Of a stretch of DNA of 64,000 nt, positions 1 to 64,000 are shown piece after piece. The notes under the pieces were generated by a model. It ran no database searches. It was not told the DNA's origin and saw only the letters and a list, made by a program, of their open reading frames with translations. Source of the DNA: a virus. Taxonomy: Duplodnaviria > Heunggongvirae > Uroviricota > Caudoviricetes. Location of the stretch: the IMG/VR virus record IMGVR_UViG_3300031884_000008, one strand, 5' to 3'. The translations under genes were made by a program, and so were the position numbers. Numbering within the stretch: position 1 is the first letter of the stretch; each line of letters opens with the position of its first letter.

Positions 1-616
1 AAAGTCCCCTAAATAATTATCCTGTTGAATTGGAGCGTTAAGAATATCAGCAAATTCTTCAGAGTTCACTAGAGGCTCGCACTTAATTCGCCAAAGATGC
101 GGGAACCATGTTTGCGAAAACCCTTCACTTGCATAGTTAGCATCTGTTATTTGCATGAAACGTTTCAGTGCAGTAGGGATAGCTTCGTTGAGAGGATTAT
201 AGTCCAGCAAGTGCGGCAACTCCAACACATCTCCTACCATCAGTTTACGACCGATTATGTCAATCATATCGTTATAGTGAACTGTGATAAAAATGATGTC
301 GTTATTCAGAAAAAGTCCAAATTGACTTAGATCAAAATCCAGATTCTGCACATTATAGTGCCCTCGCAGGCGATATATGTTTGAGTCGTATTTTCTATCT
401 CTGTTTTCCAAAAACAGTAGATCCTGAATTTGAGTCGGATCAGGATCTACATACTGCGGCTGCGTGTAATCTATAGAAGGTCCTTGATTCGTGACTCCTG
501 CATATTTATGGATATACAGGTCTGTTCCGCCGACCGTTAACATTTCTGAAATCGTGCGGTCTAAGAACCTATAATCGTTCTGCTTATTCGGGCGGTATAA
601 ACTAAGTCGTGGCATA
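1..616 (-). CDS. hypothetical protein, 5'-proximal part only (gene runs off window start); N-term MPRLSLYRPNKQNDYRFLDRTISEMLTVGG
   Basis: Uninterrupted minus-strand reading frame from ATG (complement of 614-616) to position 1; plus-strand ORF 97..330 lies inside it and is likely spurious. Confidence 0.4.
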
Positions 617-705
617 TCTTTATTTATCGTCGGGTCTACGATAAAAATGTTGACAAGTCTACAGTACCCTGCTAAGTTGAACATTCACTCAATAGGAAAT
701 ACGAT

Positions 706-961
706 GAACAAGAATCAAGAGTACGTAAAGCAAATTGACGGTCAAATCATGAGCTTGCAAATTAATAAACCTGAAGGCTGGGAAGGAACTGTTTCTTATC
801 TCCAAATGGCTCTGACCGACGTAATGGGACGATTAAGTGCAGAAGAACTTGCAGAAGTTCGTGCCTCTCAAACTCAGGTCATGAGTGCCGAAGAAGCTAA
901 GGTCCGACGGGCCGAAGAAGCCAAGGAAATGGCTAACAATCGAGATAAACCGAGTATCTAA
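706..961 (+). CDS. hypothetical protein
   Basis: ORF track 647..961; likely start at MNKNQEYV. Confidence 0.3.
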
Positions 962-990
962 CATAGGCTAGAAAGCCTAAAAGAGCAGAC

Positions 991-1362
991 ATGCTACCTC
1001 CGATATCTGATGAACAAATGATGTGGTATATCCTTAAGGGGTATACTATTAACGTGGACGTATTCGGAAATCGGGAGTGGTGTCTAAACGGGCAGTGGCA
1101 CCGAGAAGGCGGCCCGGCGGTTGAAGATGCGAACGGAACTCGGTATTGGTATCTTAACGGGCAACTTCACCGAGAAGACGGCCCGGCGGTTGAAGATGCG
1201 AACGGAACTCGGTATTGGTATCTTAACGGGCAACTTCACCGAGAAGACGGCCCGGCGGTTGAAGATGCGGATGGAACTCGGTATTGGTATCTAAACGACC
1301 AAAGCATGACCGAAGAAAAACACCGAGAACTCACACAAAAGAAAATGGCTAATATCGGTTGA
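991..1362 (+). CDS. MORN-variant repeat protein (WYLNGQLHREDGPAVEDANGTRY x3)
   Basis: Three tandem ~23-aa repeats matching the MORN_2 pattern (W-Y-x-N-G-x-L-H-R-x-D-G-P-A); two paralogs at 58241 and 58506 share the N-terminus LPPISDEQMMW. Confidence 0.55.
   Translation: MLPPISDEQMMWYILKGYTINVDVFGNREWCLNGQWHREGGPAVEDANGTRYWYLNGQLHREDGPAVEDANGTRYWYLNGQLHREDGPAVEDADGTRYWYLNDQSMTEEKHRELTQKKMANIG
1123..1260 (+). repeat. exact 69-bp tandem direct repeat x2 (plus degenerate flanking copies) inside the MORN-repeat gene
   Basis: gaagatgcgaacggaactcggtattggtatcttaacgggcaacttcaccgagaagacggcccggcggtt occurs twice back to back. Confidence 0.9.
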
Positions 1363-1412
1363 CTCCTACTTCAACTGATATATAATCAAACAATCGACAA
1401 CGGAGATATCCA

Positions 1413-2660
1413 ATGGCTCGCGCTAAAACGACTACTGTTCGTAGGACTAAGAAGACAGTCAAAGCTGCCCCTCGTGTAAAGCGCGGAGCTAAGGTTGTTG
1501 GTCCTAGCTTTGATGGTTGGGAATCCTGGTCCGGTGAAGTTTATCACCTCAATCGACTTAAGGCCCGTGACTTCTTCTACGAAAATTACAAGTTGGTTGA
1601 CCTTCTTCCCGATGTTTGGGCTTGGATGAAGGATAATAAGTATAACGTTAATGATATTCGTGCTGCAAAGACTCAAAGTATCGGTTTTGGTGTCGCTATT
1701 AACTGCAAGCTTCTTCGGCAAGGAATGCCGGACTACAACAAGACCCATGCAGAATACTGGGAAGCTTTGCCTGGTACCGGTGACAAGCTGTATCCAGTTA
1801 CAGAACACACTCGTCGTATGATTGATGAAGCTGTGAAGAAGGGTAAGCAGATCGTAGATGCTGAAAAGAAAGCAGAACAAGAATCTGCTGCCAAGCCCGC
1901 TCGTCAAAACGTTCAAGAAATCATGCGTGAGCGTGCTAGCGAAGCTGCTGCTGAGATTGAAGGTATGTATGATTCCTTCATCGCTGCTGGCTGCCCCAAA
2001 GAGTTTAGTATGGACAAGGTAGTCCAAAAAGAATTGGACGAACGCAAAGTTCTTCCGCAACATATTCCGACGCTGATTAAGCCTTGGGAACGTCTTCGTG
2101 CCGAATACGTCGATCTGCAGGATGGTAGGGACAAGCAACTTGTCGAAGGCTACGCTCGCTTCTCTAAGATGCAAGTTCGCAACATCGTCAAGATGATTGA
2201 TCAAATCATCAATGATCTGAATGCGTATATCGCTATTAAGAAAGCCACTAAAGCTACTGGTGTTCGGACCCGCAAGCCTGTTCCGATTGAAAAGATCGTT
2301 GCGAAGCTTAAGTATCTCAAAACCTTGAAGGATGAGGCCACAAAGGTTGATCTGACCAGTCTGCATCCTTCTAAGCTTCATGGGTGCACCGAAGCCTGGG
2401 TGTACGACACTGCAAAGCGAAAGCTGCATCACTATGTGGCCGATAACTACAGTCAGGTGCTGTCTGTGAAGGGCAACACTCTGCTCGGGTTTGACATAAA
2501 GGACAGTGAAGTTAAGACTGTTCGCAAGCCGGCTGAGCAACTCAAAGCTGTGATGGGCAGTCGTCCAGCTGCACGCAAGTTCTTCAAGGACATCAAGGCT
2601 GTCGCTACGTGCCCGAATGGTCGCTTCAACGACAAGATGATTATTTTGAAAGTTTATTAA
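1413..2660 (+). CDS. hypothetical protein with highly basic Lys/Arg-rich N-terminus
   Basis: 415-aa ORF with RBS-like GGAG upstream; overlapping minus ORF 1386..2540 judged spurious. Confidence 0.5.
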   Translation: MARAKTTTVRRTKKTVKAAPRVKRGAKVVGPSFDGWESWSGEVYHLNRLKARDFFYENYKLVDLLPDVWAWMKDNKYNVNDIRAAKTQSIGFGVAINCKLLRQGMPDYNKTHAEYWEALPGTGDKLYPVTEHTRRMIDEAVKKGKQIVDAEKKAEQESAAKPARQNVQEIMRERASEAAAEIEGMYDSFIAAGCPKEFSMDKVVQKELDERKVLPQHIPTLIKPWERLRAEYVDLQDGRDKQLVEGYARFSKMQVRNIVKMIDQIINDLNAYIAIKKATKATGVRTRKPVPIEKIVAKLKYLKTLKDEATKVDLTSLHPSKLHGCTEAWVYDTAKRKLHHYVADNYSQVLSVKGNTLLGFDIKDSEVKTVRKPAEQLKAVMGSRPAARKFFKDIKAVATCPNGRFNDKMIILKVY

Positions 2661-2669
2661 GGAAAAAAG

Positions 2670-3119
2670 ATGAAAAATATTGACCTAAACAAGTACAAGG
2701 ACTTTGTACAAGCTGTAACTAGCAAAGAAAGCAATGATCTGCAGGAGTTTCAGCGGCGTCTAGCCCAACTGGATCAAAACTTCGAAGACTATGGCCCTAA
2801 TGGTGAAATGCAGAATGGCCCAAACATTAACGTCCCGCTTCTAATCACTTCGGGACTAGGTCTGGGCAGTGAAGCAGGTGAATTCCAAGAAATCCTAAAG
2901 AAGCTTCTCTTTCAAGGAAAGCCTCTTACCGAAGAAAACGTATTCCACATGAAGCGTGAGCTAGGGGACGTTATCTGGTATTGGGTAAATGCGTGTCGCG
3001 CTCTTGGTCTTGACCCAAATGATGTTATCGTAGAGAACGTCAACAAGCTAGAATCTCGCTATCCAGGCGGAGAATTTGATCCGTTCTATAGCGAAAATCG
3101 TCAAGTCGGTGATCTGTAA
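2670..3119 (+). CDS. mazG: MazG-like nucleoside triphosphate pyrophosphohydrolase
   Basis: ELGDVIWYW...LGLDPNDVIVENVNKLESRYPGG matches the MazG NTP-PPase core. Confidence 0.7.
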   Translation: MKNIDLNKYKDFVQAVTSKESNDLQEFQRRLAQLDQNFEDYGPNGEMQNGPNINVPLLITSGLGLGSEAGEFQEILKKLLFQGKPLTEENVFHMKRELGDVIWYWVNACRALGLDPNDVIVENVNKLESRYPGGEFDPFYSENRQVGDL

Positions 3120-3135
3120 CACAGAAAGCAGTGCA

Positions 3136-3381
3136 ATGGTTGAAGATGATCATCTGAACCTACGAGCCATCGTAGTAGCTAAACGAATGAAATGGTTTGA
3201 GGAAAACATCTATGACATTCGTAGGAGCGAATTTGCTAAGGATCTATCAAAGTATAAGGTTTTGTTTGATCTACAATCAGGCTACTTTACTCTGAATGAA
3301 AAGTTGATTAACGAACTTGAATCCATTGCTACTGTTTTAGAAGAAAAATATAAGCCAGAAGACGCTTTTATGTTTGAATAG
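3136..3381 (+). CDS. hypothetical protein
   Basis: ORF 3076..3381; probable start at MVEDDHL. Confidence 0.3.
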   Translation: MVEDDHLNLRAIVVAKRMKWFEENIYDIRRSEFAKDLSKYKVLFDLQSGYFTLNEKLINELESIATVLEEKYKPEDAFMFE

Positions 3382-3429
3382 GAGCTGCGGTATGCGTTTC
3401 CTGATAAATACTATCAACAGGAAACGCAC

Positions 3430-4215
3430 ATGACCGCAAGCATTCTATCAACACCGACAAACTACAATCTTGAAGAAATCAAAGAAGCGTTCTTTGAAAA
3501 TATCAGACTGCGTTTAGGCGGAGATATAATCGACCTAGAAATTGATCCGCAGCACTATGAGGCTGCGTACAACTATACGATCAAAACTTATCGTCAACGT
3601 GCGCAAAACGCGACCCAAGAGTCATATACTCTGATGACGGTAATCAAAAACGTAGACACGTATACACTACCCAGTGACTTTATCAACGTGCGCTGTTTGT
3701 ATCGTAGAACAGTGGGTTTAGAAACAGGGCCATCGTCATCTTCGTTCGATCCATTCTCAAGCGCAATTCTCAATACGTATTTGTTGAATTACAACTATAC
3801 GGGCGGCATGGCGACGTATGACTTCTATGCAGGATACGTTGAGCTAGCAGCACGTATGTTCGGTGGATACTTGACATACACATTTGATCCGGTAACAAAG
3901 GTCCTACGTATTACTCGTGATTTTAAAGGTACGGGTGAACGCATTCTTATTTGGGCTGACATACAACGCCCAGAAGCTGTTCTTTTACAAGATCCGGGCG
4001 CCGGCGTTTGGATCGGAGACTTCATGCTTGCGGTGCTTAAAGGTATCATGGGTGAAGCTCGTGAAAAGTTTAGCACCGTTGTGGGTCCAGGTGGAGGAAC
4101 TACCCTAAACGGTACTGCTATGAAAGCAGAGTCAAAGGCTGATATGGAACGACTGCTAACTGAACTCAAGAAGTATGTGGATTATTCACAACCCCTGACA
4201 TGGATTCAAGGTTAA
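3430..4215 (+). CDS. T4 gp13-like neck protein
   Basis: N-terminal NYNLEEIKEAFFENIRLRLGGDIIDLEIDPQHYEAAYNYTIKTY follows the gp13 pattern (NP-N--EL---I--RLG-PII-VEL---Q------A---Y); ATAAATA box 20 nt upstream. Confidence 0.5.
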   Translation: MTASILSTPTNYNLEEIKEAFFENIRLRLGGDIIDLEIDPQHYEAAYNYTIKTYRQRAQNATQESYTLMTVIKNVDTYTLPSDFINVRCLYRRTVGLETGPSSSSFDPFSSAILNTYLLNYNYTGGMATYDFYAGYVELAARMFGGYLTYTFDPVTKVLRITRDFKGTGERILIWADIQRPEAVLLQDPGAGVWIGDFMLAVLKGIMGEAREKFSTVVGPGGGTTLNGTAMKAESKADMERLLTELKKYVDYSQPLTWIQG

Positions 4216-4216
4216 C

Positions 4217-4564
4217 ATGAGAATTGCTGAAATATTTTCTCCAAGTGAACCATACCGTGCTCCTCACCATGGTCGGGAACTTGAGTTGATGCTTGCTGGT
4301 ACAAAGCCGGCTGCATTGATTGACGCCTCTCCCGGATTCAAGGAAAAAGCGGATAAGTTAATACAGCAAGGTCGTATCAAACTTATTGCAAAAGACCAAA
4401 ACGGAGATTATGTTATCACTTTGCCCGGTGAAGAATGGCGAGGGGAAGAGATATTAAAACTTATATCTTCTTCAGATAGAGGCAGGGAGTATGACATCAA
4501 ATTGGGTAAATTATTGGGATACTCCGACGAAGCTATTCAGTGGTGGATAGATCAAACCGATTGA
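4217..4564 (+). CDS. hypothetical protein
   Basis: 115-aa ORF translationally coupled to the previous gene. Confidence 0.35.
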   Translation: MRIAEIFSPSEPYRAPHHGRELELMLAGTKPAALIDASPGFKEKADKLIQQGRIKLIAKDQNGDYVITLPGEEWRGEEILKLISSSDRGREYDIKLGKLLGYSDEAIQWWIDQTD

Positions 4565-4595
4565 CATTCTATAGCTACTGTGCTATTATAATTAA

Positions 4596-5231
4596 ATGAT
4601 CATAGGAATTACAGGCAAGATCGGATCCGGCAAGGATACCGCAGCAGACTATCTGTGCACCGTTCATGGATTCAAACGCATGAGCTTTGCTGGAACTCTT
4701 AAAGATGCTGTATCAGCAGTCTTCAACTGGGATAGAGAACTCCTTGAAGGCTCTACCAAAACAAGCAGAGAATGGAGAGAGACTGTTGACCAATGGTGGG
4801 CTGACAGACTAGGTATTCCAAATCTAACTCCTCGTTGGATTCTTCAGCAATGGGGGACAGATGTTTGTAGGAAAAGCTTTCACAATGACATCTGGGTAGC
4901 TTCAGTCGAGAATCGGCTCCTAGTTACAAAGGATGATATCGTCATCACTGACTGCAGGTTCCCAAATGAGATTAATGCTATCCAGTCAGCAGGCGGAATC
5001 ACTATGAGAACTAATCGCGGCGGCACCTACATATGGGAACAGTTCGCTGCTAAGTTCAACAACTCGACGGATGAAGAAGAACGCAATCATCTTAAGCTCA
5101 TCCTAGAGAAGGAATATGAAGTTCATGCTAGCGAATACAGTAGCGTTGGTCTAGAATATGATTGCCAGATAGATAATAATGGCACGATTGACAGTCTGCA
5201 TCAGCAGATTGAATCAATAATCAACGGTTAG
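4596..5231 (+). CDS. deoxynucleoside monophosphate kinase (T4 gp1-like)
   Basis: GKIGSGKDTAADYL P-loop; FAGTLKDAVSAVFNW, RWILQQWGTD and ITDCRFPNEINAIQSAGG align with T4 gp1 motifs. Confidence 0.7.
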   Translation: MIIGITGKIGSGKDTAADYLCTVHGFKRMSFAGTLKDAVSAVFNWDRELLEGSTKTSREWRETVDQWWADRLGIPNLTPRWILQQWGTDVCRKSFHNDIWVASVENRLLVTKDDIVITDCRFPNEINAIQSAGGITMRTNRGGTYIWEQFAAKFNNSTDEEERNHLKLILEKEYEVHASEYSSVGLEYDCQIDNNGTIDSLHQQIESIING

Positions 5232-5730
5232 GGTTAGACTTACAGTTATCAAAATGCCATCTAGCTAATATTAACTTTGTTCCTTCTTTACCGCAGTGCG
5301 GACAGGTTGTCTTTACAACGCATTGATGAGTACCTTCGTCCGTGCGTTGTTTTGCTGATCTTCGTTGTATGTCTCCGGATAATAGATGGTGTTTTCCACT
5401 AGCTACTAATTCCCTTTGTAGCTTTCCTCCGACTAGGGCACTTTTTCCGTCTGCTATTTGTCTTCTCACCATGCTTCGTTGAAACTCACTATCTAAAAAG
5501 AGGTGTGTTCCGTTCTCTAGTCTTTTCTTATTGTGAAGGCTTGACAATTCGGATATTTTGCTAGGGGACACACTCATTCTTTGGGCTATTCTAATACACG
5601 CACCCCAGTCTCCTTGGGAATAATGTATGTCGTAGTGATCTTGTATAGAGACGGCAATCAGATTGTTAGGATCGTTGTTTTTTCTATTCCCATCTAAGAT
5701 GGTGTATTTCATAGGTTCTCCCATCCTCAT
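5221..5730 (-). CDS. homing-endonuclease-like protein (degenerate HNH_3 motif, NUMOD-like repeats, C-terminal CPHC...WHFDNCK zinc finger)
   Basis: ILDGNRKNNDPNNLIAVSIQDH resembles I-HmuI-type HNH but lacks the first His; the C-terminal Zn module is shared with the GIY-YIG genes at 16957 and 54135. Confidence 0.45.
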   Translation of the reverse strand: MRMGEPMKYTILDGNRKNNDPNNLIAVSIQDHYDIHYSQGDWGACIRIAQRMSVSPSKISELSSLHNKKRLENGTHLFLDSEFQRSMVRRQIADGKSALVGGKLQRELVASGKHHLLSGDIQRRSAKQRTDEGTHQCVVKTTCPHCGKEGTKLILARWHFDNCKSNPNR

Positions 5731-5848
5731 CTACGGGGATGGGACCATTGTGGTCTTCGTATATTTTGCGGTAGTTGGTTTTTCTATAAATAGACATTGC
5801 TGATACTCCTTGACAGTATTAGAGTAGTTGGGGATTGCCGTCCCGCGA

Positions 5849-5856
5849 ACTACATC
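5849..5856 (-). promoter_or_regulatory. exact T4-type late promoter box TATAAATA (minus strand), followed on the transcript by a hairpin
   Basis: Reverse complement of tatttata at 5849-5856; hairpin GTAGTT...AACTAC at 5822-5845. Confidence 0.45.
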
Positions 5857-5857
5857 T

Positions 5858-6256
5858 TTATTTATACCAATCTACTGTCAAATCTCCGCGTTTCCAAGTG
5901 ACTTCTTTGCGCTTCACTACTTCAACGCAATTCAAACATATCGTCCTTAAATTATTGAACGATACATTAGTTAAGTCCCCGTCAATGTGGAACACCGTTG
6001 TTTGGCTGGGATAAACTACTTTAAATCCGCATAGGTCGCAAGTGGATTTTTTCTTGTATCCAGCCTTCTCCCAAGTATGAACCTGTGCCTTCTTTTTAGG
6101 CTTGTTCTTTCCACACCCATCACAAATACTACGGTAATGCGTCACTCCGTTCTTCTTGTAGTTGACGGCACAGTAGTTCTTATTACAGGTCTTACAGATG
6201 GGTCTTTTCAGCATACTAATACTTATCAAAAAACCTTCGAAGGTGCGTCTAACCAA
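5858..6256 (-). CDS. Cys-rich zinc-finger / HNH-like small protein
   Basis: Multiple CxxC pairs; HIDGDLTNVSFNNLRTICLNC resembles an HNH core. Confidence 0.4.
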   Translation of the reverse strand: MVRRTFEGFLISISMLKRPICKTCNKNYCAVNYKKNGVTHYRSICDGCGKNKPKKKAQVHTWEKAGYKKKSTCDLCGFKVVYPSQTTVFHIDGDLTNVSFNNLRTICLNCVEVVKRKEVTWKRGDLTVDWYK

Positions 6257-6355
6257 GGATTTTTTAATCCTACGCTAAATAAGTGTTAGAAACCTAGTGT
6301 TACTAGCATTAGGGGACAGGTGGTAAACCTCATAATTATACAAAGGAAAAATAAT

Positions 6356-9300
6356 ATGACACTAGTTTCTCCAGGTGTAGAAGTAACGATCATTGATCAA
6401 TCTCAATATCTTCCGGCCCCGCTCGGTACAATTCCTTTTGTTTTGCTCGCGACCGCAGCAAACAAAGCTGATCCTACTTCTACTTCTGTAGCAGTCGGAA
6501 CCACAGCAGCAAACGCAAACACGCTATTTCAAATCACTAGTCAACGTGATCTTGTAACTCTATATGGTAATCCATTCTTCTATACGACTTCGAATGGTAC
6601 TCCTATTCAAGGATACGAACTCAATGAATATGGTTTGCTAGCTGCATATTCTGCACTAGGTGTATCTAACTTAATTTACTGCCTAAGAGCAGATATCGAC
6701 CTCGCAAGTCTAGTAGGACAGACTGGTCGTCCTACTGGAAATCCAGCTGACGGAACTTATTGGTTAGATACTACTAACACCACTTGGGGCATTTACGAAT
6801 TTAATTCTACTACTGGGCAATTTGAAATTCAATCTCCGATTGAAATTAGCGATATTACGCTAGTATCTGCTGGATATCCAATTCAAAGCTTGGGTTCAGT
6901 GGGTGATTACGCGGTGATCGCAATTCCTAATTACACATATCCTTCTGCAAACAATGCTAAACAATTCTTCTATAAGAACTCATTTAATCAATGGGTGGCA
7001 ATCGGAACGTCTGCTTGGTTCGCTTCGGTTCCTACGGTTCAAGGTAGCAATTCACTACCAACGTTGAATTCAGGTGATTCTATCAGCATTGCGATGGGTG
7101 GCCCTGCAAACGGAGCGAATGGTCCCGTTTATACTATTACTGGACAGACTACTGTTTTTGGTCTAGCATCAGCTATTAATGCTTTACAGCGTCCGTATTT
7201 GTCAGCAAGTGTTGTAGGCGGAAATCTTCAACTTTTCTCTACACAAACTGGACAGGCTCCTAATAACAGCGTTCCGTTTTACATTAATATTTCAGGTACC
7301 GGCACAATGCTTACCTCCTTGGGCATTACCGCAGGTAATTATTTCCAACCGAATGTTGCCTATGGTACATCTGCACAGCAGCCATTATGGCAACAAGGTC
7401 AACTTTTCCCGAGCCCAACTGGATCAGTTTGGATCAAGATTGGATCTGCTGGCACTGGATTCAATCCAGTAATATCACAATGGGACAGCACACAGGCAGT
7501 TTGGTCTTCTAAAACTGTATCATTCGCTACTAGCGACGTTGCTGCGATCAATTCATTAGATTCAACTGGTGGAAAAAACATTCCAGCTGGAACGGTCTAT
7601 GCGCAATACAACTATGATGCTGATATCATCAATACTTCAGGCGTTCCTGGTTATCAAGCAGGTCCAATTTATTATTGGGAAAGACTTACATCTGGTCCAA
7701 CTGTAATTACTGGTTCTATGCAAGATCCTACATTTACTAATGGCCCATATACTAGTCATGTGTATGTTTCAATTCCAGGATCAAACGGATTGTCAGCACC
7801 TTATACGCTTAGTGTCGCAGATAACGCTACAGCGCTTGACTTTGTAACTGCTTGGACGACTGCTGCTATTCCATATACAACAGCTATGTTATTGGATACT
7901 GGAGAAATTCAATTGACTCACACTGAGGGTGGCGTGATCGTAGTAAATGACTTTGACACTAGTACATTCCAACCAAACGGTTTAATGAGTGACGCTGGAT
8001 TTGTTGTAAGTTATACTGAAGGAGTCAAAGTTGGTCCGTTTGTATCACCATTGATGACACCTACACCAACATATACTACTGGCGTAGGAACCGATTTGTC
8101 AATTAGCGTTACTAATAACTTCCAAAATTATCAAGTAAATCCTATTTCTTTTGCAAATCCAGGAACTGGTTATACTGTAGGAGACTTAGTAACATTCCCA
8201 GGTAGCCAATTAGGTGGTACTGGTACTGGTGGAATTACTCCATCAGGAAATGACTTGACTGTAAGAGTTGAAGAAACTTCAACAGGAGCAGTCACTAAAG
8301 TTTCTTACTATGCAGGCTCCGGCGCCGCAAACTACATGGTTGAATTGTCAAATTGGATACAATTTTACATGACTGCAAACGAAGGCGCACCAACTGCGGC
8401 TCCTGCTGATCTAACAAATTGGTTTTATAGTGTAGTAGATCAAGTAGATATTATGGTAAATACTACTACTGGATGGAAGGGCTATAGAAATGCATCATAC
8501 AGCAGTTCAGGTCTTCCTCTTCCATCAGGATCAAACATGACCGACCCTAACGGACCACTTATAAGTGCTTCAGAACCAATGCTGCAATCAAGCGGTCAGG
8601 CCCTTGCATATGGTGATATTTGGATCGACACTAGTGATCTAGAGAATTATCCTCTTATAAATCGTTGGGAAAGCGTAAATGGCGTAGATCAATGGGTAAG
8701 ATTAGATAATACTGATCAGACCAGTTCAACTGGTGTTCTGTTTGCAGATGCACGTTGGGCCACTACACAATACGTTAGCCCGGTTAATGATCCTATTCCA
8801 ACGATCAAGTCATTGTTGACTAGCAACTATCTTGATTTGGATGCACCAGATCCTACTTTATATCCAGTAGGTATGTTATTGTTCAATACTCGTCGTTCGG
8901 GATATAATGTAAAGCAATTCCGTTCTAACTACTTTAACAATAACAGATTCCCAGGAGCAAATATTCCCAATCAAACTGATGCCTGGGTAACAGAATCCGG
9001 GTTGCAAACAAACGGTGCTCCGTATATGGGCCGCAAGGCACAAAGAGCAATGGTTGTTAAGGCAATGCGTGAGGCAATCGACACAAATACTGCAATTCGT
9101 GACGAAGATAACGCATTCACCTTGATTGCAACTCCGAACTATCCTGAACTACAACCTAACATGGTTGTTCTCAATAACGATAGAGGAGACACTGGATTCA
9201 TCATCGGTGATACGCCGATGAGACTAGCAGATGATGCTACCTTAATTCAAGCATGGGCAACTAATGCTGCCAACGCAACGTCAACTGGTGAAGACGGTCT

Positions 9301-9982
9301 TGTAACTCGTGATACTTATTTGGGTCTGTTCTATCCATCAGGTATCACTTCTGACTTGAGCGGCAATCTTGTTGCAGTTCCTGCATCGCACATGATGATC
9401 AGAACATTCTTACGTAGTGATAGTGTTTCTTATCCATGGTTTGCTCCAGCAGGTACGCGTCGTGGTATCATAGACAACGCTACCAACATCGGATACGTTA
9501 GTGCAATGACGGGTGAATTTGTAGTAGTTAAGAATTCTAGAGTCGGAATTCGTGACGTTCTATATTCTAATCAAATCAACCCACTGGTATTCTTCACTGG
9601 AAATGGATTGCTAAACTACGGTAATAAAACTAGCTATGCATCAAATTCTGCACTTGATAGAGTTAACGTAGCAAGACTTATTGGATACATTCGTCGTCAA
9701 TTGACAGTGGCAGCAAGACCATTCGTATTCGAACCAAACGATAGTATCACTAGACAGCAAATCTCTGGTGTCATTCAAACCCTGTTTGTAGACCTAGTAG
9801 CAAAGCGCGGTGTATACGATTATTTGGTTGTATGTGATTTGTCAAACAACACACCAGCAAGAATCGACAGAAATGAACTTTGGGTAGACTGTGCGATTGA
9901 GCCGGTGAAAGCAGCAGAATTCATTTATATCCCAGTTCGCGTTCTTAATACTGGTGCATTGGGTAACAATGCTAGCTCATAA
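6356..9982 (+). CDS. tail sheath protein (T4 gp18-like) with large internal insertion
   Basis: N-terminus MTLVSPGVEVTIIDQS is near-identical in pattern to T4 gp18 MTLLSPGIELKETTVQS; followed directly by tube genes; ~1209 aa, about twice the T4 gp18 length. Confidence 0.7.
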   Translation: MTLVSPGVEVTIIDQSQYLPAPLGTIPFVLLATAANKADPTSTSVAVGTTAANANTLFQITSQRDLVTLYGNPFFYTTSNGTPIQGYELNEYGLLAAYSALGVSNLIYCLRADIDLASLVGQTGRPTGNPADGTYWLDTTNTTWGIYEFNSTTGQFEIQSPIEISDITLVSAGYPIQSLGSVGDYAVIAIPNYTYPSANNAKQFFYKNSFNQWVAIGTSAWFASVPTVQGSNSLPTLNSGDSISIAMGGPANGANGPVYTITGQTTVFGLASAINALQRPYLSASVVGGNLQLFSTQTGQAPNNSVPFYINISGTGTMLTSLGITAGNYFQPNVAYGTSAQQPLWQQGQLFPSPTGSVWIKIGSAGTGFNPVISQWDSTQAVWSSKTVSFATSDVAAINSLDSTGGKNIPAGTVYAQYNYDADIINTSGVPGYQAGPIYYWERLTSGPTVITGSMQDPTFTNGPYTSHVYVSIPGSNGLSAPYTLSVADNATALDFVTAWTTAAIPYTTAMLLDTGEIQLTHTEGGVIVVNDFDTSTFQPNGLMSDAGFVVSYTEGVKVGPFVSPLMTPTPTYTTGVGTDLSISVTNNFQNYQVNPISFANPGTGYTVGDLVTFPGSQLGGTGTGGITPSGNDLTVRVEETSTGAVTKVSYYAGSGAANYMVELSNWIQFYMTANEGAPTAAPADLTNWFYSVVDQVDIMVNTTTGWKGYRNASYSSSGLPLPSGSNMTDPNGPLISASEPMLQSSGQALAYGDIWIDTSDLENYPLINRWESVNGVDQWVRLDNTDQTSSTGVLFADARWATTQYVSPVNDPIPTIKSLLTSNYLDLDAPDPTLYPVGMLLFNTRRSGYNVKQFRSNYFNNNRFPGANIPNQTDAWVTESGLQTNGAPYMGRKAQRAMVVKAMREAIDTNTAIRDEDNAFTLIATPNYPELQPNMVVLNNDRGDTGFIIGDTPMRLADDATLIQAWATNAANATSTGEDGLVTRDTYLGLFYPSGITSDLSGNLVAVPASHMMIRTFLRSDSVSYPWFAPAGTRRGIIDNATNIGYVSAMTGEFVVVKNSRVGIRDVLYSNQINPLVFFTGNGLLNYGNKTSYASNSALDRVNVARLIGYIRRQLTVAARPFVFEPNDSITRQQISGVIQTLFVDLVAKRGVYDYLVVCDLSNNTPARIDRNELWVDCAIEPVKAAEFIYIPVRVLNTGALGNNASS

Positions 9983-9985
9983 TAT

Positions 9986-10016
9986 AGTTAAAGTGGGTGC
10001 TTTAGGGCACCCACTT
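9986..10016 (+). terminator. hairpin after sheath gene (AAGTGGGTGC-tttagg-GCACCCACTT)
   Basis: 10-bp perfect stem immediately after the stop; weak T tract. Confidence 0.45.
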
Positions 10017-10023
10017 TAAAAAG

Positions 10024-10030
10024 ATAAATA
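10024..10030 (+). promoter_or_regulatory. late-promoter-like ATAAATA box
   Basis: gATAAATActtataacaggagaatacaaaaATG, 23 nt before the tube gene start. Confidence 0.45.
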
Positions 10031-10052
10031 CTTATAACAGGAGAATACAAAA

Positions 10053-10697
10053 ATGGCAACAGCCTCACAATCATTGTTCAATATGACCGTAGCGTCTGAT
10101 AATGCTGGTGGCAATCAAGGCCTGTTGATGCCTAAACTACAGTTCAGATTTCGTGTCAATTTCTTGAACTTCGGGGTTGGGTCAACAGCAGGACTGAGTT
10201 TGACTAAGCAAGTAGTAGATTGCTCTCGTCCAAACGTTACGTTTCAAGAAATCACTCTTCCAGTATATAACTCAACCCTATATCTAGCTGGCAAGCATCA
10301 GTGGCAAACAATCTCGATCAACATTCGTGATGACGCTTCAGGCAGTGTTTCTAAGGCAGTAGGTCAACAAGTGCAAAAGCAAATGGACTTTGTTGAACAA
10401 GCATCTGCGGCTACCGGTCAAGACTACAAGTTCCAAACTAACATCGAAATTCTCGATGGTGGTAACGGTACTGCTACTCCGCAAGTTCTTGAGACCTGGG
10501 AGCTTTATGGTTGCTTCGTTCAAACTGTAAACTACAACACATTGAACTACGGAACAAATGAACCGGTAACTATCGCACTTACTATTCGTTTCGACAACGC
10601 AATTCAGTCTCCGCTTGGTTCTGGTGTTGGAACACCTGTAGTCCGCCCACTATCAGGTACAACTGGTTCTGTAACAGGTATCGGTGGAACTACTTAA
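10053..10697 (+). CDS. tail tube protein (T4 gp19 family)
   Basis: KLQFRFRVNFLNFG...RPNVTFQEITLPVYNSTLYLAGKHQWQTISINIRDD matches the gp19-fold consensus. Confidence 0.65.
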   Translation: MATASQSLFNMTVASDNAGGNQGLLMPKLQFRFRVNFLNFGVGSTAGLSLTKQVVDCSRPNVTFQEITLPVYNSTLYLAGKHQWQTISINIRDDASGSVSKAVGQQVQKQMDFVEQASAATGQDYKFQTNIEILDGGNGTATPQVLETWELYGCFVQTVNYNTLNYGTNEPVTIALTIRFDNAIQSPLGSGVGTPVVRPLSGTTGSVTGIGGTT

Positions 10698-10712
10698 TAA
10701 AGGTCATACAGT

Positions 10713-11891
10713 ATGACTGGATTTATTCAAGATTTACTACAGGACGCTGCCGGAGCCTTCTTCGGCAGCGACTACCTTAGAGACTATACACACGCATCAA
10801 AAACGTTTAGGACAAATGCATATCAAAATGCTCCTAAACTAAAGTTCCTTTTTCATACATATTTTGAAATTAATCCGGCGGTGTACTTTCCTGGATCTCA
10901 GACCAATTATGGTCTATTAGTAAAAGAGGTTAAATTACCATCATTCTCTTTCAGTACTTATCAGATGAATCAATACAACAGAAAGAGAATAATTCAAACT
11001 AAAATCAAGTACGAACCTATAGAAATTACTTTCCACGATGATACTGCAAATCAAGTTAACAAAATGTGGGAAGCATATTACGTTTATTATTACAACGACG
11101 GTGCTAGATCCGGATCGGTATTAGCTGGCGACCCGGGTAGTCCGCCCGGAGCAAATGGCCCGCGTGATGCAGCATATAATGACAGAAATATCTATCAAAA
11201 TAGCCCCGCTGCAACATATGATTGGGGTCTTGTGGGCGGCACTGGCGGAACCCCTACGGACGTGCAAGCAAACAAAAAGGTTCCCTTCTTCAAGCGCATA
11301 ACCGTGTTCGGGTTTGATCAACACAAGTATACTGCATATACCCTAATTAATCCTATAATCACGAATTTCTCACACGACTCGTACAATTACGCCGAGGGTG
11401 CCGGCACAATGGCTAACAGAATGACAGTCGATTATGAGACGGTGTTGTATAATAACGGTGGAATGGATGGCAGAACTCCAGGTAACATTGTAACTTCCTT
11501 CGGTGATCCCGCAAACTATGATACTACTCTGAGTCCTATTGCTAAGCCAGGTTCTCAGGGCACTATTTTCGGACAAGGCGTATTAGTGGATGCAGCAGGA
11601 GGGTTTGTAAATTCACTAAACGAGGGTAACCCAATTGGTGCTATTATGGCTGCTGGAACAGCGTACAACACGTTTAAAAATACCAACCTTGCGCTCACTG
11701 CTAAAACTGAATTGAACACTATGTTAGTGAACTCAGTACAAAACACACCAAATACTAGAAACACATTATTCAACTTCCCAACTGCAAGATCAACTCCAGG
11801 TCCTGCCGGATTAGCAGCATCACCTGTCATTGGTGCAGTGACCTCTGCTATAACAGGAAGCAGAACAGCCGGAACTCAAAACAATAGTTAA
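10713..11891 (+). CDS. gp19-fold tail tube-like protein (gp48/gp54-type baseplate-tube junction candidate)
   Basis: KLKFLFHTYFEIN...VKLPSFSFSTYQMNQYNRKRIIQTKIKYEPIEITFHDD shows a second gp19-like fold. Confidence 0.5.
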   Translation: MTGFIQDLLQDAAGAFFGSDYLRDYTHASKTFRTNAYQNAPKLKFLFHTYFEINPAVYFPGSQTNYGLLVKEVKLPSFSFSTYQMNQYNRKRIIQTKIKYEPIEITFHDDTANQVNKMWEAYYVYYYNDGARSGSVLAGDPGSPPGANGPRDAAYNDRNIYQNSPAATYDWGLVGGTGGTPTDVQANKKVPFFKRITVFGFDQHKYTAYTLINPIITNFSHDSYNYAEGAGTMANRMTVDYETVLYNNGGMDGRTPGNIVTSFGDPANYDTTLSPIAKPGSQGTIFGQGVLVDAAGGFVNSLNEGNPIGAIMAAGTAYNTFKNTNLALTAKTELNTMLVNSVQNTPNTRNTLFNFPTARSTPGPAGLAASPVIGAVTSAITGSRTAGTQNNS

Positions 11892-11911
11892 TTTACAGCA
11901 TAAATACTAAT

Positions 11912-12271
11912 ATGGCAAGCATTTCATCGATAGATCAAGTAGATCAAACTATTCGCATTTATGACAACTTCTATAATAAGCAGTTGACTATAAATGCGGC
12001 TGACTACGATATAGTGTATTCATATTTTAAGGGCAAGTCAAACAACGCAGACATTGCATCTAACATGACAACTATTCTGTTTAGAATCGCGCAAACTGGA
12101 AATTATAACGTTATGGACTTGTTAGAGATTGTTCAGGGCGCCCCTAATAATCTACAGATGAACACTATTCTTTGTTATTATTTGAATACATTTAAGTCAA
12201 ATAATTCTTTGTATGGCGTCGGAAATATTCCAAAACCAAACGAAGCAGTACAGCGCAATGTAGTGCAATGA
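11912..12271 (+). CDS. hypothetical protein
   Basis: ATAAATA 6 nt upstream of the ATG. Confidence 0.4.
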   Translation: MASISSIDQVDQTIRIYDNFYNKQLTINAADYDIVYSYFKGKSNNADIASNMTTILFRIAQTGNYNVMDLLEIVQGAPNNLQMNTILCYYLNTFKSNNSLYGVGNIPKPNEAVQRNVVQ

Positions 12272-12272
12272 T

Positions 12273-12707
12273 ATGGGTAAATGGGCAAACGGCATATACA
12301 CTCCCAAAAACCCTGAGAAATATATAGGTAAACACGCACCTAGATATAGATCAGGCTGGGAAATGACGTTCATGACCTTTTGCGACAGTAACAAAAATGT
12401 GCTTGCTTGGGCAAGTGAATCAATGTCGATTCCATATCGTAATCCATTAACAGGAAAACCATCCAACTATATTCCTGATTTTTTCGTAGTGTATGAAAAC
12501 AAATTTGGTAAAAAGATTGCTGAAGTAGTAGAAATCAAACCAAAGAAGCAAAGTCTGATTGAAAGCAGGACAGCAAGTGCTAGAGATAGAGCCGCAGTTG
12601 CAGTGAATCATGCTAAGTGGGCCGCGGCCAAGGCCTACTGCCAGTCGCAAGGGTTTGCCTTTCGCGTAATTACGGAAGAGGATTTGTTCTATAATGGGCG
12701 CAAGTAA
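12273..12707 (+). CDS. T4 gp4-like head completion protein (PD-(D/E)XK fold)
   Basis: SGWEMTFMTFCDSNKNVLAWASESMSIPYRNPLTGK...IPDFFVV...EVVEIKPKKQ...NHAKWAAAKAYC...GFAFRVITEEDL fits the gp4 family pattern as I recall it. Confidence 0.45.
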   Translation: MGKWANGIYTPKNPEKYIGKHAPRYRSGWEMTFMTFCDSNKNVLAWASESMSIPYRNPLTGKPSNYIPDFFVVYENKFGKKIAEVVEIKPKKQSLIESRTASARDRAAVAVNHAKWAAAKAYCQSQGFAFRVITEEDLFYNGRK

Positions 12708-12719
12708 ATAAATACTTGC

Positions 12720-13205
12720 ATGAAAAAACTTGAAGAACTATTTGAGTTATCATCCAAATCCAACGAGCCAGACTCGTATGATGACGCCTCCTTACCAGAA
12801 AATACACAAGAAGTAACCGAATCTGCACTTACAAATTTAGATAAAATTGAAGCAGCCTTACCGCTGGTTAAAGGTTTAGAGGCCGCTGATGAGGAGATGG
12901 ATGAACTTGCTGATATGGCAAAATCTAGCTATAAGGATCTTGTCGATTTAGGTATGCAAGTTGAATCCAGATTCAGTTCGGAAATATTCAACGCAGCTAG
13001 CAGTTTTCTTGGACATGCAATTACTGCTAAGACAGCCAAAATAAATAAAAAACTAAAGATGCTGGACATTCAGCTTAAGAAAGCGCAACTGGATCAAAAG
13101 GTTCAATCCAAAAATGAAGAAATAGAAAGTACTCCGTTAGGAGAAGGGAAATCACTCGACCGCAACGAGTTGCTTAAGATGCTTAATCCGAAAAAAAATG
13201 AGTAA
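12720..13205 (+). CDS. acidic coiled-coil protein (scaffold/core-like)
   Basis: Low pI, heptad-rich; ATAAATA 6 nt upstream. Confidence 0.35.
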   Translation: MKKLEELFELSSKSNEPDSYDDASLPENTQEVTESALTNLDKIEAALPLVKGLEAADEEMDELADMAKSSYKDLVDLGMQVESRFSSEIFNAASSFLGHAITAKTAKINKKLKMLDIQLKKAQLDQKVQSKNEEIESTPLGEGKSLDRNELLKMLNPKKNE

Positions 13206-13222
13206 CAAGAATAAATAGTATT

Positions 13223-13657
13223 ATGAGCGACATTAGAGAAATAATTGAATTATTAGAAGATATTTGGGCTGAACCCTCTGAGGGCGATGTTTTGGAAATC
13301 GAATTAGGTGATCAGGTTATTGAAACCACGATCAGTGAAGTTTTAGACGATGGCGTAGTCATTCATATAGACGAACAAGCTATTAGAATCCTAATTGATG
13401 CTAAAAAGCAGCTAGATGAAGCAAAGTATCAAGGGCGTACTGTCCCATTAAACAAGCCTATGCAAGGTGATGTTAAGAAATCAAAGGTATATGTTCGCAA
13501 ACCGAACGGCAAAGTTGTAAAGGTCAACTTTGGTGACAAAAATATGCGCATAAAGAAAAATAGTCCAGGCCATCGCAAGAGTTTTCGTGCCAGACATCAC
13601 TGTGAAAATCCGGGTCCAAAGTGGAAGGCTCGTTATTGGTCTTGCCGAGCTTGGTAG
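13223..13657 (+). CDS. hypothetical protein with basic Cys/His-containing C-terminus
   Basis: C-terminal NSPGHRKSFRARHHCENPGPKWKARYWSCRAW. Confidence 0.4.
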   Translation: MSDIREIIELLEDIWAEPSEGDVLEIELGDQVIETTISEVLDDGVVIHIDEQAIRILIDAKKQLDEAKYQGRTVPLNKPMQGDVKKSKVYVRKPNGKVVKVNFGDKNMRIKKNSPGHRKSFRARHHCENPGPKWKARYWSCRAW

Positions 13658-13728
13658 TCATAGTGTCGATTCGTTAAAAATCGACAAACAAATGATAAAT
13701 ATAATATAAGCTAATTGCAAGGATCCAC

Positions 13729-14352
13729 ATGCGCTCATTAAAACAATTCATTGCGGAAAGTGTATATACTTACAACTACACGATCAAGATCGCTGGTGAA
13801 GTTGACAAGAATTTCCTAGAACTCTTTAAGTTCAATCTAAAAAAGTTTGATCCGATAAAGATTTCAGATCCAGTGTCCACACCAATTCAAAAAGACCCAT
13901 ATGGTTTCGTAGGGATCACTAACCAACCAGTACACGTCATTAAAGCAGAATTCAGATATCCTGCTACTGAAACGATGATCCAGCAAATCGCACAGTTATT
14001 GGGTCACAACATCAATTATGTTCGTGTAGTAGGTACAGCATTTGATGACAGCATCAATAGTGAAGCCGAAGGCTATGCAAACGAAGCAGATCATAGTCCG
14101 GTACTAAATCACCTAGAACTAGAAGAACAACCTGGTGCAAAAGAAGCAGCCAAAGCATATGGCAATTCTTATCTAGACAGCATCAAAGATCAAGCAAAAG
14201 ATTCAAAACTTGACATTCCTTATTCCGGAACAAAGACTCCTAATTCATATGATCCGTTCAAGCCAGAAACTCAATTTGCTTCTATGGGCAAAGAAAGTCC
14301 TATGACTAAGATTACTAGACCTGCGAAGCCTTCAACTGGTGCAAAAGGATAG
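13729..14352 (+). CDS. hypothetical protein
   Basis: ATAAATA 28 nt upstream. Confidence 0.4.
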   Translation: MRSLKQFIAESVYTYNYTIKIAGEVDKNFLELFKFNLKKFDPIKISDPVSTPIQKDPYGFVGITNQPVHVIKAEFRYPATETMIQQIAQLLGHNINYVRVVGTAFDDSINSEAEGYANEADHSPVLNHLELEEQPGAKEAAKAYGNSYLDSIKDQAKDSKLDIPYSGTKTPNSYDPFKPETQFASMGKESPMTKITRPAKPSTGAKG

Positions 14353-14355
14353 CCC

Positions 14356-16869
14356 ATGAAAAATTTATTAGATAAAATGACCCAATTGGAAGCTAAAGCA
14401 ATTCCAGAAAAAGTGAACACTGCACCAAAGAAGAAAGTACTTAAGGAGTCTGCTGCAAAAAAGGCACCTACCACACTTAAAGGAATGTTTGAGCAATTGA
14501 GCGAGACTCTTGCGCCCGGGCAAAAGCCAATTCCTGTAGTAAACAAGCAAGGTGGAACTCAACAGACTGGTGCGGGTTTTCTAAACATCACAGATACGTC
14601 ACCTAGCGGTAAAGCATTGCAACAAGCATTAAGCCAATTGGGTCCGGCTCAGGCACAAATAGTAGTTCCTACTCAGCCAGGTCAATCAGGACAACAGTCT
14701 GGCACATCAGCCGCAGGTAAGCCTAATCCAAATCAAATGCAACAAGGACAACAGTCTGGCACATCAGCCGCAGGTAAGCCTAATCCAAATCAAATGCAAC
14801 AAGGACAACAGACTATGCAAGAAGATGATCTTGACGAAAAATGGGCTGGCAACACAAAGGTAAACCCAGCCAAGAAGGGTATGTTCGCTGGTAAAACTAA
14901 GGCTGAATTGGAAAAGCAACTAGCTGCATTACACAAGTCAGGACCGCACAAGAAAGGTTCACCTGAATACACTAAGCAACAAGAATTAAACTTCGCTATT
15001 CGTGCAAAGAGCGGATGGAAGAAGGACTCAGTTGAAGAAGACCAACTTGATGAAAAGTATATGGGTTTTGAAAAGGTTGAAAAGGCCGCAGCTAAGTCCG
15101 GTGCAAGAGACCCTGGCGCAGTAGCAGCATCAATCGGTCGTAAGAAGTACGGCAAAGAAAAGTTCCAAAAGGCAGCAGCATCTGGCAAAAAGTTGGGTGA
15201 GGCTGATTTTGCTTCAACTCAGGGTATTGACACACGAGGTGCTGGCTTAGGTGCTGGCCGCAGTCCAACTACACTAGAAGGTAAGAAGGCTAAACCAGAT
15301 TTTCTAGATTTAGATAAAGCTGAAAAAGATGCTTCTGATGAAAAATCAGCACTTCAAAAAGATAAATTCAAGAAGAAAACAGTCAATGAATTAAGTGCTA
15401 ATACTTTAAATTCCTATAGGGATAAAGCATTAACTGACATTGATAAAAAGAACGCAAAAGGTGATTATTTTGGACCAAAAGGTTCCTTATATAGGTCATT
15501 CAAAGCTGCGACAGCTGGAGAAAAAATTACCAAACAAGGTTGCACACCAATTACTAGAGATAACAGAAAAGAAGTGAAGGAAAGCATGAGCAATAGAATC
15601 TCGGCCGCCCGCCTCGAGGGCAAATCACATGGTCTTAGAGGCCATGCTTACGCAGGTAAAAACTATGATGATATGGAAGAGTGCAGAGCATATCATGATG
15701 GATACAAAGAGGGACTCGATGAGTGTCATGGTCAAGGAATGTATGAAAGCGCACTAGACATGCCGATTGAATCTACACCGGCTGCAACAGTGCCTGGTAT
15801 GGCATCAAAGGCTCTTCCTGAAGACGATATGGATGAAGGCAATGCTTTCACTGCGGCTCTTGCAAGAACACCAAAAGGTTCTAGCTTTAAGTTAGGTGGA
15901 AGAACTTTTAAGGATCGTTCGAATTATGATGCACCAATGCATGAATCTGACTTTGCATTTGAGGCTTTGGATAAGCAACTAAACGATTTACTCAACGAGG
16001 GTCTTTCAGTTTCTATTTCTAAGGGCAATCAAAATGCACCTGACTCCGTAACTATCACTGCACAGGATGCAGAAGCAGAACATCTTCTTGCGTTCGTAAA
16101 GAATGCAGGTCTTGGTATCTTTGGTGGAGAAGAAGTTTCTGAACCAGTAAGAGGATTCAGTGTTGCACCATCAAGTGAAGTCAACACTCCAGGGGACATT
16201 GAAGTAGTAGATGACCATGATGATATGCTTTCACTCATGAAGAAGTTATCAGGAGTTCATTCGGGAGGCCATGAAGGATCTTCTGAAGACTACGCAGACG
16301 AAGATGAAGATAGTGGATGCGATGCATGTGGTCAAGCAGAATGCGAATGCGATGCACCTCCTATGAGACAAATCGGAGAAGTAGAATCTGAAGATCAAAT
16401 GGAGTTTGAAGTCGCAGAAGATAATGCACCGGATAACGGTTCGGCTAATTCAACTAATGATACTCAAGGCAATGCTGAAGCCAATTCATCGGTAGCATCG
16501 TCAGACGTTGGTCAAGACGAAGAAGAAGGTGAAGAAGACGAACGCGTACAAGAAAGCTACGATGACGAAGAAGAGGAAGAAGACGACGACGAGGATCCTA
16601 GATTCCCTCGTAGGCACCCAGACGATCCACGCGGCGGCGACGACGACCTCACTGAGTGGGCAAATGATGCCGGCGGCAACGTAGCAGATACTACATTCGA
16701 GCAGGACATAGATTTCATGACCAAAGTCATCTCTGGCGGGCTAAACAAGCAGAAGTCAACCGGTCAAACTACTATTCCAGTTATTGCTAATCAAAAGGGT
16801 CGCACTAAGTATCACGACATAAACGAATCTATCAATGATTGGGCTAAGTTAGCAGGAATCAAAAAGTAA
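14356..16869 (+). CDS. large low-complexity protein with poly-acidic C-terminal region and Cys clusters (possible internal/packaged protein)
   Basis: 837 aa, Gln/Gly/Lys-rich; DDEEEEEDDDED run; CDACGQAECECD cluster; contains an exact 57-bp duplication. Confidence 0.5.
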   Translation: MKNLLDKMTQLEAKAIPEKVNTAPKKKVLKESAAKKAPTTLKGMFEQLSETLAPGQKPIPVVNKQGGTQQTGAGFLNITDTSPSGKALQQALSQLGPAQAQIVVPTQPGQSGQQSGTSAAGKPNPNQMQQGQQSGTSAAGKPNPNQMQQGQQTMQEDDLDEKWAGNTKVNPAKKGMFAGKTKAELEKQLAALHKSGPHKKGSPEYTKQQELNFAIRAKSGWKKDSVEEDQLDEKYMGFEKVEKAAAKSGARDPGAVAASIGRKKYGKEKFQKAAASGKKLGEADFASTQGIDTRGAGLGAGRSPTTLEGKKAKPDFLDLDKAEKDASDEKSALQKDKFKKKTVNELSANTLNSYRDKALTDIDKKNAKGDYFGPKGSLYRSFKAATAGEKITKQGCTPITRDNRKEVKESMSNRISAARLEGKSHGLRGHAYAGKNYDDMEECRAYHDGYKEGLDECHGQGMYESALDMPIESTPAATVPGMASKALPEDDMDEGNAFTAALARTPKGSSFKLGGRTFKDRSNYDAPMHESDFAFEALDKQLNDLLNEGLSVSISKGNQNAPDSVTITAQDAEAEHLLAFVKNAGLGIFGGEEVSEPVRGFSVAPSSEVNTPGDIEVVDDHDDMLSLMKKLSGVHSGGHEGSSEDYADEDEDSGCDACGQAECECDAPPMRQIGEVESEDQMEFEVAEDNAPDNGSANSTNDTQGNAEANSSVASSDVGQDEEEGEEDERVQESYDDEEEEEDDDEDPRFPRRHPDDPRGGDDDLTEWANDAGGNVADTTFEQDIDFMTKVISGGLNKQKSTGQTTIPVIANQKGRTKYHDINESINDWAKLAGIKK
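14689..14802 (+). repeat. exact 57-bp tandem duplication (QQSGTSAAGKPNPNQMQQG x2)
   Basis: ggacaacagtctggcacatcagccgcaggtaagcctaatccaaatcaaatgcaacaa occurs twice. Confidence 0.9.
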
Positions 16870-16887
16870 TCATTATGACAAATTGAA

Positions 16888-16917
16888 ATAGCCGGGTTTG
16901 TTCCCGGCTATTTTTTT
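16888..16917 (+). terminator. rho-independent terminator
   Basis: ATAGCCGGG-tttgtt-CCCGGCTAT followed by T7. Confidence 0.8.
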
Positions 16918-16956
16918 GGATAGGGAGTTTATAATCTAAAACGATAAATACATATC

Positions 16957-17541
16957 ATGAATGACCCGTTATCCTTTTACGTATATGCATATCTTCGCAG
17001 CGACGGGACGCCTTATTACGTCGGTAAAGGTAAGGGCGACCGAGCATGGAACCATAGTAGGTCTGATACCGTACATCCACCGCAGGATAAGCGAAAAATT
17101 ATAATTTTGGAATCCGGGTTGACCAACTTGGGTGCTTTGACACTTGAACGAAGAATGATTCGTTGGTATGGGCGCATTGATTTGGGCACAGGTATACTTA
17201 GGAACCAAACTGATGATGGTGGTGATGGTGCATCTGGTGTCAAACAATCACAAGAAACGATAGCAAAACGAGTAGCCTCTTCCAAGGGAAAGGCTATGGG
17301 AATGACAGGAAAAAAACACACGGTTAAATCTAATGAACAACGTAGACTGTCGATGTTAGGTAAAAATACAACTCCTCATACTACGGAACGCAGATTGGCT
17401 AATTCTAGGTCAAAGCTTGGTATGAGATACAAATCACAATATATCCTTAATTGTCCACATTGCAATACTTCCGGAGGAAGTTCAAACATGAAGCGATATC
17501 ACATGGATAATTGCAAACACCTACAAAAGGTAATAGTATGA
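16957..17541 (+). CDS. GIY-YIG homing endonuclease with C-terminal CPHC...YHMDNCK zinc finger
   Basis: [32 protein letters not shown] motif; ATAAATA 7 nt upstream. Confidence 0.7.
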
Positions 17542-20500
17542 GTCAACAGAACATAGATTTTGGTACTTTTCCAGACGATCCAAATGCGGATGCAATTCGT
17601 ATTGCATTTCAAAAAACCCAGAATAACTTTAGTCAACTGTTTGACACGCTACAATCTCAATCAGTTTTATCTGTAAATAAATCTCAGGGCGCTGGAATTA
17701 CTGTCAACTCTCCTACAGGAAATGTGGTAGTATCAGCTAATATTGCCTGTGTTCAGGTAACCAGCACTACATTAGCCGTCGGTATCAACGGGTCAAATAA
17801 CTCCGGTAAATCAGGAGGCCTTGCAACAGTAACTAAATCTACAGACATTCTTCTAGTAGATTTACCATATGATGTTGCTAACATTAATAATATTACTGCT
17901 GCACAAACTATCACGGCAAACGACATTGTAGCTAACAATTCCTTCACATCTACTTCATTTTCTGCTACTGGTAATGTGTCTGCAGGAAATCTATTTTCTA
18001 CTGGTAACATCTATGCTAATTCAGGCAATGCGAATGTATCAAATGTTAATGCGGGAAATGGTTACTTTACAGCGAACCTATCAGTAATTTCTAATGTTTC
18101 TGCTGGCAATGTTTATGCAAACTCAGGTACAGTGGGCGCAGCTACTGGTAATTTTTCTGGAAATGTTAATGCAGCTAATGCTAATTTAGGTAATACCGTA
18201 ACTGCAAATTTCTTTAGCGGAAATGGATACTATCTTACTGGTGTAATTACTGCACCCGGACCTAAAATTGTTAATGGTGCTAGCTATACCAATATCGCTA
18301 CTTCAGGTGGAAACGTAGTTACAGCGGTAAATGGCAACACAACATTTACGGTTACGTCGACCGGAGCTAATATATCTGGTACCTTAGGTGTTACTGGAAA
18401 TATTACTGCCGGTAATCTCGACGGCGCCAATAGTGTTTTCGCTAATTATTTAACCGGAACATTAACTACTGCTGCACAACCGAACATCACATCAGTTGGT
18501 ACTCTCTCTAGCTTAAGTGTTAATGGAACTGTTACGGCTCCCAACTTCACTGCTAATACAGGGGTGTTTACAGGTAATGGTAGCGGTCTATCATCTATTG
18601 CCGGCGCCAATGTAACCGGTGCAGTCGCATATGCTACAACTGCTAACTCGGTAGCCGGAGCCAACGTTTCAGGTACAGTAGGTAGCGCAACCAATGCAGC
18701 CGCAGTTCTTAGTAACTCAGCCTCAACTGGTACTTATTATATTCCATTCATATCATCAATCGCAAATGGTAACTATACACACGCATCAAATGCTAATTTC
18801 AGCGCAAATCTATCCAATGGCTATATCACAGCAACTGGTTTTGTAGGCACACTTAGTGGCTCTGCTACATCTGCAACTACAGCAGGTACAGTGACAACTA
18901 ATGCACAACCAAACATCACATCAGTTGGTACTCTCTCTAGCTTAAGTGTTAATGGAACTGTTACGGCTCCCAACTTCACTGCTAATACAGGAGTGTTCAC
19001 GGGTAACGCTAATGGATTGACTGGAATTCCTGGAGCCAATGTCACAGGTGCAGTCGCATATGCTACCACTGCTAACTCAGTAGCAGGAGCTAATGTGTCT
19101 GGTGCAGTCGCATATGCTACCACTGCTAACGCAGTAGCAGGGGCGAATGTTTCAGGTACAGTTTCTTCGGCTACGTCTGCAACTAATGCGTCCGCAGTAT
19201 TAAACAACGTACAAACAACTGGTACTTATTACCCAGCATTCATATCATCTACTGCTAACGGCAATTATGCGCACGCATCTAATAGTGCATTTAGTGCTAA
19301 TTTTGCAAATGGTGCACTTTCTGCTACTACTTTCGTAGGTACATTAAGTGGTGCGGCCACTACAGCAGGCACAGTAACAACAAATGCACAACCAAATATT
19401 ACATCGGTTGGCACTTTAACAGGGCTAAATGTTAACGGTACAATAACTGCGCCTAACATCACTGCAAACACTGGTGTATTTACCGGTAATGGTAGTGGTC
19501 TGTCAGCTATTGCTGGCGCTAATGTTACTGGTACGGTTTCGAGCGCATCGACTGCAACTACTGCAACTACTGCGGGTACAGTAACGACGAATGCACAACC
19601 AAATATCACTTCAGTTGGTACTTTAGCTAACTTAACAGTAGGAAACGCATCGGCCAATACTCAATTTGGAAATGGAACAATTAACGCCGCTGGTAATGTT
19701 CAAGCTGCAAACTTGATTGGTCCTCTCGCATCTGGTAATTCTAACGTTACTATCACTGCCAACAGCAACGTCAACATTTATGTTGCAGGTAATGCTACAT
19801 CTCAATTAACAGTGACCTCAACTGGTGCAAACATCGCAGGTTATGCAACGGTTGCCGGTAATTTAACTTCAGCTAATGCAAACTTAGGAAACTTAGCAAA
19901 AGCTAATTACTTCCAAGGAGACGGCGGACTGTTAAGTAACATTACCGTTTCAGGGGGAACTTCTATTGTTAACGGTAATAGTAATATTGCTGTAGGTGCC
20001 AATAGCAACATTACGATGAGTGTTGCTGGTGTTTCCAATGTAATGGTAATTACCAGTACTGGAGCAAACATTACCGGAACATTAACAGTAGGAAACGTAT
20101 CTGCAGGAAACATTACCGGTAATGTCACTACTGCTGCTCAAGGAAATATTACCTCATTAGGTACTCTTACAGGGTTAACTGTTGCTGGTCCCGTAAACTT
20201 AGGACCAGCAAGCAATCTAACATTATCCGGTGGATCAGCTAATCAGCTACTTGTCTCTAACGGCGCCGGCGGCGCAGCATGGCAAACTGTAACTAGCTTA
20301 ACCCTTGCTCCGGGCTCTAATACACAAGTATTGTTTAACGATTCGGGTAGCTTTGCTGCAAACAGCGGTCTCACCTTTAACAAAACAACTGGAGCACTTA
20401 CTGTTACTGGAAATGCTAATACCGGTAATATTGGTGCAAACAATGCAGTGTTCACGTCTGTTACAGGTACGTTAACTACTAACGCACAACCAAACATTAC

Positions 20501-22073
20501 TTCAGTTGGTTCGTTGACCTCGCTGATTGTAACTGGTAACATCAATTCTGGTAATATATCTGGTGGTAATTTAGTAAGTGCCAATTATTTCAGCGGTAAC
20601 GGTAATGCACTGTCTAGTATTCAAGGTGCAAATGTAACTGGTACAGTAGGTAGCGCGACCAATGCGGCCGCAGTTCTTAGCAATTCAGCATCAACTGGTA
20701 CTTATTATATTCCATTCATATCATCAATCGCAAATGGTAACTATACACATGCATCAAATGCCAATTTCTATGCTAATTTGGCTAATGGATACATTACAGC
20801 AACCGGATTCGTAGGCACACTGAGTGGCGCCGCAACATCTGCAACTACCGCAGGCACAGTAACGACGAATGCACAACCAAACATCACATCAGTTGGTTCG
20901 TTGACCTCACTGATTGTAAACGGTAATATCAATTCTGGTAATATATCTGGTGGTAATTTAGTAAGCGCTAATTACTTTACTGGTTCTCATGCTAATGGTA
21001 ACTCAAACATAAACATTCCATCAGCTGATGGTAACATAAACTTTAGTAGTGCAGGTAATGCGAATGTTGTTGTAGTAACCGGGACAGGTGTCAATGTTTC
21101 TGGCACATTAAACGCAACCGGCTACGCGAACGTTGGTAACTTAGGTACCGCACAAGTACTTGCAACTGCAAACGTAACTGCTCCGCAATTAATCTCAAAC
21201 ATAGCAACAGGTACTGCACCGTTCGCTGTATCAAGCACAACACAAGTTGCTAACTTGAACTCGCAATATGCAGGTACAGCTAACTCAGTAGCAGGTGCAA
21301 ACGTAACCGGTGCAGTAGCGTATGCAACGACTGCTAACTCAGTAGCAGGTGCTAACGTAAGTGGTGAAGTTGGTCTTGCTACATACGCAACAACAGCAAA
21401 CGCGGTAGCAGGTGCTAACGTATCAGGTACTGTTGCTAACGCAAATAATTCTGCATATTTAGGTGGTACTGCGGCAGCAAGTTATCTATTAACAAACGGT
21501 ACTGGTAGTGGTTTAACTGCAATTACTGGTGCAAACGTAACCGGCGCAGTTTCACAAGCAACAACTGTGATGGGTAACACTCAGAACAATATTAATACAC
21601 TTGGTGCATTAACTACATTAAGTACAGGTGCAAACACTACATCAGGTACTATCACTGGTAACTGGTCATTAAGTGCAGGTTCAAAATTAGCCGCAACTTA
21701 TTCTGACTTGGCAGAAAAATATGTTAGTGATGCAGAATATGCTCCGGGTACAGTATTAGTATTTGGTGGTGAATATGAAGTGACATTAGCTAATACATTT
21801 GATAGTACACGTGTAGCAGGTGTAGTAACAACTGCCCCGGCTTACACTATGAATAGCGAATGTCAAGGTGAACATGTTGTTAACATTGCGCTACAAGGTC
21901 GTGTACCATGTTTAGTAATGGGTCCGGTAAGTAAGGGTGACTTAATGGTTGCAGGTACAAATGGTCGTGCAGTTGCTAATAATGAAGCACGTGCAGGTAC
22001 TATTATCGGTAAGTCATTAGAAAACTTTACAGGTACTGAAGGTATTATTGAAGTTGCTGTTGGTAGATTCTAA
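17538..22073 (+). CDS. tail fibre protein, highly repetitive, with possible C-terminal intramolecular-chaperone-like domain
   Basis: Ala/Thr/Gly/Asn-rich ~80-aa repeats ([19 protein letters not shown]...); C-terminal ...YSDLAEKY...[12 protein letters not shown]... loosely resembles the S74 chaperone start (SD-x-K); start codon overlaps GIY-YIG stop (ATGA). Confidence 0.6.
18440..21000 (+). repeat. long near-identical direct repeats (~90-250 bp units) within the fibre gene
   Basis: e.g. cacaacc(g/a)aacatcacatcagttggtactctctctagcttaagtgttaatggaactgttacggctcccaacttcactgctaatacagg at 18478 and 18904. Confidence 0.8.
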
Positions 22074-22124
22074 AAAGGTCACATTGTATTTTATTAAACA
22101 TTTATTAAAAATGATAAGTACAAT

Positions 22125-22394
22125 GTGATTAATGTTTTTCAATTAGAATACGAAACAAGACTAAAGAGTTGGTACGAACTCAGGCAATCCCTCGAAAACA
22201 AAGATATTGCCACTAAGTGTTTAGAAATAGACAAATGGTGGCAGTACGCACCTTTGGTTAATTATTATCTTCATCCAGATGATATTGATAATTGGCCCGG
22301 TCCGTGGGAATTACTGAATGATAACAATTATTGCCAAATTGCCAGGGGTTTGGGTATGCAATTTGCGTTCTCGTTTCGGTGTATAATACAATAA
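22125..22394 (+). CDS. hypothetical protein (paralog of next gene, shorter)
   Basis: YLHPDDIDNWPGPWELLN shared with 22395 ORF. Confidence 0.35.
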   Translation: MINVFQLEYETRLKSWYELRQSLENKDIATKCLEIDKWWQYAPLVNYYLHPDDIDNWPGPWELLNDNNYCQIARGLGMQFAFSFRCIIQ

Positions 22395-22838
22395 ATGAAC
22401 ATATTTTTACAGGATTACTATTTACGCCTCAAGGCGTGGCATGAACTTAGAGAAATCCTTAAGGACAAAGATTTGCAAACAATCTGCGTCGAGGTTGATA
22501 AGTTTTGGCAATGGGCACCTATTAGTGCCCATTATCTTCATCCAGATGACATAGAAGACTGGCCTAATCCATGGGAACTACTCAACGTGAATACTTACTG
22601 TCTATATGGTCGTGCATTGGGCATGATTTATACTCTTGTGTTATTGGGCGTACAAGACATTGACTTTGTTGAAGGAATAAGTGATAATGACAAAGATGTC
22701 ATATTAGTTCTGGTTGATAACGCAAAATATGTTATGAATGGTGGTATAGATACAGTGTTAAATACTGATCTTGCGTCGTTCGACATAAAGAAACATATCA
22801 ACATAGATCCATTGACACAGAAGATAGGCAAGCAATGA
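22395..22838 (+). CDS. hypothetical protein (tandem paralog)
   Basis: YLHPDDIEDWPNPWELLN; sits right after the fibre gene. Confidence 0.4.
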   Translation: MNIFLQDYYLRLKAWHELREILKDKDLQTICVEVDKFWQWAPISAHYLHPDDIEDWPNPWELLNVNTYCLYGRALGMIYTLVLLGVQDIDFVEGISDNDKDVILVLVDNAKYVMNGGIDTVLNTDLASFDIKKHINIDPLTQKIGKQ

Positions 22839-24490
22839 CAATTAATGTAACAAAAAGATCAGGAATAATCGAACCCCTACAACTAGAAAAGTGGCAGTCG
22901 CAAATCGCTAAAATTTGTAGCGGCATCGCTGACATTAGCCAATCGATGATTGAAATCAAAGCTTCTCCTCATTTTTTTGATGGCATTACTACTAGAGAAA
23001 TTGACGAGCTAACCCTGCGCGCAATAGTAGACCTAATTGATATTGAATCTAATCCGGACGTTGGTCATACCAATTACCAATTTGTGGCAGGTAAGCAAAG
23101 ACTGTCTATGTTGCGCAAAGACGTATATGGACAATTTCAGCCGCCGCATCTTTATGAGATAGTAAAGAAGAACGTAGAAGTAGGGCTGTATACATCTGAA
23201 CTGCTTGATTGGTATACGGAAGACGATTGGAATAAAATGAATGAAATGCTTGACCATGAAAAGGATGAGCAATATTCATATGCGGCGATTGAACAATTAG
23301 TAGAAAAGTATCTAGTTCGCAACAGAGCAACTAAAGAAATCTACGAAACTCCACAAGTTAGATACATGATCGCCGCCGCGACGGTTTTTCACAGCGAAGA
23401 ACCTAATACAGCCAGAATGCGATATATTAAGGAATATTATAATGCTGCGAGTGATGGGCTTTTTACTCTTGCTACTCCTGTGCTTGCTGGCCTTGGCACT
23501 CCTACTAAACAATTTAGTAGCTGCGTTCTTATTCGTAGCGACGATGATCTAGATAGCATCTTTGCTTCCGGAGAGATGATGGCAAAGTATGCGAGCAAGC
23601 GTGCTGGTATTGGACTAGAGATAGGAAGATTGCGTTCATTAGGTTCGCCAATTCGCGGCGGAGAAATCATGCATACCGGTATGATTCCTTTTCTAAAGAA
23701 ATGGTTCGGAGACCTCCGTTCGTGTTCTCAGGGAGGAATCAGAAACGCATCCGCCACTGTCTTTTATCCTATCTGGCATCACCAATTCGATGACCTAATT
23801 GTATTAAAGAATAATCAGGGAACCGAAGAAACCCGTGTTCGTCATATGGATTATGGCGTTGTTCTCAGTGCATTCTTCTGGCGCCGATTCAAGAATAAGG
23901 AAAACATCACCTTCTTTGATCCAAATGAAGTTCCAGATTTATATGAAGCGTTCTATAAGAACACAGCAAAGTTTGAAGAACTTTATGTAAAGTACGAGAA
24001 ACGTAAAGACCTTCGTAAGAAGACAATGAGTGCTGAAGAAGTGTTTAAGGGAGGCATACTAAAGGAACGCACAGACACTGGCCGCATCTATTTGGTCTTT
24101 ATCGACAATGTTATGAAGCAAGGCCCGTTCGATCCTGAGTACCATACTATATATCAATCTAACCTTTGCTGTGTAACCGGTGAAACACAAGTAACTTTCT
24201 TGCACGAAAACGGCAACACAGAACAAATGTCTGTTTCTAGTGCTGTGGAAAGATTTGAATTAGGTAATTTAACTACTTCAAAGATTAAAAGTTTTAAGAA
24301 TGGTGAAGTTTCCTGGGAAAATATTTCTGCGGCAATTAAAACTAAAACAGTCACCGAACTGTATGAAATTGAAGATGAAAACGGTAATGTATTGAGATGC
24401 ACAGGAGACCATCGTGTTTTTACTAAGAATAGAGGTTATGTAAGAGCCGATGAATTAGTTGAAACTGACGAGTTATGTGTTGAAATTTGA
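22835..24490 (+). CDS. nrdA: ribonucleotide reductase class Ia alpha subunit, N-terminal fragment (to active-site SNLC) fused to intein N-terminal half
   Basis: NrdA motifs (QFSSCVL, SNLC); intein block A CVTGET begins at ~24173 directly after SNLC; block B RCTGDHRVFT; in-frame stop at 24488. Confidence 0.75.
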   Translation: MTINVTKRSGIIEPLQLEKWQSQIAKICSGIADISQSMIEIKASPHFFDGITTREIDELTLRAIVDLIDIESNPDVGHTNYQFVAGKQRLSMLRKDVYGQFQPPHLYEIVKKNVEVGLYTSELLDWYTEDDWNKMNEMLDHEKDEQYSYAAIEQLVEKYLVRNRATKEIYETPQVRYMIAAATVFHSEEPNTARMRYIKEYYNAASDGLFTLATPVLAGLGTPTKQFSSCVLIRSDDDLDSIFASGEMMAKYASKRAGIGLEIGRLRSLGSPIRGGEIMHTGMIPFLKKWFGDLRSCSQGGIRNASATVFYPIWHHQFDDLIVLKNNQGTEETRVRHMDYGVVLSAFFWRRFKNKENITFFDPNEVPDLYEAFYKNTAKFEELYVKYEKRKDLRKKTMSAEEVFKGGILKERTDTGRIYLVFIDNVMKQGPFDPEYHTIYQSNLCCVTGETQVTFLHENGNTEQMSVSSAVERFELGNLTTSKIKSFKNGEVSWENISAAIKTKTVTELYEIEDENGNVLRCTGDHRVFTKNRGYVRADELVETDELCVEI

Positions 24491-24499
24491 TTCCCGAAC

Positions 24500-24506
24500 A
24501 TAAATA
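24500..24506 (+). promoter_or_regulatory. late-promoter-like ATAAATA box plus hairpin sequestering SD and ATG of the HNH gene
   Basis: acATAAATAcatatggagaaattcatATG; ACATATG/CATATGT 7-bp stem encloses the GGAG and start codon. Confidence 0.45.
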
Positions 24507-24523
24507 CATATGGAGAAATTCAT

Positions 24524-25459
24524 ATGTATAAAGAACTTTATAAGACTATAATTGACAACGCAAGAAAAGAAAACAGAATGAGAAATCAAGGAACATATTA
24601 TGAACGACACCATATCGTTCCTGATTTCTTGTACAAGAACAGAAAGAGAACAGGACCAAACGGGCATCTAGACGGTAATCCAGATAGCGCGGAGAATTTA
24701 ATTCTATTGACTTTTTCCGAACACTTAATGGCTCATTACTACTTGTATGAGATTTATAAAGGAACTCGTTATGAATACTCTGCTGGTTCTGCCCTGCAAT
24801 TCTTTTTTGTAAAAGCGACAGGCAACCACAAACGACAAATTAATTTGTCAGATGTTGATGAAAAGTTTCTTAAAGAAATGGAACACTTAAGACTACTAGG
24901 CAATGAATGTATTAGTAAGGCAAGAAAAGGAAAGATGCCTGTTGTCGATGCTGTGACTAGAGAAAAAATAGGATCAGTCTCCGTAGATCACCCTAAAGTT
25001 TTATCAGGGGAATGGGTTCATCATAGTAAAGGCGTTCCTGGAAAGTCTGCAAGAGATATGTCTGGTTCTAAAAATACTAACTTTAAGGAATTAACTCAGG
25101 ATCGAAGAGAAAGAATGTGGAAATGTGTGTCTGAATCTTGTCAAGAGGGTTACTTGAAGTTACACTTATTGCAGGATAATATGAAAAAAGAATTTGTAGA
25201 GTTTAAGAAAATTTCATTGGCGTGGATAGGCAAAAAGTTTGGATCTTTAGAAAATCTAATAAACGAAACGAATAAGAACTTGAATCTAAACATCAAATAT
25301 AATCCATATCATAGAAGCGCAGAGCAACGACGGGTTGCAGCAGAACACTCAAAAAAACATCGATGGTACAACAACGGCGTACAAAATGTAAGAGTCACAG
25401 ACGAAGAAGAATTTTGTAAACATAATCCAAATTATGTATTAGGAAGAATAAAAATATGA
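24524..25459 (+). CDS. free-standing HNH homing endonuclease located between split-intein halves
   Basis: YYERHHIVPDF...NGHLDGNPDSAENLILLTFSEHLMAH HNH motif; stop overlaps the start of the intein-C ORF (ATGA). Confidence 0.7.
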   Translation: MYKELYKTIIDNARKENRMRNQGTYYERHHIVPDFLYKNRKRTGPNGHLDGNPDSAENLILLTFSEHLMAHYYLYEIYKGTRYEYSAGSALQFFFVKATGNHKRQINLSDVDEKFLKEMEHLRLLGNECISKARKGKMPVVDAVTREKIGSVSVDHPKVLSGEWVHHSKGVPGKSARDMSGSKNTNFKELTQDRRERMWKCVSESCQEGYLKLHLLQDNMKKEFVEFKKISLAWIGKKFGSLENLINETNKNLNLNIKYNPYHRSAEQRRVAAEHSKKHRWYNNGVQNVRVTDEEEFCKHNPNYVLGRIKI

Positions 25460-26544
25460 TTAAAATTAAAAAAATTAAAGTAGAACCAACCGATGTATAT
25501 GACTTATCTGTGCCTGAAACAGAATGTTTCTTTGCTAATAACATATTAGTTCATAACTGCGAGATCCTACTACCTACAAAGTCATTCAAGAGACTAGATG
25601 ATGAGGCCGGCCGAATTGCGCTGTGTACCTTAGGGAGTATTAATTGGGGTGCGTTCCGTAACCCAGAAGATATGCGCCGAGCATGTCGTATTCTACTAAG
25701 AAGTCTGAATAACATTTTGGATTATCAAGACTTCCTTTCTATTCAGTCTAAGTTATCGAATGACGAGATTCGTCCAATCGGTATCGGTGTAACTAATCTC
25801 GCATACTGGCACGCTAAGCGCGGATATAAGTACGGAGACTCAGATGCACTACAGGACGTAAAGAGTTGGGCAGAACACCAGACTTACTACCTCATGGAAG
25901 CAAATGTAGAATTGGCAAAAGAGCGTGGAAAGTGCATTGACTCTGACAAGACCCGCTATGGTCAAGGAATCTTTCCCTGGGAACTTAGAGCCAATGGTGT
26001 AAACGAGCTAGCAGACTTTAATCCTGAGCTTGATTGGGAATCACTACGATTTGAAATGAAAGAGTATGGTGTGCGAAACAGCACAGTTGGTGCCATTGCT
26101 CCGGTTGAATCTTCATCTGTTGCCATTAATTCAACTAATGGTATTGCACTACCAATGAGTTTGATTTCTGTTAAGGAATCAAAAGCGGGATCCTTCGTGC
26201 AAGTTGTCCCAGAATATCATAATATTAAGGTCAGAAAGAATTATCAGTTGATGTGGGATCAGGTTGATTGCGTCGAGTATCTTAAGACCTCTGCTGTTCT
26301 TGCTGCATACATGGATCAATCAATTTCAACTGATACGTTCTATAATCCAGCACATTTCCCTGATCGCAAGATACCAACTACGCTAATTGCTAAAAATTTG
26401 ATGCTAGCACATAAGTTCGGTCTCAAGACGCTTTATTATAGCCTCGTGTGTAAACAAGGTTCTAAAGAAGAAGCCGACGATGCACCTCTTATGCCTATAG
26501 ACTTTTTTGAAGATGAAGATTCCTGCGAGAGTTGTAAGTTATAG
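25456..26544 (+). CDS. nrdA: intein C-terminal half (34 aa, blocks F/G ...ILVHN) fused to NrdA C-terminal fragment
   Basis: VYDLSVPETECFFANNILVHN|CEILLPTK; C-extein resumes with CEI of the SNLC-x-EI active site at ~25558. Confidence 0.75.
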   Translation: MIKIKKIKVEPTDVYDLSVPETECFFANNILVHNCEILLPTKSFKRLDDEAGRIALCTLGSINWGAFRNPEDMRRACRILLRSLNNILDYQDFLSIQSKLSNDEIRPIGIGVTNLAYWHAKRGYKYGDSDALQDVKSWAEHQTYYLMEANVELAKERGKCIDSDKTRYGQGIFPWELRANGVNELADFNPELDWESLRFEMKEYGVRNSTVGAIAPVESSSVAINSTNGIALPMSLISVKESKAGSFVQVVPEYHNIKVRKNYQLMWDQVDCVEYLKTSAVLAAYMDQSISTDTFYNPAHFPDRKIPTTLIAKNLMLAHKFGLKTLYYSLVCKQGSKEEADDAPLMPIDFFEDEDSCESCKL

Positions 26545-26575
26545 CATGTAAACTATAAGTTTTCTGTAAACTATG

Positions 26576-26582
26576 ATAAATA
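26576..26582 (+). promoter_or_regulatory. late-promoter-like ATAAATA box inside an inverted repeat (CTGTAAAC...GTTTACAG)
   Basis: tgATAAATAagtttacaggagatttacATG. Confidence 0.4.
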
Positions 26583-26600
26583 AGTTTACAGGAGATTTAC

Positions 26601-27269
26601 ATGAACTATGAAAAAATATACAATACATTAGTAAGTAGAGGACAGAGTAGAATACTAGAAGGATATAGCGAGAAGCATCATATTGTTCCTAAATGTCTTG
26701 GTGGAACCGATGACGCATCTAACTTAGTATCATTGACTCCTGAAGAACATTATTTGTGTCATCTGTTATTAGTTAAACTGTATCCTAACAATATACGACT
26801 GGTAAAGGCCGCTATGTTTATGCTATCATCAAATAGTGAACAACAGAGAAACAACAAGTCATATGGCTGGTTAAAGAGACAATATTCCGAATATATGCGC
26901 GGTCCTAATAACCCGGCAAAACTAAACGGACCATGGAACAAGGGTATGACAGGCTATAAAAATAAAGTCAACTTTTCGGACGACACATTAAAATCAATGT
27001 CTACCCGAATGACGGGTGAAAAAAATCCATGTTCTGGTGTTAAGCCCTGGAATCATCCAAGAGCAACAGATTATTCTAAATCTGTTTGGAAACAAGCAGA
27101 AACGATTTACAATGTTTGGGTAGAAAACAATAAACCCTCGTACTGTAAGTTATATACATTAGTGAACGATAAGAGTTATATTAATGAAAGCAAAGTTATA
27201 GGACCGTATATGAATATGGTAAAATATTTTAGAAGTGGTTGGATTCCAACACAAGATACCGAGTTGTAA
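26601..27269 (+). CDS. HNH homing endonuclease
   Basis: YSEKHHIVPKCLGGTDDASNLVSLTPEEHYLCH. Confidence 0.65.
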   Translation: MNYEKIYNTLVSRGQSRILEGYSEKHHIVPKCLGGTDDASNLVSLTPEEHYLCHLLLVKLYPNNIRLVKAAMFMLSSNSEQQRNNKSYGWLKRQYSEYMRGPNNPAKLNGPWNKGMTGYKNKVNFSDDTLKSMSTRMTGEKNPCSGVKPWNHPRATDYSKSVWKQAETIYNVWVENNKPSYCKLYTLVNDKSYINESKVIGPYMNMVKYFRSGWIPTQDTEL

Positions 27270-27468
27270 AGGAAAGCAGATTAAATACACCTACAGCGAA
27301 AGCATTGCTCCGTACGTAAAGAAGACTACTAAAGGTATTAATAAAACAGAAGAGCATAAAAAGAATCAAAGCAAAGCAATGAGCGGCCGTAGTGGGACAA
27401 AAGAGTGGTGCGAACAACATAGCGAAGCAATGAAGAAGTATCACGCAAAGATGAAAGACAAACTTTAG
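27235..27468 (+). CDS. NUMOD3-like fragment, possibly frameshifted C-terminal extension of the HNH gene
   Basis: KTEEHKKNQSKAMSGR resembles a NUMOD3 repeat; overlaps 26601 ORF in a different frame. Confidence 0.3.
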   Translation: MVGFQHKIPSCKGKQIKYTYSESIAPYVKKTTKGINKTEEHKKNQSKAMSGRSGTKEWCEQHSEAMKKYHAKMKDKL

Positions 27469-27519
27469 GAACGGTTGGGTTCCTATAGAAGATTTAGAAT
27501 GGAAAGAACTAAAGGAAAA

Positions 27520-28107
27520 AAAATGAAATTTAAAAATATCGTAGCAACAGCATTAGTATTATTCGCCGTCGGCGCCGGCGCAGTTTTAGCTGAGCCACTG
27601 CATGTCTGTAAAAATATTGACTATGCTCTATGTGCCGCAAGTCCAACTACGCCAACAGGTAAAACCATGAAGGTCAATGGCAAAACATTCAAAGAAGGCA
27701 TGGCAGCATGTCCAATACTTCACGGTGATGCTGCGGCCAACCTAAACCTGATGAATGGGTCATGTGATGCTCCTGGTCCAGGTAAAATTTGGAGTTTGTT
27801 TGGCATTCCAGCCCAGACCAGTTATCCACAACAACCCACTTGGGCGGTGGCACCTGCACAATTTAGAAGCTTCATTATTGGCACAACGCCTACAACCGGT
27901 ATGAGCAATATGTGGAGTTTTCCATGCGAGATCCAAGCACAAAAAGTCAATGGAGTAAAGTTGGCTTCGTGTTATGGACCTATCATGGAAAGTCCTTGGA
28001 CTAACGATCATGTTAAACCTGGCCAGATTGGATTTACCCAGGCCGCAGAAGGTGTGACATATCCGGTTGGTGGTAATGCTCCGGCTAACATTGGATCTAA
28101 AAAATAA
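27520..28107 (+). CDS. secreted Cys-rich protein (signal peptide), unknown function
   Basis: MKFKNIVATALVLFAVGAGAVLA signal-like N-terminus; 8 Cys; inserted between nrdA and nrdB. Confidence 0.45.
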   Translation, partial: KMKFKNIVATALVLFAVGAGAVLAEPLHVCKNIDYALCAASPTTPTGKTMKVNGKTFKEGMAACPILHGDAAANLNLMNGSCDAPGPGKIWSLFGIPAQTSYPQQPTWAVAPAQFRSFIIGTTPTTGMSNMWSFPCEIQAQKVNGVKLASCYGPIMESPWTNDHVKPGQIGFTQAAEGVTYPVGGNAPANIGSKK

Positions 28108-28108
28108 T

Positions 28109-29209
28109 ATGAGTAAAGCGCAATACAATCTCAATACCAAGACAGACTACCTGCATCGCAAGATGTTCCTGGATCCAGCAGGTCCCGTAACCATCCAACG
28201 ATTTGAGGAAGTAAAATATAATAAGCTAGCAAAAATAGAGCAAACTGCCCGCGGCTTCTTTTGGATTTCAGAAGAAATCAGTTTGACTAAAGATGCCAAT
28301 GACATGAAAGATGCTAGCGAGACAGTAGCACATATGTTTACTAGTAACCTATTGAGACAGACAGCCTTAGATAGTATACAAGGCCGAGCACCTGCGCAGG
28401 TGTTTACGCCAGCATGTTCTATTCCGGAACTAGAAGCAATCATGTCCAATTGGTCCTTTTTTGAAACAAATATTCATTCTCGGGCGTATTCACACATTAT
28501 TCGTAACATCTATAACGTCCCTAAGGAAGTTTTCAACACCGTTCACGATACTAGAGAAATCATCGATATGGCTGCAAGTGTAGGTGAATACTATGATCGT
28601 TTACATCTATTAAATTGTAAGAAAGAATGCGGTATTGATGTTTCTGAGGAAGAACACATTAATGCTATTTGGCTAGCGCTACATGCATCTTATGCACTTG
28701 AGGCTTTTCGATTTATGGTTTCATTTGCTACGTCACTTGCGATGGTAGAAAACAAAATCTTTATGGGTAATGGCAACATCATCAGTCTTATTTTACAAGA
28801 TGAGTTACTGCACAAAGAGTGGACTGCCTGGATGATTAACCAAGTGATCAAAGAAGATCCTCGATTTTTGCGAGCAAAAAATGAATGCGAAGCAGAAGTC
28901 CGTAAGATTTATGAAGATGTTATACGTGAAGAAAAGGAATGGGCCGGATATCTGTTCAAGAAGGGCCCGGTTATAGGTCTTAACGAACGAATCATGATAG
29001 ATTTTGTGGATTACAATGCTGTAGATGCATTGAAGCAGATTGGTATTAAGTATTGGAATCCGGCTCCAAAGTCCACTCCTATTCCATGGTTCAACAAACA
29101 CATGGATACTAGTAAGAAACAAACGGCGCTGCAAGAGTCAGAAAGTACTAATTACGTAGTCGGAATCATGTCACATGACCTAAATTACGATGAACTACCC
29201 AATATTTAA
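28109..29209 (+). CDS. nrdB: ribonucleotide reductase class Ia beta subunit
   Basis: Di-iron/tyrosyl radical motifs (EEHINAIW..., SFATSLAMVENKIFMGN...ELLHKEW). Confidence 0.75.
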   Translation: MSKAQYNLNTKTDYLHRKMFLDPAGPVTIQRFEEVKYNKLAKIEQTARGFFWISEEISLTKDANDMKDASETVAHMFTSNLLRQTALDSIQGRAPAQVFTPACSIPELEAIMSNWSFFETNIHSRAYSHIIRNIYNVPKEVFNTVHDTREIIDMAASVGEYYDRLHLLNCKKECGIDVSEEEHINAIWLALHASYALEAFRFMVSFATSLAMVENKIFMGNGNIISLILQDELLHKEWTAWMINQVIKEDPRFLRAKNECEAEVRKIYEDVIREEKEWAGYLFKKGPVIGLNERIMIDFVDYNAVDALKQIGIKYWNPAPKSTPIPWFNKHMDTSKKQTALQESESTNYVVGIMSHDLNYDELPNI

Positions 29210-29218
29210 GGAGAAGAA

Positions 29219-29452
29219 ATGAAGGCATTAATTTGGTCAAAGGAAAATTGCACCTACTGTGTGCAAGCAAAGGCTCTATTGGATTCTAAGGGAATCGAAT
29301 ATGAAGAACGTAAGATCGGGTCAGGATACGCAATAGAAGATTTGCTTGAGGCAATTCCAAACGCTCGCACTGTTCCGCAAATCTTTTTAGACGGAGCGTA
29401 TGTCGGCGGCTTCCGCGAGCTACAAGCTAAGTTTTTAGCGGAGTCAGTGTAA
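29219..29452 (+). CDS. glutaredoxin (NrdC/NrdH-like)
   Basis: 77 aa, CTYC redox motif, adjacent to nrdB. Confidence 0.65.
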   Translation: MKALIWSKENCTYCVQAKALLDSKGIEYEERKIGSGYAIEDLLEAIPNARTVPQIFLDGAYVGGFRELQAKFLAESV

Positions 29453-29453
29453 T

Positions 29454-29753
29454 ATGAAGTTTGAAGAAAACGAAGTGTACTCGTTCAAGATGCACAGCGG
29501 CGAAGAAATGATCGCAACGTATTTGGGTATGGACGGTGATGAATTGATCATTCACAATCCGGTATCAGTCGCACCTGGTCCGCAAGGTATGGGACTCATT
29601 CAATCCATGTTTACTTCAGATACGAAGTCTGATCCTAGACTAAATAATAGCAGCTACTCACTAGTATGCAAGACTGATGCCACTATTACTGAAAAGTATG
29701 TGGAAGCAACGACTGGTCTAGTAGTACCTAAAAAGAAGTTTATCACGGGCTAA
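29454..29753 (+). CDS. hypothetical protein
   Basis: 99-aa ORF, coupled. Confidence 0.35.
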   Translation: MKFEENEVYSFKMHSGEEMIATYLGMDGDELIIHNPVSVAPGPQGMGLIQSMFTSDTKSDPRLNNSSYSLVCKTDATITEKYVEATTGLVVPKKKFITG

Positions 29754-30022
29754 TGGCAAAGCTATCCAGAAAAAACGATACGACGGAAGCTAATGGTAAG
29801 ATAGTTCGCGGGGCCAGTACCGTGTTTGCGAACGGAATTGCTGTTGGTTTGCATGTCAGCGACATCACTCCTCACCCTGGCGGAGGTAAGCATAATGCCT
29901 CTAAGACTACTGAAGGTAGTCCTAGCGTATTTGCTGATGGTGTCGCGGTCCTTCGTGTAGGTTCTGGGACTACATGTGGTCACAAAGTCAATCAGGGTAG
30001 TCCTGACGTGTTTGTGCCTTAG
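29753..30022 (+). CDS. PAAR-like small Gly-rich protein (gp5.4-like spike tip candidate)
   Basis: GSPSVFADGVAVLRVGSGTTCGH...GSPDVFV repeats resemble PAAR-domain organisation. Confidence 0.35.
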   Translation: MAKLSRKNDTTEANGKIVRGASTVFANGIAVGLHVSDITPHPGGGKHNASKTTEGSPSVFADGVAVLRVGSGTTCGHKVNQGSPDVFVP

Positions 30023-30030
30023 GATAAAAA

Positions 30031-32958
30031 ATGGCTGATTCAGGAAAACAAAGTCCCTTAGGTGTTAATGTACTGGGATCGCTGCTAGCTAACGCCGGCT
30101 TCGTCATCAATCCAGTAGCACAATCTTATATGGGAATCAGTAGGACTAATGCCGGATACGCATTTGGTAGTATACTGAATAATACAGTACTGCATCTACT
30201 CACGTGGGCAATAAATGACGGATATGTTCGCGGTTGGTTTCCGGGAACAACGTTAACTACGACAACATATAACAATCTTATATCTATTGGTGCTGACACT
30301 ATTCCTGCTCTAGGCAACTCGATGCCACCTACATATACTGTAACGGATCCTGCTGGTGTGTGGACTAATGCTGCACAAGCATACGGTTTACAGACCACAG
30401 GAAGTGCAGTTCTTCCTGGCCCTGCTACATCTGGTTATGGTAACTATAGTAATTCAATAGGAGATCCGCTTGAGGGGTATGGTGTTGTAGATCAACAACA
30501 AAATGCAACATGGTACCCTTATAATACAACTAATCCTAACAATTCGATCACGCAATGGGGATATATTAGACTTCATGCATTGCAGGCATGGAATGAATTT
30601 AACTGTAATGGTACTACTGTAAACACAACTACTCCGGAATATAAAGAATTTTGTGCATCATTTTCTAGTGCAGTTTCAGCAGCCGGTACTTCAAATCAAA
30701 CGATCAGTACGGTTGTAAACTCAAATACCTTCTTAGACGGAACATACAGCAACATGGATGACCTCATGAGTGCTGATATATCTGGTGTAAATCTTTCCAC
30801 TAAGGATTTTGGTACTGATCTAGAAAATTTAGGAAAGGCTATAGACCTAAAACAGATCGAGACGTTTGGTTTACCATCCAACCTACTCAGAACAATAGGT
30901 AAAAATTCAGCAGTCACGCAAGATTTGTCTTTGGCTCTTTTGGCTGCAGGATTAACCACTAAGGAAATATCTGACATTACGGGTGGAGTAACACCAAATG
31001 TATCTAAGGCACTAGAACAGAAAATCTATGGTGCATTTTTAATCATAACAGGTGAAAATTTAGCCCATGTTTTGGCACCTCTACAATGCGTGACACAAGG
31101 ACTAAACTCCTTAGCGGATCTACTAAATCTAAAGATGTTGTTCCCTATCAGCTATTCAGCATTAACTGTTCCAATCTATAATGCTATCGCAGGAACAACC
31201 AACAGCAAAACTTACTACCTCATTTATCAAAATGGCGGCGTCAATGATGCACTAGACACTCCTGCTCTACAAGAATATGTAGGAACAATCATTCCTAGTG
31301 GTAAGCCTCCTATTTTTGATAAAGCATCTAATCCTGAAAATTATACGGAGCTTCCTAAAGGATTCGCCTCATACCTGCAGGACATTATTCCATACGATCA
31401 GGCATTAGCCGCAGGCGCATTCTCATATACGATGAGACAAATTAGAAACATTCAAAATGTTGACATACAAAAATTCGCTAAAGTAGTTAAGGGTATTGAA
31501 AATACATCTAATCTAAATTTAGTCAATGGCACCAGTAAACCTACGGATCAGACGCAGATAGATTTTGCGACTAGTGTTCAGGCGCTAGGCAGCGGCCCTA
31601 GTGGATCGCTCACGCTTTCAGACTTTTTTGGATGCATGTCGGGCCTCCCTTACCCATGGCAACTCATAGAACAGCGAATTCAAGAAGCACAAACTGATAA
31701 CTTGGCTGCAATATATCGCGGATTATTTTTAGCTGTTACATGGGATCCGGCTATAGTAACAGTTCAATATACTACATATACTGTTGGTCCTCCGGGCCCA
31801 CTCACTACATACTATCATGTTACCGGAGTAACGCTCACTCATCCAGGTGGTGGATATATTCGCGGTGATGCACCTGTGCCTACAATAACACTGTCTAACG
31901 GCGGAACCGCAGTAGCCACTGTCGAAACCGGTGAGTTTGCACAGTCAGTAGATCACGTTAATACAGGGTACGGGAGAGTAACATCAGTAACACTAACATC
32001 ATCCGGTCCGGACTCCACGTCTATTCCTACCGTAACAATCGAATGCCCACCTACTAGTACATCGGGTGGAACTAATACACCAGCCGGAACAACTGGTTGG
32101 CCGAATCCAATGAATGCGGTAGTTCAGGGATATATCGATCAGGCTAATGCGGAAATAGCTTCTATCTTAGTAAACAAACCAGATGCTGCACAACACCTGA
32201 ATGCGTACTGGAACATTTTAGGAACCCAACTAGCAAGAGAACAGCGAACTCGATACACTTATGCACCTCCTGTATCGGTCCCTAAAGACTTTTTCTTAAA
32301 CGCATATCCTAGCACACAATCGTCCTTTGTAGATTCGCTACCTCAGATGGCACTAGACACTCGCCCTCATATGGCAGCACAGACATTAGAAGCAATTTCG
32401 GACTTGTCTACGGTCGGTGGTCAAAGCCTAGTAGCGCTACTGCGCCAAGAAAGAAATCAAGCCCGCTTGCAGCAAGTTGGTATTGATTTGGATAATAGTA
32501 TTGCAGATGTTCTTCCAAATCAAATTGCGCTCACTACAAACGGAACAACATCGAATGCAGTTAATGGTATTCCAAGTTGCGGTACTGAATATACGTTCCC
32601 TGCATGGCCTTCTAATATAGACGACACTGGTAATACCATAACGCCTAAACCTGCAGGGATTTATACGTCTTCAGAAGGGTTTCAACAGATTTCAGGATCA
32701 GCACCCGGCGATATTACTCAGATTCTAAATTGTAATCCAAATCCGGTTGCCGGCACTGTCGTTCCTGCTGGCCCAGTCGTTACTCCGCCGAGCAGCGAAA
32801 TAGTCATCATCGCTCCGGCGCCCGCATATGACCCTAATAATTTGCCACCGAATTTAGATCCAAATTACACTAGTACTACGTTGCTTCCGGCCACTCCTTC
32901 TATACCCGATGCAATTGCGCAGGTTACTGCTTGTAACTGTGATTGTTGGGTCAAATAA
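30031..32958 (+). CDS. large structural protein (baseplate/fibre candidate) with Pro/Thr-rich C-terminus
   Basis: 975 aa, Thr/Asn/Gly-rich, follows the PAAR-like gene. Confidence 0.45.
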   Translation: MADSGKQSPLGVNVLGSLLANAGFVINPVAQSYMGISRTNAGYAFGSILNNTVLHLLTWAINDGYVRGWFPGTTLTTTTYNNLISIGADTIPALGNSMPPTYTVTDPAGVWTNAAQAYGLQTTGSAVLPGPATSGYGNYSNSIGDPLEGYGVVDQQQNATWYPYNTTNPNNSITQWGYIRLHALQAWNEFNCNGTTVNTTTPEYKEFCASFSSAVSAAGTSNQTISTVVNSNTFLDGTYSNMDDLMSADISGVNLSTKDFGTDLENLGKAIDLKQIETFGLPSNLLRTIGKNSAVTQDLSLALLAAGLTTKEISDITGGVTPNVSKALEQKIYGAFLIITGENLAHVLAPLQCVTQGLNSLADLLNLKMLFPISYSALTVPIYNAIAGTTNSKTYYLIYQNGGVNDALDTPALQEYVGTIIPSGKPPIFDKASNPENYTELPKGFASYLQDIIPYDQALAAGAFSYTMRQIRNIQNVDIQKFAKVVKGIENTSNLNLVNGTSKPTDQTQIDFATSVQALGSGPSGSLTLSDFFGCMSGLPYPWQLIEQRIQEAQTDNLAAIYRGLFLAVTWDPAIVTVQYTTYTVGPPGPLTTYYHVTGVTLTHPGGGYIRGDAPVPTITLSNGGTAVATVETGEFAQSVDHVNTGYGRVTSVTLTSSGPDSTSIPTVTIECPPTSTSGGTNTPAGTTGWPNPMNAVVQGYIDQANAEIASILVNKPDAAQHLNAYWNILGTQLAREQRTRYTYAPPVSVPKDFFLNAYPSTQSSFVDSLPQMALDTRPHMAAQTLEAISDLSTVGGQSLVALLRQERNQARLQQVGIDLDNSIADVLPNQIALTTNGTTSNAVNGIPSCGTEYTFPAWPSNIDDTGNTITPKPAGIYTSSEGFQQISGSAPGDITQILNCNPNPVAGTVVPAGPVVTPPSSEIVIIAPAPAYDPNNLPPNLDPNYTSTTLLPATPSIPDAIAQVTACNCDCWVK

Positions 32959-33015
32959 AATAGTTTGACATCATAGTTCATGTTTGTTATTTACGTATAA
33001 CAACGGAGTACAATC

Positions 33016-33288
33016 ATGTGGACACTCGCTAAGGTCAAGAACGGGTTTCATGACCTCCCCAACGAACGCTTTCATACGTTCGTCATTAAAAATGACGGAG
33101 AAATCGTAGGCGAACTTAAGTTCGACCGTGCCCGATGGAAGTCTGCCGGCGGTCCCGCATGGAAGGGTACTCTGTTCAAGACTTCTCTGCACAACAGAAC
33201 TATGTCTTCTGGATGCACCGGTGTCACGTATTACAGCAAGAAGAAGGAAGACGTGCTTACCTGGTTTAAGACCGGTGAGGTTCGATAA
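33016..33288 (+). CDS. hypothetical protein
   Basis: ORF with RBS (ggag) upstream. Confidence 0.35.
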   Translation: MWTLAKVKNGFHDLPNERFHTFVIKNDGEIVGELKFDRARWKSAGGPAWKGTLFKTSLHNRTMSSGCTGVTYYSKKKEDVLTWFKTGEVR

Positions 33289-33494
33289 TGGTTGTTAAAC
33301 CTCGATCACGTACTAAATCTCGATCTGCTCGAATTAAAGATTCTGAAAAGAAACTTAAAAAGATACACGAAGAGGTAACTGTTATTTGGCGCAATGCACC
33401 TAACCAAGCTGAAAAAATGGTGCTGCTTGATATACTTTCCGGATTGGATCATGCTATGTCAGCTATAAAATCCCACAAGGAAATTTCCAACTAA
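33288..33494 (+). CDS. hypothetical basic protein
   Basis: Coupled ORF. Confidence 0.3.
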   Translation: MVVKPRSRTKSRSARIKDSEKKLKKIHEEVTVIWRNAPNQAEKMVLLDILSGLDHAMSAIKSHKEISN

Positions 33495-33575
33495 AATATC
33501 GTTTGGTAATTTTACGGTTGACATAATCTTTTCGTGAGTTTATTGTAAGAAATAATCAATTGAGGAGATATCGAC

Positions 33576-33989
33576 GTGCTTACTCTATCTGACATCGACA
33601 ACATGTTTCCTGAAACTCGGGAAGGTTCCGTGTATTCGGATCTGTTTAAGGACGTTAACGGATTCCGCCCGCGCGCCGAACTTGCTCAATTTGCAAATCT
33701 CAATGATTTCCGAAACAGCTGGGACGCTCTAGTAATTGATTTGGAAAACCAAATGGAGCAGGATCGCAAGGCTAAGCTAGCAGCGGTAGCCCGACTCAAC
33801 AAGGATATCGAACTTCTTCGTACCTATTTCCCTCATGCTACTCAGTTGGATATGATGCGTTACCTCGCTGACGCCAACGGTTGCTACAGTGACAACCAGG
33901 GTTTCAGTTACTATGATTGGGAATTTTTGGACTACAAAATGGGCGTTAAGTATGGTACGTGTGAGGAATTGGCTAATGCTGAACGTTGA
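33576..33989 (+). CDS. hypothetical protein
   Basis: 137-aa ORF with GGAG RBS. Confidence 0.35.
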   Translation: MLTLSDIDNMFPETREGSVYSDLFKDVNGFRPRAELAQFANLNDFRNSWDALVIDLENQMEQDRKAKLAAVARLNKDIELLRTYFPHATQLDMMRYLADANGCYSDNQGFSYYDWEFLDYKMGVKYGTCEELANAER

Positions 33990-34283
33990 TCGATTTGCAT
34001 TTGGAGTCGGAATCCTTGGTATAATTTATTTTGGACTCCATCTGATGGTATCCTTAGTATTTCACCGCACACTAATGTAACGGAGATTTAACATGTGTGA
34101 CGAATGTGACTGTGAGCACAAGACTATGGATTTTGATGGTTCTACTACCGAAAGTAAGAATCCAACAATTCTTTTTTGGAATAGACTAGGTATGGCTGCT
34201 ATTATCTTCTCGCTCTGTATGGGCATTGGGTGCTGCACAGCAATTGCCAACCTTCATCAATAGTTATTATTTAAATAGTTAAC

Positions 34284-34290
34284 ATAAATA
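34284..34290 (+). promoter_or_regulatory. late-promoter-like ATAAATA box
   Basis: aacATAAATAtactcacatataaggagtatgtttATG. Confidence 0.4.
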
Positions 34291-34314
34291 TACTCACATA
34301 TAAGGAGTATGTTT

Positions 34315-35151
34315 ATGAAAAAGTTTTTTGCAGTAGTATCAATACTGCTAATATCTCTATGTCTTTATGATACAAGCTACGCATTTACACCTCGCGCACC
34401 TTTGCCTATTGCGAGTTGTTCAGTACATGCACCTTTTGGACCGCCGCAAAGCACTAAACCAGTTCAATCTATATGCCGTCAGGCATATCTGGTTGGGTAT
34501 GACGCTAGTTCAAAAATACCAGAATACGTAGAGTGGACACTTACTCCGCAAGCTGCGTTAGGTTGTGTTGTGCGATCAAATGCATTTACCGCTGACCCAT
34601 CTATAGCAGGCGGAGCAACGCCTAACGACTATGCAGGCTCCGGTTACGATAAGGGCCACATGGCGCCCGACGGCGACCAAAGTTGGAATCAACAAGTTGA
34701 GTATGAGTCATTTCTAATGACTAATATGACACCTCAGGCTCCTTCTCTCAATCGCGGGATTTGGAAATTGTTAGAAACTTCCTTTCGTGGTTGGGCGTTC
34801 CAACAGAACCGTCCATTCACCGCAATTTCCGGAGCAATCTATGCAGCTGGAGATAAAAAGATTGGGTCCGGCGTCGTTGTGCCTCATGCGTTCTACAAGA
34901 TTGTCATTGATGATCAAACTGGAATGGTAGCAGGTTGGTATTTCCCTCATACGGCTCCGTATCCTAATTTAGGAAACGATCTAACTAAGTATCGTACATC
35001 TATTGCCGCTATTGAAAAGGAATCAGGTGTAATTGTAGCATTACCTAAGAATGCTCAGGAACTTCCGGTAGGAAAAGAATGGCCGGTTGATTTTGGTAAA
35101 CTGACTGCTTCTAAGAAGGCAGCATGTGGACCAAGTGCGAGTGTAGACTAA
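34315..35151 (+). CDS. secreted DNA/RNA non-specific endonuclease (Serratia nuclease / Endonuclease_NS family)
   Basis: Signal peptide MKKFFAVVSILLISLCLYDTSYA; catalytic GYDKGHMAPDGD (DRGH-type) motif. Confidence 0.65.
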   Translation: MKKFFAVVSILLISLCLYDTSYAFTPRAPLPIASCSVHAPFGPPQSTKPVQSICRQAYLVGYDASSKIPEYVEWTLTPQAALGCVVRSNAFTADPSIAGGATPNDYAGSGYDKGHMAPDGDQSWNQQVEYESFLMTNMTPQAPSLNRGIWKLLETSFRGWAFQQNRPFTAISGAIYAAGDKKIGSGVVVPHAFYKIVIDDQTGMVAGWYFPHTAPYPNLGNDLTKYRTSIAAIEKESGVIVALPKNAQELPVGKEWPVDFGKLTASKKAACGPSASVD

Positions 35152-35156
35152 CAAAA

Positions 35157-35190
35157 ATACAGGTGTTATTTCAATAGCACCTGTATTTTG
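35157..35190 (+). terminator. rho-independent terminator
   Basis: ATACAGGTG-loop-CACCTGTAT followed by TTTT. Confidence 0.65.
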
Positions 35191-35325
35191 CGCAATAAAT
35201 AGCTTGAGAGGTGGCTGACATGAATCTAAACAATATGGGCGCCGGACGAAAGCTGTTAAATCAAATATTAATGCAAGGTAAGTTACGGACGATGGGTTGG
35301 TCTCCGCAGCAGCAGCAAGAAACAC

Positions 35326-35637
35326 TTGCTAAACAAAAAAATCCACATAACCCTAAATCAAGGCCAACCAATCGTGAGTGATTCCGAAAGCAGACTTAAG
35401 AAATCTAAACGTAGAGCAGCGGCGAACACCGCAGCCAAGAAACAATACAGTATCGCAAAATCACATGGAATGAATCCTGATCCTAACAAAATGCATCGGT
35501 ACGCAAAAATGCATTCTTTGAATTGCGGAGATCCAAATTGTATGATGTGTGGAAATCCTCGTAAGTTTTTCAATGAAATAACTATGCAGGAGAAAAAATT
35601 TATTGATGGTGTCGATTTTGGGTACAAAGACGATTGA
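35326..35637 (+). CDS. small zinc-finger-like protein
   Basis: CGDPNCMMCGNPRKF. Confidence 0.3.
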   Translation: MLNKKIHITLNQGQPIVSDSESRLKKSKRRAAANTAAKKQYSIAKSHGMNPDPNKMHRYAKMHSLNCGDPNCMMCGNPRKFFNEITMQEKKFIDGVDFGYKDD

Positions 35638-35817
35638 CTTTACGTCTAGTCGCTGATAAATTGTAGTTATCGATACAGAGAAGGCTCTGTACGAAACTAA
35701 GAGGCTACCTGTGAATAAGAAATCAGTATATGGTTTTCTAATCGAGTTCATCAAGGGTTTTGCAGTAGTTATGGTTCCTCTTATGTTATGGTTCCTCTTA
35801 TTTGGTTCCGTGCTATC

Positions 35818-35958
35818 ATGCCCTGGATGATTAACATTCACAACGACTTCGCGATCTTCGGCGCACTGCTGGGAACCATGCTCGTTGTGATTCTTACCGC
35901 AACACTAATCATTGAATTTGTGTTCAATATTATCAAACAACCTCAATCAAAGGACTAA
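35818..35958 (+). CDS. small single-TM membrane protein (46 aa) immediately upstream of the SPFH gene (NfeD-like partner?)
   Basis: MPWMINIHNDFAIFGALLGTMLVVILTATLIIEFVF; not in ORF track (<60 aa). Confidence 0.3.
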   Translation: MPWMINIHNDFAIFGALLGTMLVVILTATLIIEFVFNIIKQPQSKD

Positions 35959-35965
35959 TCAAACT

Positions 35966-36814
35966 ATGAATAACATTAAGACGGTTCTTATCGTCGGTGC
36001 TGCCGCTGCGGCTCTTGCTGCATGTGGTCAAGTGCAACCCGGATATGTTGGCCTTAAGGTTAATCAATATGGTTCAGGTTCTGGTGTTGACCCTAATGTT
36101 CTAGGTGTCGGTACGTATTTTACCCCAATGGGAACTCAAATTATCGAGTTTCCGGTTTATACTCAGCAATATATCTACACCGCTTCTAAGAATGAAGGCA
36201 AGGCTGTCAACGAAGAATTTACGTTCAATGACAAGCAAGGTCTGAATATGGGTGCCGACATTGCTGTAAGCTATTCGGTTGACTCTAGCAAGGCTCCGGT
36301 TCTTTATCAGAAGTTCCGCTCTACTGCCGAAGGTCTTGTCGAAAATCAAATTCGTAACGAAATTCGTAACGATCTGAACGACATTGCTTCTGCCTATGCG
36401 GTCGATGAAATCTTCGGTCCTAAGAAGAAGGAACTGTTGGATAAGGTGCAGGTTGAAGTCGCTGCTCACTTCAAGCCTTACGGTCTGAACATCGAGCGTC
36501 TGACTTGGGCGAATACTATTCGTATGCCCCAATCGATTCACGATCAAATCAACCAACGTATCGCTAACGAACAGCAAGCTAAGGCTGCTGAGGCTAACGT
36601 GATCACGGTTGAAGCCAATGCTCGCTCTGCGGTTGCTAAGGCTAAGGGTGAAGCTGATGCTAACGCACTGCTTGCTCAATCGATTAAGGCTAGCCCAGAA
36701 CTCGTCAAGCTTCGTGCGATTGAAGCCTGGAAGGAAACTGGTGGTAAGATGCCGACTTATGTTGGCGCTGGGGCTGAAATCCCGATCATCGGCAATCTGA
36801 TGAAGGGTAACTAG
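35966..36814 (+). CDS. SPFH/Band-7 (stomatin/prohibitin-like) lipoprotein
   Basis: Lipobox AALAAC|GQ; SPFH core GYVGLKVNQYG... Confidence 0.65.
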   Translation: MNNIKTVLIVGAAAAALAACGQVQPGYVGLKVNQYGSGSGVDPNVLGVGTYFTPMGTQIIEFPVYTQQYIYTASKNEGKAVNEEFTFNDKQGLNMGADIAVSYSVDSSKAPVLYQKFRSTAEGLVENQIRNEIRNDLNDIASAYAVDEIFGPKKKELLDKVQVEVAAHFKPYGLNIERLTWANTIRMPQSIHDQINQRIANEQQAKAAEANVITVEANARSAVAKAKGEADANALLAQSIKASPELVKLRAIEAWKETGGKMPTYVGAGAEIPIIGNLMKGN

Positions 36815-36815
36815 T

Positions 36816-37100
36816 ATGGCCCGCATGCTATCGATGATTATCGGGCTTGCTTCTATCGTGGCGCTAGCGGGGTGTAATAAACCCGCTAGCGGTTCGTTTG
36901 TTCAGCAAGGCTCTGATACATCAAGCGATCCTTCAATCCCTGCTGATTACAAGCTAGCTAATCCATGCCCACCAGGAGTTCCTTCGGTTTACTTGCGCCC
37001 GGACGGGTCTTACGTGGTCAAGAACTCAGAAGATCATGATAACTTTATTGTGATCGCTCAGACACCAGAAGATTTCTGTAAGTCTTTCCAAAAGAACTAG
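36816..37100 (+). CDS. small lipoprotein
   Basis: MARMLSMIIGLASIVALAGC lipobox. Confidence 0.45.
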   Translation: MARMLSMIIGLASIVALAGCNKPASGSFVQQGSDTSSDPSIPADYKLANPCPPGVPSVYLRPDGSYVVKNSEDHDNFIVIAQTPEDFCKSFQKN

Positions 37101-37164
37101 TTATACATAATATGTGCTAAATACTTGACAATAAGAGGATTATTGCCATTTAGGACATAAAAAA

Positions 37165-40100
37165 ATGAAGCACGCGAAGGCTATTTTACTAGCAGTTACC
37201 GCTATAGTTTCCACACTCACACTCACAGCTTGCTTTACATCTAGACAACAAACTGCAAACGCAGAAAATATTCCAAACAATCCTGACTACAATTGGGACG
37301 TTCGTCCGATTTTGTCACAAAATTGCTTTGCTTGTCACGGGCAAGGAACACAGAAGGCTGGTCTACGGTTAGACATACAAAAAGCCGCTTACGATTCCAT
37401 ACCAGAAGACAAAACCAAACACGCTTTTGTTCCGGGTAATCCTAGTAAAAGCGAGGCATTTAAACGCATTACTTCGACTGATGCAGACTACAGAATGCCA
37501 CCTAAAGATTCTCATAAAACCCTGTCTGCACATGAAATCGCAATTATAAAGCGATGGATTGAACAAGGTGCTCACTATAAACAACACTGGGCATACATAA
37601 CACCGACAGTAGTAAAGCCAGAAAGAACTAAATGGGACAAGCAAGCTGTCAACGCCATTGATCGATATATCTATGCCAAATTAGCTACAGAAGGGTTATC
37701 TCCTTCTGCGGAAGCGGACAAAGAAACGCTTATAAATCGTGTTTATCTAGACCTAACTGGACTTCCTCCCTCGCTTCAAGAAGTAGATGCATTTATCAAT
37801 GACACCTCTCCTAATGCTTACGAGAAGATAGTAGATCATCTTTTATCATCTACCGAGTATGCAGAACGCCAAACAAATATTTGGATGGATGTTGCTCGGT
37901 ATGCAGACAGCCGCGGAGGACTAAATGACGGGGAACGAGGAATCAGTTTCCCGTATCGTGATTGGGTCATCAATGCGTTTAAACGCAACATGCCTTATGA
38001 TGAGTTTGTGACCTGGCAGCTTGCCGGCGATAAACTTAATAATGGTCATCCGACTCGTGAGCAATTACTTGCAAGTGCCTTCCTTAAAGAAGGTCGTCAA
38101 GATTCAGAGGGCGGATCAATTGATGAAGAATTTAGAACTAATTATGTCCAAGAAAGAACAGAATTAATAGGTAAAGACTTTTTGGGTCTAACCGTTGGGT
38201 GCGCCAAATGCCACAATCACAAATATGATGTGATTGCCCAATCAGATTACTATTCATTAGCTGGATTCTTTAATCAGATGGACGAGCGAGGACAAGGATC
38301 CGGTTCTCGTGGTACACCCGGCGGCGCCACAATCGAATGGCCGACTCCGCTGCAATCAAAAAGACTTGAGGCCGCCCATGCAATTACAGTAGCTAAAGAA
38401 CAAGCTTATCAAGTTGCTTTACAATCTGCGCAGATCAATAAAATAGCATTAGACACAAACCGAACAACATTTATACAATCATCTATTCAAGCAGACACAC
38501 AAGCCTATTATCCATTAGATGCAGGGTACAAAGATTCATTTGATGAACTGTACCTAGATCCGCAACCAACGGCACCTGGTGAACCTCTACCTAATCAAAA
38601 AAATAACTTTCCCGGATTAACTGCGGCTCAAGTTACTGCCATATTACAAAATAAAATTCTTGCAGATGTAAAGGTCGGTAAACCAACTCCTAGTATGACA
38701 CCTAAAGATGATTCTATGTCTCCTAAAACCATCAAGTCTTCAGATATAAAGGACCCTAAAAAAGCACCCCTTCGCCGCTCACGATTCGGCGGTATGGACG
38801 GAGACATTGCTGCAATGAAGGCGGACCCTAATCTTCCGAGAATAGCTTCTCATGAAATCGATTGGGCTATGGAACAGCTTGTAGCATCCGGATTTACTGA
38901 TGATCGTTTAGGAGACCCACAACGTATCATGAAACGTCAACTTCCACAATGGATTCATGAAGATTCACTGTTGTGGACAGATGCAGGGATTCAGGGTGAA
39001 AAGCGTGGATTTGTAAGTAATGTAAAGTTTGTTTCCGGTCACAAGGGACAGGGAATTCAACTAAAAGATTCAGTTTTTGCTGCGGACAAAAGTGTAGGTA
39101 TGTTTGAAAGAACTCAACCATACACATTAGATTTTTGGTTGAAGCTTCCAAAGAAACCATATTACGACAATACTCGTCCATTAGGACCGTCTGCATCTAT
39201 AATTTATAACAACGGCGGCATTGAAGGGCTTGGTTATGAATTAACCATGTCTAATAATAAAATGGCATATTCTATTACTCACCAAGCTCCAACCGACATG
39301 CTTAGAATTTCTACGATTCAAGATGTTCCCACAGGTCGTTGGGTTCATATAACTTCTACTTATGACGGTAACTCCAAAGCGGCTGGTATGCATCTATATT
39401 TTGATGGTGTAGAACAAAAAGCTCAAATTGATCATGACCACTTAACACGTAGCGCATTTCCGCGCGGCGGAAACAGTCAGTTTGTGAGTTATTTTGGGTT
39501 GTCTGCTGGAGTTAACTTTAATAGACCGGAATTAGTAGACGGCGCCATTGATGAGCTACGTGTGATTACACGGGCATTGACTCCTACGGAAATTACTTAT
39601 CTGCAGGATCCTGCACTACTTAAACAAGTTCCGGCACAGCAAGCAATATCTGATATGAAGTTAATTATGGCTGAACTGGATCCTGCGGTTCAACGAGCCT
39701 GGCAAGAGATGACAGATGCACGACTTGCTGAACAACGCATAGAAACTCCGATCTATCGTGTCATGGTTGCAGGAGATCAGGCTATTCCTCGTAAAAACTT
39801 CGTGTTAGATCGTGGGGTCTATAACAGCTATCTACAAGAAGTAAAACCTCAGGCACCGAACCGAGTATTTGCATGGAACGAAACTTTACCTAGAGACCGT
39901 TTGGGACTAACTGAATGGATGTTTGATCCGAAAAATCCGCTCGTTGCTAGGGTTTATGTAAACCGCATATGGCAAAATCATTTCGGTACTGGTATAGTTC
40001 AAACGGTAGATGATTTTGGTACACAAGGAACTAATCCAACTCATTCGGAACTACTTGATTACCTAGCCGTAGAGTTTATTAGGTCTGGTTGGGATATAAA

Positions 40101-40836
40101 GCACATACAAAAACTAATAGTTATGTCTGCAACTTATCGTCAAAATTCTAATATTACGCATGACGCATTAGAAAAAGATCCACGAAATTTTCTTCTAGAA
40201 CGAGGACCACGTTTTAGAATGCCAGCAGAAGTTATTCGTGATAATGCATTAGCTGCCTCTGGTCTGTTACTTAAGAAAGTGGGCGGAGATGCAGTATTCC
40301 CATATGCTCCAGATGCAATTTGGGATGGTGTAGCGCAAGGTGCGGTTATTTATCCTACAAATGAACCGGATGATCAAATGCACAGACGATCTATGTATAC
40401 CTATATAAAGCGGAACTCACCAGTAGCCAACTTAGTACCGTTTGACATGCCAGATCGCTACAATGCACAAGTTCTACGTCCAGTGTCAACTACACCTCTG
40501 CAATCATTGGTTATGTTGAATGACGTTCAATTTATGGAAGCTTATCGTAAGCTATCTGAAAGAGCAATCAAGTCTTCTGCAAATCAAGATCAACAACTGA
40601 TAACGATGTTCCGTTTGGCTGTTCGGCGCCATCCAAATGATAATGAACTATCAGTATTGAGGAAATATCGTGTTGCTGAAATTAGCAGAATGCAGAATTC
40701 CCCTGATGAAGTAAAAAAGATACTTTCTATGGGGGTTTCTCCTACCGATACTTCGATTGATCCGGCCCAACTCGCAGCAATGACTATGGTCACTGCAAGC
40801 GTCATGAATACCCCAGACGCATATACTTTGCACTAA
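37165..40836 (+). CDS. PSCyt1 (planctomycete cytochrome c) - DUF1549/PSCyt2 - LamG-like - DUF1553/PSD1 multidomain lipoprotein
   Basis: Lipobox LTAC; DVRPILSQNCFACHGQGTQKAGLRLD (PSCyt1 CxxCH); LDLTGLPPSLQEVDAFI...WMDVARYADS...PYDEFVTWQLAGD (DUF1549); TTPLQSLVMLNDVQFMEAYRKLSER (DUF1553). Confidence 0.7.
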   Translation: MKHAKAILLAVTAIVSTLTLTACFTSRQQTANAENIPNNPDYNWDVRPILSQNCFACHGQGTQKAGLRLDIQKAAYDSIPEDKTKHAFVPGNPSKSEAFKRITSTDADYRMPPKDSHKTLSAHEIAIIKRWIEQGAHYKQHWAYITPTVVKPERTKWDKQAVNAIDRYIYAKLATEGLSPSAEADKETLINRVYLDLTGLPPSLQEVDAFINDTSPNAYEKIVDHLLSSTEYAERQTNIWMDVARYADSRGGLNDGERGISFPYRDWVINAFKRNMPYDEFVTWQLAGDKLNNGHPTREQLLASAFLKEGRQDSEGGSIDEEFRTNYVQERTELIGKDFLGLTVGCAKCHNHKYDVIAQSDYYSLAGFFNQMDERGQGSGSRGTPGGATIEWPTPLQSKRLEAAHAITVAKEQAYQVALQSAQINKIALDTNRTTFIQSSIQADTQAYYPLDAGYKDSFDELYLDPQPTAPGEPLPNQKNNFPGLTAAQVTAILQNKILADVKVGKPTPSMTPKDDSMSPKTIKSSDIKDPKKAPLRRSRFGGMDGDIAAMKADPNLPRIASHEIDWAMEQLVASGFTDDRLGDPQRIMKRQLPQWIHEDSLLWTDAGIQGEKRGFVSNVKFVSGHKGQGIQLKDSVFAADKSVGMFERTQPYTLDFWLKLPKKPYYDNTRPLGPSASIIYNNGGIEGLGYELTMSNNKMAYSITHQAPTDMLRISTIQDVPTGRWVHITSTYDGNSKAAGMHLYFDGVEQKAQIDHDHLTRSAFPRGGNSQFVSYFGLSAGVNFNRPELVDGAIDELRVITRALTPTEITYLQDPALLKQVPAQQAISDMKLIMAELDPAVQRAWQEMTDARLAEQRIETPIYRVMVAGDQAIPRKNFVLDRGVYNSYLQEVKPQAPNRVFAWNETLPRDRLGLTEWMFDPKNPLVARVYVNRIWQNHFGTGIVQTVDDFGTQGTNPTHSELLDYLAVEFIRSGWDIKHIQKLIVMSATYRQNSNITHDALEKDPRNFLLERGPRFRMPAEVIRDNALAASGLLLKKVGGDAVFPYAPDAIWDGVAQGAVIYPTNEPDDQMHRRSMYTYIKRNSPVANLVPFDMPDRYNAQVLRPVSTTPLQSLVMLNDVQFMEAYRKLSERAIKSSANQDQQLITMFRLAVRRHPNDNELSVLRKYRVAEISRMQNSPDEVKKILSMGVSPTDTSIDPAQLAAMTMVTASVMNTPDAYTLH

Positions 40837-40847
40837 GAGGAATAAAC

Positions 40848-42311
40848 ATGAATAATGATCCAAATGAATTAATAAATTTTGCCCGCCGGTCACTTTTAGG
40901 CACGAGTATGGGATTGGGTGTGATAGCCGGCGCCGAATTATTAGGTGCTACCAAATCACAAGCAGCCAGTGCTGCACCTTCCAGCGAGACTGGCCCAGAT
41001 TTAGGTAAGTTAACTACAGGTCAATTTCCAGCAAGAGCAAAGCGTGTAATTGACATTCACATGAAAGGAGCAGTATCCCAAATTGATACTTTTGATTATA
41101 AGCCAGAAGTTATCAAGCGCCATGGGCAAGAAATTCCACCTTCTGTAAAGGGTCATGGCAAAATATCATCAATGTCTAATGGACAAACTTCTTTCCCTCT
41201 TATGGGTCCTATTGCTCCATATAAACAATATGGTCAATGTGGTCGTTGGGTTTCAGACCTAATGCCACATATAGGGTCTATATCAGATGATCTAACCTTC
41301 ATTCATTCTATATGGACTCCCCAAGTTAATCACGATCCAGCAGACATTCTCATGCATACTGGGTTTCAATTAGCGGGCCGCCCTGCCGCTGGAGCATGGG
41401 TTAATTATGCATTAGGGACTGATAACTCTAATCTCCCTTCATATGTAGTCATGAAATCTCAGTTCCAATCAGCAGGGGTTGGCGCTACTCAGGCTACTTG
41501 GTCAGCAGGATTTTTGCCCTCTAATCACCAAGGTGTTGAATTTCGTTCTGGTAATTCTCCTGTTCTTTATGTAAGCAATCCAGATGGCATTAGTCGTGAA
41601 GAACGAAGAAGTCAAATTGATCTTATCGGTGAATTATCGCGCTATCAGTATCAGACGACCGATGACCCAGAAGTCTTAGCCAAAATTGCTCAATATGAAA
41701 TGGCATATCGTATGCAAGATTCTGTACCTGAGGTAACTGATCTATCTGATGAACCACAATATATACTCGATATGTATGGTCCTCAGGTTCATCAACCAGG
41801 TAGCTTTGCTCGCAATTGCCTATTAACACGTCGTCTTATTGAACGCGGTGTTAAGTATGTCAACCTAATTCAAGTTGGATGGGATCACCATAATGGTATT
41901 GCCCGCCGACATCCTAGTGACTGTTGGGCAGTAGATCAGCCATCTGCTGCTTTGGTGACGGATTTAAAGCAGCGAGGACTTCTAGATGATACTCTTGTAA
42001 CTTGGAAGGGTGAATTCGGTAGAACTGTATACGCGCAAGGAGGAATAAATCCAAACTGCGGGCGTGACCATCACGGAGGAAACTTTACGATGTGGATGGC
42101 CGGAGGCGGAACAAAACCTGGCATCGAATACGGCAAATCAGATGATTTCTCTTATAATGTTGTGGAAAATCCAGTAGAAGTTCACGATTTAAATGCTACT
42201 GTGTTATATCTTTTAGGAATTGATCACAAACAACTTACATACCATTATCAAGGTAGAGATTTCCGTTTAACTGATACTGCAGGTAAAGTAGTTCAAGGAA
42301 TAATTGCTTAA
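40848..42311 (+). CDS. DUF1501 (sulfatase-like) protein with Tat signal, canonical partner of DUF1549/DUF1553 proteins
   Basis: RRSLLG twin-arginine motif; DIHMKGAVSQIDTFDYKPE...GRDHHGGNFTMWMAGGG. Confidence 0.7.
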   Translation: MNNDPNELINFARRSLLGTSMGLGVIAGAELLGATKSQAASAAPSSETGPDLGKLTTGQFPARAKRVIDIHMKGAVSQIDTFDYKPEVIKRHGQEIPPSVKGHGKISSMSNGQTSFPLMGPIAPYKQYGQCGRWVSDLMPHIGSISDDLTFIHSIWTPQVNHDPADILMHTGFQLAGRPAAGAWVNYALGTDNSNLPSYVVMKSQFQSAGVGATQATWSAGFLPSNHQGVEFRSGNSPVLYVSNPDGISREERRSQIDLIGELSRYQYQTTDDPEVLAKIAQYEMAYRMQDSVPEVTDLSDEPQYILDMYGPQVHQPGSFARNCLLTRRLIERGVKYVNLIQVGWDHHNGIARRHPSDCWAVDQPSAALVTDLKQRGLLDDTLVTWKGEFGRTVYAQGGINPNCGRDHHGGNFTMWMAGGGTKPGIEYGKSDDFSYNVVENPVEVHDLNATVLYLLGIDHKQLTYHYQGRDFRLTDTAGKVVQGIIA

Positions 42312-42369
42312 GGCTTGACATTCAGCGTATATTATCGTATTATTCGTTACATAAGAGTTATGCGCGCCT

Positions 42370-42450
42370 GAGGCTGAATGGTTTCACAAGAGTCTCTAAA
42401 GCTCAAGATTGCAGGTTCAAATCCTGTCGGGCCCGCCACTCTTAAAATAT
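42370..42450 (+). pseudogene. tRNA 3'-half remnant (T-arm/acceptor ...GCAGGTTCAAATCCTGTCGGGCCCGCCA) without matching 5' half
   Basis: Canonical T-loop and CCA end seen but no complementary acceptor 5' strand upstream. Confidence 0.35.
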
Positions 42451-42487
42451 ATCTTGACTCCGTATACACCTTATAATAATGTGACTT

Positions 42488-42793
42488 ATGGACATGATCA
42501 CACAAGAACTGAAATCGCTGCACGAGGAATTCACTTCCCGTGTTTTTCAACTGCGTCTGGTTGACGGTGTTCGACGTGATTGGGCAGTTTCTTGGGCTCT
42601 GCTGCAAGATCAAAGTCCCGACTATGCCGAATGCTATGTTCCTCCGATCTTTCCGATTAAAGGACAAGACCTGCTGGAAACTGGTATGAAGCCTGGCAAG
42701 GAAGTTGGTCAACGGCTGCAAGTCATGCGTGATGCTTGGGTTAAATCTCGTTTTACTATGACTAAGGAAGACCTGCTGTCCCATAATAATTGA
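42488..42793 (+). pseudogene. C-terminal remnant of a CCA-adding tRNA nucleotidyltransferase
   Basis: PIKGQDLLETGMKPGKEVGQRLQVMRDAWVKSRFTMTKEDLL resembles the CCA-enzyme C-terminal tail; only ~100 aa; GC ~48%, above neighbours. Confidence 0.4.
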
Positions 42794-42843
42794 CATATAC
42801 TGCATTAAGTTGTAGTATATGTCATTATTATAAAGGAGACATT

Positions 42844-43377
42844 ATGAGTGCTGACCTTCCTACGCTAGTCCCTAGCGTAGTCTTTAAGACTCGGGTTCGT
42901 GACGATAGTATCGAAGGACCCAATCCATATCGCTGGCAAGAAGTAACTTCATTTGACTATTTCGCAGGAAAGCGAGTTGTGCTATTTGCGCTGCCTGGAG
43001 CATTTACCCCTACTTGCTCTACTTACCAACTTCCGGGTTTTGAAAATAACTATCAACAATTTAAGGATTTGGGTATTGACGAAATCTACTGCTTGTCAGT
43101 GAACGATTCGTTCGTCATGAACAAGTGGGCTCAAGACCAAAATCTAAAGAACGTTAAGGTTATTCCGGATGGTTCTGGTGAATTCACTAGCAAGATGAAC
43201 ATGCTTGTTGCTAAGGATAATTTGGGTTTCGGTGTTCGTTCTTGGCGATATGCGGTAATCGTTGACAATGGACGCATTGAAAAGTGGTTTATTGAACCTG
43301 GCATCGAACACAATTGCGATACGGATCCCTACGGTGAATCTTCACCTGAAAACATCCTCGTATATCTGAAAAACTAA
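42844..43377 (+). CDS. peroxiredoxin (Prx5-like, AhpC/TSA family)
   Basis: VLFALPGAFTPTCS peroxidatic Cys motif; AGGAG RBS. Confidence 0.7.
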   Translation: MSADLPTLVPSVVFKTRVRDDSIEGPNPYRWQEVTSFDYFAGKRVVLFALPGAFTPTCSTYQLPGFENNYQQFKDLGIDEIYCLSVNDSFVMNKWAQDQNLKNVKVIPDGSGEFTSKMNMLVAKDNLGFGVRSWRYAVIVDNGRIEKWFIEPGIEHNCDTDPYGESSPENILVYLKN

Positions 43378-43905
43378 CAACCGCGGACAAGCTTCGCATA
43401 AAAAAAGAAGAGGAAACCCGCATCATCTTTCTCTACGGTAGTGCAATACATAAGGCACTAGAGCGCAATGAATTCCAACATACTCCTTTTAAAACTACGA
43501 CAGGAGGATGCGGTAATCCATGGGTAGTGTGTGATATGCTCGATAAGCAGGAAGTTGTATTTGCCCTATTGAAATACGATTTTCGAATCATGACGCCCAA
43601 CGAACCTCTCTACAAAGAATACGATAAACGAGCCAAAACACTAGATTACGATGAAGCAGATTGGATTGATGAAGATGAAGACCTGTAAAATTTTCGTACC
43701 AACCTAGGTTTTCCATCAAATTAATAAGGCAATACGAGAATCGGGAATCAAACACCTGCCGTATCAAAAAAAGTTTGATGGGTACAACATTGAATTTATG
43801 ACTAATGATCATCCTCTAATTTGTTATCTTATTCTTAAATACGACGTGAAATATGAAATATGAAATATGAAATGTCATAAATATACACAGTATGAAAGAT
43901 TCAGT

Positions 43906-44802
43906 ATGTCTGTAGTAATTTTGACCAAAAGAGAAAAGGATTATGAGAATGCTCGTCTCCTAGAAAGTTTTGCCAACCAAGGTATAAACGTACAGTTTGC
44001 CAATCCAGAAAACTTTGATTTAGTTGTTAGGCAAGGTATAGAAACTGGTATAAATTACAATGGATTGACCCTTGAGAAACCCAAACTTTTGTTGACTAGA
44101 ACTGGATCAGGTACAAATGAGTTTGCAAGGGCTTTGATCAGACAGTTTGAAGAAGAAGGAACACCTTGTGTAAATTCCTCTGAGGGAATTGAGATTGCTA
44201 AAGATAAACTTAGAACATCACAATTACTAGTGAGCAATGGAATTCCAATTCCAAATACGATGCTAGTTAGGTTTCCAGTTGAAGTTGATATTGTAGATAG
44301 AAATATTGGTTGGCCTTGCATAGTAAAAGTGATTAGTGGAAGCTATGGTGAAGGTGTATATCTATGTGAAAGAAAAAAAGATTTCAAAAAGCTTATGGAC
44401 TTCACTGATAGTCTAAAAAGTGCAAAAACCTTAATAGTACAAGAATACGTAGGACACCGCCCAGGTGAAGACCTCAGAGTGTTTGTTGTGGGCGGCAAGG
44501 TGATTGGGGCAATGAAACGTATTGCTCCAGTCGGTGACTTCCGTGCTAATATTTCAAATGGTGGTCACGGTGAAACATTTGAGGTCACCGACGAAATTGA
44601 ATACATTGCGAGAGAGACTGCTAGAGTTTGCGGATTGCAAATTGCAGGGATAGACCTCTTGTTTGATGAAAACGGATTTAAAGTTTGTGAAGCAAACTCA
44701 GCTCCAGGCTTTGAGGGCTTCGAACGATATTGCAATATAAATGTAGCAGACCACATCGTAGGATTTGTTAACTTCAAGTTAAACGGGTTAACCCGCAATT
44801 GA
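43906..44802 (+). CDS. RimK-like ATP-grasp ligase (alpha-L-glutamate ligase family)
   Basis: GWPCIVKVISGSYGEGV...IVQEYVGHRPGEDLRVFVVGGKVIGAMKRIAPVGDFRANISNGG aligns with E. coli RimK. Confidence 0.65.
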   Translation: MSVVILTKREKDYENARLLESFANQGINVQFANPENFDLVVRQGIETGINYNGLTLEKPKLLLTRTGSGTNEFARALIRQFEEEGTPCVNSSEGIEIAKDKLRTSQLLVSNGIPIPNTMLVRFPVEVDIVDRNIGWPCIVKVISGSYGEGVYLCERKKDFKKLMDFTDSLKSAKTLIVQEYVGHRPGEDLRVFVVGGKVIGAMKRIAPVGDFRANISNGGHGETFEVTDEIEYIARETARVCGLQIAGIDLLFDENGFKVCEANSAPGFEGFERYCNINVADHIVGFVNFKLNGLTRN

Positions 44803-44825
44803 CACAAGTAAAATAAGGAACTAAA

Positions 44826-45041
44826 ATGTCAAAGATGTATAAGAGTGAGGCTTCTTCTACGAAGGTAGATCACATTCAACCCATTACGGTTGAAAAACAA
44901 ATCGAGCTACTTGAATCAAAGATTCGTAGACTAGCAGAGACAGTAGCTAATGTTCAGTCTGAGTTGGGCCTAATGCAGAGGCATTATCGCCGCCAAAAAA
45001 CTGACATATCTAATTTAAATACTGCTGTTCGCAATAGATAA
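44826..45041 (+). CDS. hypothetical coiled-coil protein
   Basis: 71-aa ORF. Confidence 0.3.
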   Translation: MSKMYKSEASSTKVDHIQPITVEKQIELLESKIRRLAETVANVQSELGLMQRHYRRQKTDISNLNTAVRNR

Positions 45042-45137
45042 ATAAATTTGTAGCATGGTGCTTGCTCCTTGATAGCGTTAGAGTAGTTGGGATATTGTCG
45101 AGACATCCGTGAACTACATTTTTATTTATCTTTGTTA

Positions 45138-45166
45138 TTGACAATGGTTTGATGCTACTATATTAT
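45138..45166 (+). promoter_or_regulatory. sigma70-type promoter (TTGACA-N17-TATTAT) reading into the GC-rich island
   Basis: ttgTTGACAatggtttgatgctactaTATTATag. Confidence 0.5.
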
Positions 45167-45258
45167 AGATATGTCAATCAGACATTTATGATGGAGAAAA
45201 GCTATTTCATTTTATTTAAAATCGGGCACGAATTGGCGCGTTACTTCTAAGGATGCGA

Positions 45259-45339
45259 TGGATTTGCATGAGCATCTTCCAGCAGGCAACTACACGGTTG
45301 GTCAGGACATGCAAGGTAATTACGGGCTGGGCTGGTAAA
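45259..45339 (+). pseudogene. 27-codon ORF at the left edge of the GC-rich island (possible truncated toxin remnant)
   Basis: MDLHEHLPAGNYTVGQDMQGNYGLGW; begins where GC content jumps. Confidence 0.25.
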
Positions 45340-45344
45340 AGAAA

Positions 45345-45803
45345 ATGAACACTACGACGACATGCACGGAATGTGGCAATGGCCACTATGAGGAGTACAT
45401 CCTCCCGGAGCACCTGGAGGATGTCGGCGGAATTGAGGTGTGCCTGAAAAACACCGTCCACGTGCGTCGCTGCGCTGGATGTGCGGACGAGATGACCATG
45501 ATCCCGGACATGCGGGGTCTAGTGCGGACGGTGGCTGTGGCTCGTTGCCTGCTGCCGATCAAACTGAACGCGGGTGATATGCGTCTGCTGCGCCGTGCTT
45601 TGGACATGACGCAAAAGGAATTTGCCGAGACGATGGGTATCACGGCTGAGACAGCCTCTCGTTGGGAGAAGGATGGGGGAAAGGGTGTGGGTGACTATTC
45701 GGATCATCTTGTCCGCCACAACGCCTGCGCCCTGCTGGCTGCCGATGCCCCGGGTGAAGGAAAAGATCAACTACGACTATACTGCCCTGCTTTAGGAAAA
45801 TAA
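45345..45803 (+). CDS. MqsA-like antitoxin (N-terminal CxxC...CxxC zinc ribbon + C-terminal HTH-XRE)
   Basis: CTECGNG...CAGCADE zinc ribbon; MTQKEFAETMGITAETASRWE HTH; island GC ~55% vs ~38% flanks. Confidence 0.55.
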   Translation: MNTTTTCTECGNGHYEEYILPEHLEDVGGIEVCLKNTVHVRRCAGCADEMTMIPDMRGLVRTVAVARCLLPIKLNAGDMRLLRRALDMTQKEFAETMGITAETASRWEKDGGKGVGDYSDHLVRHNACALLAADAPGEGKDQLRLYCPALGK

Positions 45804-46279
45804 TGACTCGAAATTGGATTGATGACGTAAAGGGTACTATTCCGGAATATGCGGAATCTGTGGCTGAAACGCTACAATACTCCATAGATGATGCGGTAGC
45901 ACAGTTAGATGAAATAACTGTTCACGGTTGTGCTCTTGCTGCTGCTACCGCAACTGCTAATGGTGGTTTGGCATTTGAAATTTCTATGAATGGTCCACTT
46001 TTCGGATCCGACGAAAGAGAAATAGCAAAGAAAGTAGCAGTGCTTCTAGTTATGGAAGCGACATGCATGTCATATCCTCAATATACTGGTGGATTGACCA
46101 ATGATTGGAATCAACCAAATCACAACGCATATGCTTTTGCAGCAGCCATCGCTATGCAGCACGAAAAATTAATCAATTATTATTCGAGTCTGCTAACAAA
46201 CGGCGGCATAAATGTTAAGGCAAAATCAGCAATTGTGAAAATTGCTGCTGCGATAGCCGCTATTGGTAAGATTACTTAA
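45803..46279 (+). CDS. hypothetical protein, Ala-rich C-terminus
   Basis: TAATG overlap with preceding gene. Confidence 0.4.
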   Translation: MTRNWIDDVKGTIPEYAESVAETLQYSIDDAVAQLDEITVHGCALAAATATANGGLAFEISMNGPLFGSDEREIAKKVAVLLVMEATCMSYPQYTGGLTNDWNQPNHNAYAFAAAIAMQHEKLINYYSSLLTNGGINVKAKSAIVKIAAAIAAIGKIT

Positions 46280-46841
46280 TACCGATTAGCATAAAACGAT
46301 TATACCCTCCGTCGGAGTATCTAATTTCTTTCGTCCCCGAAAAAAGATACTTTGATAGAGGGTATTTTTTTGTTAAGGCATCTAATGACTCATTAGGATT
46401 GACGCACTTCCAAATATCATCATTGTCAATGGTTACATCACTAGATTGAATACATACAAGTTTTCCGTAATCCAAATTTTCAAACCATTCATTTGTGGAC
46501 ATATGTTCAGGTGAACAGTTGACAACAATATCGAAAGAAGCTAAATCATACGTACTGGCGTCAGCAATGATGTTAGTGACAGTCGAGTCGATACACCAAG
46601 CATCGGTGATTCTGTCTGCAATAGGCTTCGTGCTTGCATCTATATCAATGCCCAAAATATGTTGATATAAATTAGGATTGCGTGTAAGAAGCATAAATGA
46701 TAGTACGTTGTACCAACTACCTAAGATAGCAACTTTTGCGCTTTTAGGGACGTAGGGTTCAAGTTCATTGCAGAGCCAAAGTTTACTTTGAATCTGTCCG
46801 TGAGAAAATGCATCGAAATTCATAATCGTATTTATATGCAA
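46272..46841 (-). CDS. hypothetical protein (possible Rossmann-fold methyltransferase-like)
   Basis: KVAILGSWYN...ILGIDID weakly resembles MTase motifs I/II. Confidence 0.35.
   Translation of the reverse strand: MHINTIMNFDAFSHGQIQSKLWLCNELEPYVPKSAKVAILGSWYNVLSFMLLTRNPNLYQHILGIDIDASTKPIADRITDAWCIDSTVTNIIADASTYDLASFDIVVNCSPEHMSTNEWFENLDYGKLVCIQSSDVTIDNDDIWKCVNPNESLDALTKKYPLSKYLFSGTKEIRYSDGGYNRFMLIGIK
46302..46371. terminator. bidirectional terminator between convergent genes
   Basis: ATACCCTC...GAGGGTAT long imperfect hairpin followed by T7. Confidence 0.55.
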
Positions 46842-46848
46842 AAAAGGC

Positions 46849-46877
46849 TTGACAACTGTTTTTAGAAGATGTATAAA
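46849..46877 (+). promoter_or_regulatory. near-consensus sigma70 promoter TTGACA-N17-TATAAAT
   Basis: gcTTGACAactgtttttagaagatgTATAAATaag. Confidence 0.55.
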
Positions 46878-47138
46878 TAAGACTGTAGAGTTGATTGAAA
46901 CGAAAGTTTGAAAAAACCGAAGTTAAAATTAACGTATTATTAACCAGGACTAAATAAGTTTAATATGAACAACACTTGTAACATATCGATGAAGCAGCAT
47001 AACCAACTCTGGGGCCAATTAGCCTCATTGTGCGTCGTTGCGGATGCGGTATACCCTACAAGCATTCGCGGTACCTTTAATCTAAGAGAAGGGTTCCGGG
47101 ATTAGATAAACAGTTCATATAAAACTAGTTTATTTGGT

Positions 47139-47170
47139 CCCTGGGAATCGAAAGATTTTCAGGGTTTTTT
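47139..47170 (+). terminator. rho-independent terminator
   Basis: CCCTG-ggaatcgaaagattttc-CAGGG followed by T6. Confidence 0.65.
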
Positions 47171-47519
47171 ATTAGTTGGAGGCAAGAATCTCTGACAGTT
47201 AGGATGAAAGACCTAACACAAGTGCAAGTCGGAACGAGGCTGCAAAGCACTTTAAAAAATGAACGGGCGGTGTTAGGGATGAAATCTGCGGAGGTAACGC
47301 AGAAAGTAAAAACTTTCAGTGAAGGGCATTGTGACCCTTCGCAAGTGGGGCAGTCCGAAATGCTGGACAACATATCCTCGCTTGTCAATAAAAAGCTAAC
47401 TATTATTATATGAAAACATAGGACTTAAACACAGTCACTGGGCTACGAACCTCGTTGAAGCAACACGTCAATGTGTTTTCTTATAATCATAGTATTCGTA
47501 TATAAATATCAAGTATTAT

Positions 47520-47593
47520 TGTCCCTTCGTCTAATGGTAAGACATCCGTTTTTGGTGCGGATTATCGAGGTTCGAGTCCTTGGGGGACAGCCA
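47520..47593 (+). tRNA. tRNA-Gln(UUG)
   Basis: Cloverleaf by eye; anticodon loop TTTTGGT; CCA encoded; TATAAATA 13 nt upstream. Confidence 0.7.
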
Positions 47594-47637
47594 AATTATA
47601 TGCCGTGTTAGCTCATACAACATACCTATTAATAGGC

Positions 47638-47644
47638 ATAAATA
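47638..47644 (+). promoter_or_regulatory. late-promoter-like ATAAATA box
   Basis: gcATAAATAactgagctaggacaaagcttATG. Confidence 0.4.
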
Positions 47645-47664
47645 ACTGAGCTAGGACAAAGCTT

Positions 47665-48162
47665 ATGCACGTATGTCACTGCGGTAAAGAGTTTGAAACG
47701 TTCCGTCAATTGAATGGACATAAAAGTGTTCATCGGGAAGGCGGAAGATACTCTATTAGTAGAGGTAGAGCCCGAACAAATATACCTTCGTGTTTGAAAT
47801 GCGAGAAACAATGTGGCGTCAAGCAAAAGTTTTGTTCTAATAAATGTCAAGCAGAATACCAGTCTGCTGAAAAAATTAAAAATTGGTTGATAACCGGTGC
47901 ATTTGATAGCATGGGTTTTCCGGCATGGGCGCGCCGAACTTTAATAGCGTTGCATGGAGCCAAATGTCAGTGGTGTAAATTAGAGCAATGGAACGATCTC
48001 CCAATCACACTAGAATGTGATCATTCAGATGGTAATCCTAATAACAATCATATAGATAATTTAAGGTTGCTTTGTCCAAACTGTCATAGTCAAACTGATT
48101 CCTTTAAAGGAAAAAACAGGGGAAATGGTCGAACGCACCGGTACAAAAATAAGCCGACGTAG
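47665..48162 (+). CDS. HNH endonuclease with N-terminal C2H2-like zinc finger (paralog of 55811)
   Basis: CHCGKEFETFRQLNGHKSVH; ITLECDHSDGNPNNNHIDNLRLLCPNCH; stop overlaps tRNA-Thr start. Confidence 0.65.
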   Translation: MHVCHCGKEFETFRQLNGHKSVHREGGRYSISRGRARTNIPSCLKCEKQCGVKQKFCSNKCQAEYQSAEKIKNWLITGAFDSMGFPAWARRTLIALHGAKCQWCKLEQWNDLPITLECDHSDGNPNNNHIDNLRLLCPNCHSQTDSFKGKNRGNGRTHRYKNKPT

Positions 48163-48227
48163 CACAGTGGTAGTGCGCAGTCTTGGTAAGACTGAGGTCA
48201 AGGGTTCAATCCCCTTCGTCGGCACCA
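48153..48227 (+). tRNA. tRNA-Thr(GGU)
   Basis: Anticodon loop TTGGTAA; CCA encoded. Confidence 0.75.
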
Positions 48228-48233
48228 TATTAC

Positions 48234-48310
48234 GGATCCTTAGCTCAGCGGACTAGAGCATCGCGCTTCGGACGCGAGGGTCGGCAGTTCAAATCTGTCA
48301 GGATTCGCCA
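48234..48310 (+). tRNA. tRNA-Arg(UCG)
   Basis: Anticodon loop CTTCGGA. Confidence 0.75.
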
Positions 48311-48330
48311 AATATAGCATATTAAAGTAT

Positions 48331-48408
48331 GCAGTCATAGCTCAACGGATGAGAGCATCAGACTACGAATCTGAGGGTTGGGGGTTCGAATCCCTCTGAT
48401 TGCGCCAT
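48331..48408 (+). tRNA. tRNA-Arg(ACG)
   Basis: Anticodon loop CTACGAA. Confidence 0.7.
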
Positions 48409-48418
48409 TTATAGTATT

Positions 48419-48530
48419 GGTCCTAGGTGGTTTTCCTTGGTGGGAAAGGGTGTGACGTTCGAATCGTCTCTATAGGACTTGGGTGCCCCAAAAGCGGTTT
48501 GATTCCGCTAGCCAATACGACTTTATCATG
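48419..48530 (+). ncRNA. tRNA-like element(s) with T-arms (GACGTTCGAATCGTC; AGCGGTTTGATTCCGCT) that do not fold into one canonical cloverleaf
   Basis: Two T-loop consensus segments, stem-triloop TTGGG-TGC-CCCAA; acceptor pairing imperfect. Confidence 0.25.
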
Positions 48531-48549
48531 CGCACTTCGTACAATAGTA

Positions 48550-48622
48550 GTACCGCTGTCTCCAAAGCAGCAGACGTGGGTTCGATTCCAATTAGACCCA
48601 CCAAATTGCGCATTGCACACCA
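48550..48622 (+). pseudogene. degenerate tRNA-Trp(CCA)-like copy (good D and anticodon arms, disrupted T-stem/acceptor)
   Basis: GTACAATAGTAGTAC D-arm; GCTGT-CTCCAAA-GCAGC anticodon arm; T-stem 3' strand does not pair. Confidence 0.3.
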
Positions 48623-48690
48623 AAGTTTATGCCCCGACTATCAACTCACTTAGGTGATTATATAATTAGGATTGAGGGCCACCATAATAC

Positions 48691-48777
48691 GGAGTGGGTA
48701 AGCAGATAGGATCTGTCTTCGCTTGGAAAGCGAAAGGTACCTTACGGGTATAGAGTTCGAATCTCTAACGCTCCGCC
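48691..48777 (+). tRNA. tRNA-Ser(GGA), class II
   Basis: Anticodon loop TTGGAAA; long variable arm. Confidence 0.7.
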
Positions 48778-48931
48778 ATAAGTTTATGCCCCTATCACGT
48801 ATGTTTGGTATCCAACACCGAAAGTAATCGAGAGAAAGATAGAGTAGGGGCGACAGTTTATCGTCAGGTCCCGCAGCGGTAGCAGTTTACTAGTGACTGC
48901 CGGAGAGAAAATTTCCTGACGGCCAAATTAT

Positions 48932-49020
48932 CAGGGTATAGCTCAGCCAGGTCGGAGCGCTCGTTTTGGAAACGAGAGGCGGAATCGTTCACGCAGGTTC
49001 GAATCCTGCTACCCTGACCA
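48932..49020 (+). tRNA. class-II (16-nt variable arm) tRNA with anticodon UGG (Pro), discriminator A73
   Basis: CTCGT-TTTGGAA-ACGAG perfect anticodon arm; var arm AGGCGGAATCGTTCAC; perfect T-arm and acceptor. Confidence 0.5.
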
Positions 49021-49029
49021 TTTAACTAC

Positions 49030-49121
49030 GGAGAGTTGACCGAGCGGCCGAAGGTGGCGGTCTCGAAAACCGACGTACTTAGAAATAAGTACCGGGGGTT
49101 CAAATCCCTCACTCTCCGCCA
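49030..49121 (+). tRNA. tRNA-Ser(CGA), class II
   Basis: Near-identical in architecture to E. coli tRNA-Ser(CGA): GGTCTCGAAAACC. Confidence 0.7.
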
Positions 49122-49129
49122 AATTTAAT

Positions 49130-49203
49130 TGAGGGTTCGTCTAATAGTAGGATATTTGACTCTGAATCAGAAGATCCAGGTGCGAGTCCTGGCCCCTCAT
49201 CCA
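49130..49203 (+). tRNA. tRNA-Gln(CUG)-like
   Basis: TTTGA-CTCTGAA-TCAGA anticodon arm; good T-arm; weak D-stem. Confidence 0.45.
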
Positions 49204-49221
49204 ACATACCAGCGAGGAAAT

Positions 49222-49605
49222 ATGAAACTGAAAATGTACTGCATCTTCGCTAAAGAAAGCGTAGACAAGATGAAAGGTAATCGCGGAAAGCTTGCTTCTA
49301 TGGCAGGTCACGCATACCTTCATGCTTATTGGAATGCAGTTAGTCTTGAGGTTTCTTCGGACTGCAATCTTCAAGCAATCCAGTACAAGAACAGTGATCA
49401 TGCGTATAAGATCACTCTTATTGTTGACACGGTAGCCGAACTAGAAGTGATTCAAGAGGCATACAAGAATGTATGCGGTGTCTCGTTAGTTAAAGACGCT
49501 GGGTTCACGGTATTCAACGAACCGACTGTTACTTGTTTAGGACTCGGTCCTATTCGAGAAGACTTGATCGGTGAAGATTTGAAAGCCTTGAAGCTATTCA
49601 TGTAG
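49222..49605 (+). CDS. peptidyl-tRNA hydrolase, PTH2 family
   Basis: MKGNRGKLASMAGHAYLHAY matches PTH2 GKGK-AAQ-xHA motif; C-terminal GLGPI...LKLF; embedded in the tRNA array. Confidence 0.5.
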   Translation: MKLKMYCIFAKESVDKMKGNRGKLASMAGHAYLHAYWNAVSLEVSSDCNLQAIQYKNSDHAYKITLIVDTVAELEVIQEAYKNVCGVSLVKDAGFTVFNEPTVTCLGLGPIREDLIGEDLKALKLFM

Positions 49606-49751
49606 AGAGGATACTCTCGTTGGTACCCTGCACAATGGTTCTGACGAGGAAGGGTAGTGTGCAGCTACCCGAGAGATTATGGGGACGTAAGTGGGCTTAA
49701 CGCCGGGCTGGCAGTTCAGCAGGGAGGGTTCGATTCCCTCCGTCTCCACCA
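49606..49751 (+). ncRNA. structured RNA candidate: 5' nested-helix domain plus tRNA-like 3' module (acceptor GGGGACG/CGTCTCC, T-arm, ACCA)
   Basis: CTCTCG...CGAGAG and CTGCACA...TGTGCAG helices; ...GGGAGGGTTCGATTCCCTCCGTCTCCACCA 3' end. Confidence 0.35.
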
Positions 49752-50068
49752 AAATAACTCGGCGGGTGAAGAACACCGTAAGTCCGCAGAATTCATGTTG
49801 CTCTAGTGTAGATGGTCTGCACGCGAGACCGAAAATCTCGAGGTTTCGGATCATTACCGAAGGGCAACACCATTTATGTCTCCTCAGGTTCATAGCGTGC
49901 TAAAGGCGTCAAGTCGCCGGGAGACACCATTTTTACTGTAGGTGATTATTGCAAGCCCTGCAGAATGAGATATACGGTTGAGGAGAAACTAGGCAGCACA
50001 ATACTGCTATTAGTAAGCTTTTAAGGGGGTGACGGTCTCTAAAAATGAGGAACCCCAGTAAGTTTTAT

Positions 50069-50153
50069 GCGAGTATGGCGGAATTGGTAGACGCACTGGT
50101 TTTAGGTACCAGCGCCGAAAGGCGTGGGGGTTCGACTCCCTCTACTCGCACCA
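50069..50153 (+). tRNA. tRNA-Leu(UAG), class II
   Basis: Anticodon loop TTTAGGT. Confidence 0.75.
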
Positions 50154-50199
50154 ATATATAATGCCCCGATGGTGGAATTGTCCAGGGTATAAATGATGT

Positions 50200-50283
50200 G
50201 GGGGCGTGGCGGAATGGTCTACGCGGCTGTCTCAAAAGCAGCTTCCGAAAGGATTGGGGGTTCGACTCCCTCCGCCCCTACCA
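50200..50283 (+). tRNA. tRNA-Leu(CAA), class II
   Basis: Anticodon loop CTCAAAA. Confidence 0.75.
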
Positions 50284-50289
50284 AATTAG

Positions 50290-50853
50290 TTACATACCGG
50301 CTTCTGCTTTAAGTGCATCAAGCTGTCTATCGTAATCTTTAGCCCAACCCAAAATAGTCTGTTTTAGTCGAGAGAACACATCTCCTACAGCTTCTTTGAT
50401 TGGCTTTACTGACATTGCAGGACTTTTTTGAGTCACTGTAACCATTTGCTTTTTAAGCCCCTCTAACACTACGATCAATTCAGGTGTTAGATGCTTCTCT
50501 AATTCAGTTAAAATATCTTTGTACTTTGGAGTTCTAGTTTCTTCCGGATCCTTAGTCAACGTAAAGATAAAGCTAAGAGTCTCAACAACTCTAGTGCGAA
50601 CGGCATCTTCTGCGTCAAACAAATCACTCACATTTTCTTTAGCTTCATCCTTTACGGCAGCTTTAAGATATTTGACTTCTGATTCCAATTCATCAATTCT
50701 TGCAAGTTTTTGTGCAAGCTTTGTATATATTTGGCTATTATAGCTCTTAAGTCTAGCAATGACCTTTTTACCGTTAGGTTCGTCCTCGTACTCCAAATTA
50801 GGATTACGTGCTTCAAATAGGTTAAGTAGTTTACGAAAATCTGTAGTGTCCAT
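50290..50853 (-). CDS. hypothetical protein
   Basis: ORF 50290..50934; likely start MDTTDF; two ATAAATA boxes and a 16-bp direct repeat upstream. Confidence 0.4.
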   Translation of the reverse strand: MDTTDFRKLLNLFEARNPNLEYEDEPNGKKVIARLKSYNSQIYTKLAQKLARIDELESEVKYLKAAVKDEAKENVSDLFDAEDAVRTRVVETLSFIFTLTKDPEETRTPKYKDILTELEKHLTPELIVVLEGLKKQMVTVTQKSPAMSVKPIKEAVGDVFSRLKQTILGWAKDYDRQLDALKAEAGM

Positions 50854-50914
50854 ATTCATATTTATCATTATATTCATATTTATCATTAGATAAATAATAT
50901 GGGAGGATACTCTT

Positions 50915-51298
50915 ATGAAAAAATTACTATGCATCGCTGTGCTTGCGTTAGCAGCATGTACGCCAAATTCAAGTTCACAAGTTGGCGCTGATGGTTATAC
51001 TTTTAAACAAAAGCAGTACGAGAAGCACGAAGTTACGATTAAGATAGTTACATATAAATCACCTTCGGAATTAAACCGAGTAGTAGCAGGGTATCTCAAT
51101 AAGAGTACTACGGCATCAGATCATAAAGTAAATTCTACTAACGTAGTAGCATTTAGCCTGCTGCAACCTCCTAGTTATGATACATGCACAATTCACATGA
51201 TGGATCCTAGCGTGACTTACCAACCAGAGTTTGTTGGTCACGAATTTATCCATTGTATATACGGACAGTTTCACGGCGACAACACAGTAAATAACTAA
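50915..51298 (+). CDS. small lipoprotein with HExxHxxGxxH (metzincin-type) zinc-binding motif
   Basis: Lipobox LALAAC; HEFIHCIYGQFH; ATAAATA + GGGAGGA RBS upstream. Confidence 0.45.
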   Translation: MKKLLCIAVLALAACTPNSSSQVGADGYTFKQKQYEKHEVTIKIVTYKSPSELNRVVAGYLNKSTTASDHKVNSTNVVAFSLLQPPSYDTCTIHMMDPSVTYQPEFVGHEFIHCIYGQFHGDNTVNN

Positions 51299-51299
51299 C

Positions 51300-51374
51300 G
51301 CCCTATTAGCTAAGAGGTATAGCAGCGCTTTCGTAAAGCGAAGGTCGGCAGTTCGATTCTGTCATGGGGCACCA
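51300..51374 (+). tRNA. tRNA-Thr(CGU)
   Basis: Anticodon loop TTCGTAA. Confidence 0.55.
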
Positions 51375-51429
51375 AAAAATCTAAGTGTTTAGGTTGCGAC
51401 ATGTTAAATACATTCGGAGAAAATTTCGC

Positions 51430-51867
51430 ATGTATACTGTTTATAGAATTACTAATTTGGTTAACAGCAAAACCTATATAGGAGTTCATAAGACCAACAA
51501 GCCAATGGATTCGTATTACGGGAGCGGAACTGCAATAAAAAACGCAATTTCAAAATATGGAAAAGAAAATTTTCGAAAGGAAATTCTTTTAATATCCGAA
51601 ACCCGAACGGAAGCATATGATTTAGAACGAAAGCTAACCGAAAACTTTAACGAACATTCAAATTATAATATGAGATTGGGCGGAGTGGGAGGGTTTACCA
51701 AAGAGAGCGCCCTTAAGGGCGCTCTGGCAAGGATAGAAAAAACAACAGTAGAAGAACGCAGTCTTCTGGCCAAAAAAGCTTATTTAGAGTACGTCAGCAG
51801 AATGACGGAGGAAGAATATAGTTCCTATACGAACGCCATGCGAGAAAGAGCTAAAAAGGCGGGTTAG
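51430..51867 (+). CDS. GIY-YIG homing endonuclease
   Basis: YTVYRITNLVNSKTYIGVHKT...YYGSG. Confidence 0.6.
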   Translation: MYTVYRITNLVNSKTYIGVHKTNKPMDSYYGSGTAIKNAISKYGKENFRKEILLISETRTEAYDLERKLTENFNEHSNYNMRLGGVGGFTKESALKGALARIEKTTVEERSLLAKKAYLEYVSRMTEEEYSSYTNAMRERAKKAG

Positions 51868-52107
51868 CGAATAAAGGTAAACCAAAAAATACGGATTCAG
51901 TTGAACACCAAGAAGCCAACAGAAAAAGATCATTAGCCTCTAAAAACAAAGTCAGAATAACTAACGGAGTGATTAACAAATCAATTTCGCCATTGGACGA
52001 AATTCCTATAGGATATAGAAAAGGTCTAACTCGTCGCAACCATAAAGAAAATAAAAAACCCGGTTGACAATTTTTTTATATCTGTTATGATAAAATTAAA
52101 GAAATAT

Positions 52108-52184
52108 GCCCGTATAGCTCAGTGGTCAGTAGCGCAGGTCTCATAAACCTGGGGTCCTAGGTTCAAATCCTAGTGCGGGCACCA
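52108..52184 (+). tRNA. tRNA with CAU anticodon (Met or, more likely given adjacent TilS, Ile2/lysidine)
   Basis: CAGGT-CTCATAA-ACCTG anticodon arm; G1:C72 paired so not an initiator. Confidence 0.7.
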
Positions 52185-52203
52185 TCATCTAAGAGGTACT
52201 CAA

Positions 52204-52881
52204 ATGTCAGTTGCATGGAAAAAGATTCAACAAGAATTAGTGAATCTGTATTCGCAAGATCGTAGAGAAATCCTGCTGATGGTATCAGGAGGACCCGACA
52301 GTATGTTCATGCTAGATTTCTGCAATAATGCAGGCATCGGTTTTACTGTCTGTCATTTTCAGCACGGTATTCGAGACAACGATTATCTCGACAAGGAACT
52401 CATTCAGCAGTTTATTCAGGATAAACAGATTCAATGTAACTTTGTCGTTGGTTACGGAAAGGATCTCAAAGATTCTTCCAACCTTGAAGCAGAGGCCCGC
52501 AGTCAGCGTTGGGAGTTTGTGCGTAACTACAGAAAAACTCTTGGTAAAGAGGTTGTAGCGGTAACTGCACACCACCTCAATGACAATATCGAACAAGTGT
52601 TTTTGGACCTGATGCGGGGCGCCGCTCATTCGAATCTTGGACTTGCTAAGTTTAGATTTGACGAAAGCCTAGAATTTTTTAAATGCAAACCATTTCTTAC
52701 GGTTCCGAAGTCTGTTATTTTAGAACAGTGCAATCGGCGCGGTATCCCCTTCATTGATGATATCACTAATCAAGACAATCACCATGAAAGAAATTGGTTG
52801 AGAAATGAAATCATTCCACAACTGATGAGTCGTAGAAATCTAGAGAAATCTATGCTCAATGCGTTAATTCACAACTATTGA
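52204..52881 (+). CDS. tilS: tRNA(Ile)-lysidine synthetase-like PP-loop ATPase
   Basis: LLMVSGGPDSMFMLDF (SGGxDS PP-loop); VTAHHLNDNIEQVFLDLMRGA; gene starts 20 nt after the tRNA(CAU). Confidence 0.55.
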   Translation: MSVAWKKIQQELVNLYSQDRREILLMVSGGPDSMFMLDFCNNAGIGFTVCHFQHGIRDNDYLDKELIQQFIQDKQIQCNFVVGYGKDLKDSSNLEAEARSQRWEFVRNYRKTLGKEVVAVTAHHLNDNIEQVFLDLMRGAAHSNLGLAKFRFDESLEFFKCKPFLTVPKSVILEQCNRRGIPFIDDITNQDNHHERNWLRNEIIPQLMSRRNLEKSMLNALIHNY

Positions 52882-52894
52882 AAGATAAAATACA

Positions 52895-53119
52895 ATGACT
52901 AAGAAGACCGCGCTTGAAAAGGATTTGGACAAGCATACAAAGCTGTACGTGTCGCATACAGTCGAAGAAATGAAGCGATTGAGGCATTGGTTTGCCGGTT
53001 TTTCTGCTGCTGGCGGAAAGCTTCCGGCATGTGAACAAAGTTTTAGTGCCTGCCAAAAGGCACAAGTTATTCTTGACGACTATCTGGCCCTTATGGAAAA
53101 ATACGGACCTAAATCCTAA
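52895..53119 (+). CDS. hypothetical protein
   Basis: 74-aa ORF. Confidence 0.3.
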   Translation: MTKKTALEKDLDKHTKLYVSHTVEEMKRLRHWFAGFSAAGGKLPACEQSFSACQKAQVILDDYLALMEKYGPKS

Positions 53120-53127
53120 ATAAAATA

Positions 53128-53203
53128 TGCCTAGGTGGCGGAATTGGTATAGCAGCGCTTTCGTAAAGCGAAGGCCGGCAGTTCAATCCTGTTCTAGGCA
53201 CCA
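53128..53203 (+). pseudogene. tRNA-Thr(CGU)-like duplicate with diverged 5' half (poor D-stem)
   Basis: 3' 55 nt near-identical to tRNA at 51300. Confidence 0.35.
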
Positions 53204-53270
53204 AATACGATTTACCTATAGAAAAATAATTACCTAAATTAGGTACTTAAATAGTATATAGGAGAAACTC

Positions 53271-53444
53271 ATGAACACTAATACTAAACCTAATCGCAGA
53301 GCGGTCATCACTGACATAGATGGATATGTAGTGCTTTGCTACGAAAACGAAATTCTTAAGCGTACAATCGATCTTAAGGACAAGTCAATCTACTATGCAG
53401 AGTCCGCCGCCGAAAATTGGGAATCAGGTATTCTCAACGAATAG
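53271..53444 (+). CDS. small hypothetical protein (57 aa)
   Basis: AGGAG RBS; not in ORF track (<60 aa). Confidence 0.3.
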   Translation: MNTNTKPNRRAVITDIDGYVVLCYENEILKRTIDLKDKSIYYAESAAENWESGILNE

Positions 53445-53566
53445 TCTATAAAATGGTTGACGCCGTTCGCCCATTTTGTTATATTAACTCATAAGATGAA
53501 TTGAAGAAATTTCAAGGATTGAACATAGGGTTCAATAGAGAGAATGAACATATAGGATAAATACAG

Positions 53567-53573
53567 AAAAATA
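53567..53573 (+). promoter_or_regulatory. late-promoter-like ATAAATA box
   Basis: gGATAAATAcagaaaaataggagcagttATG. Confidence 0.4.
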
Positions 53574-53582
53574 GGAGCAGTT

Positions 53583-54146
53583 ATGGCGATTCTAGCCTTG
53601 GACGTTTCGGGTATTCCCCGAACTTGGGTATCTAACGACGATGCAATTTCTTATCACGCGAAGGGTCTTGTGGCCTGGTCGCTAGGTTCGGTAGTTGCTC
53701 GTTATCGTGGTGGCACGAGAAATGACGGTACCCAAAGCTATCTTGAAACTCCGAGTATCATCGCCATTAAGGGCACTGGTTTCGACTTCAAGAAGCACAC
53801 GCATGTTATTCTGACGAACAAGACTTTGTTCGCTCGTGACCGTAGCGTCTGCGCCTATTGCGGTGATCATCACACGAGTCATCAATTCTTGAGTCGTGAT
53901 CACATCAAGCCGCGGTTTCTTGGTGGCGAAGATGAATGGATGAACGTCGTAACTGCTTGTAAGCCTTGTAACCAAAAGAAGGGTTGTAAGACGTTGAAGC
54001 AGGCTGGTATGGAGTTGCTGTACGTACCGTACGAACCGTCACATTATGAACATTTGGTTCTCCAAAACCGCAGCATCCTTGCTGACCAAATGGATTACTT
54101 GATGTCCGGTATTCCAAAACACAGTAGAATTAGACTATATTTTTAA
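53583..54146 (+). CDS. HNH endonuclease
   Basis: CAYCG...LSRDHIKPRFLGGEDEWMNVVTACKPCNQKKG; GC ~47%. Confidence 0.6.
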   Translation: MAILALDVSGIPRTWVSNDDAISYHAKGLVAWSLGSVVARYRGGTRNDGTQSYLETPSIIAIKGTGFDFKKHTHVILTNKTLFARDRSVCAYCGDHHTSHQFLSRDHIKPRFLGGEDEWMNVVTACKPCNQKKGCKTLKQAGMELLYVPYEPSHYEHLVLQNRSILADQMDYLMSGIPKHSRIRLYF

Positions 54147-54854
54147 TTTGCGACAGCGGTCGAAATGCCAAACTTGCATTCCTGATCTTTTACCGATCTT
54201 TTTGCAATGCGGGCACTCGACAATAACCTGAGATTCAAGTGCGGCTTGCTTCTTTCGAAGTTTTGCTGTACTTGAATCTTTTCTACCGAAGTTTGGATTT
54301 GCAGGTCCAATTTTACCGAACATAGGGTTTTTAGCCCCAGACATGTCAGCGTGATTATCGCTCATCTTCTGTTTACGTTCTTCGGTGTGTTTTACACCAA
54401 GTAATGCGTTAGCAATGTTTTTCTTACGCTCAACAGAGTGTGGTCCTACTTTTCTCCCTGTTAGCGTCGTGCTAGTTTTATCTCGTTGCGCTATAGATAT
54501 AACTTTCCCTTTTTGTGAACATCCTATTTTCTTTTTGTGGTTTTCGGTTTTTTTCTTTCCTTTATGTGACGGAGGTTTGCCTCCTCCCGGTACTAAATTG
54601 TAGACATCGGACCTCATTATAAATGATTCATTAACTATTTCAGTTTCCTTAGACAACGCATCATGTTCCGTAGTAAACACATGTAGCGTTTCTCGTATAA
54701 ATTTGTATCGCCCGTATTTCTTTATAGCCTTTAAGATACCTTTACCGCTACCTAAATATCCATCAAATGCGAAGGGGTCACTTTCTTGAAAATGATAACC
54801 CACGTAGATTTTGTTGTTGACAGTGTTAGTAGTTTTGTATATAATGTGAAACAT
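54135..54854 (-). CDS. GIY-YIG homing endonuclease with C-terminal CPHC...WHFDRCRK zinc finger
   Basis: MFHIIYKTTNTVNNKIYVGYH...YLGSG. Confidence 0.65.
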   Translation of the reverse strand: MFHIIYKTTNTVNNKIYVGYHFQESDPFAFDGYLGSGKGILKAIKKYGRYKFIRETLHVFTTEHDALSKETEIVNESFIMRSDVYNLVPGGGKPPSHKGKKKTENHKKKIGCSQKGKVISIAQRDKTSTTLTGRKVGPHSVERKKNIANALLGVKHTEERKQKMSDNHADMSGAKNPMFGKIGPANPNFGRKDSSTAKLRKKQAALESQVIVECPHCKKIGKRSGMQVWHFDRCRKLKI

Positions 54855-54906
54855 GATTTATTTATCTAATCAATATGAGAATCTAATTTATGGTGTTTAA
54901 TATCAT

Positions 54907-54983
54907 TCCCTAGTAGCACAGTTGGTAGTTGCGTCGGACTGTTAATCCGAATGTCGTTCGTTCGAGCCGAACCTGGGGAGCCA
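54907..54983 (+). tRNA. tRNA-Asn(GUU)
   Basis: Anticodon loop CTGTTAA. Confidence 0.75.
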
Positions 54984-55153
54984 TTCTAACGGGGTGAGAG
55001 CCGTAAATAACTCCGCATAGGGTCATGGTTAACTCTATATTATTTAAGTTCGGTAGTGTAGTTAAACGATCAATAAATAGCAAGGCTGTCAGCGTTGACT
55101 AGTGTACTCTAGAGACGGCAAGAGCGGGTGAAGAATCGTCACTCCCGCCCGAA

Positions 55154-55579
55154 CTACTCATCGTGTTTCTTAAGTAGTTCATGAATATCAGAATGAATAG
55201 CTTTGATTTCCTGTAACTCTTTTAATAAAGTTTCGTGATCTTCGTCTGCTCTTTTTTCTGTTTTTTCATTTAAGACCGCTTGACCTACCATAATTATACT
55301 AAGTAAAACTAACTGCAAGAAAGTCTGTGCTATCCAACTTATCAGAGTAGCGACCCCACCCTTAATAGCTTCGGGTAAACTGATAAACGCTATAATAGCA
55401 AAAAGGTAAGCACACCACATTGTGGCTACAGAATTTGTAATGAGTATGGCTATTGTCTTGTTGATATCATTTATTTTGTCAACAATAGGTTTTATATTCA
55501 TTAGCTTTCCTTTTACGTATTTATAAATTTTCATGCATGGAACCATGCATATATACATGATAATGCCGGTATAGCTCAT
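55154..55579 (-). CDS. membrane protein (2 TM helices + C-terminal coiled coil)
   Basis: Hydrophobic segments AILITNSVATMWCAYLFAIIAFISL / LQLVLLSIIMVGQAVL. Confidence 0.4.
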   Translation of the reverse strand: MSYTGIIMYICMVPCMKIYKYVKGKLMNIKPIVDKINDINKTIAILITNSVATMWCAYLFAIIAFISLPEAIKGGVATLISWIAQTFLQLVLLSIIMVGQAVLNEKTEKRADEDHETLLKELQEIKAIHSDIHELLKKHDE

Positions 55580-55599
55580 TCGAAAAATACGTAAAATAC

Positions 55600-55674
55600 G
55601 CCCTTATAGCTCATCGGTAGAGCAGCGACCTTGTAAGTCGAAGGCAGGGGGTTCAATTCCCTCTTGGGGCACCA
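55600..55674 (+). tRNA. tRNA-Thr(UGU)
   Basis: Anticodon loop CTTGTAA; same scaffold family as 51300. Confidence 0.55.
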
Positions 55675-55810
55675 TTTTTGCTCGTTTTCATATTTGAAAG
55701 ATAAATAATTATTAATTAATAGAAAGTTTCAAAAATGAGTATGAGTAAAGCAGAATAGGCGGATTATAATCCGCTGCAATAACACTGCAAAAAAGCAAGA
55801 TCGGATAAAC

Positions 55811-56323
55811 TTGTATACAATCGATCCTAAACGGTGTATACATTGTAGTCAGATTTTAAAATATGAACATCGTCATAGATTGTTTTGCAATTCGTCTTGT
55901 TCTGCTGCCTGTAATAATGCTAAAAGAAAAATAATTTATACAAATATATGTGTTTACTGTAATAATAGTATTTCTAGTAAGGGCAAATATTGTAATAATA
56001 AATGTCAAAATGATCACATTTTTTCTTTAAAAATTAAACAGTGGTTAGATGAAAACCAAGCACCCGGGTTAGGTGCTATCCGTCGATACTTAAAAGAAAC
56101 ATTTGGTTATAAATGCACAGAATGCGGAATCAGTGATTACAATTCTAAACCTATAACATTAGAACTAGAACATAAAGACGGTAATAGTGATAACAATGCA
56201 TTAGAAAATCTTTGTTTGCTATGTCCCAATTGTCATAGCCAAACACCTACTTATAAGGCCAAAAATAAAGGTAACGGTAGACACACTAGAAGACAACGTT
56301 ATGCTGAAGGCAAAAGCTACTAA
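55811..56323 (+). CDS. HNH endonuclease with N-terminal zinc fingers (paralog of 47665)
   Basis: ITLELEHKDGNSDNNALENLCLLCPNCHSQTPTYKAKNKGNGR. Confidence 0.65.
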   Translation: MYTIDPKRCIHCSQILKYEHRHRLFCNSSCSAACNNAKRKIIYTNICVYCNNSISSKGKYCNNKCQNDHIFSLKIKQWLDENQAPGLGAIRRYLKETFGYKCTECGISDYNSKPITLELEHKDGNSDNNALENLCLLCPNCHSQTPTYKAKNKGNGRHTRRQRYAEGKSY

Positions 56324-56374
56324 TCCTTGGTGCCGGCACCAAACAAAGATAAATAGTCACGTAAGGAGACTCTT

Positions 56375-56719
56375 ATGGCTAATTTTTTAAATATTTTTTC
56401 AGAAGCTAAAACAGAAGAAAAAAAGGCAATTCAGCTAGTAGATACGTTCGTAGAGGAAGTAGAGACTGACGCAAAGATTTTATTTGAACGGTCACGAAAA
56501 CTTGCGATTGAAACCAATGCAGAAGTTAGTTTACTTAAAACACAGTTACAAGATGCATTGAAAAAGTCACGAGACGCGCACCAAGAAACAATTAATCAAG
56601 GTGCCCGAGCAATTGCAGATGCGGAAGCTGAAATTGCAAAGTTTAAGCAAATTATCATTGCACATACTTCTGATCTTGCAGCACAAACGGCTCAAATTCA
56701 AACTTCGGAACCAACCTAA
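56375..56719 (+). CDS. hypothetical coiled-coil protein
   Basis: 114-aa ORF with AGGAG RBS. Confidence 0.4.
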   Translation: MANFLNIFSEAKTEEKKAIQLVDTFVEEVETDAKILFERSRKLAIETNAEVSLLKTQLQDALKKSRDAHQETINQGARAIADAEAEIAKFKQIIIAHTSDLAAQTAQIQTSEPT

Positions 56720-56750
56720 TTCTACTGTAAAATATCATCGAGAATGATCA

Positions 56751-56786
56751 AGTCAAGGGTTCAGAACCCTTGACTTTTTCTTTTGA
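56751..56786 (+). terminator. rho-independent terminator
   Basis: AGTCAAGGGTTC-a-GAACCCTTGACT followed by TTTTTCTTTT. Confidence 0.8.
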
Positions 56787-56822
56787 TAGTATAGAATAAG
56801 AAAACGATAAGAGATTAGTTAA

Positions 56823-56867
56823 TGGCTCCATAGCTCAGCGGATTAGAGCCTGAACCTATTCGCGCCA
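56823..56867 (+). pseudogene. internally deleted tRNA fragment (acceptor 5' strand + D-arm joined to ...TTCGCGCCA)
   Basis: GGCTCCATAGCTCAGCGGATTAGAGC then CTGAACCTATTCGCGCCA. Confidence 0.3.
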
Positions 56868-56882
56868 TTGTGTACAATATAT

Positions 56883-56957
56883 GTCCCGGTCGTTTAATGG
56901 ATAAGACAAGAGTCTTCTAAACTCTGAATGGGAGTTCGATTCTCTCTCGGGACGCCA
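56883..56957 (+). tRNA. tRNA-Arg(UCU)
   Basis: Anticodon loop CTTCTAA. Confidence 0.75.
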
Positions 56958-57024
56958 AAATATAACTTGACACAGAATAAAAATTGTGTCATAGTAGAAA
57001 ACTAAATACTTTTACGAAATACAA

Positions 57025-57100
57025 GGGGACATAGCTCATCTGGTAGAGCGACTGGTTTGCATCCAGTAGGTGGCGGGTTCGAGTCCTGTTGTCTCCACCA
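57025..57100 (+). tRNA. tRNA-Ala(UGC)
   Basis: G3:U70 identity pair; anticodon loop TTTGCAT. Confidence 0.8.
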
Positions 57101-57182
57101 ATATTAGGGTCTGCTACGGGATTAATGTAGCAGAGCAATTGAGAGGGAAAATACCCACTCTTAGCCCGTGTGTTTTATATAA

Positions 57183-57259
57183 CGGAGATTAGCGCAGTCT
57201 GGTAGCGCATCTGCTTTGGGAGCAGAGGGTCGCAGGTTCGAATCCTGCATCTCCGACCA
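57183..57259 (+). tRNA. tRNA-Pro(UGG), canonical class I
   Basis: Anticodon loop TTTGGGA. Confidence 0.8.
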
Positions 57260-57324
57260 TAATAGAAGTCGTTACAAAAAGGTAACTAAACGTAACAAGT
57301 ATTTGTAAGAATACAAAAAAATAC

Positions 57325-57400
57325 GGGCCCTTAGCTCAGCTGGGAGAGCGTCTGCTTTACACGCAGAATGTCGGCAGTTCGATCCTGTCAGGGCCTACCA
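57325..57400 (+). tRNA. tRNA-Val(UAC)
   Basis: Anticodon loop TTTACAC. Confidence 0.8.
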
Positions 57401-57427
57401 TTTAGAAGAAGCCGCGCATACAGGAAA

Positions 57428-57868
57428 ATGCTGCGGCTTTTTCATTTAAATAAATATGATATTAAGAAAGGTAATAAGAAGTTGGCCCTATTTCACAAGC
57501 ATTTGATCGTCCGTGCAGAAGTCAATAAACCAATGGTTTGTCCTGAGAAGGTATCTAAAGAGTGGATGCCTGCTCTTATTGACCGTATTGGTATGAAAAT
57601 TCTCATGGGACCCTATGCTGTTTATAGTGATATGGAAGGTAATCGCGGATTGACCGCTGCCACTATTATTGAGACCAGTCATATTGTCATGCATATCTGG
57701 GATGAACAGAGCCCGGCAATGGTACAACTCGACGTTTATACGTGCGGGCCGCTCGATCCATATGACGTTGTTGAATCGCTTAAGATCATGGATCCAGTTC
57801 ATATCGACATGAAATATTTGGATCGTGAACATGATCTGGTTGATCTTCCTATTCCTGAATCCGAGTAA
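57428..57868 (+). CDS. speD: S-adenosylmethionine decarboxylase proenzyme (SpeH/SpeD small class)
   Basis: ETSHIVMHIWDEQ (pyruvoyl-forming ES-H site) and LDVYTCG motifs. Confidence 0.6.
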   Translation: MLRLFHLNKYDIKKGNKKLALFHKHLIVRAEVNKPMVCPEKVSKEWMPALIDRIGMKILMGPYAVYSDMEGNRGLTAATIIETSHIVMHIWDEQSPAMVQLDVYTCGPLDPYDVVESLKIMDPVHIDMKYLDREHDLVDLPIPESE

Positions 57869-57872
57869 CTAT

Positions 57873-57946
57873 ACCAGTGTAGTATAGTGGTAGTGCGAGG
57901 GTCTCCAAAACCCCAAGCGGGAGTTCGATTCTCTCCACTGGTGCCA
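57873..57946 (+). tRNA. tRNA-Trp(CCA)
   Basis: Anticodon loop CTCCAAA. Confidence 0.7.
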
Positions 57947-58240
57947 AATACGTAAAAAACAGTTGACTTGTTTCATATCATACAGTACATTCTCTTATAA
58001 AGAGGATATGAGCATGATGTTTAAATCTGAACAAGACTTTGAAGCTGCATTTGGAACTGAGGAATTTATCAGGCAATACGCTGAATACATCATGCGCAAT
58101 TGTGCCGGAGACCGAATCATCGCCAATGGTGACATGCTTCTTGTAGCTATGGAAGACATGTATCTCTACGAAGAATTTAAAGAGTCCATGCTTTAACTGA
58201 TTTAGGTTTAGTTATTCTACCGCCGATATCTGATGAACAA

Positions 58241-58525
58241 ATGATGTGGTATATCCTTAAGGGGTATACTATTGATGTGGACAGGCCCGGCGAGCGGTGG
58301 TGGTCTCTAAACGGGCAGTGGCACCGAGAAGACGGCCCTGCGGTTGAACATGCGAACGGAACTCGGGCTTGGTATCGCTACGGAGAACTTCACCGAGAAG
58401 ACGGCCCGGCGGTTGAAGATGCGGATGGAACTCGGTATTGGTATCTAAACGACCAAAACATGACCGAAGAAAAACACCGAGAACTCACACAAAAGAACAG
58501 AGAACATGCTACCGCCGATATCTGA
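58241..58525 (+). CDS. MORN-variant repeat protein paralog
   Basis: MMWYILKGYTIDVD...WHREDGPAVE repeats; shares 5' box with 991 ORF. Confidence 0.5.
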   Translation: MMWYILKGYTIDVDRPGERWWSLNGQWHREDGPAVEHANGTRAWYRYGELHREDGPAVEDADGTRYWYLNDQNMTEEKHRELTQKNREHATADI

Positions 58526-58847
58526 TGAACAAATGATGTGGGATACTCTAAAGGGTTATAGAGTCGTTACGTATAGTAGCGGAACTCGTATGTGGTTTTT
58601 GAATAGAACCCTACACCGAGAAGCCGGCCCTGCAGTAATTGGTATTAACAGCGTATGTTGGTATCGCTACGGAGAACTTCACCGAGAAGACGGCCCTGCG
58701 TTGGAACGTGCTAACGGTGACAAAGAATGGTATTTTAACGGACAACGTCACCGAGAAGACGGCCCTGCGATTGAATGTGCAGATGGAACTAAACATTGGT
58801 ATGTTAACGGTAGGGAAGTTTACAAAGAAATTAAAATAGCCGGTTGA
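58506..58847 (+). CDS. MORN-variant repeat protein paralog
   Basis: MLPPISDEQMMW...LHREDGPA repeats. Confidence 0.5.
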   Translation: MLPPISDEQMMWDTLKGYRVVTYSSGTRMWFLNRTLHREAGPAVIGINSVCWYRYGELHREDGPALERANGDKEWYFNGQRHREDGPAIECADGTKHWYVNGREVYKEIKIAG

Positions 58848-58904
58848 CAGTAAGAAAATGATTTGCTACTATGCATCATAGAGATTGAACAAAGGAGCTG
58901 AACA

Positions 58905-59069
58905 ATGATTTTCGCGTCTGGTGCCGAAGCTGTTGCTCACTACTACAGGCAAGGTTACATGACTCTTAAGGAGTCTGACGATTATCGTTCGATGATCAAT
59001 GAAATTACCGGACATATCGTTCGAATCTTTCATACCGGATTCCTCGAATGGAAGGCAGTCGAAGACTAA
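58905..59069 (+). CDS. small hypothetical protein (54 aa)
   Basis: AAAGGAG RBS; below ORF-track cutoff. Confidence 0.3.
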   Translation: MIFASGAEAVAHYYRQGYMTLKESDDYRSMINEITGHIVRIFHTGFLEWKAVED

Positions 59070-59075
59070 AATTAT

Positions 59076-59160
59076 GGCCGCGTGGTGAAACTGGTAAGAC
59101 ACAAGGGACTTAAAATCCCTCGCTTTGGGCATGTCGGTTCGACTCCGACCGCGGCTACCA
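59076..59160 (+). tRNA. tRNA-Leu(UAA), class II
   Basis: Anticodon loop CTTAAAA. Confidence 0.7.
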
Positions 59161-59201
59161 AAATATACTAAATAACACCCGAAACAGTTGACAGTGTACA
59201 A

Positions 59202-59435
59202 ATGCTGTCGTACTGTAAAACAGTAACAATAACGGAGACTAACATGAGCAATATCATTAACGTTGACTTCACCCGTAAGGTAAACCCTGCGCTTGAAAAC
59301 TATCTAAACTCACTACGAGAGCAAGGATTAGACGAAGACGACGCTATGGATGTAGTTGACGCAATCAACGATTGTGTGGCTTTTGACCAAGCCGATGAAG
59401 ACATTCAGGTGTTGGCCTCAGCCTGGTTCGGATAA
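59202..59435 (+). CDS. hypothetical acidic protein
   Basis: 77-aa ORF. Confidence 0.3.
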   Translation: MLSYCKTVTITETNMSNIINVDFTRKVNPALENYLNSLREQGLDEDDAMDVVDAINDCVAFDQADEDIQVLASAWFG

Positions 59436-59443
59436 TATTTAAC

Positions 59444-59528
59444 GCCTCAGTATACCTCTAAGGACGGGGTCCGGACTGTAAATCCGGTGTCTTTGACTGG
59501 CTAGGATCGTTACCTAGATGAGGCACCA
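59444..59528 (+). tRNA. tRNA-Tyr(GUA), class II, non-canonical T-loop (ATCGTTA)
   Basis: CCGGA-CTGTAAA-TCCGG anticodon arm. Confidence 0.55.
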
Positions 59529-59534
59529 ATTCAT

Positions 59535-59608
59535 GCTGACGTAGTTCAATGGTAGAACGCTTGATTGTGGATCAAGTCACGTACGTTCGATTCTTACCGG
59601 CAGTGCCA
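59535..59608 (+). tRNA. tRNA-His(GUG) lacking encoded G-1
   Basis: CTTGA-TTGTGGA-TCAAG anticodon arm; GTTC/GAAC D-stem; one acceptor mismatch. Confidence 0.5.
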
Positions 59609-59807
59609 TTATATAGGATCTGAAATGAATATTTTTACTGCGGCGGCGTATGGCTATGCCTTGTGTGCAATTCAATGGGGCCCGATTTTTATGGATCATG
59701 CTCCGAACACTGCTAAATGGTTTATCGTAGTAGGTTGCTTCGTTGGAATCATTGGCGCTGTTGCAGAAATTGTTAGGATCAACAAATACAGAAATAAATA
59801 GTTATAC

Positions 59808-59900
59808 GGAAGTGTGGTCGAGTCTGGTTTATGGCATCCGCCTTGAAAGCGGACGAACGTGATGAGCGTTCCGTGAGTTCGAATCTCACCGCTTCCGCCA
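59808..59900 (+). tRNA. tRNA-Ser(UGA), class II
   Basis: Anticodon loop CTTGAAA; ATAAATA 7 nt upstream. Confidence 0.7.
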
Positions 59901-59916
59901 ATTTTAAGGAGCCCCA

Positions 59917-60972
59917 ATGTCTAAAGTACTGTTCATCCTAAAGCGCAAGGATGACTATAATGCAAACAGAGATAGTAGACATATAGGACTTAGTACGGGA
60001 TTATATAACTCAGCATCATTTGTTAATCAGATGCTAAATGATATGGGTATAGAATCCAATATGGAAGTTGCAGTCGATAACAACTGCATTGATCACTTTG
60101 TAGCAAAGCATAAACCAACCCATGTGATCATAGAAGCACTCTGGGTAGTTCCTGAAAAATATCAAATACTACAAAAGTTACATCCTAATGTAACATGGAT
60201 ATTGCGCCTTCACAGTGAAATGCCTTTTATGTCCGGTGAAGGTATGGCGCTGAATTGGATTGGTGAATATTCTAAAATTAAGAATATGTTAGTTTCAGTA
60301 AATGCGCCACGTATGTTACGTGAAATTAAATTTTTTCTAAAGACGCTGAATAATTGGACAGACGAGCAAACTGATAAAAAGGTTTTGTATCTTCCTAACT
60401 ATTATCCACAAACATACGCCAAACCAAAGAAAATAGATCGCAAACAATATTACGTGAACGTGGGTTGTTTCGGTGCTGTCCGCCCACTAAAGAATCATAT
60501 GGTTCAGGCAATAGCAGCGGTGGATTTTGCTGAATCTATAGGAAAAAGAGTCAAGTTTCACATAAATGCCGGCAGAATTGAAATGCAAGGGCAACCGGTA
60601 GCACACAATTTAGAAAGTTTCTTTGCGCATTTATATGATCGTGGACATAGATTAGTTAATCATGCATGGGCACCTCGCGAGGAATTTCTCGTGACTTGTT
60701 CTAAAATGGACATTGGTATGCAGTGCAATTTTAGTGAAACCTTCAATATCGTAGGAGCTGATTTAATAAGCCAAGGTGTTCCTTTGATTGGTAGTAAAGA
60801 GATTCCGTGGATGGTGTTCGGTAAAACTGATCCAACAGAAAGCAGACTAATTAAAACTGAATTAGAGTTTGCTTACGAAATGCCATGGCTCAATGTAGCA
60901 TGTAATCAGCATAGCTTGACTAAATACACAGACAAGACTGCTAAGATTTGGTCAAAGATATTTAAAGGATAG
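59917..60972 (+). CDS. hypothetical protein, possibly GT-B glycosyltransferase-like
   Basis: ETFNIVGADLISQGVPLIGSKEIPW weakly resembles GT4 C-terminal motif. Confidence 0.3.
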   Translation: MSKVLFILKRKDDYNANRDSRHIGLSTGLYNSASFVNQMLNDMGIESNMEVAVDNNCIDHFVAKHKPTHVIIEALWVVPEKYQILQKLHPNVTWILRLHSEMPFMSGEGMALNWIGEYSKIKNMLVSVNAPRMLREIKFFLKTLNNWTDEQTDKKVLYLPNYYPQTYAKPKKIDRKQYYVNVGCFGAVRPLKNHMVQAIAAVDFAESIGKRVKFHINAGRIEMQGQPVAHNLESFFAHLYDRGHRLVNHAWAPREEFLVTCSKMDIGMQCNFSETFNIVGADLISQGVPLIGSKEIPWMVFGKTDPTESRLIKTELEFAYEMPWLNVACNQHSLTKYTDKTAKIWSKIFKG

Positions 60973-60975
60973 CAC

Positions 60976-61179
60976 ATGCACAAGAAACATTCAGTTAAAA
61001 TCCGTGGTTGGGAAAACGGAGAGCTAGTCGTAGCAACATTGTTCTTCAATTCATACAATGAAGCCGTAGATTTTGCATCTGGTCGCCATCACAGATATGG
61101 TCATTCGGCTAAGATTTATAATGAGTTCAATGAACTTGTTTTAGAACTTGTAGCGAAAATTATCGGCTCCTACGCATAA
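60976..61179 (+). CDS. hypothetical protein
   Basis: 67-aa ORF. Confidence 0.3.
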   Translation: MHKKHSVKIRGWENGELVVATLFFNSYNEAVDFASGRHHRYGHSAKIYNEFNELVLELVAKIIGSYA

Positions 61180-61220
61180 TTAATATTGACTTTGTTCTCA
61201 ATAAGTAATATGCATGTAAC

Positions 61221-61412
61221 ATGCATATTACCTTTTGGGAAATCATAGAACTACTAATTCTACTGCCAGGCACCATTTTATTTGGTTGGTTGTCAATTCC
61301 GGTTCTTCTAGCTAATTGGAAGGATTGGCACTGGCTTCTGGCCGCCCTGTGGACGGGAATTTTTGCCCGTGATGTTGTGTTGCTTATCGTACAAATCATG
61401 CATCGGGTTTAG
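61221..61412 (+). CDS. small membrane protein
   Basis: Hydrophobic 63-aa ORF. Confidence 0.3.
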   Translation: MHITFWEIIELLILLPGTILFGWLSIPVLLANWKDWHWLLAALWTGIFARDVVLLIVQIMHRV

Positions 61413-61761
61413 CGTGGAATTCTTTATAGAAGAACAGTATCTAACTCATGTATCGGTACGAGACGTTAGAAGCAATTTAGAAAATCCAGACGAGCCTACG
61501 GCTGAGGATCTCATCAAAATTCTTAAAGATGAACACATAACTGTTAGAAGTTATTCGCATAAAGATCATCCTATATTCACTGAACTTAGAGAACATCTGG
61601 AAGATAACGGCTATATAAAAACAGAGCGTCATTGGTGGAATGGAGATAGAGTAATGAAACCGTTTTCACTTAACGGATACCAATTTGAAATAGGTGAGAA
61701 GTTTCCTTGCGCAGCCGCTATTGCTGGTCACATGAAGTTTAATTCAAAATATAAAGATTAA
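61363..61761 (+). CDS. hypothetical protein
   Basis: 132-aa ORF. Confidence 0.35.
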   Translation: MPVMLCCLSYKSCIGFSVEFFIEEQYLTHVSVRDVRSNLENPDEPTAEDLIKILKDEHITVRSYSHKDHPIFTELREHLEDNGYIKTERHWWNGDRVMKPFSLNGYQFEIGEKFPCAAAIAGHMKFNSKYKD

Positions 61762-61772
61762 AGAAAAGTCCA

Positions 61773-62156
61773 ATGTCATACCTACTGTTTCTAGATGATG
61801 TTCGAATGCCAGATCAAGTTACCTGGGAATCGTTCCCTCGCGATGAATTGACCTACATTCTTCGTAACTATGATCAATTCATTAAGCATATTTCGTTGCA
61901 TGGCGTTCCTGAATTTGTCTGTTTTGATCACGACCTTGCAGATGAACACTATGCTGCTATGTTGGCTGAATCTGAAGGTCATGACGCGGCCTACGGTGAT
62001 GAAAAGACCGGATACGATTGTGCCAAATGGTTGGTCGATTACTGCACGGATCACGGAAAGAAATTTCCAAAGTACATAGTACATTCTATGAATCCGGCTG
62101 GTAAAGACAGAATCATCGGTTACATTGAAAATGCGAAGAAGCATTTAGGTATATAA
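61773..62156 (+). CDS. hypothetical protein
   Basis: 127-aa ORF, MSYLLFLDDVRMP N-terminus. Confidence 0.35.
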   Translation: MSYLLFLDDVRMPDQVTWESFPRDELTYILRNYDQFIKHISLHGVPEFVCFDHDLADEHYAAMLAESEGHDAAYGDEKTGYDCAKWLVDYCTDHGKKFPKYIVHSMNPAGKDRIIGYIENAKKHLGI

Positions 62157-62166
62157 ATACTATTAC

Positions 62167-62258
62167 GGAGAGGTGCCCGAGAGGCCGAAGGGAGTGGTTT
62201 GCTAAACCATCGTACCTAGAAATAGGTACCCAGGGTTCGAATCCCTGTCTCTCCGCCA
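62167..62258 (+). tRNA. tRNA-Ser(GCU), class II
   Basis: Anticodon loop TTGCTAA. Confidence 0.7.
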
Positions 62259-62318
62259 TTTTTAATAAAATCGGTTGACACGCAGCACACTGTTTGCTAC
62301 TATGAATCATACAGATAC

Positions 62319-62393
62319 GGATCCTTAGCTCAGCGGTAGAGCAGCGGGCCTTTAACCCGCTGGTCCTCGGTTCGATCCCGAGAGGATCCTCCA
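62319..62393 (+). tRNA. tRNA-Lys(UUU) with U73 discriminator
   Basis: GCGGG-CCTTTAA-CCCGC anticodon arm; palindromic GGATCC acceptor. Confidence 0.65.
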
Positions 62394-62402
62394 AATTTTA
62401 TT

Positions 62403-62432
62403 ACTAGACAGTCTGCTAGCAGACTGTCTAGT
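62403..62432. repeat. 30-nt perfect palindrome ACTAGACAGTCTGCTAGCAGACTGTCTAGT
   Basis: Exact self-complementarity centred on GCTAGC; followed by tRNA 3'-end-like GAGTTCGAGTCCCAGAGGGTTCACCA (62436-62466). Confidence 0.85.
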
Positions 62433-62533
62433 AAACTAGATGAGTTCGAGTCCCAGAGGGTTCACCAAAGTCACCCAAATTGATTGTGTTGAATATATAA
62501 GTGTTGTATAATTGACACTATCAAAGGGTTTAC

Positions 62534-62818
62534 ATGTTAAAAGATATAGTAGTTATTGATGATGCGTTAGCTGATCCGTATTATTGGGTGAATCTAGCAA
62601 AGACTATTCCGTTTCATAGCAATGAAACCACAGACATTGATTTTGCACCGACTGTGGGCCTAAAATCAAAAAAGCCTGGTGGCTCATGGCCCGGGTATCG
62701 GTCTGACCCACTAAATATTATAGCAGCAGACCAAAATAGATTAGTGCTGCAAGAATTAATAGAAAAAGTGTTCTTGCACTGTGATGTTGACGCGAGGGGT
62801 TATAAGTTCGGTGACTAA
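62534..62818 (+). CDS. hypothetical protein
   Basis: 94-aa ORF. Confidence 0.3.
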   Translation: MLKDIVVIDDALADPYYWVNLAKTIPFHSNETTDIDFAPTVGLKSKKPGGSWPGYRSDPLNIIAADQNRLVLQELIEKVFLHCDVDARGYKFGD

Positions 62819-63761
62819 GGTTTGGTACACTGGGCACAATGATTATCGAAAGTTAACATTAGACGAAGGCCCTACCAACACATTCACTATGGAACTTCGT
62901 GACGTTGAAACTGTAACGTACAATACTGTGCAGGAAGCATACACTGAGCATTTGAAATCGGCACTTCTTCCAGTTGAAGTTTTGTATAGCGGCGGATTAG
63001 ATAGCGAGAGCGCTATCGTAGGATGTTTGCAAAACAATATTCCAGTTGTTGCAGTATCAATGCGCTTGTTGTTTAGGGGAAACCCTATAAACGTCCATGA
63101 TCTATACTACTCTGAAAAATTTTGCAGAAATCATGGAGTCAAGCAATATCATTTTGATTTAAACCTTGACAGTTTCTTTGGTAATGGTGATCATACAAAG
63201 TATATGGAACCATATAATTTGTTAGAACCAAACACTCCTACTCAAATGTGGTTAGTTGAGCAATGCCATTCATTTCCTATCATAGGCGGAGATTACACTT
63301 GGCCACAGGAAAAGGTATATAGTCCACACCGGTATGAATTTGCGATGTTTGATGTGTTCATGAGAGAACAAAGCATCCCTGGTATAGGCAACATGATAAG
63401 TCACAGTTTGGAATCTAACATGTTCTTTATTAAGGAACACCTGAGCCTGCGCAAGAAACATTCTATTAACGGGGATTACCTGGCCATAGGTCAATTCAAG
63501 CTACAGTTATTAGAAAATTTAGGTTTTGGTAAACTGGAAGCCAGGCATAGAAGCGACGGCTGGGAATTCGTAAAGAGATCCAATTTATGGTTAGATACTA
63601 TACAGCCCGTTATAAATTCTCGTGTGACTAACTCCAAACACACAAAAAGTATTATTAACTGGAATATGTCCATAGGAAACCTTTTAGAGATAGGGCCTGG
63701 CTCAAATGATAATTATGGTATGACAAATCTAATCGGGTTACTTCGCCGCAAAACTTTGTAG
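62781..63761 (+). CDS. PP-loop superfamily ATPase (QueC/asparagine-synthase-like)
   Basis: VLYSGGLDSESAIVGC SGGxDS motif. Confidence 0.45.
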   Translation: MMLTRGVISSVTKVWYTGHNDYRKLTLDEGPTNTFTMELRDVETVTYNTVQEAYTEHLKSALLPVEVLYSGGLDSESAIVGCLQNNIPVVAVSMRLLFRGNPINVHDLYYSEKFCRNHGVKQYHFDLNLDSFFGNGDHTKYMEPYNLLEPNTPTQMWLVEQCHSFPIIGGDYTWPQEKVYSPHRYEFAMFDVFMREQSIPGIGNMISHSLESNMFFIKEHLSLRKKHSINGDYLAIGQFKLQLLENLGFGKLEARHRSDGWEFVKRSNLWLDTIQPVINSRVTNSKHTKSIINWNMSIGNLLEIGPGSNDNYGMTNLIGLLRRKTL

Positions 63762-64000
63762 ACATACCGGTAATGATAAATAAGAATAGTAATGAAGGTC
63801 AGAAATATGTCGTTTATGCAAGCGTTGCGTGAAAAATTAACTGAAGTTAAGGAAGATATTATAGCAGACAAGAGCATCTCTGCTGTCTTTTCGGTTTTTA
63901 GCAGCCTTTAGGATATCAGTATATTTAAGCGTAACCGAATCGTAATGTTCTTTTAGTTTTTCGAATCCATTATATTTACGAGGTTGCGGTATAACGTCAA

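Follow-up and report, generated by a model that had tools for sequence, protein, structure and literature searches.

A PTH2-family peptidyl-tRNA hydrolase gene within the tRNA array of an uncultivated large phage

The window, by which we mean the whole 64,000-nucleotide stretch analyzed here (IMG/VR record IMGVR_UViG_3300031884_000008), derives from an uncultivated large phage and has a GC content of approximately 42%. A near-DNA search of the window against 50,697 phage records returned no match. One of its structural proteins shares approximately 32% identity with proteins from jumbo phages, PA5oct-like ones among them. The window contains a long array of tRNA genes (Table 1); outside it lie split ribonucleotide reductase genes, an ORF of 1520 aa and genes for a tail tube protein and a non-specific endonuclease, among others of this kind.

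Several protein-coding genes are interspersed with the tRNAs. In addition to the HNH and GIY-YIG endonucleases, the array contains AdoMet decarboxylase-like and lipoprotein-like ORFs, a TilS-like tRNA lysidine(34) synthetase domain and a cREC_REC (cyclic-phosphate processing receiver) protein. The TilS-like ORF begins 20 nt 3' of a tRNA-CAU, and its presence indicates that the array holds other tRNA-directed enzymes besides the PTH2-family protein that is the subject of this analysis. The cREC_REC family is linked to RNA-repair systems.

Table 1. Features of the tRNA array and of the PTH2 locus within the window
Feature	Position	Strand	Basis
tRNA array	47520-62393	+	28 tRNAs called by ARAGORN, all + strand; 25 exceed the Rfam gathering score
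HNH endonuclease	47665-48162		
tRNA-Gln(CUG), CCA encoded	49130-49203	+	ARAGORN; Rfam RF00005, 47.8 bits
Shine-Dalgarno-like GAGGA	49214-49218	+	Read from the sequence; short spacing, about 3-4 nt 5' of the ATG
PTH2-family peptidyl-tRNA hydrolase CDS	49222-49605 (including stop)	+	PF01981, AlphaFold2 model, Foldseek, invariant residues
tRNA-Ala-like element, probably degenerate	49681-49751	+	ARAGORN 'tRNA-Ala(GGC)', anticodon at position 30; under the Rfam tRNA gathering score
tRNA-Phe(GAA)	49797-49872	+	ARAGORN; Rfam, 46.3 bits (small-region search)
tRNA-Leu(UAG)	at 50069	+	ARAGORN
GIY-YIG endonuclease	51385-51867		
tRNA-CAU	52108-52184		
TilS-like tRNA lysidine(34) synthetase catalytic domain, 225 aa	52204-52881	+	PF01171, 118.5 bits; TIGR02432 lysidine_TilS_N, 127.7 vs 93.6
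HNH endonuclease	53583-54146		
GIY-YIG endonuclease	54135-54854	-	
HNH endonuclease	55811-56323		
cREC_REC (cyclic-phosphate processing receiver) protein	61773-62156	+	PF20274, 72 bits vs 27

The PTH2 gene encodes 127 aa, from an ATG at 49222 to a TAG stop codon at 49603-49605. The homologues in two alignments, of 25 and 38 sequences, all start with MK.KMYCIFA, and this shared N-terminus together with the GAGGA upstream identifies the ATG as the true start. The list of open reading frames also held a TTG-started version of 158 aa (49129-49605), which was rejected since it overlaps the tRNA-Gln and the homologues begin at the ATG. The start and length proposed in the initial annotation are therefore correct. 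Both sequence motifs that it had singled out were also found in the 127-aa protein: GK-x-A-S-M-A-GHA corresponds to GKLASMAGHA at residues 22-31, and the pattern GLGPI...LKLF lies in the C-terminus, GLGPIREDLIGEDLKALKLFM.

The gene had been described as lying between tRNAs in a phage tRNA array. The embedding is real, with tRNA-Gln(CUG) on the 5' side, tRNA-Phe(GAA) and tRNA-Leu(UAG) on the 3' side, and at least 13 tRNAs in all 3' of the gene within the window. The description needs qualification only for the immediate neighbors: the 5' tRNA-Gln is solid, while the element immediately 3' appears to be degenerate, and the next convincing tRNA on that side is tRNA-Phe(GAA). The gap between the 3' end of tRNA-Gln and the ATG is 18 nt. 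A consensus scan, which is weak and may not fit the promoters of this phage, gave no match to a σ70-like promoter or an intrinsic terminator from tRNA-Gln to the PTH2 ORF. Based on the shared strand, the short gap and the scan, the gene is probably co-transcribed with the tRNAs.

Assignment to the PTH2 family was borne out by the sequence profile, the predicted fold and the conserved motif residues. The HMM search against PF01981, which had been proposed as the check on the assignment, gave a significant match (E 1.4e-14) that spans profile positions 11-115 of 115 and scores 54.7 bits, above the gathering score of 23. In PHROGs the protein matched phrog_11824, annotated as 'hydrolase' (E 5e-24). 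Pth2 chains were the only matches below E 0.003 in a sequence search of the PDB, and these comprised Sulfolobus solfataricus 1xty (5e-6), Ta0108, MJ0051, PH1539, human Bit1 and AF2095. The Pfam search gave no match to Pth1 (PF01195), and a weak match to DUF6973 (E 0.13) was disregarded.

The AlphaFold2 model of the protein (mean pLDDT 92.5, pTM 0.87) has the four-stranded alpha/beta fold of Pth2 enzymes, with predicted strands at residues 3-10, 62-68, 87-92 and 102-112, longer helices at 11-16, 21-40, 46-56 and 71-81, and a short C-terminal helix at 118-121. When the model was compared with the PDB using Foldseek, the best 13 matches were all Pth2 or Bit1 structures (TM 0.70-0.87, rmsd 2.1-3.6 Å), and the next match had an E value of 0.04. 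The values were TM 0.81/0.87 and rmsd 2.1 Å for 1wn2, and TM 0.80/0.85 for 1xty. The protein is thus predicted to have the Pth2-type fold and belongs to that family, with a sequence identity of just 21-26% to the solved Pth2 structures. The model is that of a monomer, built from a 38-sequence alignment; archaeal and human Pth2 enzymes are homodimers. Viral Pth has been predicted to be homodimeric as well (PMC12487901).

Residues were paired with those of the S. solfataricus enzyme by counting by hand through the HMMER alignment to 1xty. In the phage protein, K23, D92 and T96 pair with K18, D86 and T90, which we take to be the catalytic or active-site residues of the S. solfataricus enzyme. Mutagenesis by Fromant et al. 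in 2005 reportedly pointed to Lys18, Asp86 and Thr90 as active-site residues. In both homologue alignments (25 and 38 sequences), K23, H30, D92, T96, G107, G109 and P110 are invariant, and none of the Pth2 motif positions GK..A..HA, DAG.T and G.GP varies. The archaeal and eukaryotic Pth2 enzymes (S. solfataricus 1XTY, Pyrococcus horikoshii 1WN2, Methanocaldococcus jannaschii 2ZV3, human Bit1/PTRH2 1Q7S) share with the phage protein the PF01981 domain, the predicted alpha/beta fold, a length class of 115-127 aa and the Lys/Asp/Thr positions. They differ in being encoded by cellular genomes, whereas the phage gene lies in a bacteriophage tRNA array and its product has invariant residues specific to its clade.

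The protein did not pass the NCBIfam equivalog models for Pth2 (NF003314, 45.9 vs 126 bits; TIGR00283, 42.1 vs 82 bits). Scores so far under the cut-offs indicate a divergent subfamily, for which function is to be inferred at the family level only. Such divergence raises the prospect that the PTH2 fold has been repurposed for another substrate or for a role other than hydrolysis. Deacylation of particular aminoacyl-tRNAs, binding to the 3' end of tRNA and manipulation of host translation are examples. The low identity to characterized enzymes points the same way, as do the clade-invariant residues Y6, W37, Y55 and C105, which are absent from the archaeal sequences aligned, and N-terminal extensions of 50-200 aa in some of the relatives. 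However, the GK..A..HA, DAG.T and G.GP positions are all invariant, the whole length of the model can be superposed on active enzymes, and the genomic context suggests no alternative substrate. We consider repurposing very improbable.

Homologues are numerous among phages. In a tblastn search at 1e-5, cultured homologues were found in 39 phage records, all of them Dolichocephalovirinae (phiCbK-like Caulobacter and Brevundimonas phages), and several were already annotated as 'peptidyl-tRNA hydrolase PTH2 family protein'. These closest cultured homologues, among them phiCbK gp157 and the proteins of CcrBL9 and of the Brevundimonas phages Gurke and Kikimora, are 35-54% identical to the window protein over 87-98% of its length, and the CcrBL9 protein is its best structural match in BFVD (E 8.8e-12). 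In contrast to the window, the genomes of these phages have a GC content of approximately 66% and their PTH2 genes do not lie among tRNAs; their hosts are Caulobacterales. A protein database yielded 546 homologues, the best 120 of which are 60-76% identical, on contigs of up to 512 kb. When the homologues were clustered at 50%, the number of clusters was 255 with a threshold of E ≤ 1e-3 and 79 with E ≤ 1e-10. These numbers show a large and conserved family.

Cellular genomes were scanned with two peptide patterns, using one genome per species for 185,579 species; the scan undercounts since it detects only sequences that fit the patterns. Members of the phage-type clade were confined to three MAG contigs and two Asticcacaulis genomes (45-46% identity), and one of the MAG contigs, 144,978 bp long, is also recorded as viral in IMG/VR. 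The other 46 matches (26-36% identity) came from approximately 40 archaeal and approximately six bacterial genomes or MAGs. The view that PTH2 is uncommon in bacteria, put forward in the initial annotation, agrees both with this pattern and with published accounts of Pth2 as rare in bacteria (PMC4929431, PMC7824862). Bacterial Pth1 (PF01195) carries out the same reaction on the same substrates, peptidyl-tRNA and N-acetyl-aminoacyl-tRNA, but is unrelated in fold and sequence (PMC4929431, PMC11202043).

To assess how general the linkage to tRNAs is, 67 IMG/VR loci in three identity classes were sampled. The embedding recurs in the closest class (56-70% identity, 40 loci): PTH2 has at least three tRNAs within 5 kb (median 10) in 32 loci and one no more than 500 nt away in 28, and of 605 tRNAs 601 share its strand. 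These loci are related, so part of the synteny is inherited and the counts do not represent independent events. At 40-55% identity, a class of 12 loci that includes the phiCbK type, the corresponding numbers of loci are two (at least three tRNAs within 5 kb) and one (a tRNA within 500 nt). Among the 15 loci at 26-37% identity, four have at least three tRNAs within 5 kb, four have a tRNA within 500 nt and seven have a tmRNA gene within 10 kb. On a 512-kb ENA contig, PTH2 is likewise embedded among tRNAs and adjoined by a truncated HisRS-like gene. No tRNAs were found within 5 kb of the gene in phiCbK and Gurke, the nearest cultured homologues, and the IMG/VR loci of the phiCbK type lack them even within 10 kb. 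The linkage is thus specific to certain lineages and not obligatory.

The tRNAs next to PTH2 also differ between lineages. Many have Lys(CUU) or Met(CAU); other lineages have Cys(GCA), His(GUG) or Lys(UUU), and Gln(CUG) is the neighbor in the window and in one sampled locus (L019). This variation indicates that the array has been reshuffled around a PTH2 gene that was kept. The window was also compared with a near-identical strain (99%), from which it differs by 10 mismatches and one gap over 2 kb aligned. The differences cluster in both tRNA-like elements just 3' of the PTH2 gene: approximately four affect the region of the anticodon arm in the tRNA-Ala-like element, one adjoins the anticodon of tRNA-Phe (C in the window, T in the strain) and three are in the T arm of tRNA-Phe. 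The PTH2 proteins of the two strains differ at one position, C48W, too few changes for dN/dS. Three cassette-sized indels in the array further separate the window from this strain.

Such indels would be compatible with the gene being a mere passenger, present in the array only as one of the small genes gathered by a region rich in recombination and homing endonucleases, and having no functional tie to the tRNAs. The crowding of the array with HNH, GIY-YIG and unrelated ORFs (lipoprotein-like, AdoMet decarboxylase-like) fits this explanation, as does the position of the phiCbK-type homologues outside tRNA arrays. Nevertheless, PTH2 is kept inside arrays while the flanking tRNAs reshuffle, and a tRNA-directed enzyme is unlikely to have come to lie among tRNAs by chance in at least three distant groups. 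These groups are the clade of the window, the relatives at 26-34% identity that lie next to tRNAs and tmRNA, and the cluster C mycobacteriophages (PMC5966550). The recurrence argues for a functional tie over chance, and we regard the passenger explanation as extremely improbable.

The association has been reported before. Morgado and Vicente (2018) reported that approximately 96% of the cluster C mycobacteriophage tRNA arrays share a PTH2-like gene, and they associated the gene with ribosome rescue (PMC5966550). The arrangement is the same as in the window: the conserved PTH2-like gene shares its tRNA array with HNH endonucleases and sometimes also with a tmRNA or an RF-1 domain gene (PMC5966550). 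These phages differ in the phylum of their host and are very distant in sequence: tblastn with the window protein at 1e-5 did not match them, and Mycobacterium phage Myrna was a weak structural match in BFVD (E 0.037). In jumbo phages, ORF188 of RaK2 was noted as Pth2 in 2013 (PMC3622015), and Iyer et al. (2021) described jumbo-phage PTH2 as being of the archaeo-eukaryotic type and proposed that it hydrolyzes peptidyl-tRNA in ribosome rescue after tRNA cleavage (PMC7824862). Like the source of the window, these are large phages with tRNAs and RNA-repair genes, but neither the metagenomic clade of the window nor its tight array embedding is described in the two reports (PMC7824862, PMC3622015). 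Pth of phages and poxviruses is singled out in the 2025 paper on the Viral AlphaFold Database, where a Caulobacter phage Pth is superposed on M. jannaschii Pth2 (PMC12487901). Predicted PTH2 folds are also present in BFVD for CcrBL9, Atu_ph07, phiN3, RaK2, VH7D, Myrna, Fowlpox virus and several giant viruses. PTH2 in jumbo phages and in phage tRNA arrays was therefore already known, and naming the window gene is a correct annotation, not a discovery. New here are one fairly divergent member of the family and a large metagenomic clade. Together they add a well-supported case to a pattern in which big phages carry their own archaeal-type peptidyl-tRNA hydrolase.

We infer that the gene probably encodes an active Pth2-type esterase that is made together with the phage tRNAs and recycles peptidyl-tRNA and N-blocked aminoacyl-tRNA, so that the tRNA pool is kept usable during infection. 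Such an enzyme would cut the ester bond of these substrates and release free tRNA, and its mRNA would be freed as the flanking tRNAs are processed. Late in infection, heavy phage translation may generate peptidyl-tRNA drop-off products in which host and phage tRNAs are sequestered. Recycling of these products by an extra, phage-encoded hydrolase would then amount to housekeeping for the translation supply of the phage. The initial annotation had suggested rescue of stalled peptidyl-tRNAs, possibly as a counter to host defenses, which is a reasonable proposal. Phage PTH2 has been read likewise by other authors (PMC7824862, PMC5966550, PMC12487901); our literature search found no activity measurement for any phage PTH2. 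A point against the housekeeping role is that the host presumably has an essential Pth1 of its own, which leaves the need for an extra enzyme unexplained. The tight retention of PTH2 inside the array supports a view of phage tRNA arrays as modules for the maintenance of translation, not simple supplements to codon usage.

The same chemistry could also serve a dedicated counter-defense enzyme, which would mainly undo an attack by host immunity on charged tRNA. Two routes are plausible: hydrolysis of the N-acetyl-aminoacyl-tRNAs produced by GNAT toxins of the TacT/AtaT/ItaT type, or clearance of peptidyl-tRNA, on or off ribosomes, after anticodon nucleases have cut tRNAs. In either case PTH2 would plausibly act with replacement phage tRNAs and RNA-repair proteins. 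TacT toxicity is countered by overexpression of Pth (PMC4942678), phage tRNAs have been shown or argued to evade tRNA-targeting defenses (PMC10264068, PMC11555353), and the same link has been proposed for jumbo-phage PTH2 by Iyer et al. (PMC7824862). RNA-repair genes are found near PTH2 in several lineages, namely RtcB approximately 5 kb upstream of the gene in phiCbK, an RNA ligase and a NUDIX protein within 4 kb on a 509-kb NCBI contig and cREC_REC in the window, but these neighbors vary from lineage to lineage. The concentration of strain differences in the tRNA-Ala-like element and tRNA-Phe, 3' of PTH2, is also in keeping with such a role. However, no host defense system or toxin was identified, and no experiment is known to tie any phage PTH2 to a defense. 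Ordinary drop-off recycling uses the same chemistry, so the genomic context fits housekeeping and counter-defense alike, and we consider a dedicated counter-defense enzyme unlikely.

A more specific version of the idea treats the co-transcribed tRNAs, TilS, PTH2 and cREC as a 'translation island', in which PTH2 would be a fixed member selected to neutralize host immunity against charged tRNA. Processing of the tRNAs would punctuate the PTH2 mRNA out of the transcript and thereby couple PTH2 dosage to tRNA dosage, and the targets would be acetylation by GNAT toxins or the aftermath of anticodon-nuclease attack. We hold this scheme to be quite unlikely. If it were true, PTH2 in this jumbo-phage clade would be an anti-defense enzyme and not a housekeeping supplement. 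More generally, the importance of the gene would grow if phage PTH2 were shown to defeat a tRNA-targeting defense, and the clade offers many natural variants.

The tRNA-Ala-like element, which begins 76 nt 3' of the PTH2 gene and is 71 nt long, was examined separately. When folded, the element shows an acceptor stem of 7 bp that includes a G3:U pair, and it retains CCA as well as a canonical T arm. Its D arm is shortened, and where an anticodon arm is expected there is a hairpin of 4 bp whose loop has 6 nt. Its best match in Rfam was to the tRNA-like ends of tmRNA, at 36.7 bits against a cut-off of 47. A mini-tmRNA accompanying PTH2 was considered and rejected: the score falls below the cut-off, realignment was truncated and poor, the element resembles tRNA-Ala(UGC), and its occurrence is restricted to two near-identical contigs (L008 and L009), with no match in an IMG/VR search. 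The element aligns as a deleted copy of the window's own tRNA-Ala(UGC) and, judged from its sequence, is best regarded as a degenerate tRNA-Ala paralogue. A G3:U acceptor pair is an alanine identity feature, and the element might still be a functional alanine-accepting tRNA-like RNA.

Comparison of the window with L008, one of two near-identical contigs (the other being L009), revealed that three cassette-sized segments of the tRNA array around PTH2 are missing from L008 (see the table for these and the other features). Identity was at least 96.7% over the aligned blocks, reaching 99.4 to 100% in three of the four. The three-segment difference is turnover of the array at the strain level, and homing endonucleases are probably its driver.

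Features of the window, with coordinates, strands and supporting observations
Feature	Position	Strand	Observation
Ribonucleotide reductase large subunit, N-terminal part	22835-24490	+
311-aa ORF between the reductase parts	24524-25459	+	No family match
Ribonucleotide reductase C-terminal barrel	25456-26544	+	Intein-splicing fragment at its start
DUF1501 protein	40848-42311	+	491 bits
Redoxin/AhpC-like protein	42790-43377	+
RimK-family alpha-L-glutamate ligase	43867-44802	+	TIGR00768, 230.9 bits vs 143.4
Segment missing from L008	47444-48079		HNH endonuclease and tRNA-Gln(UUG)
Segment missing from L008	48394-48995		602 bp; two weak 'tRNA-Ser' calls and 5' part of long tRNA-Pro
tRNA, anticodon UGG	48932-49020	+	89 nt; Rfam 60.5 bits
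Degenerate tRNA-Ala-like element	49681-49751	+	Begins 76 nt past PTH2 stop
214-aa ORF	50290-50934	-	Sole sizeable minus-strand ORF in that stretch of the array
127-aa ORF	50915-51298	+	Lipoprotein-type signal MKKLLCIAVLALAAC; HEFIH zinc-protease-like motif
Segment missing from L008	50986-51976		GIY-YIG endonuclease and tRNA-Thr(CGU)
tRNA-CAU	52108-52184	+	TilS catalytic domain starts 20 nt later
tRNA called Phe	53129-53203	+	Unusual anticodon AAA; Rfam 38.4 bits
tRNA-Pro(UGG), normal	57183-57259		77 nt; second UGG tRNA in the window
cREC_REC (cyclic-phosphate processing receiver) domain protein	61773-62156	+	Within the array, directly before tRNA-Ser(GCU)

Differences were also concentrated immediately past PTH2: a 2-kb block aligned with L008 and L009 contains 10 mismatches and 1 gap, and approximately 8 of these fall in two tRNA-like elements within 49606-49900. 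Approximately four are in the anticodon-arm region of the tRNA-Ala-like element; relative to L008, which is identical apart from this, the central hairpin has 2 substitutions and 1 indel. The other element, a tRNA-Phe, has three differences in the T arm and one adjoining the anticodon, where L008 carries T and the window carries C. The copy in the window may represent a tRNA in decay or one undergoing diversification. The Ala-like element scores under the Rfam tRNA cut-off, and its top Rfam match, at 36.7 bits vs a cut-off of 47, is to the tRNA-like ends of tmRNA. Its acceptor stem contains G3:U, the T arm is canonical and CCA is present; the D arm is shortened and a hairpin with a 6-nt loop replaces the anticodon arm.

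IMG/VR loci L055, L057, L064-L066, L069, L072, L074 and L078 are large phage contigs with distant PTH2 relatives (26-48% identity), and in each the phage encodes a tmRNA, in some cases a permuted one, at most 10 kb from PTH2. Several of these loci also carry suppressor-type tRNAs (anticodon CUA or UUA) near the PTH2 relative. The proximity hints at a ribosome-rescue neighbourhood of PTH2 and tmRNA in other huge phages.

Within the array, the tRNA-CAU and the adjacent TilS probably represent a phage tRNA-Ile2 with its own lysidine synthetase. The 225-aa TilS catalytic domain (TIGR02432, 127.7 bits vs 93.6) ends at 52881 on the plus strand, and the C-terminal domains found in bacterial TilS are absent. 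The cREC_REC family is tied to RNA-repair systems; neither RtcB nor an RNA ligase was recognised within the window.

Several tRNA calls were unusual or weak. The 89-nt UGG tRNA has Pro-type ends (C1:G72 and A73) and an extra variable arm of approximately 15 nt, which is class II-like. The AAA tRNA is the lowest-scoring full-length match passing the Rfam gathering score, and the ARAGORN calls tRNA-Ser(CGA) at 48426-48518 and tRNA-Ser(GGA) at 48691-48778 had no Rfam support at that score.

Just upstream of the array, the RimK-family ligase, DUF1501 protein and redoxin/AhpC-like protein are uncommon auxiliary genes in a phage. The large subunit of ribonucleotide reductase is split over 22835-26544 (+), in what looks like an intein or homing-endonuclease interruption. 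Neither the 127-aa nor the 214-aa ORF of the array matched a known family, and the former overlaps the end of the latter on the opposite strand.

Follow-up and report, generated by a model that had tools for sequence, protein, structure and literature searches.

A conserved, non-decoding tRNA-Ala mimic resembling TLD-only tmRNA in the tRNA array of a jumbo phage

The window analysed here, a stretch of 64 000 nt, includes the plus-strand tRNA cluster of a jumbo (giant lake) phage. Within it, the pth2 gene for a peptidyl-tRNA hydrolase ends at position 49605 and, as the first-pass annotation had noted, its stop codon directly precedes a 146-nt segment, in which a structured 5′ domain is followed by a 71-nt tRNA-like module (Table 1). 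Such a location is common for pth2: many of its homologues (n = 546) sit within phage tRNA arrays. In relatives, ordinary tRNAs come next on the 3′ side, such as a tRNA-Phe related to that of the window, directly 3′ of pth2 in contigs L074 and L075. Therefore, the adjacency of pth2 and the tRNA-like module may be incidental. Arrays of mycobacteriophages hold both a PTH2-like hydrolase and a tmRNA (PMC5966550), and tmRNA and SmpB are present in huge phages (PMC7162821). There is no SmpB gene within the window, and a search of 48900–50400 for a sigma-70 promoter or an intrinsic terminator gave nothing above chance.

Table 1. Features at the locus, with the evidence for each
Feature	Position	Strand	Evidence or remarks
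pth2, peptidyl-tRNA hydrolase (PTH2 family)	49222..49605	+	Pfam PF01981, E 1.4e-14; upstream neighbour, context
5′ domain, two predicted hairpins (Pa, Pb) and a 10-nt linker	49610..49680	+	conserved at L054:913-982; RNAalifold
CUGCACA, apical loop of Pa	49628..49634	+	complementary to Pb loop UGUGCAG (49658-49664); candidate kissing-loop/pseudoknot
Anticodon-less tRNA-Ala mimic, TLD-like RNA, 71 nt	49681..49751	+	ARAGORN; Rfam tmRNA global alignment; covariation
Small conserved hairpin with 3′-side internal loop, between mimic and tRNA-Phe	49756..49792	+	homologues in three loci
tRNA-Phe(GAA) with encoded CCA	49797..49872	+	ARAGORN; Rfam tRNA 46.3 bits, E 8.7e-9, threshold 29
Truncated tRNA-like minihelix	49878..49929	+	stem GTCTCCT/GGGAGAC (7 bp), 4-bp T-like stem, ACCA; read and folded
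Conserved non-coding block before tRNA-Leu(UAG) (50069-50153)	49936..50040	+	82% identical to L055:11404-11510

The tRNA-like module has the elements first reported for the 3′ 71 nt of the segment. Its acceptor stem of 7 bp (49681–87/49741–47; GGGGACG/CGUCUCC) comprises G1–C72, G2–C71 and G3:U70, and is accompanied by a canonical T arm (GAGGG-UUCGAUU-CCCUC, 49724–49740), A73 and an encoded CCA (49748–51). Only ∼33 nt separate the 5′ strand of the acceptor stem from the T arm. A central hairpin of 9–10 bp with a 3–5-nt loop (49695–49720), also predicted by RNAalifold, stands there in place of the D and anticodon arms. The canonical arms are absent, as originally stated, and a cloverleaf is ∼12 kcal/mol worse than this single long hairpin; the D arm, 5-bp anticodon stem and 7-nt loop that define a tRNA cloverleaf are missing. 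Since one hairpin replaces both arms, the mimic cannot read a codon and is a non-decoding RNA. In a strain variant (L045/L046), present in two independent samples and carrying three apical-loop changes and a 1-nt deletion, the apical loop is converted into an AACGCCG/CGGCGTT stem that pairs perfectly and leaves a loop of 3 nt. The loop change in L045 reads as a single quasi-palindrome correction that lengthens the stem.

The 5′ domain is predicted to fold into two hairpins, Pa (49615–49621 paired with 49643–49649) and Pb (49652–49657 paired with 49665–49670), both proposed independently by RNAalifold. Compared with the homologous locus L054, Pa contains two compensatory pairs and Pb one. The 10-nt linker on the 3′ side of Pb ends in a conserved U(–1). 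The complementarity between the two apical loops (7/7 pairs) is kept across all variants, with one A–U pair changed to G·U in L054 and without two-sided covariation among the versions; the duplex energy amounts to –9.4 kcal/mol. We infer a loop–loop contact between Pa and Pb. The first-pass annotation had drawn two nested helices instead. Of these, CTGCACA and TGTGCAG are indeed complementary and remain so in the homologue, but CTCTCG/CGAGAG is broken in L054 by changes on both sides, and so is the GGTA/TACC extension of the single-sequence fold. The same L054 changes become compensatory in the two-hairpin fold. In the window alone, the nested fold has the minimum energy (–20.4 versus –14.1 kcal/mol for two hairpins without a loop–loop term); L054 shows the opposite ranking, with the two-hairpin fold ahead. 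Because of this covariation, the supported prediction is that of two hairpins with complementary loops, rather than nested helices. No Rfam family matched the domain at E ≤ 10, hammerhead, pistol and HDV-like ribozymes, Y-RNA-like RNAs and GOLLD/ROOL included, and its helix order A-X-A′-B-X′-B′, inspected by eye, fits none of these ribozymes. The domain co-occurs with the mimic in both the window and L054.

Folding of single sequences gives no significant signal (z = –1.5 and –0.8); the case for a real structure is comparative. The comparative set consists of three sequence versions from two lineages, L054 being a diverged homologue whose pth2 is 75% identical in protein. Between it and the window there are 24 substitutions, 17 of them in paired columns. 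They produce seven compensatory pairs and three wobble-preserving changes, and break none of the 41 proposed pairs, whereas ∼10 broken pairs are expected under neutrality: with 24 random substitutions, all 41 pairs stayed intact in 0 of 200 000 simulated trials. For the tRNA-like part alone, 10 substitutions leave every pair intact, and four pairs of the acceptor and T stems have changed in a compensatory way (P = 0.0018). At the DNA level the module is 82.5% identical, whereas pth2 next to it reaches 75%. None of the three versions departs from G3:U70, although the nearby pairs 6:67 and 7:66 show covariation. Only one change in ∼33 nt is seen across the central hairpin with its flanks, in contrast to the covarying stems. 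Collectively, comparison shows that 49610–49751 constitute one conserved RNA module whose predicted structure is under selection, which bears out the earlier suggestion of an ORF-less structured RNA that is tRNA-like in its 3′ part and has a distinct domain on the 5′ side.

Further homologues were sought in several collections. Searches of INPHARED by megablast and blastn returned tRNA-Leu matches only, pattern scans of IMG/VR gave no further homologue of the module, and a metagenome pattern scan found the window's own contig alone. Of two GTDB scans, one yielded no match and the other 36 chance matches, none of which fits the covariance model. The module is absent from contigs of pth2 relatives (69–73% identity), and its covariance model run across 52 sources recovered tRNAs only.

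The downstream region (49752–50060) had been taken for a single hairpin-rich spacer of ∼300 nt and a candidate RNA in its own right. This view does not hold, since the region harbours a tRNA-Phe(GAA), a probable tRNA remnant and two leader blocks that are conserved. The first block, a small hairpin, has homologues at L054:1270-1309, L035:3635-3668 and L030:2556-2589, where it lies upstream of tRNA-Asp, and one compensatory pair (G–C to C–G) is seen by eye. The tRNA-Phe has unusual features, with C33 and an A54/U58 T loop. It is lost in Rfam filtering of the whole window. The minihelix is probably a tRNA remnant; it has no Rfam match at E ≤ 10, and its homologues are confined to near-identical strains. 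The second block alternates identical runs of 14–28 bases with variable stretches, and its counterpart in L055 is likewise located upstream of a tRNA-Leu(UAG). The region was also described as free of plus-strand ORFs. Mechanical ORFs of 49 and 70 aa do exist, but none is conserved. The 49-aa ORF (49657–49806), preceded by an SD-like GGAAGGG, is frameshifted by the 1-nt deletion of L045/L046 and ends differently in L054, and only two of nine codon changes are synonymous by eye. On the minus strand, a 99-aa ORF runs antisense to two tRNA-like genes and is uncalled in every source assembly.

A clue to the origin of the mimic comes from related phages: a canonical 74-nt tRNA-Ala(UGC), found in at least 11 IMG/VR contigs (e.g. 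L035:5615-5688 and L037:5159-5232), shares its first 11 and last 28 nt with the mimic. This identity (39/39 nt) covers the acceptor stem, U8-A9-A10-G11, the T arm, A73 and CCA. The differences lie in the central ∼35 nt, which are remodelled and without D stem or 7-nt UGC anticodon loop, and in the added 71-nt structured leader. In these relatives, tRNA-Ala occupies the same slot, before tRNA-Phe and tRNA-Leu: the order is Ala-Phe-Leu(UAG)-Leu in L035 and mimic-Phe-Leu(UAG)-Leu in the window. The other tRNAs of the block are 58–72% identical, so that block synteny is suggestive only. Because of the acceptor and T-arm identity and the shared slot, the sequences make it more likely that the mimic descended from a phage tRNA-Ala than from ssrA.

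The Rfam tmRNA model (RF00023) aligns end to end with the module, with the whole middle deleted, at 28.2 bits (E 2e-10) for the window and 30.8 for L054, both below the gathering threshold of 47 bits; in the window, acceptor stem, T arm and CCA account for the entire score. The tmRNA of mycobacteriophage DS6A, which consists of the tRNA-like domain (TLD) only, is also under the threshold (43.2 bits), other viral minis reach 30–62 bits, and the TLD-only genes L044, L023 and L022 lie above it (52–62 bits). Thus the scan that had been proposed as a check finds the tmRNA model aligned as in known TLD-only tmRNAs, with scores that remain subthreshold. As these RNAs align in the same mode, the module appears to belong to an already described kind of RNA and not to a new one. 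It shows the alanine-type acceptor with A73 and CCA, the canonical T arm and the helix at the place of the anticodon arm that are expected of the TLD-only form. With ∼33 nt between acceptor strand and T arm it is too short for a full tmRNA, as first judged, and ARAGORN finds none. MRNA-like domain, resume codon, tag frame and pseudoknots PK1–PK4 are all absent, the sole candidate pseudoknot being 5′ of the acceptor. A permuted or two-piece tmRNA is likewise rejected: the tmRNA_permuted match (22.7–25.1 bits) is limited to T arm, 3′ strand and CCA, the downstream GGCGGGUG does not pair with CGUCUCC, and a tRNA-Phe 45 nt further on leaves no room for a coding piece. By eye, the tmRNA D-loop consensus GGaUUCGAC is fitted at 5/9 positions by GUGGGCUUAAC in the window, a part left unaligned by the model, and at 6/9 by GUGGGCUUGAC in L054, and the 3′ connector reads CAGCAGG instead of GGAC. 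In tmRNA, the D-loop analogue and the GGAC connector make up the SmpB site; with the first matched in part and the second seemingly absent, binding of SmpB by the mimic is conjectural.

How might such an RNA act? The reading preferred here, tentatively and with somewhat less than even confidence, is that of an RNase P-processed, alanine-chargeable but non-decoding tRNA mimic acting on the trans-translation or ribosome-rescue machinery. Following established tRNA biology, RNase P would cleave after U(–1) and free the 71-nt RNA. AlaRS requires only G3:U70 and the acceptor context, and therefore the RNA is expected to be charged with alanine and then to bind EF-Tu. The least certain step is the next one, in which the mimic would behave like the TLD of tmRNA, as the DS6A RNA does. 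It could compete for SmpB and EF-Tu and so damp host trans-translation, in which case phage proteins would be spared ssrA tagging. Or else it could enter stalled ribosomes and accept the nascent chain with no tag being added, after which Pth2, encoded next to it, would hydrolyse the peptidyl-RNA that drops off. After RNase P cleavage, the 5′ domain would be released or stay on the 3′ end of the pth2 mRNA. It is tempting to go further and propose, as a bold and rather doubtful extension, that the jumbo phage independently made a tmRNA-like tRNA domain from its own tRNA-Ala and coupled it to the 5′ kissing-loop domain and Pth2. In this tag-free rescue or trans-translation-hijack module, Ala-RNA and host SmpB would take the stalled chain, peptidyl-RNA would drop off and Pth2 would recycle it. 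If true, remodelling of tRNA-Ala would here retrace what is presumed to have been the initial step in the evolution of tmRNA.

Other readings account for part of the data. The mimic may be mere processing punctuation that is never aminoacylated, its top half being an RNase P/RNase Z signal that cuts the array transcript and defines the 3′ terminus of the RNA upstream, and its 5′ domain a 3′-end protector as in MALAT1/mascRNA. What has been retained corresponds precisely to the elements that RNase P recognises, and U(–1) is conserved; the 5′ domain lies immediately 3′ of the pth2 stop codon, the minihelix at 49878–49929 is a second top-half-only structure with ACCA, and Rfam gives a weak mascRNA match, insignificant at 14.6 bits against a threshold of 42.5. 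This is nevertheless unlikely. Any ordinary tRNA would suffice as a signal, as where relatives' pth2 directly precedes normal tRNAs, and in L054 the 5′ domain comes after another tRNA-like element, not after an mRNA. A cleavage signal explains neither the near-invariant central hairpin and flanks nor the retention of G3:U70.

The intact and conserved alanine identity set would also fit a carrier or decoy outside ribosome rescue, either an alanyl donor for a Fem/MprF-type transferase or a sponge for AlaRS, EF-Tu or a tRNA-directed defence nuclease of the host. Without an anticodon the RNA is withdrawn from decoding, the invariant central sequence suggests a specific binding partner, and phage tRNA arrays are widely seen as counter-defence against tRNA nucleases. 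However, none of the neighbouring genes examined was recognised as encoding an aminoacyl-transferase, known anticodon nucleases need the anticodon loop that the mimic lacks, and literature searches brought up no precedent. The chances of such a role are judged slimmer still than those of a processing signal.

An improbable alternative is a decaying, functionless pseudogene, a redundant tRNA-Ala copy that lost its D and anticodon arms. The phage possesses a second, intact canonical tRNA-Ala(UGC) at 57025–57100, and the strain variant has changed its apical loop. The prior for decay is also raised by the unmistakable remnants and chimeras of tRNAs in the array (a partial tRNA at 48539–48592, the minihelix and a chimera at 53129). 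Against decay stand the seven compensatory changes with no broken pair, the rejected neutral model, the better conservation of the module than of pth2 DNA, and the variant loop itself, in which the stem is lengthened by what reads as one correction. Finally, a working but aberrant tRNA-Ala(GGC), its D arm reduced like that of certain organellar tRNAs, is very improbable, for although ARAGORN makes this call in the window and in L054 and the 7-nt loop CU-GGC-AG fits Y32-U33-NNN-R37, the cloverleaf has a mismatch and two G·U pairs in its anticodon stem, a D stem of 2–3 pairs and the unfavourable energy given above, two focused Rfam scans at E ≤ 10 list no tRNA (RF00005) match (same-clan matches below the tmRNA hit are hidden there, any tRNA score of the mimic being <28 bits), and loop and call are both lost in L045/L046. 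Taken at face value, the ARAGORN label would inflate phage tRNA repertoires.

The mimic can be set beside several known systems. Stable RNAs of phage T4 were first put forward as possible analogues. These RNAs, rnaC and rnaD (species 1 and 2), are small RNAs of unknown function in a phage tRNA cluster, adjoining a homing-endonuclease gene, and the end of rnaC, like that of the mimic, is a T-arm-like hairpin with a terminal stem closing it. The likeness is positional and conceptual only: the annotated sequences of rnaC and rnaD, unlike the mimic, show neither an acceptor stem with G3:U70 nor an encoded CCA, and the module covariance model finds nothing there (T4 68000–76000, E ≤ 1). MALAT1/mascRNA also combines a structured RNA domain with a tRNA-like element directly 3′ of it that is devoid of a functional anticodon arm, and RNase P cleavage makes the upstream 3′ end, as it would for the mimic; unlike the mimic, it is eukaryotic and without alanine identity.

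Closest is the DS6A TLD-only tmRNA (L079:28478-28560), like the mimic phage-encoded, ∼70–83 nt long and without an mRNA-like domain. Both have a G1-G2-G3:U70 acceptor, a GGUUCGAUUCC T arm, a purine-rich connector containing GG and one helix that substitutes for the anticodon arm, and both align globally to the Rfam tmRNA model with an internal deletion. Reciprocally, the DS6A gene is the best match of the window-module covariance model in the DS6A genome (15.7 bits, E 0.013). The mimic differs by its lower tmRNA scores (28–31 bits, against 43 for DS6A and 52–62 for L044, L023 and L022), by encoding CCA where DS6A ends in CUA, by a conserved 5′ two-hairpin domain not present in these others, and by an apparent origin that lies in a phage tRNA-Ala within a tRNA array instead of in ssrA. 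To our knowledge, DS6A is essentially the one studied case of a phage TLD-only tmRNA-like RNA; TLD-only (‘CDS-less’) tmRNAs also occur in jakobid mitochondria and some plastids. At least five further TLD-only genes of 69–80 nt are present in viral contigs, with no Pth2 or SmpB found beside them. This number suggests that phages may repeatedly employ TLD-only RNAs to counter host trans-translation or to stand in for it. To this kind of RNA the mimic suggests a second route, remodelling of a phage tRNA-Ala, and it offers a living model of how tmRNA could have arisen from tRNA-Ala.

The RNA at 49681-49751 is a conserved, structured, anticodon-less tRNA-Ala derivative in which the alanine identity set is intact. 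The tRNA-like 3′ 71 nt noted in the first-pass annotation are borne out: GGGGACG/CGTCTCC pairs as the acceptor stem, GAGGG-TTCGATT-CCCTC forms the T arm, and ACCA is present. ARAGORN calls this element tRNA-Ala(ggc), with a cloverleaf D stem of 2-3 bp and an anticodon stem bearing one mismatch and two G·U pairs; neither focused Rfam scan lists a tRNA match to it. Single-sequence folding is no better than that of shuffles (z = -1.5), and therefore the case rests on comparison with other sequences. Among all those reached, only two further versions of the module (49610-49751, a 5′ domain followed by the element) were found, in a strain variant (L045/L046, 99.2% identity over 1.1 kb) and in the Logan contig L054, whose pth2 protein is 75% identical to that of the window. 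Pattern scans of viral, metagenome and genome sequences gave no further homologue, nor did a covariance model over 52 sources; the structural comparison is thus one of two diverged lineages only, the window and L054. The whole 142-nt module lies at L054:913-1053, ∼215 nt downstream of pth2, and its DNA is 82.5% identical between the two, compared with 75% for the pth2 coding sequence. Relatives of pth2 number in the hundreds, mostly within phage tRNA arrays and with ordinary tRNAs next downstream.

In the tRNA-like part, the window and L054 differ by 10 substitutions, none of which breaks a pair (P = 0.0018 under random substitution), the acceptor and T stems having been fixed before testing and RNAalifold agreeing on the rest of the structure. 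Eight of them fall in four compensatory pairs, two of the acceptor stem (6:67 and 7:66) and two of the T stem, and the others turn A19–U36 into G·U and alter the unpaired position 8. The wobble pair G3:U70 is unchanged throughout. Independently, RNAalifold replaces the D and anticodon arms by one long central hairpin (G15–C40 to C24–G30), ∼12 kcal/mol better than the ARAGORN cloverleaf in both lineages. Through three clustered changes (49706, 49709 and deletion of 49713), AACGCC-GGGCU-GGC(A)GUU becomes a perfect stem, AACGCCG-UGC-CGGCGUU, in L045/L046; from the sequence this may be read as a typical quasi-palindrome correction. No 7-nt loop is left and the ARAGORN call is lost. Because the central hairpin is favoured over the cloverleaf and the loop is lost in L045/L046, the element is not a decoding RNA.

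A pattern scan of IMG/VR recovered a canonical 74-nt tRNA-Ala(UGC) in many related contigs, some also with pth2 homologues, and the element is identical to it over 11 nt at the 5′ end and 28 nt at the 3′ end. In one of these contigs, L035, tRNA-Ala(UGC) is followed by tRNA-Phe(GAA), tRNA-Leu(UAG) and another tRNA-Leu, and the window has tRNA-Phe(GAA), tRNA-Leu(UAG) and tRNA-Leu(CAA) next after the element. The order suggests positional orthology of the element with the L035 tRNA-Ala without proving it, since identity is just 58-72% for the block's remaining tRNAs. A second, canonical tRNA-Ala(UGC) at 57025-57100 in the window precedes tRNA-Pro, as in several relatives (e.g. L037, L028 and L026). 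Most simply, the element would have arisen from a phage tRNA-Ala whose D and anticodon arms were lost once alanine decoding was redundant.

The 5′ domain (49610-49680) was initially folded as nested helices, of which the outer ones are broken in L054 (C×C, C×U), with both sides changed at each pair. The same changes are compensatory in a fold of two hairpins, Pa and Pb, a structure partly derived from the sequences used to test it and also predicted by RNAalifold. CUGCACA lies within the Pa apical loop and UGUGCAG makes up the entire 7-nt Pb loop; both are conserved, with one A–U to G·U change, and their duplex (-9.4 kcal/mol) is a candidate intramolecular kissing loop, in which the available sequence versions show no two-sided covariation. 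Strain L084 lacks UG from the Pb loop. Leaving out the loop–loop term, the nested fold is favoured in the window (-20.4 versus -14.1 kcal/mol for two hairpins) and the order is reversed in L054 (-10.1 versus -16.1 kcal/mol); the window lineage may conceivably undergo a conformational switch. The 5′ domain has no Rfam match, and nothing equivalent precedes tRNA-Ala in the relatives or other genes reduced to the tRNA-like domain (TLD) of tmRNA. In L054 it is preceded by another tRNA-like element instead of the pth2 stop codon, which assigns it to the tRNA mimic rather than to pth2. Directly 3′ of pth2 in that contig, L054:707-907 is an element of ∼200 nt whose tRNA-like ends (CCCTCT/AGAGGG, T arm CCGGG-TTCAACT-CCCGG, ACCA) flank an insert of ∼125 nt; except for a T-loop fragment, neither ARAGORN (introns allowed) nor Rfam calls it. 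In L075, a related phage contig, an IS200/IS605 pair (TnpB-like OrfB and Y1 transposase, 1634-3295) lies ∼1 kb downstream of a pth2 and tRNA-Phe unit.

The stretch 49752-50060, previously described as an ORF-less, hairpin-rich spacer, was misjudged in the main point, as it contains a tRNA-Phe(GAA). This gene is absent from the whole-window Rfam run at gathering threshold, presumably because of speed filters. Its position 33 is C, where U33 is near-universal in tRNAs, and its T loop contains A54/U58; its counterpart in the 99%-identical strain (L045:1431-1506) has U33 and three T-arm changes. Of 11 differences in 2 kb between the two strains, four fall in tRNA-Phe and three in the apical loop of the mimic. 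The small hairpin upstream of tRNA-Phe has homologues in tRNA arrays of different phages (L054:1270-1309, L035:3635-3668 and L030:2556-2589), before Phe in the window and Asp elsewhere. Downstream of tRNA-Phe, the minihelix is probably a tRNA remnant. The conserved block at 49936-50040 precedes tRNA-Leu(UAG), as does its L055 homologue, with perfect-identity stretches of 14-28 nt and, by eye, possible covariation near a GCAG-CACAAUA-CUGC hairpin; the block may act as a regulatory site or as leader RNA. Across 48900-50400 there is no conspicuous promoter of the sigma-70 type and no conspicuous terminator.

The window belongs to a jumbo phage and encodes a tail-sheath protein of 1220 aa, a ribonucleotide reductase with an intein (large subunit split, 22835-26544) and HNH and GIY-YIG endonucleases. 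Its plus-strand array has at least 28 tRNA genes in 47.5-62.4 kb, nearly all with encoded CCA. The region 49200-50300 is identical in JGI metagenome contig Ga0316225_1000021 (273 kb) and in contigs of many other samples; the INPHARED phage collection holds no near relative. Within the phage contig, 37165-42311 encodes a 1223-aa PSCyt1/PSCyt2/PSD1 (DUF1549/DUF1553) protein and a 487-aa DUF1501 protein, a gene pair typical of Planctomycetota and Verrucomicrobiota that may be a host hint or an unusual auxiliary pair. The tRNA callers disagree at several sites, and tRNA remnants are present in the array. The ARAGORN 'tRNA-Phe(aaa)' at 53129-53203 is a chimera, matching tRNA-Thr(CGT) 51300-51374 in its anticodon and T arms and tRNA-Leu-like in its D arm, which makes its anticodon call unreliable.

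Features of the window and TLD-only genes of other IMG/VR sequences
Feature	Coordinates	Details
Ribonucleotide reductase large subunit, consecutive ORFs	22835-24490, 24524-25459, 25456-26544	intein-splicing motifs at both junctions
Rfam-only tRNA	42364-42435	34.6 bits
ARAGORN-only 'tRNA-Ser(cga)'	48426-48518	93 nt, without CCA
Partial tRNA	48539-48592	model positions 10-63
pth2	49222-49605	PTH2-family peptidyl-tRNA hydrolase
Pa		UCUCGUU/GACGAGG; 2 compensatory pairs and 1 wobble change vs L054
Pb		GGGUAG/CUACCC; 1 compensatory pair vs L054
Small conserved hairpin	49756-49792	∼37 nt, UAAGU internal loop; one compensatory pair, by eye
tRNA-Phe(GAA)	49797-49872	ARAGORN; Rfam 46.3 bits (focused scan)
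Acceptor-like minihelix	49878-49929	52 nt, with ACCA
Conserved non-coding block	49936-50040	82% identical to L055:11404-11510
TLD-only gene	L022:650-718	Rfam tmRNA 62 bits
TLD-only gene	L023:8887-8966	Rfam tmRNA 56.6 bits
TLD-only gene	L044:3520-3591	Rfam tmRNA 52.1 bits
TLD-only gene	L040:6062-6137	Rfam tmRNA 44.9 bits
TLD-only gene	L027:2762-2838	Rfam tmRNA 30.3 bits

RNase P substrates are recognised by their acceptor/T-arm stack, U(-1) and CCA; for AlaRS the determinant is G3:U70, irrespective of the anticodon; and EF-Tu binds the acceptor/T arm. Since these features are kept, the element should be excised by RNase P, charged with alanine by AlaRS and delivered by EF-Tu as an RNA that cannot decode. 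By analogy, we tentatively favour a role like that of the tmRNA TLD, in which the element would either titrate SmpB/EF-Tu and damp host trans-translation, or rescue ribosomes without tagging, the peptidyl-RNA then being recycled by Pth2. Mycobacteriophage tRNA arrays containing both a PTH2-like hydrolase and a tmRNA are a precedent (PMC5966550), though in the window the adjacency of pth2 may be incidental. Were excision its sole purpose, the element would be a pure RNase P/Z punctuation signal, which is unlikely; an alanyl carrier or decoy acting outside rescue is somewhat less probable again. A pseudogene, disfavoured by the covariation, is improbable, and an odd decoding tRNA-Ala(GGC) very improbable indeed.

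The element resembles tmRNA in that positions 1-374 of the Rfam tmRNA model align to it with the whole interior deleted, at 28.2 bits in the window (E 2e-10, 81-nt scan) and 30.8 bits in L054, below the gathering score of 47. Mycobacteriophage DS6A has a published TLD-only tmRNA, located here at JN698994 28478-28560, that aligns in like mode with 43.2 bits. The D-loop consensus and GGAC connector of tmRNA, however, have no good match in the window's RNA, and for this reason SmpB binding is not to be assumed. Five IMG/VR genes of 69-80 nt, comprising little beyond the TLD, likewise give global tmRNA alignments with the interior deleted (30-62 bits, three of the five above threshold); neither Pth2 nor SmpB lies in the flanking DNA examined. 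A molecule similar to the DS6A TLD strongly inhibits tmRNA, perhaps via SmpB titration (PMC4131195; PMC11915505), and CDS-less tmRNAs occur in some plastids and in jakobid mitochondria as well (PMC11915505). RNAs of this kind are thus already known, and among phages TLD-only tmRNAs may recur rather than being a DS6A oddity. T4 rnaC (species 1 RNA, T4 70908-71046) is unrelated in sequence to the window module; in its predicted fold a canonical-looking T arm, CCGGG-UUCGAAU-CCCGG, is closed by a terminal stem, which makes rnaC, too, tRNA-like, with a large insert.

Follow-up and report, generated by a model that had tools for sequence, protein, structure and literature searches.

Lysidine is formed when C34 of a tRNA is adenylated and then attacked by lysine, which is the established chemistry of the tRNA(Ile)-lysidine synthetase TilS. 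The resulting modified base, k2C34, is known to switch a tRNA with anticodon CAU from charging by MetRS and reading of AUG to charging by IleRS and reading of AUA. To our knowledge, bacterial tilS is not placed beside the gene for tRNAIle2. Cellular TilS proteins come in two architectures: type I enzymes, as in E. coli and Geobacillus, comprise a catalytic N-terminal domain (NTD) with CTD1 and CTD2, while type II enzymes, as in Aquifex aeolicus and Mycobacterium, comprise the NTD and CTD1. Every characterised TilS carries at least one appended domain, which contributes to, and is currently held to be needed for, both activity and the rejection of tRNAMet, and the mode of discrimination used by type II enzymes is an open question (PMC11947777).

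TilS is also known from viruses. A putative TilS is found in 39 of 41 chloroviruses, where AUA is far commoner in the virus than in the host, and by published description these viruses combine TilS with tRNA clusters and are proposed to raise AUA decoding by this means (PMC7589089). Chloroviruses are, however, eukaryotic algal viruses, and operonic coupling of tRNA and TilS has not been reported for them. A review describes k2C34 in a vibriophage tRNA(CAU), as well as lysidine synthase in giant-virus genomes (PMC13191261). As is proposed for the tRNA studied here, the vibriophage tRNA(CAU) and T4 tRNA-Ile are phage-borne CAU tRNAs meant for AUA, but in both cases the phage has no TilS of its own and relies on that of the host. 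The Pseudomonas jumbo phages vB_PaeM_MIJ3 and PA5oct (Wroclawvirus) do encode TilS, and in a form that has only the catalytic domain. Their TilS was reported with its function stated as unknown, with no link to a tRNA and with no comment on the missing domains (PMC6892783). The annotated MIJ3 tilS is 612 nt long and encodes 203 aa, and MIJ3 has a set of three CAU tRNAs that comprises a Met-like, an Ile2-like and an initiator-like member. A virus-encoded TilS with an AUA rationale is therefore already known, and the concept is not new. In the literature that we searched, with subscription journals mostly outside it, we found no description of phage TilS as a distinct catalytic-domain-only clade, nor of phage TilS lying repeatedly just tens of nucleotides from a tRNAIle2 gene.

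A tRNA(CAU) gene and a TilS-like gene in a freshwater jumbo phage

The window, which is the whole 64,000-nucleotide stretch of DNA that was analysed, carries genes for a tail sheath, a tail tube and a ribonucleotide reductase, and is identified by these as phage DNA. It agrees with part of a 304,896-bp JGI metagenome contig (locus L142) with 0 mismatches over 11,217 bp, and its source is a freshwater jumbo phage of roughly 300 kb. No near-identical phage was found in INPHARED, where megablast matched only a tRNA-Thr, or by a single-protein scan of IMG/VR. An identical copy of the TilS-like protein is present on 21 contigs drawn from several to many samples. The GC content of the window is 41.6%, and not the approximately 38% first given for the genome; that of the TilS-like coding sequence is 40.7%. 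ARAGORN detects 28 tRNA genes, all on the + strand and spanning 47.5-62.4 kb of the window, and interspersed with these are genes for GIY-YIG and HNH homing endonucleases, a PTH2 peptidyl-tRNA hydrolase and a cREC_REC protein. The pair of genes considered here has the following layout.

52064..52091, + strand: candidate sigma-70-type promoter (TTGACA, 16 nt, TATGAT, with an extended -10 TG)
52108..52184, + strand: tRNA(CAU) of elongator type, proposed to be tRNAIle2 (ARAGORN; Rfam tRNA model, 63.2 bits, E = 1e-12)
52185..52203, + strand: spacer of 19 nt with a ribosome-binding site, AAGAGG, at 52191-52196 (read from the sequence)
52204..52881, + strand: TilS-like PP-loop ATP pyrophosphatase of 225 aa, catalytic N-terminal domain only (open reading frame; PF01171, TIGR02432)

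The candidate promoter matches 11 of 12 consensus positions and its 3' end lies 16 nt before the tRNA; sites of such quality are expected in this region at about 0.002 per 100 nt. Promoter-like sequences occupy the equivalent place 5' of the tRNA at four other TilS loci (L007, L154, L156 and L207), and we infer that 52064..52091 may act as a promoter. The ribosome-binding site sits 7 nt ahead of the ATG of the TilS-like gene. An elongator-type tRNA(CAU) directly ahead of a 225-aa open reading frame is what the original prediction described, and both the tRNA type and the adjacency hold, although the spacing is 19 nt rather than 20 nt.

A TilS-like enzyme that ends after the catalytic domain

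The 225-aa protein contains the motifs SGGPDS (residues 28-33), AHHLND (122-127) and KPFL (169-172), all three of which had been named in assigning it to the N-terminal catalytic domain of TilS. Profile searches agree with that assignment. The PP-loop family PF01171 (ATP_bind_3) is the sole significant Pfam match, at 118.5 bits, with no further Pfam family at E <= 1, and the protein reaches 127.7 bits against TIGR02432 (lysidine_TilS_N), for which the curated cut-off is 93.6; all 13 of 13 close relatives also score above this cut-off. With the full-length TilS model NF007942, the score is 65.4 against a cut-off of 606. PHROGs gave no family for the protein, only PP-loop matches below threshold. 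The top PDB matches by sequence are 1wy5, 1ni5 and 3a2k, which are Aquifex aeolicus TilS, E. coli MesJ/TilS and Geobacillus TilS, respectively, with TtuA weaker than TilS by at least eleven orders of magnitude.

Predicted structure points the same way. The AlphaFold2 model (pLDDT 89.2, pTM 0.88) superposes on the TilS structures 2e21, 1ni5 and 3a2k with TM values of 0.77-0.80, and the first six Foldseek ranks are all TilS (TM 0.77-0.80, E from 1e-13 to 2e-11, identity 19-26%), followed by TtuA and NcsA at 12-18% identity. In alignments of 13 and of 41 short homologues, we see that SGGxDS, HFxHxxR, E95, R102, TAHHxxDxxE, D186-x-T-N and R196-N are kept, while no Cys is invariant. This lack of conserved cysteines speaks against a TtcA/TtuA-type Fe-S thiolase. 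Taken together, sequence and model support a TilS-like identity over other PP-loop tRNA enzymes, as had been proposed, and the protein would be expected by homology to form lysidine.

The protein thus shares with bacterial TilS the PP-loop catalytic NTD, the motifs SGGxDS, HxxDxxE and D-x-[ST]-N...RN, the match to TIGR02432 and the predicted fold. It differs in stopping at 225 aa, directly after the catalytic domain, with neither CTD1 nor CTD2 and with no conserved partner open reading frame downstream. The original prediction carried no remark on this departure from characterised TilS. In an exhaustive phmmer search with the 225-aa protein, nearly all of the closest clusters, roughly 43 at 50% identity, have lengths of 190-270 aa, and ordinary TilS of 300-490 aa appear only from E about 1e-22. 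Relatives are encoded by 394 stretches in IMG/VR, and short TilS open reading frames (195-240 aa) were present at 72 of the 81 viral loci examined. These short frames, along with the 203-aa MIJ3 protein, indicate that the catalytic domain alone is the phage architecture. A 74-aa open reading frame downstream was considered as a split CTD and rejected, as it has no Pfam match and no homology to the frames lying 3' of other short TilS genes; across the short-TilS loci, we found no conserved neighbouring frame able to supply the missing domain.

Because all characterised TilS have one or more appended domains, lysidinylation by the 225-aa enzyme is a putative activity. The MIJ3 and PA5oct proteins share its catalytic-domain-only form but are just about 27% identical to it, and the MIJ3 CAU tRNAs lie 7-10 kb from tilS, outside its transcription unit. 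The Met-like and Ile2-like tRNAs of MIJ3 are identical from position 8 to position 65 and differ in the acceptor stem alone, which sharpens the question of how a TilS without a CTD selects its tRNA.

Identity of the tRNA(CAU) and its linkage to TilS

The tRNA of the window has a canonical anticodon loop, CUCAUAA, on an elongator body, with G1-C72, C3-G70, C4-G69, G5-C68, C11-G24, U12-A23, A73 and an encoded CCA; its sole imperfection against the Rfam model is a C13-U22 pair. The hallmarks of an initiator are a 1x72 mismatch, A11-U24 and G12-C23 (PMC1635315). As the tRNA has none of these, and instead has G1-C72, C11-G24 and U12-A23, it is of the elongator type.

To place it among elongators, we used a reference set of 121 distinct CAU tRNAs from 120 bacterial genome loci, which unsupervised clustering divided into 75 Ile2-type and 44 Met-type sequences, the clusters being anchored by annotated E. 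coli ileX and metT. The clusters agree with the published rules for positions 3:70, 4:69 and 5:68, by which an Ile2 acceptor stem is told from that of Met by G3/A3 or by C4-G69 and C5-G68 (Silva et al. 2006, PMC1635315). On an Ile2-versus-Met log-odds scale, leave-one-out scores were at or above +9.2 for Ile2 and at or below -13.5 for Met, with ileX at +28.9 and metT at -32.1. The window tRNA scores -8.3 and T4 tRNA-Ile scores +1.3, so that both fall between the two ranges.

Individual positions are also mixed, as counted over a 117-sequence bacterial reference (75 Ile2-type, 42 Met-type). The C4-G69 pair of the window tRNA is found in 60/75 Ile2-type and 0/42 Met-type sequences. Conversely, its C3-G70 pair occurs in 4/75 Ile2-type and 41/42 Met-type sequences, and its G5-C68 pair in 2/75 and 25/42, respectively. 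The anticodon stem is Met-like (C27-G43, A28-U42, U31-A39), as is G44. Seven of the eight nearest reference sequences are Ile2-type, with a mean-difference ratio of 1.02, and BLAST against E. coli and phage records returned weak matches to tRNA-Ile, tRNA-Met and a mycobacteriophage tRNA-Lys. Initiator or Met identity in the tRNA would have told against the original prediction: initiator features are absent, and the Met-like C3-G70, G5-C68 and anticodon stem do not overturn it. Of the two TilS identity elements that had been put forward, C4:G69 is present and position 5:68 is G-C, not C5:G68. An Ile2 or Met call from bacterial profiles alone was rejected: since the window tRNA and T4 tRNA-Ile both fall in the grey zone, sequence alone is not sufficient for an Ile2 assignment.

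Genomic context is more informative. Two further CAU tRNAs are found on L142, 10 kb past the end of the window.

L142 14958-15033 (contig Ga0316217_10000008): Met-like tRNA(CAU) (log-odds -25.1; Rfam 59 bits)
L142 17648-17723: initiator-like tRNA(CAU) (C1xA72 mismatch, A11-U24, G12-C23)

With Met-like and initiator-like tRNAs present elsewhere on the contig, the tRNA next to TilS would fill the Ile2 slot by elimination. A TilS homologue of 58% identity, on contigs with no detectable DNA similarity to ours, also has a CAU tRNA 24 nt upstream, and this tRNA has G3-C70, C4-G69, G27-U43 and C29-G41.

The short viral TilS proteins were then grouped into 27 clusters at 70% identity, and in 19 of them a tRNA lies no more than 10 kb away. 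For 12 of these 19, the closest tRNA has anticodon CAU, and in 11 a CAU tRNA lies within 100 nt. Against a background CAU frequency of 22/193 (11.4%), the excess of CAU among nearest tRNAs has a binomial P of 1.1e-7. The other 8 of the 27 clusters have no tRNA within 10 kb, from which it follows that the enzyme does not require a linked tRNA gene. Among the TilS-adjacent tRNAs, 12/14 score from +22 to +41 and are Ile2-type, whereas distal CAU tRNAs in TilS loci score from -7 to -46 or look like initiators. The C4-G69 pair is found in 13/16 TilS-adjacent phage tRNAs, and the CUCAUAA loop in all 16. At six loci (L007, L154, L155, L156, L157 and L207), the junction consists of a tRNA ending in ACCA, about 18-24 nt with a purine-rich ribosome-binding site, and then the ATG of a TilS protein that begins M..xW(R/K). 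This layout of tRNA, 18-24 nt and ATG persists at 32-58% protein identity, where DNA similarity is undetectable. Linkage in the reverse direction is rare: of 120 viral CAU-tRNA loci sampled at random, just one lies near a TilS homologue, which suggests that most phage tRNAIle2 genes rely on host TilS, as in T4. Overall, the set of three CAU tRNAs, the non-random linkage of TilS to tRNA(CAU) and the Ile2-type tRNAs in orthologous positions support the identification of the window tRNA as a tRNAIle2.

An anticodon loop without A38 was considered as a specific means by which Met-like tRNAs might escape lysidinylation by TilS. Such loops are found in 5/6 phage Met-like tRNAs that coexist with a short TilS, compared to 2/42 bacterial Met-type tRNAs (P = 7e-5). 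Among control viral Met-like tRNAs, however, 12/30 also lack A38 (5/6 versus 12/30, P = 0.08). As the pattern extends to the Met-like tRNAs of viruses in general, TilS cannot be taken as its cause, and this idea was rejected.

A proposed unit for AUA decoding

Over 54 open reading frames of the window, AUA is used at 14.35 per 1000 codons and accounts for 24% of Ile codons. Tabulated bacteria use AUA at 0.6-4.9 per 1000 (PMC12514573), although the phage's own host may differ. The AUA share of Ile codons is 5-7% in the tail sheath gene and in a 415-aa gene, and 30-53% in several others. The TilS open reading frame has 0 AUA among 15 Ile codons (P = 0.016), a weak hint that the enzyme might be made before AUA capacity rises.

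We consider it likely that the tRNA(CAU) and the minimal TilS form a two-gene AUA-decoding unit of the jumbo phage, with lysidinylation assigned by homology. A host-type promoter would give a single transcript carrying the tRNA(CAU) and then the mRNA of the minimal lysidine synthetase, a step suggested by a layout that related phages share. Host RNases would free the tRNA, whose CCA is encoded, and the leftover mRNA could be translated from its own ribosome-binding site. By homology to TilS, the 225-aa enzyme would then adenylate C2 of C34 and substitute lysine to give lysidine. This would shift the tRNA from Met and AUG to Ile and AUA, such that host IleRS could charge it and AUA could be read. 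Met-like and initiator-like CAU tRNAs are supplied by the phage itself elsewhere in the array. The original prediction had described the pair as a self-contained module that decodes AUA independently of the host. Comparative evidence favours the tRNAIle2 and TilS module, but independence from the host is too strong a claim because, as far as the window shows, host IleRS, t6A37 enzymes and processing RNases would still be needed.

The mixed identity of the tRNA means that it could instead be the phage's elongator tRNAMet, with its position beside TilS incidental in a dense array of at least 28 tRNA genes and with a host tRNAIle2 or another phage tRNA as the real substrate. Its log-odds score lies slightly to the Met side, the C3-G70 and G5-C68 pairs, the anticodon stem and G44 are all Met-like, and the 8 of 27 TilS clusters with no nearby tRNA show that linkage is dispensable. 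We nevertheless find this quite improbable: the same contig offers a better Met candidate as well as an initiator-like tRNA, C4-G69 is absent from all the Met-type references, the nearest references are almost all Ile2-type, the six equivalent junctions hold clear Ile2-type tRNAs, and adjacency by chance across the clusters has a P of about 1e-7.

Two further explanations concern the enzyme rather than the tRNA. A C34 modifier of relaxed specificity might also lysidinylate host or phage tRNAMet, serving a host takeover in which decoding is reprogrammed or damaged, or an escape from anticodon nucleases. The enzyme does lack the domains that read the acceptor stem or the anticodon stem, the MIJ3 TilS is likewise a catalytic domain alone even though the acceptor stem is all that separates the Met-like tRNA of that phage from the Ile2-like one, and the cREC_REC and PTH2 genes of the same array are associated with RNA repair. 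A Burkholderia TilS from which CTD2 was deleted loses 3:70 discrimination, but it still rejects tRNAMet (PMC11947777). Tight linkage specifically to Ile2-type tRNAs also speaks against relaxed specificity, as does the harm that loss of tRNAMet function would do to the phage's own translation, and the non-A38 Met-like loops lend it no help, being general in viruses; we judge it very improbable. Alternatively, an enzyme with the TilS fold could perform other chemistry, using another amine (as in ava2C-like or agmatidine-like products) or thiolating its substrate as TtcA and TtuA do, or it could be an inactive remnant. Identity to solved TilS structures is just 19-26%, TtuA and NcsA come next among structural neighbours, 2/13 relatives show weak TtcA matches, and TilS is able to accept 5-aminovaleramide in vitro (PMC13602947). 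On the other side, no Fe-S cysteines are conserved in the 41 homologues, the score with the TilS model is far higher than with TtcA or TtuA, the catalytic motifs do not vary over a diverse clade, which speaks against decay, and the exact protein recurs on its 21 contigs in many samples. Other chemistry or inactivity therefore seems highly improbable, and the two-gene unit for AUA decoding is the reading that we prefer.

More broadly, we are evenly divided as to whether the phage lysidine synthetases constitute a third architectural class, in which the catalytic domain on its own, lacking CTD1 and CTD2, is active and has evolved together with a tRNAIle2 gene in one transcription unit. At 50% identity, the catalytic-domain-only phage group falls into at least about 40 clusters, with 394 IMG/VR matches. 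If such a class exists, its members would discriminate against tRNAMet by a mechanism other than reading the acceptor and anticodon stems as cellular TilS does, and they would provide a compact natural enzyme-tRNA pair, possibly orthogonal, for AUA reassignment. At this locus, a natural minimal TilS of 225 aa and its presumptive 77-nt substrate tRNA make the question of domain requirement directly testable, and the two together might be used as a compact part in codon reassignment. For the biology of these viruses, the tRNA and TilS pair appears to be a recurrent module, apparently transcribed as a single unit, by which some jumbo phages would bring with them not only a rare-codon tRNA but also its modification enzyme, without which that tRNA would read the wrong codon.

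Viral CAU tRNAs and their anticodon loops

Among the viral loci sampled from IMG/VR (L231-L350), 68 of 123 distinct CAU tRNAs are Ile2-like. The canonical anticodon loop CUCAUAA is found in 67 of these 68, and in just 8 of the 30 Met-like viral CAU tRNAs; the remaining Met-like tRNAs deviate at positions 32 and/or 38. This variation in the Met-like loops could possibly reflect evasion of anticodon nucleases, or it may be a means of avoiding TilS.

Pseudomonas phage MIJ3 carries two CAU tRNAs (2151-2227 and 2632-2708 of its locus) that share the same sequence at positions 8-65, with the acceptor stem as their sole difference. By Ile2-versus-Met log-odds, one is Met-like (-24.9) and the other Ile2-like (+18.1). 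The MIJ3 TilS (203 aa) has no domain for reading the acceptor stem, although it is only in this stem that the two tRNAs differ.

Unusual tRNAs in and beyond the array

The window 53129-53203 tRNA is called as tRNA-Phe(AAA) by ARAGORN and scores 38.4 bits in Rfam. In the anticodon arm, GCGCU UUCGUAA AGCGA, it agrees with the tRNA-Thr(CGU) at 51300-51374, and identity to that tRNA is 88.5% over 61 nt. Probably this gene is a paralogue of Thr(CGU) whose D-arm is degenerate and which has been mis-read as Phe(AAA). The tRNA-Pro(UGG) called at 48932-49020 spans 89 nt, more than is usual for a Pro tRNA; another tRNA-Pro(UGG), at 57183-57259, is of normal length.

Further tRNAs are found on L142, a contig that is identical to the window over 11,217 bp and runs beyond it. 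About 4 kb past the window end lies an 87-nt 'tRNA-Lys(CUU)' (L142 14862-14948) with U73 and a long variable arm as in type II tRNA, which is unusual for a Lys tRNA. A Met-like CAU tRNA (14958-15033) carries UUCAUAU in its anticodon loop, UGCGAGU in its T-loop, and U73. An initiator-like CAU tRNA (17648-17723) keeps the C1xA72 mismatch and A11-U24/G12-C23, and lacks the three anticodon-stem G-C pairs.

Other genes in the neighbourhood of tRNAs and TilS

Four further genes lie in or just upstream of the window tRNA array:

43867-44802, RimK-like ATP-grasp ligase
49222-49605, PTH2 peptidyl-tRNA hydrolase
57368-57868, AdoMet-decarboxylase-like protein
61773-62156, cREC_REC (cyclic-phosphate RNA-repair-associated) protein

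A cREC_REC gene is also present in the compared locus L004, 2.5 kb from a short TilS (a TilS-like protein without CTD1 and CTD2). On another phage contig (L152, 3094-4934), a short TilS of 36% identity is directly followed by a CCA-adding enzyme of the PolyA_pol family, and an RF-1-domain protein is encoded near this pair.

Endonuclease genes, strain variation and promoter-like sites

Within the array, the tRNA-TilS unit is flanked by endonuclease genes, a placement resembling that of segB in the T4 tRNA cluster:

51385-51867, GIY-YIG (SegE-like) gene
53583-54146, HNH gene
54135-54854, minus strand, GIY-YIG/NUMOD3 homing endonuclease gene

Contig L005 is 98-99.6% identical to the window outside four missing segments (window 45041-45784, 47443-48080, 48393-48996 and 50985-51977), the last of which carries a 127-aa ORF, tRNA-Thr(CGU) and the GIY-YIG endonuclease gene. 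Strains therefore differ in the tRNA and homing-endonuclease cassettes that they carry.

Strong sigma-70-like sites also stand upstream of array tRNAs for Asn, Ala and Lys (54817-54845, 56967-56995 and 62275-62303), and one of the three matches the consensus at 12/12 positions. These predicted promoters suggest that the array may comprise many separate tRNA transcription units driven by host RNA polymerase.
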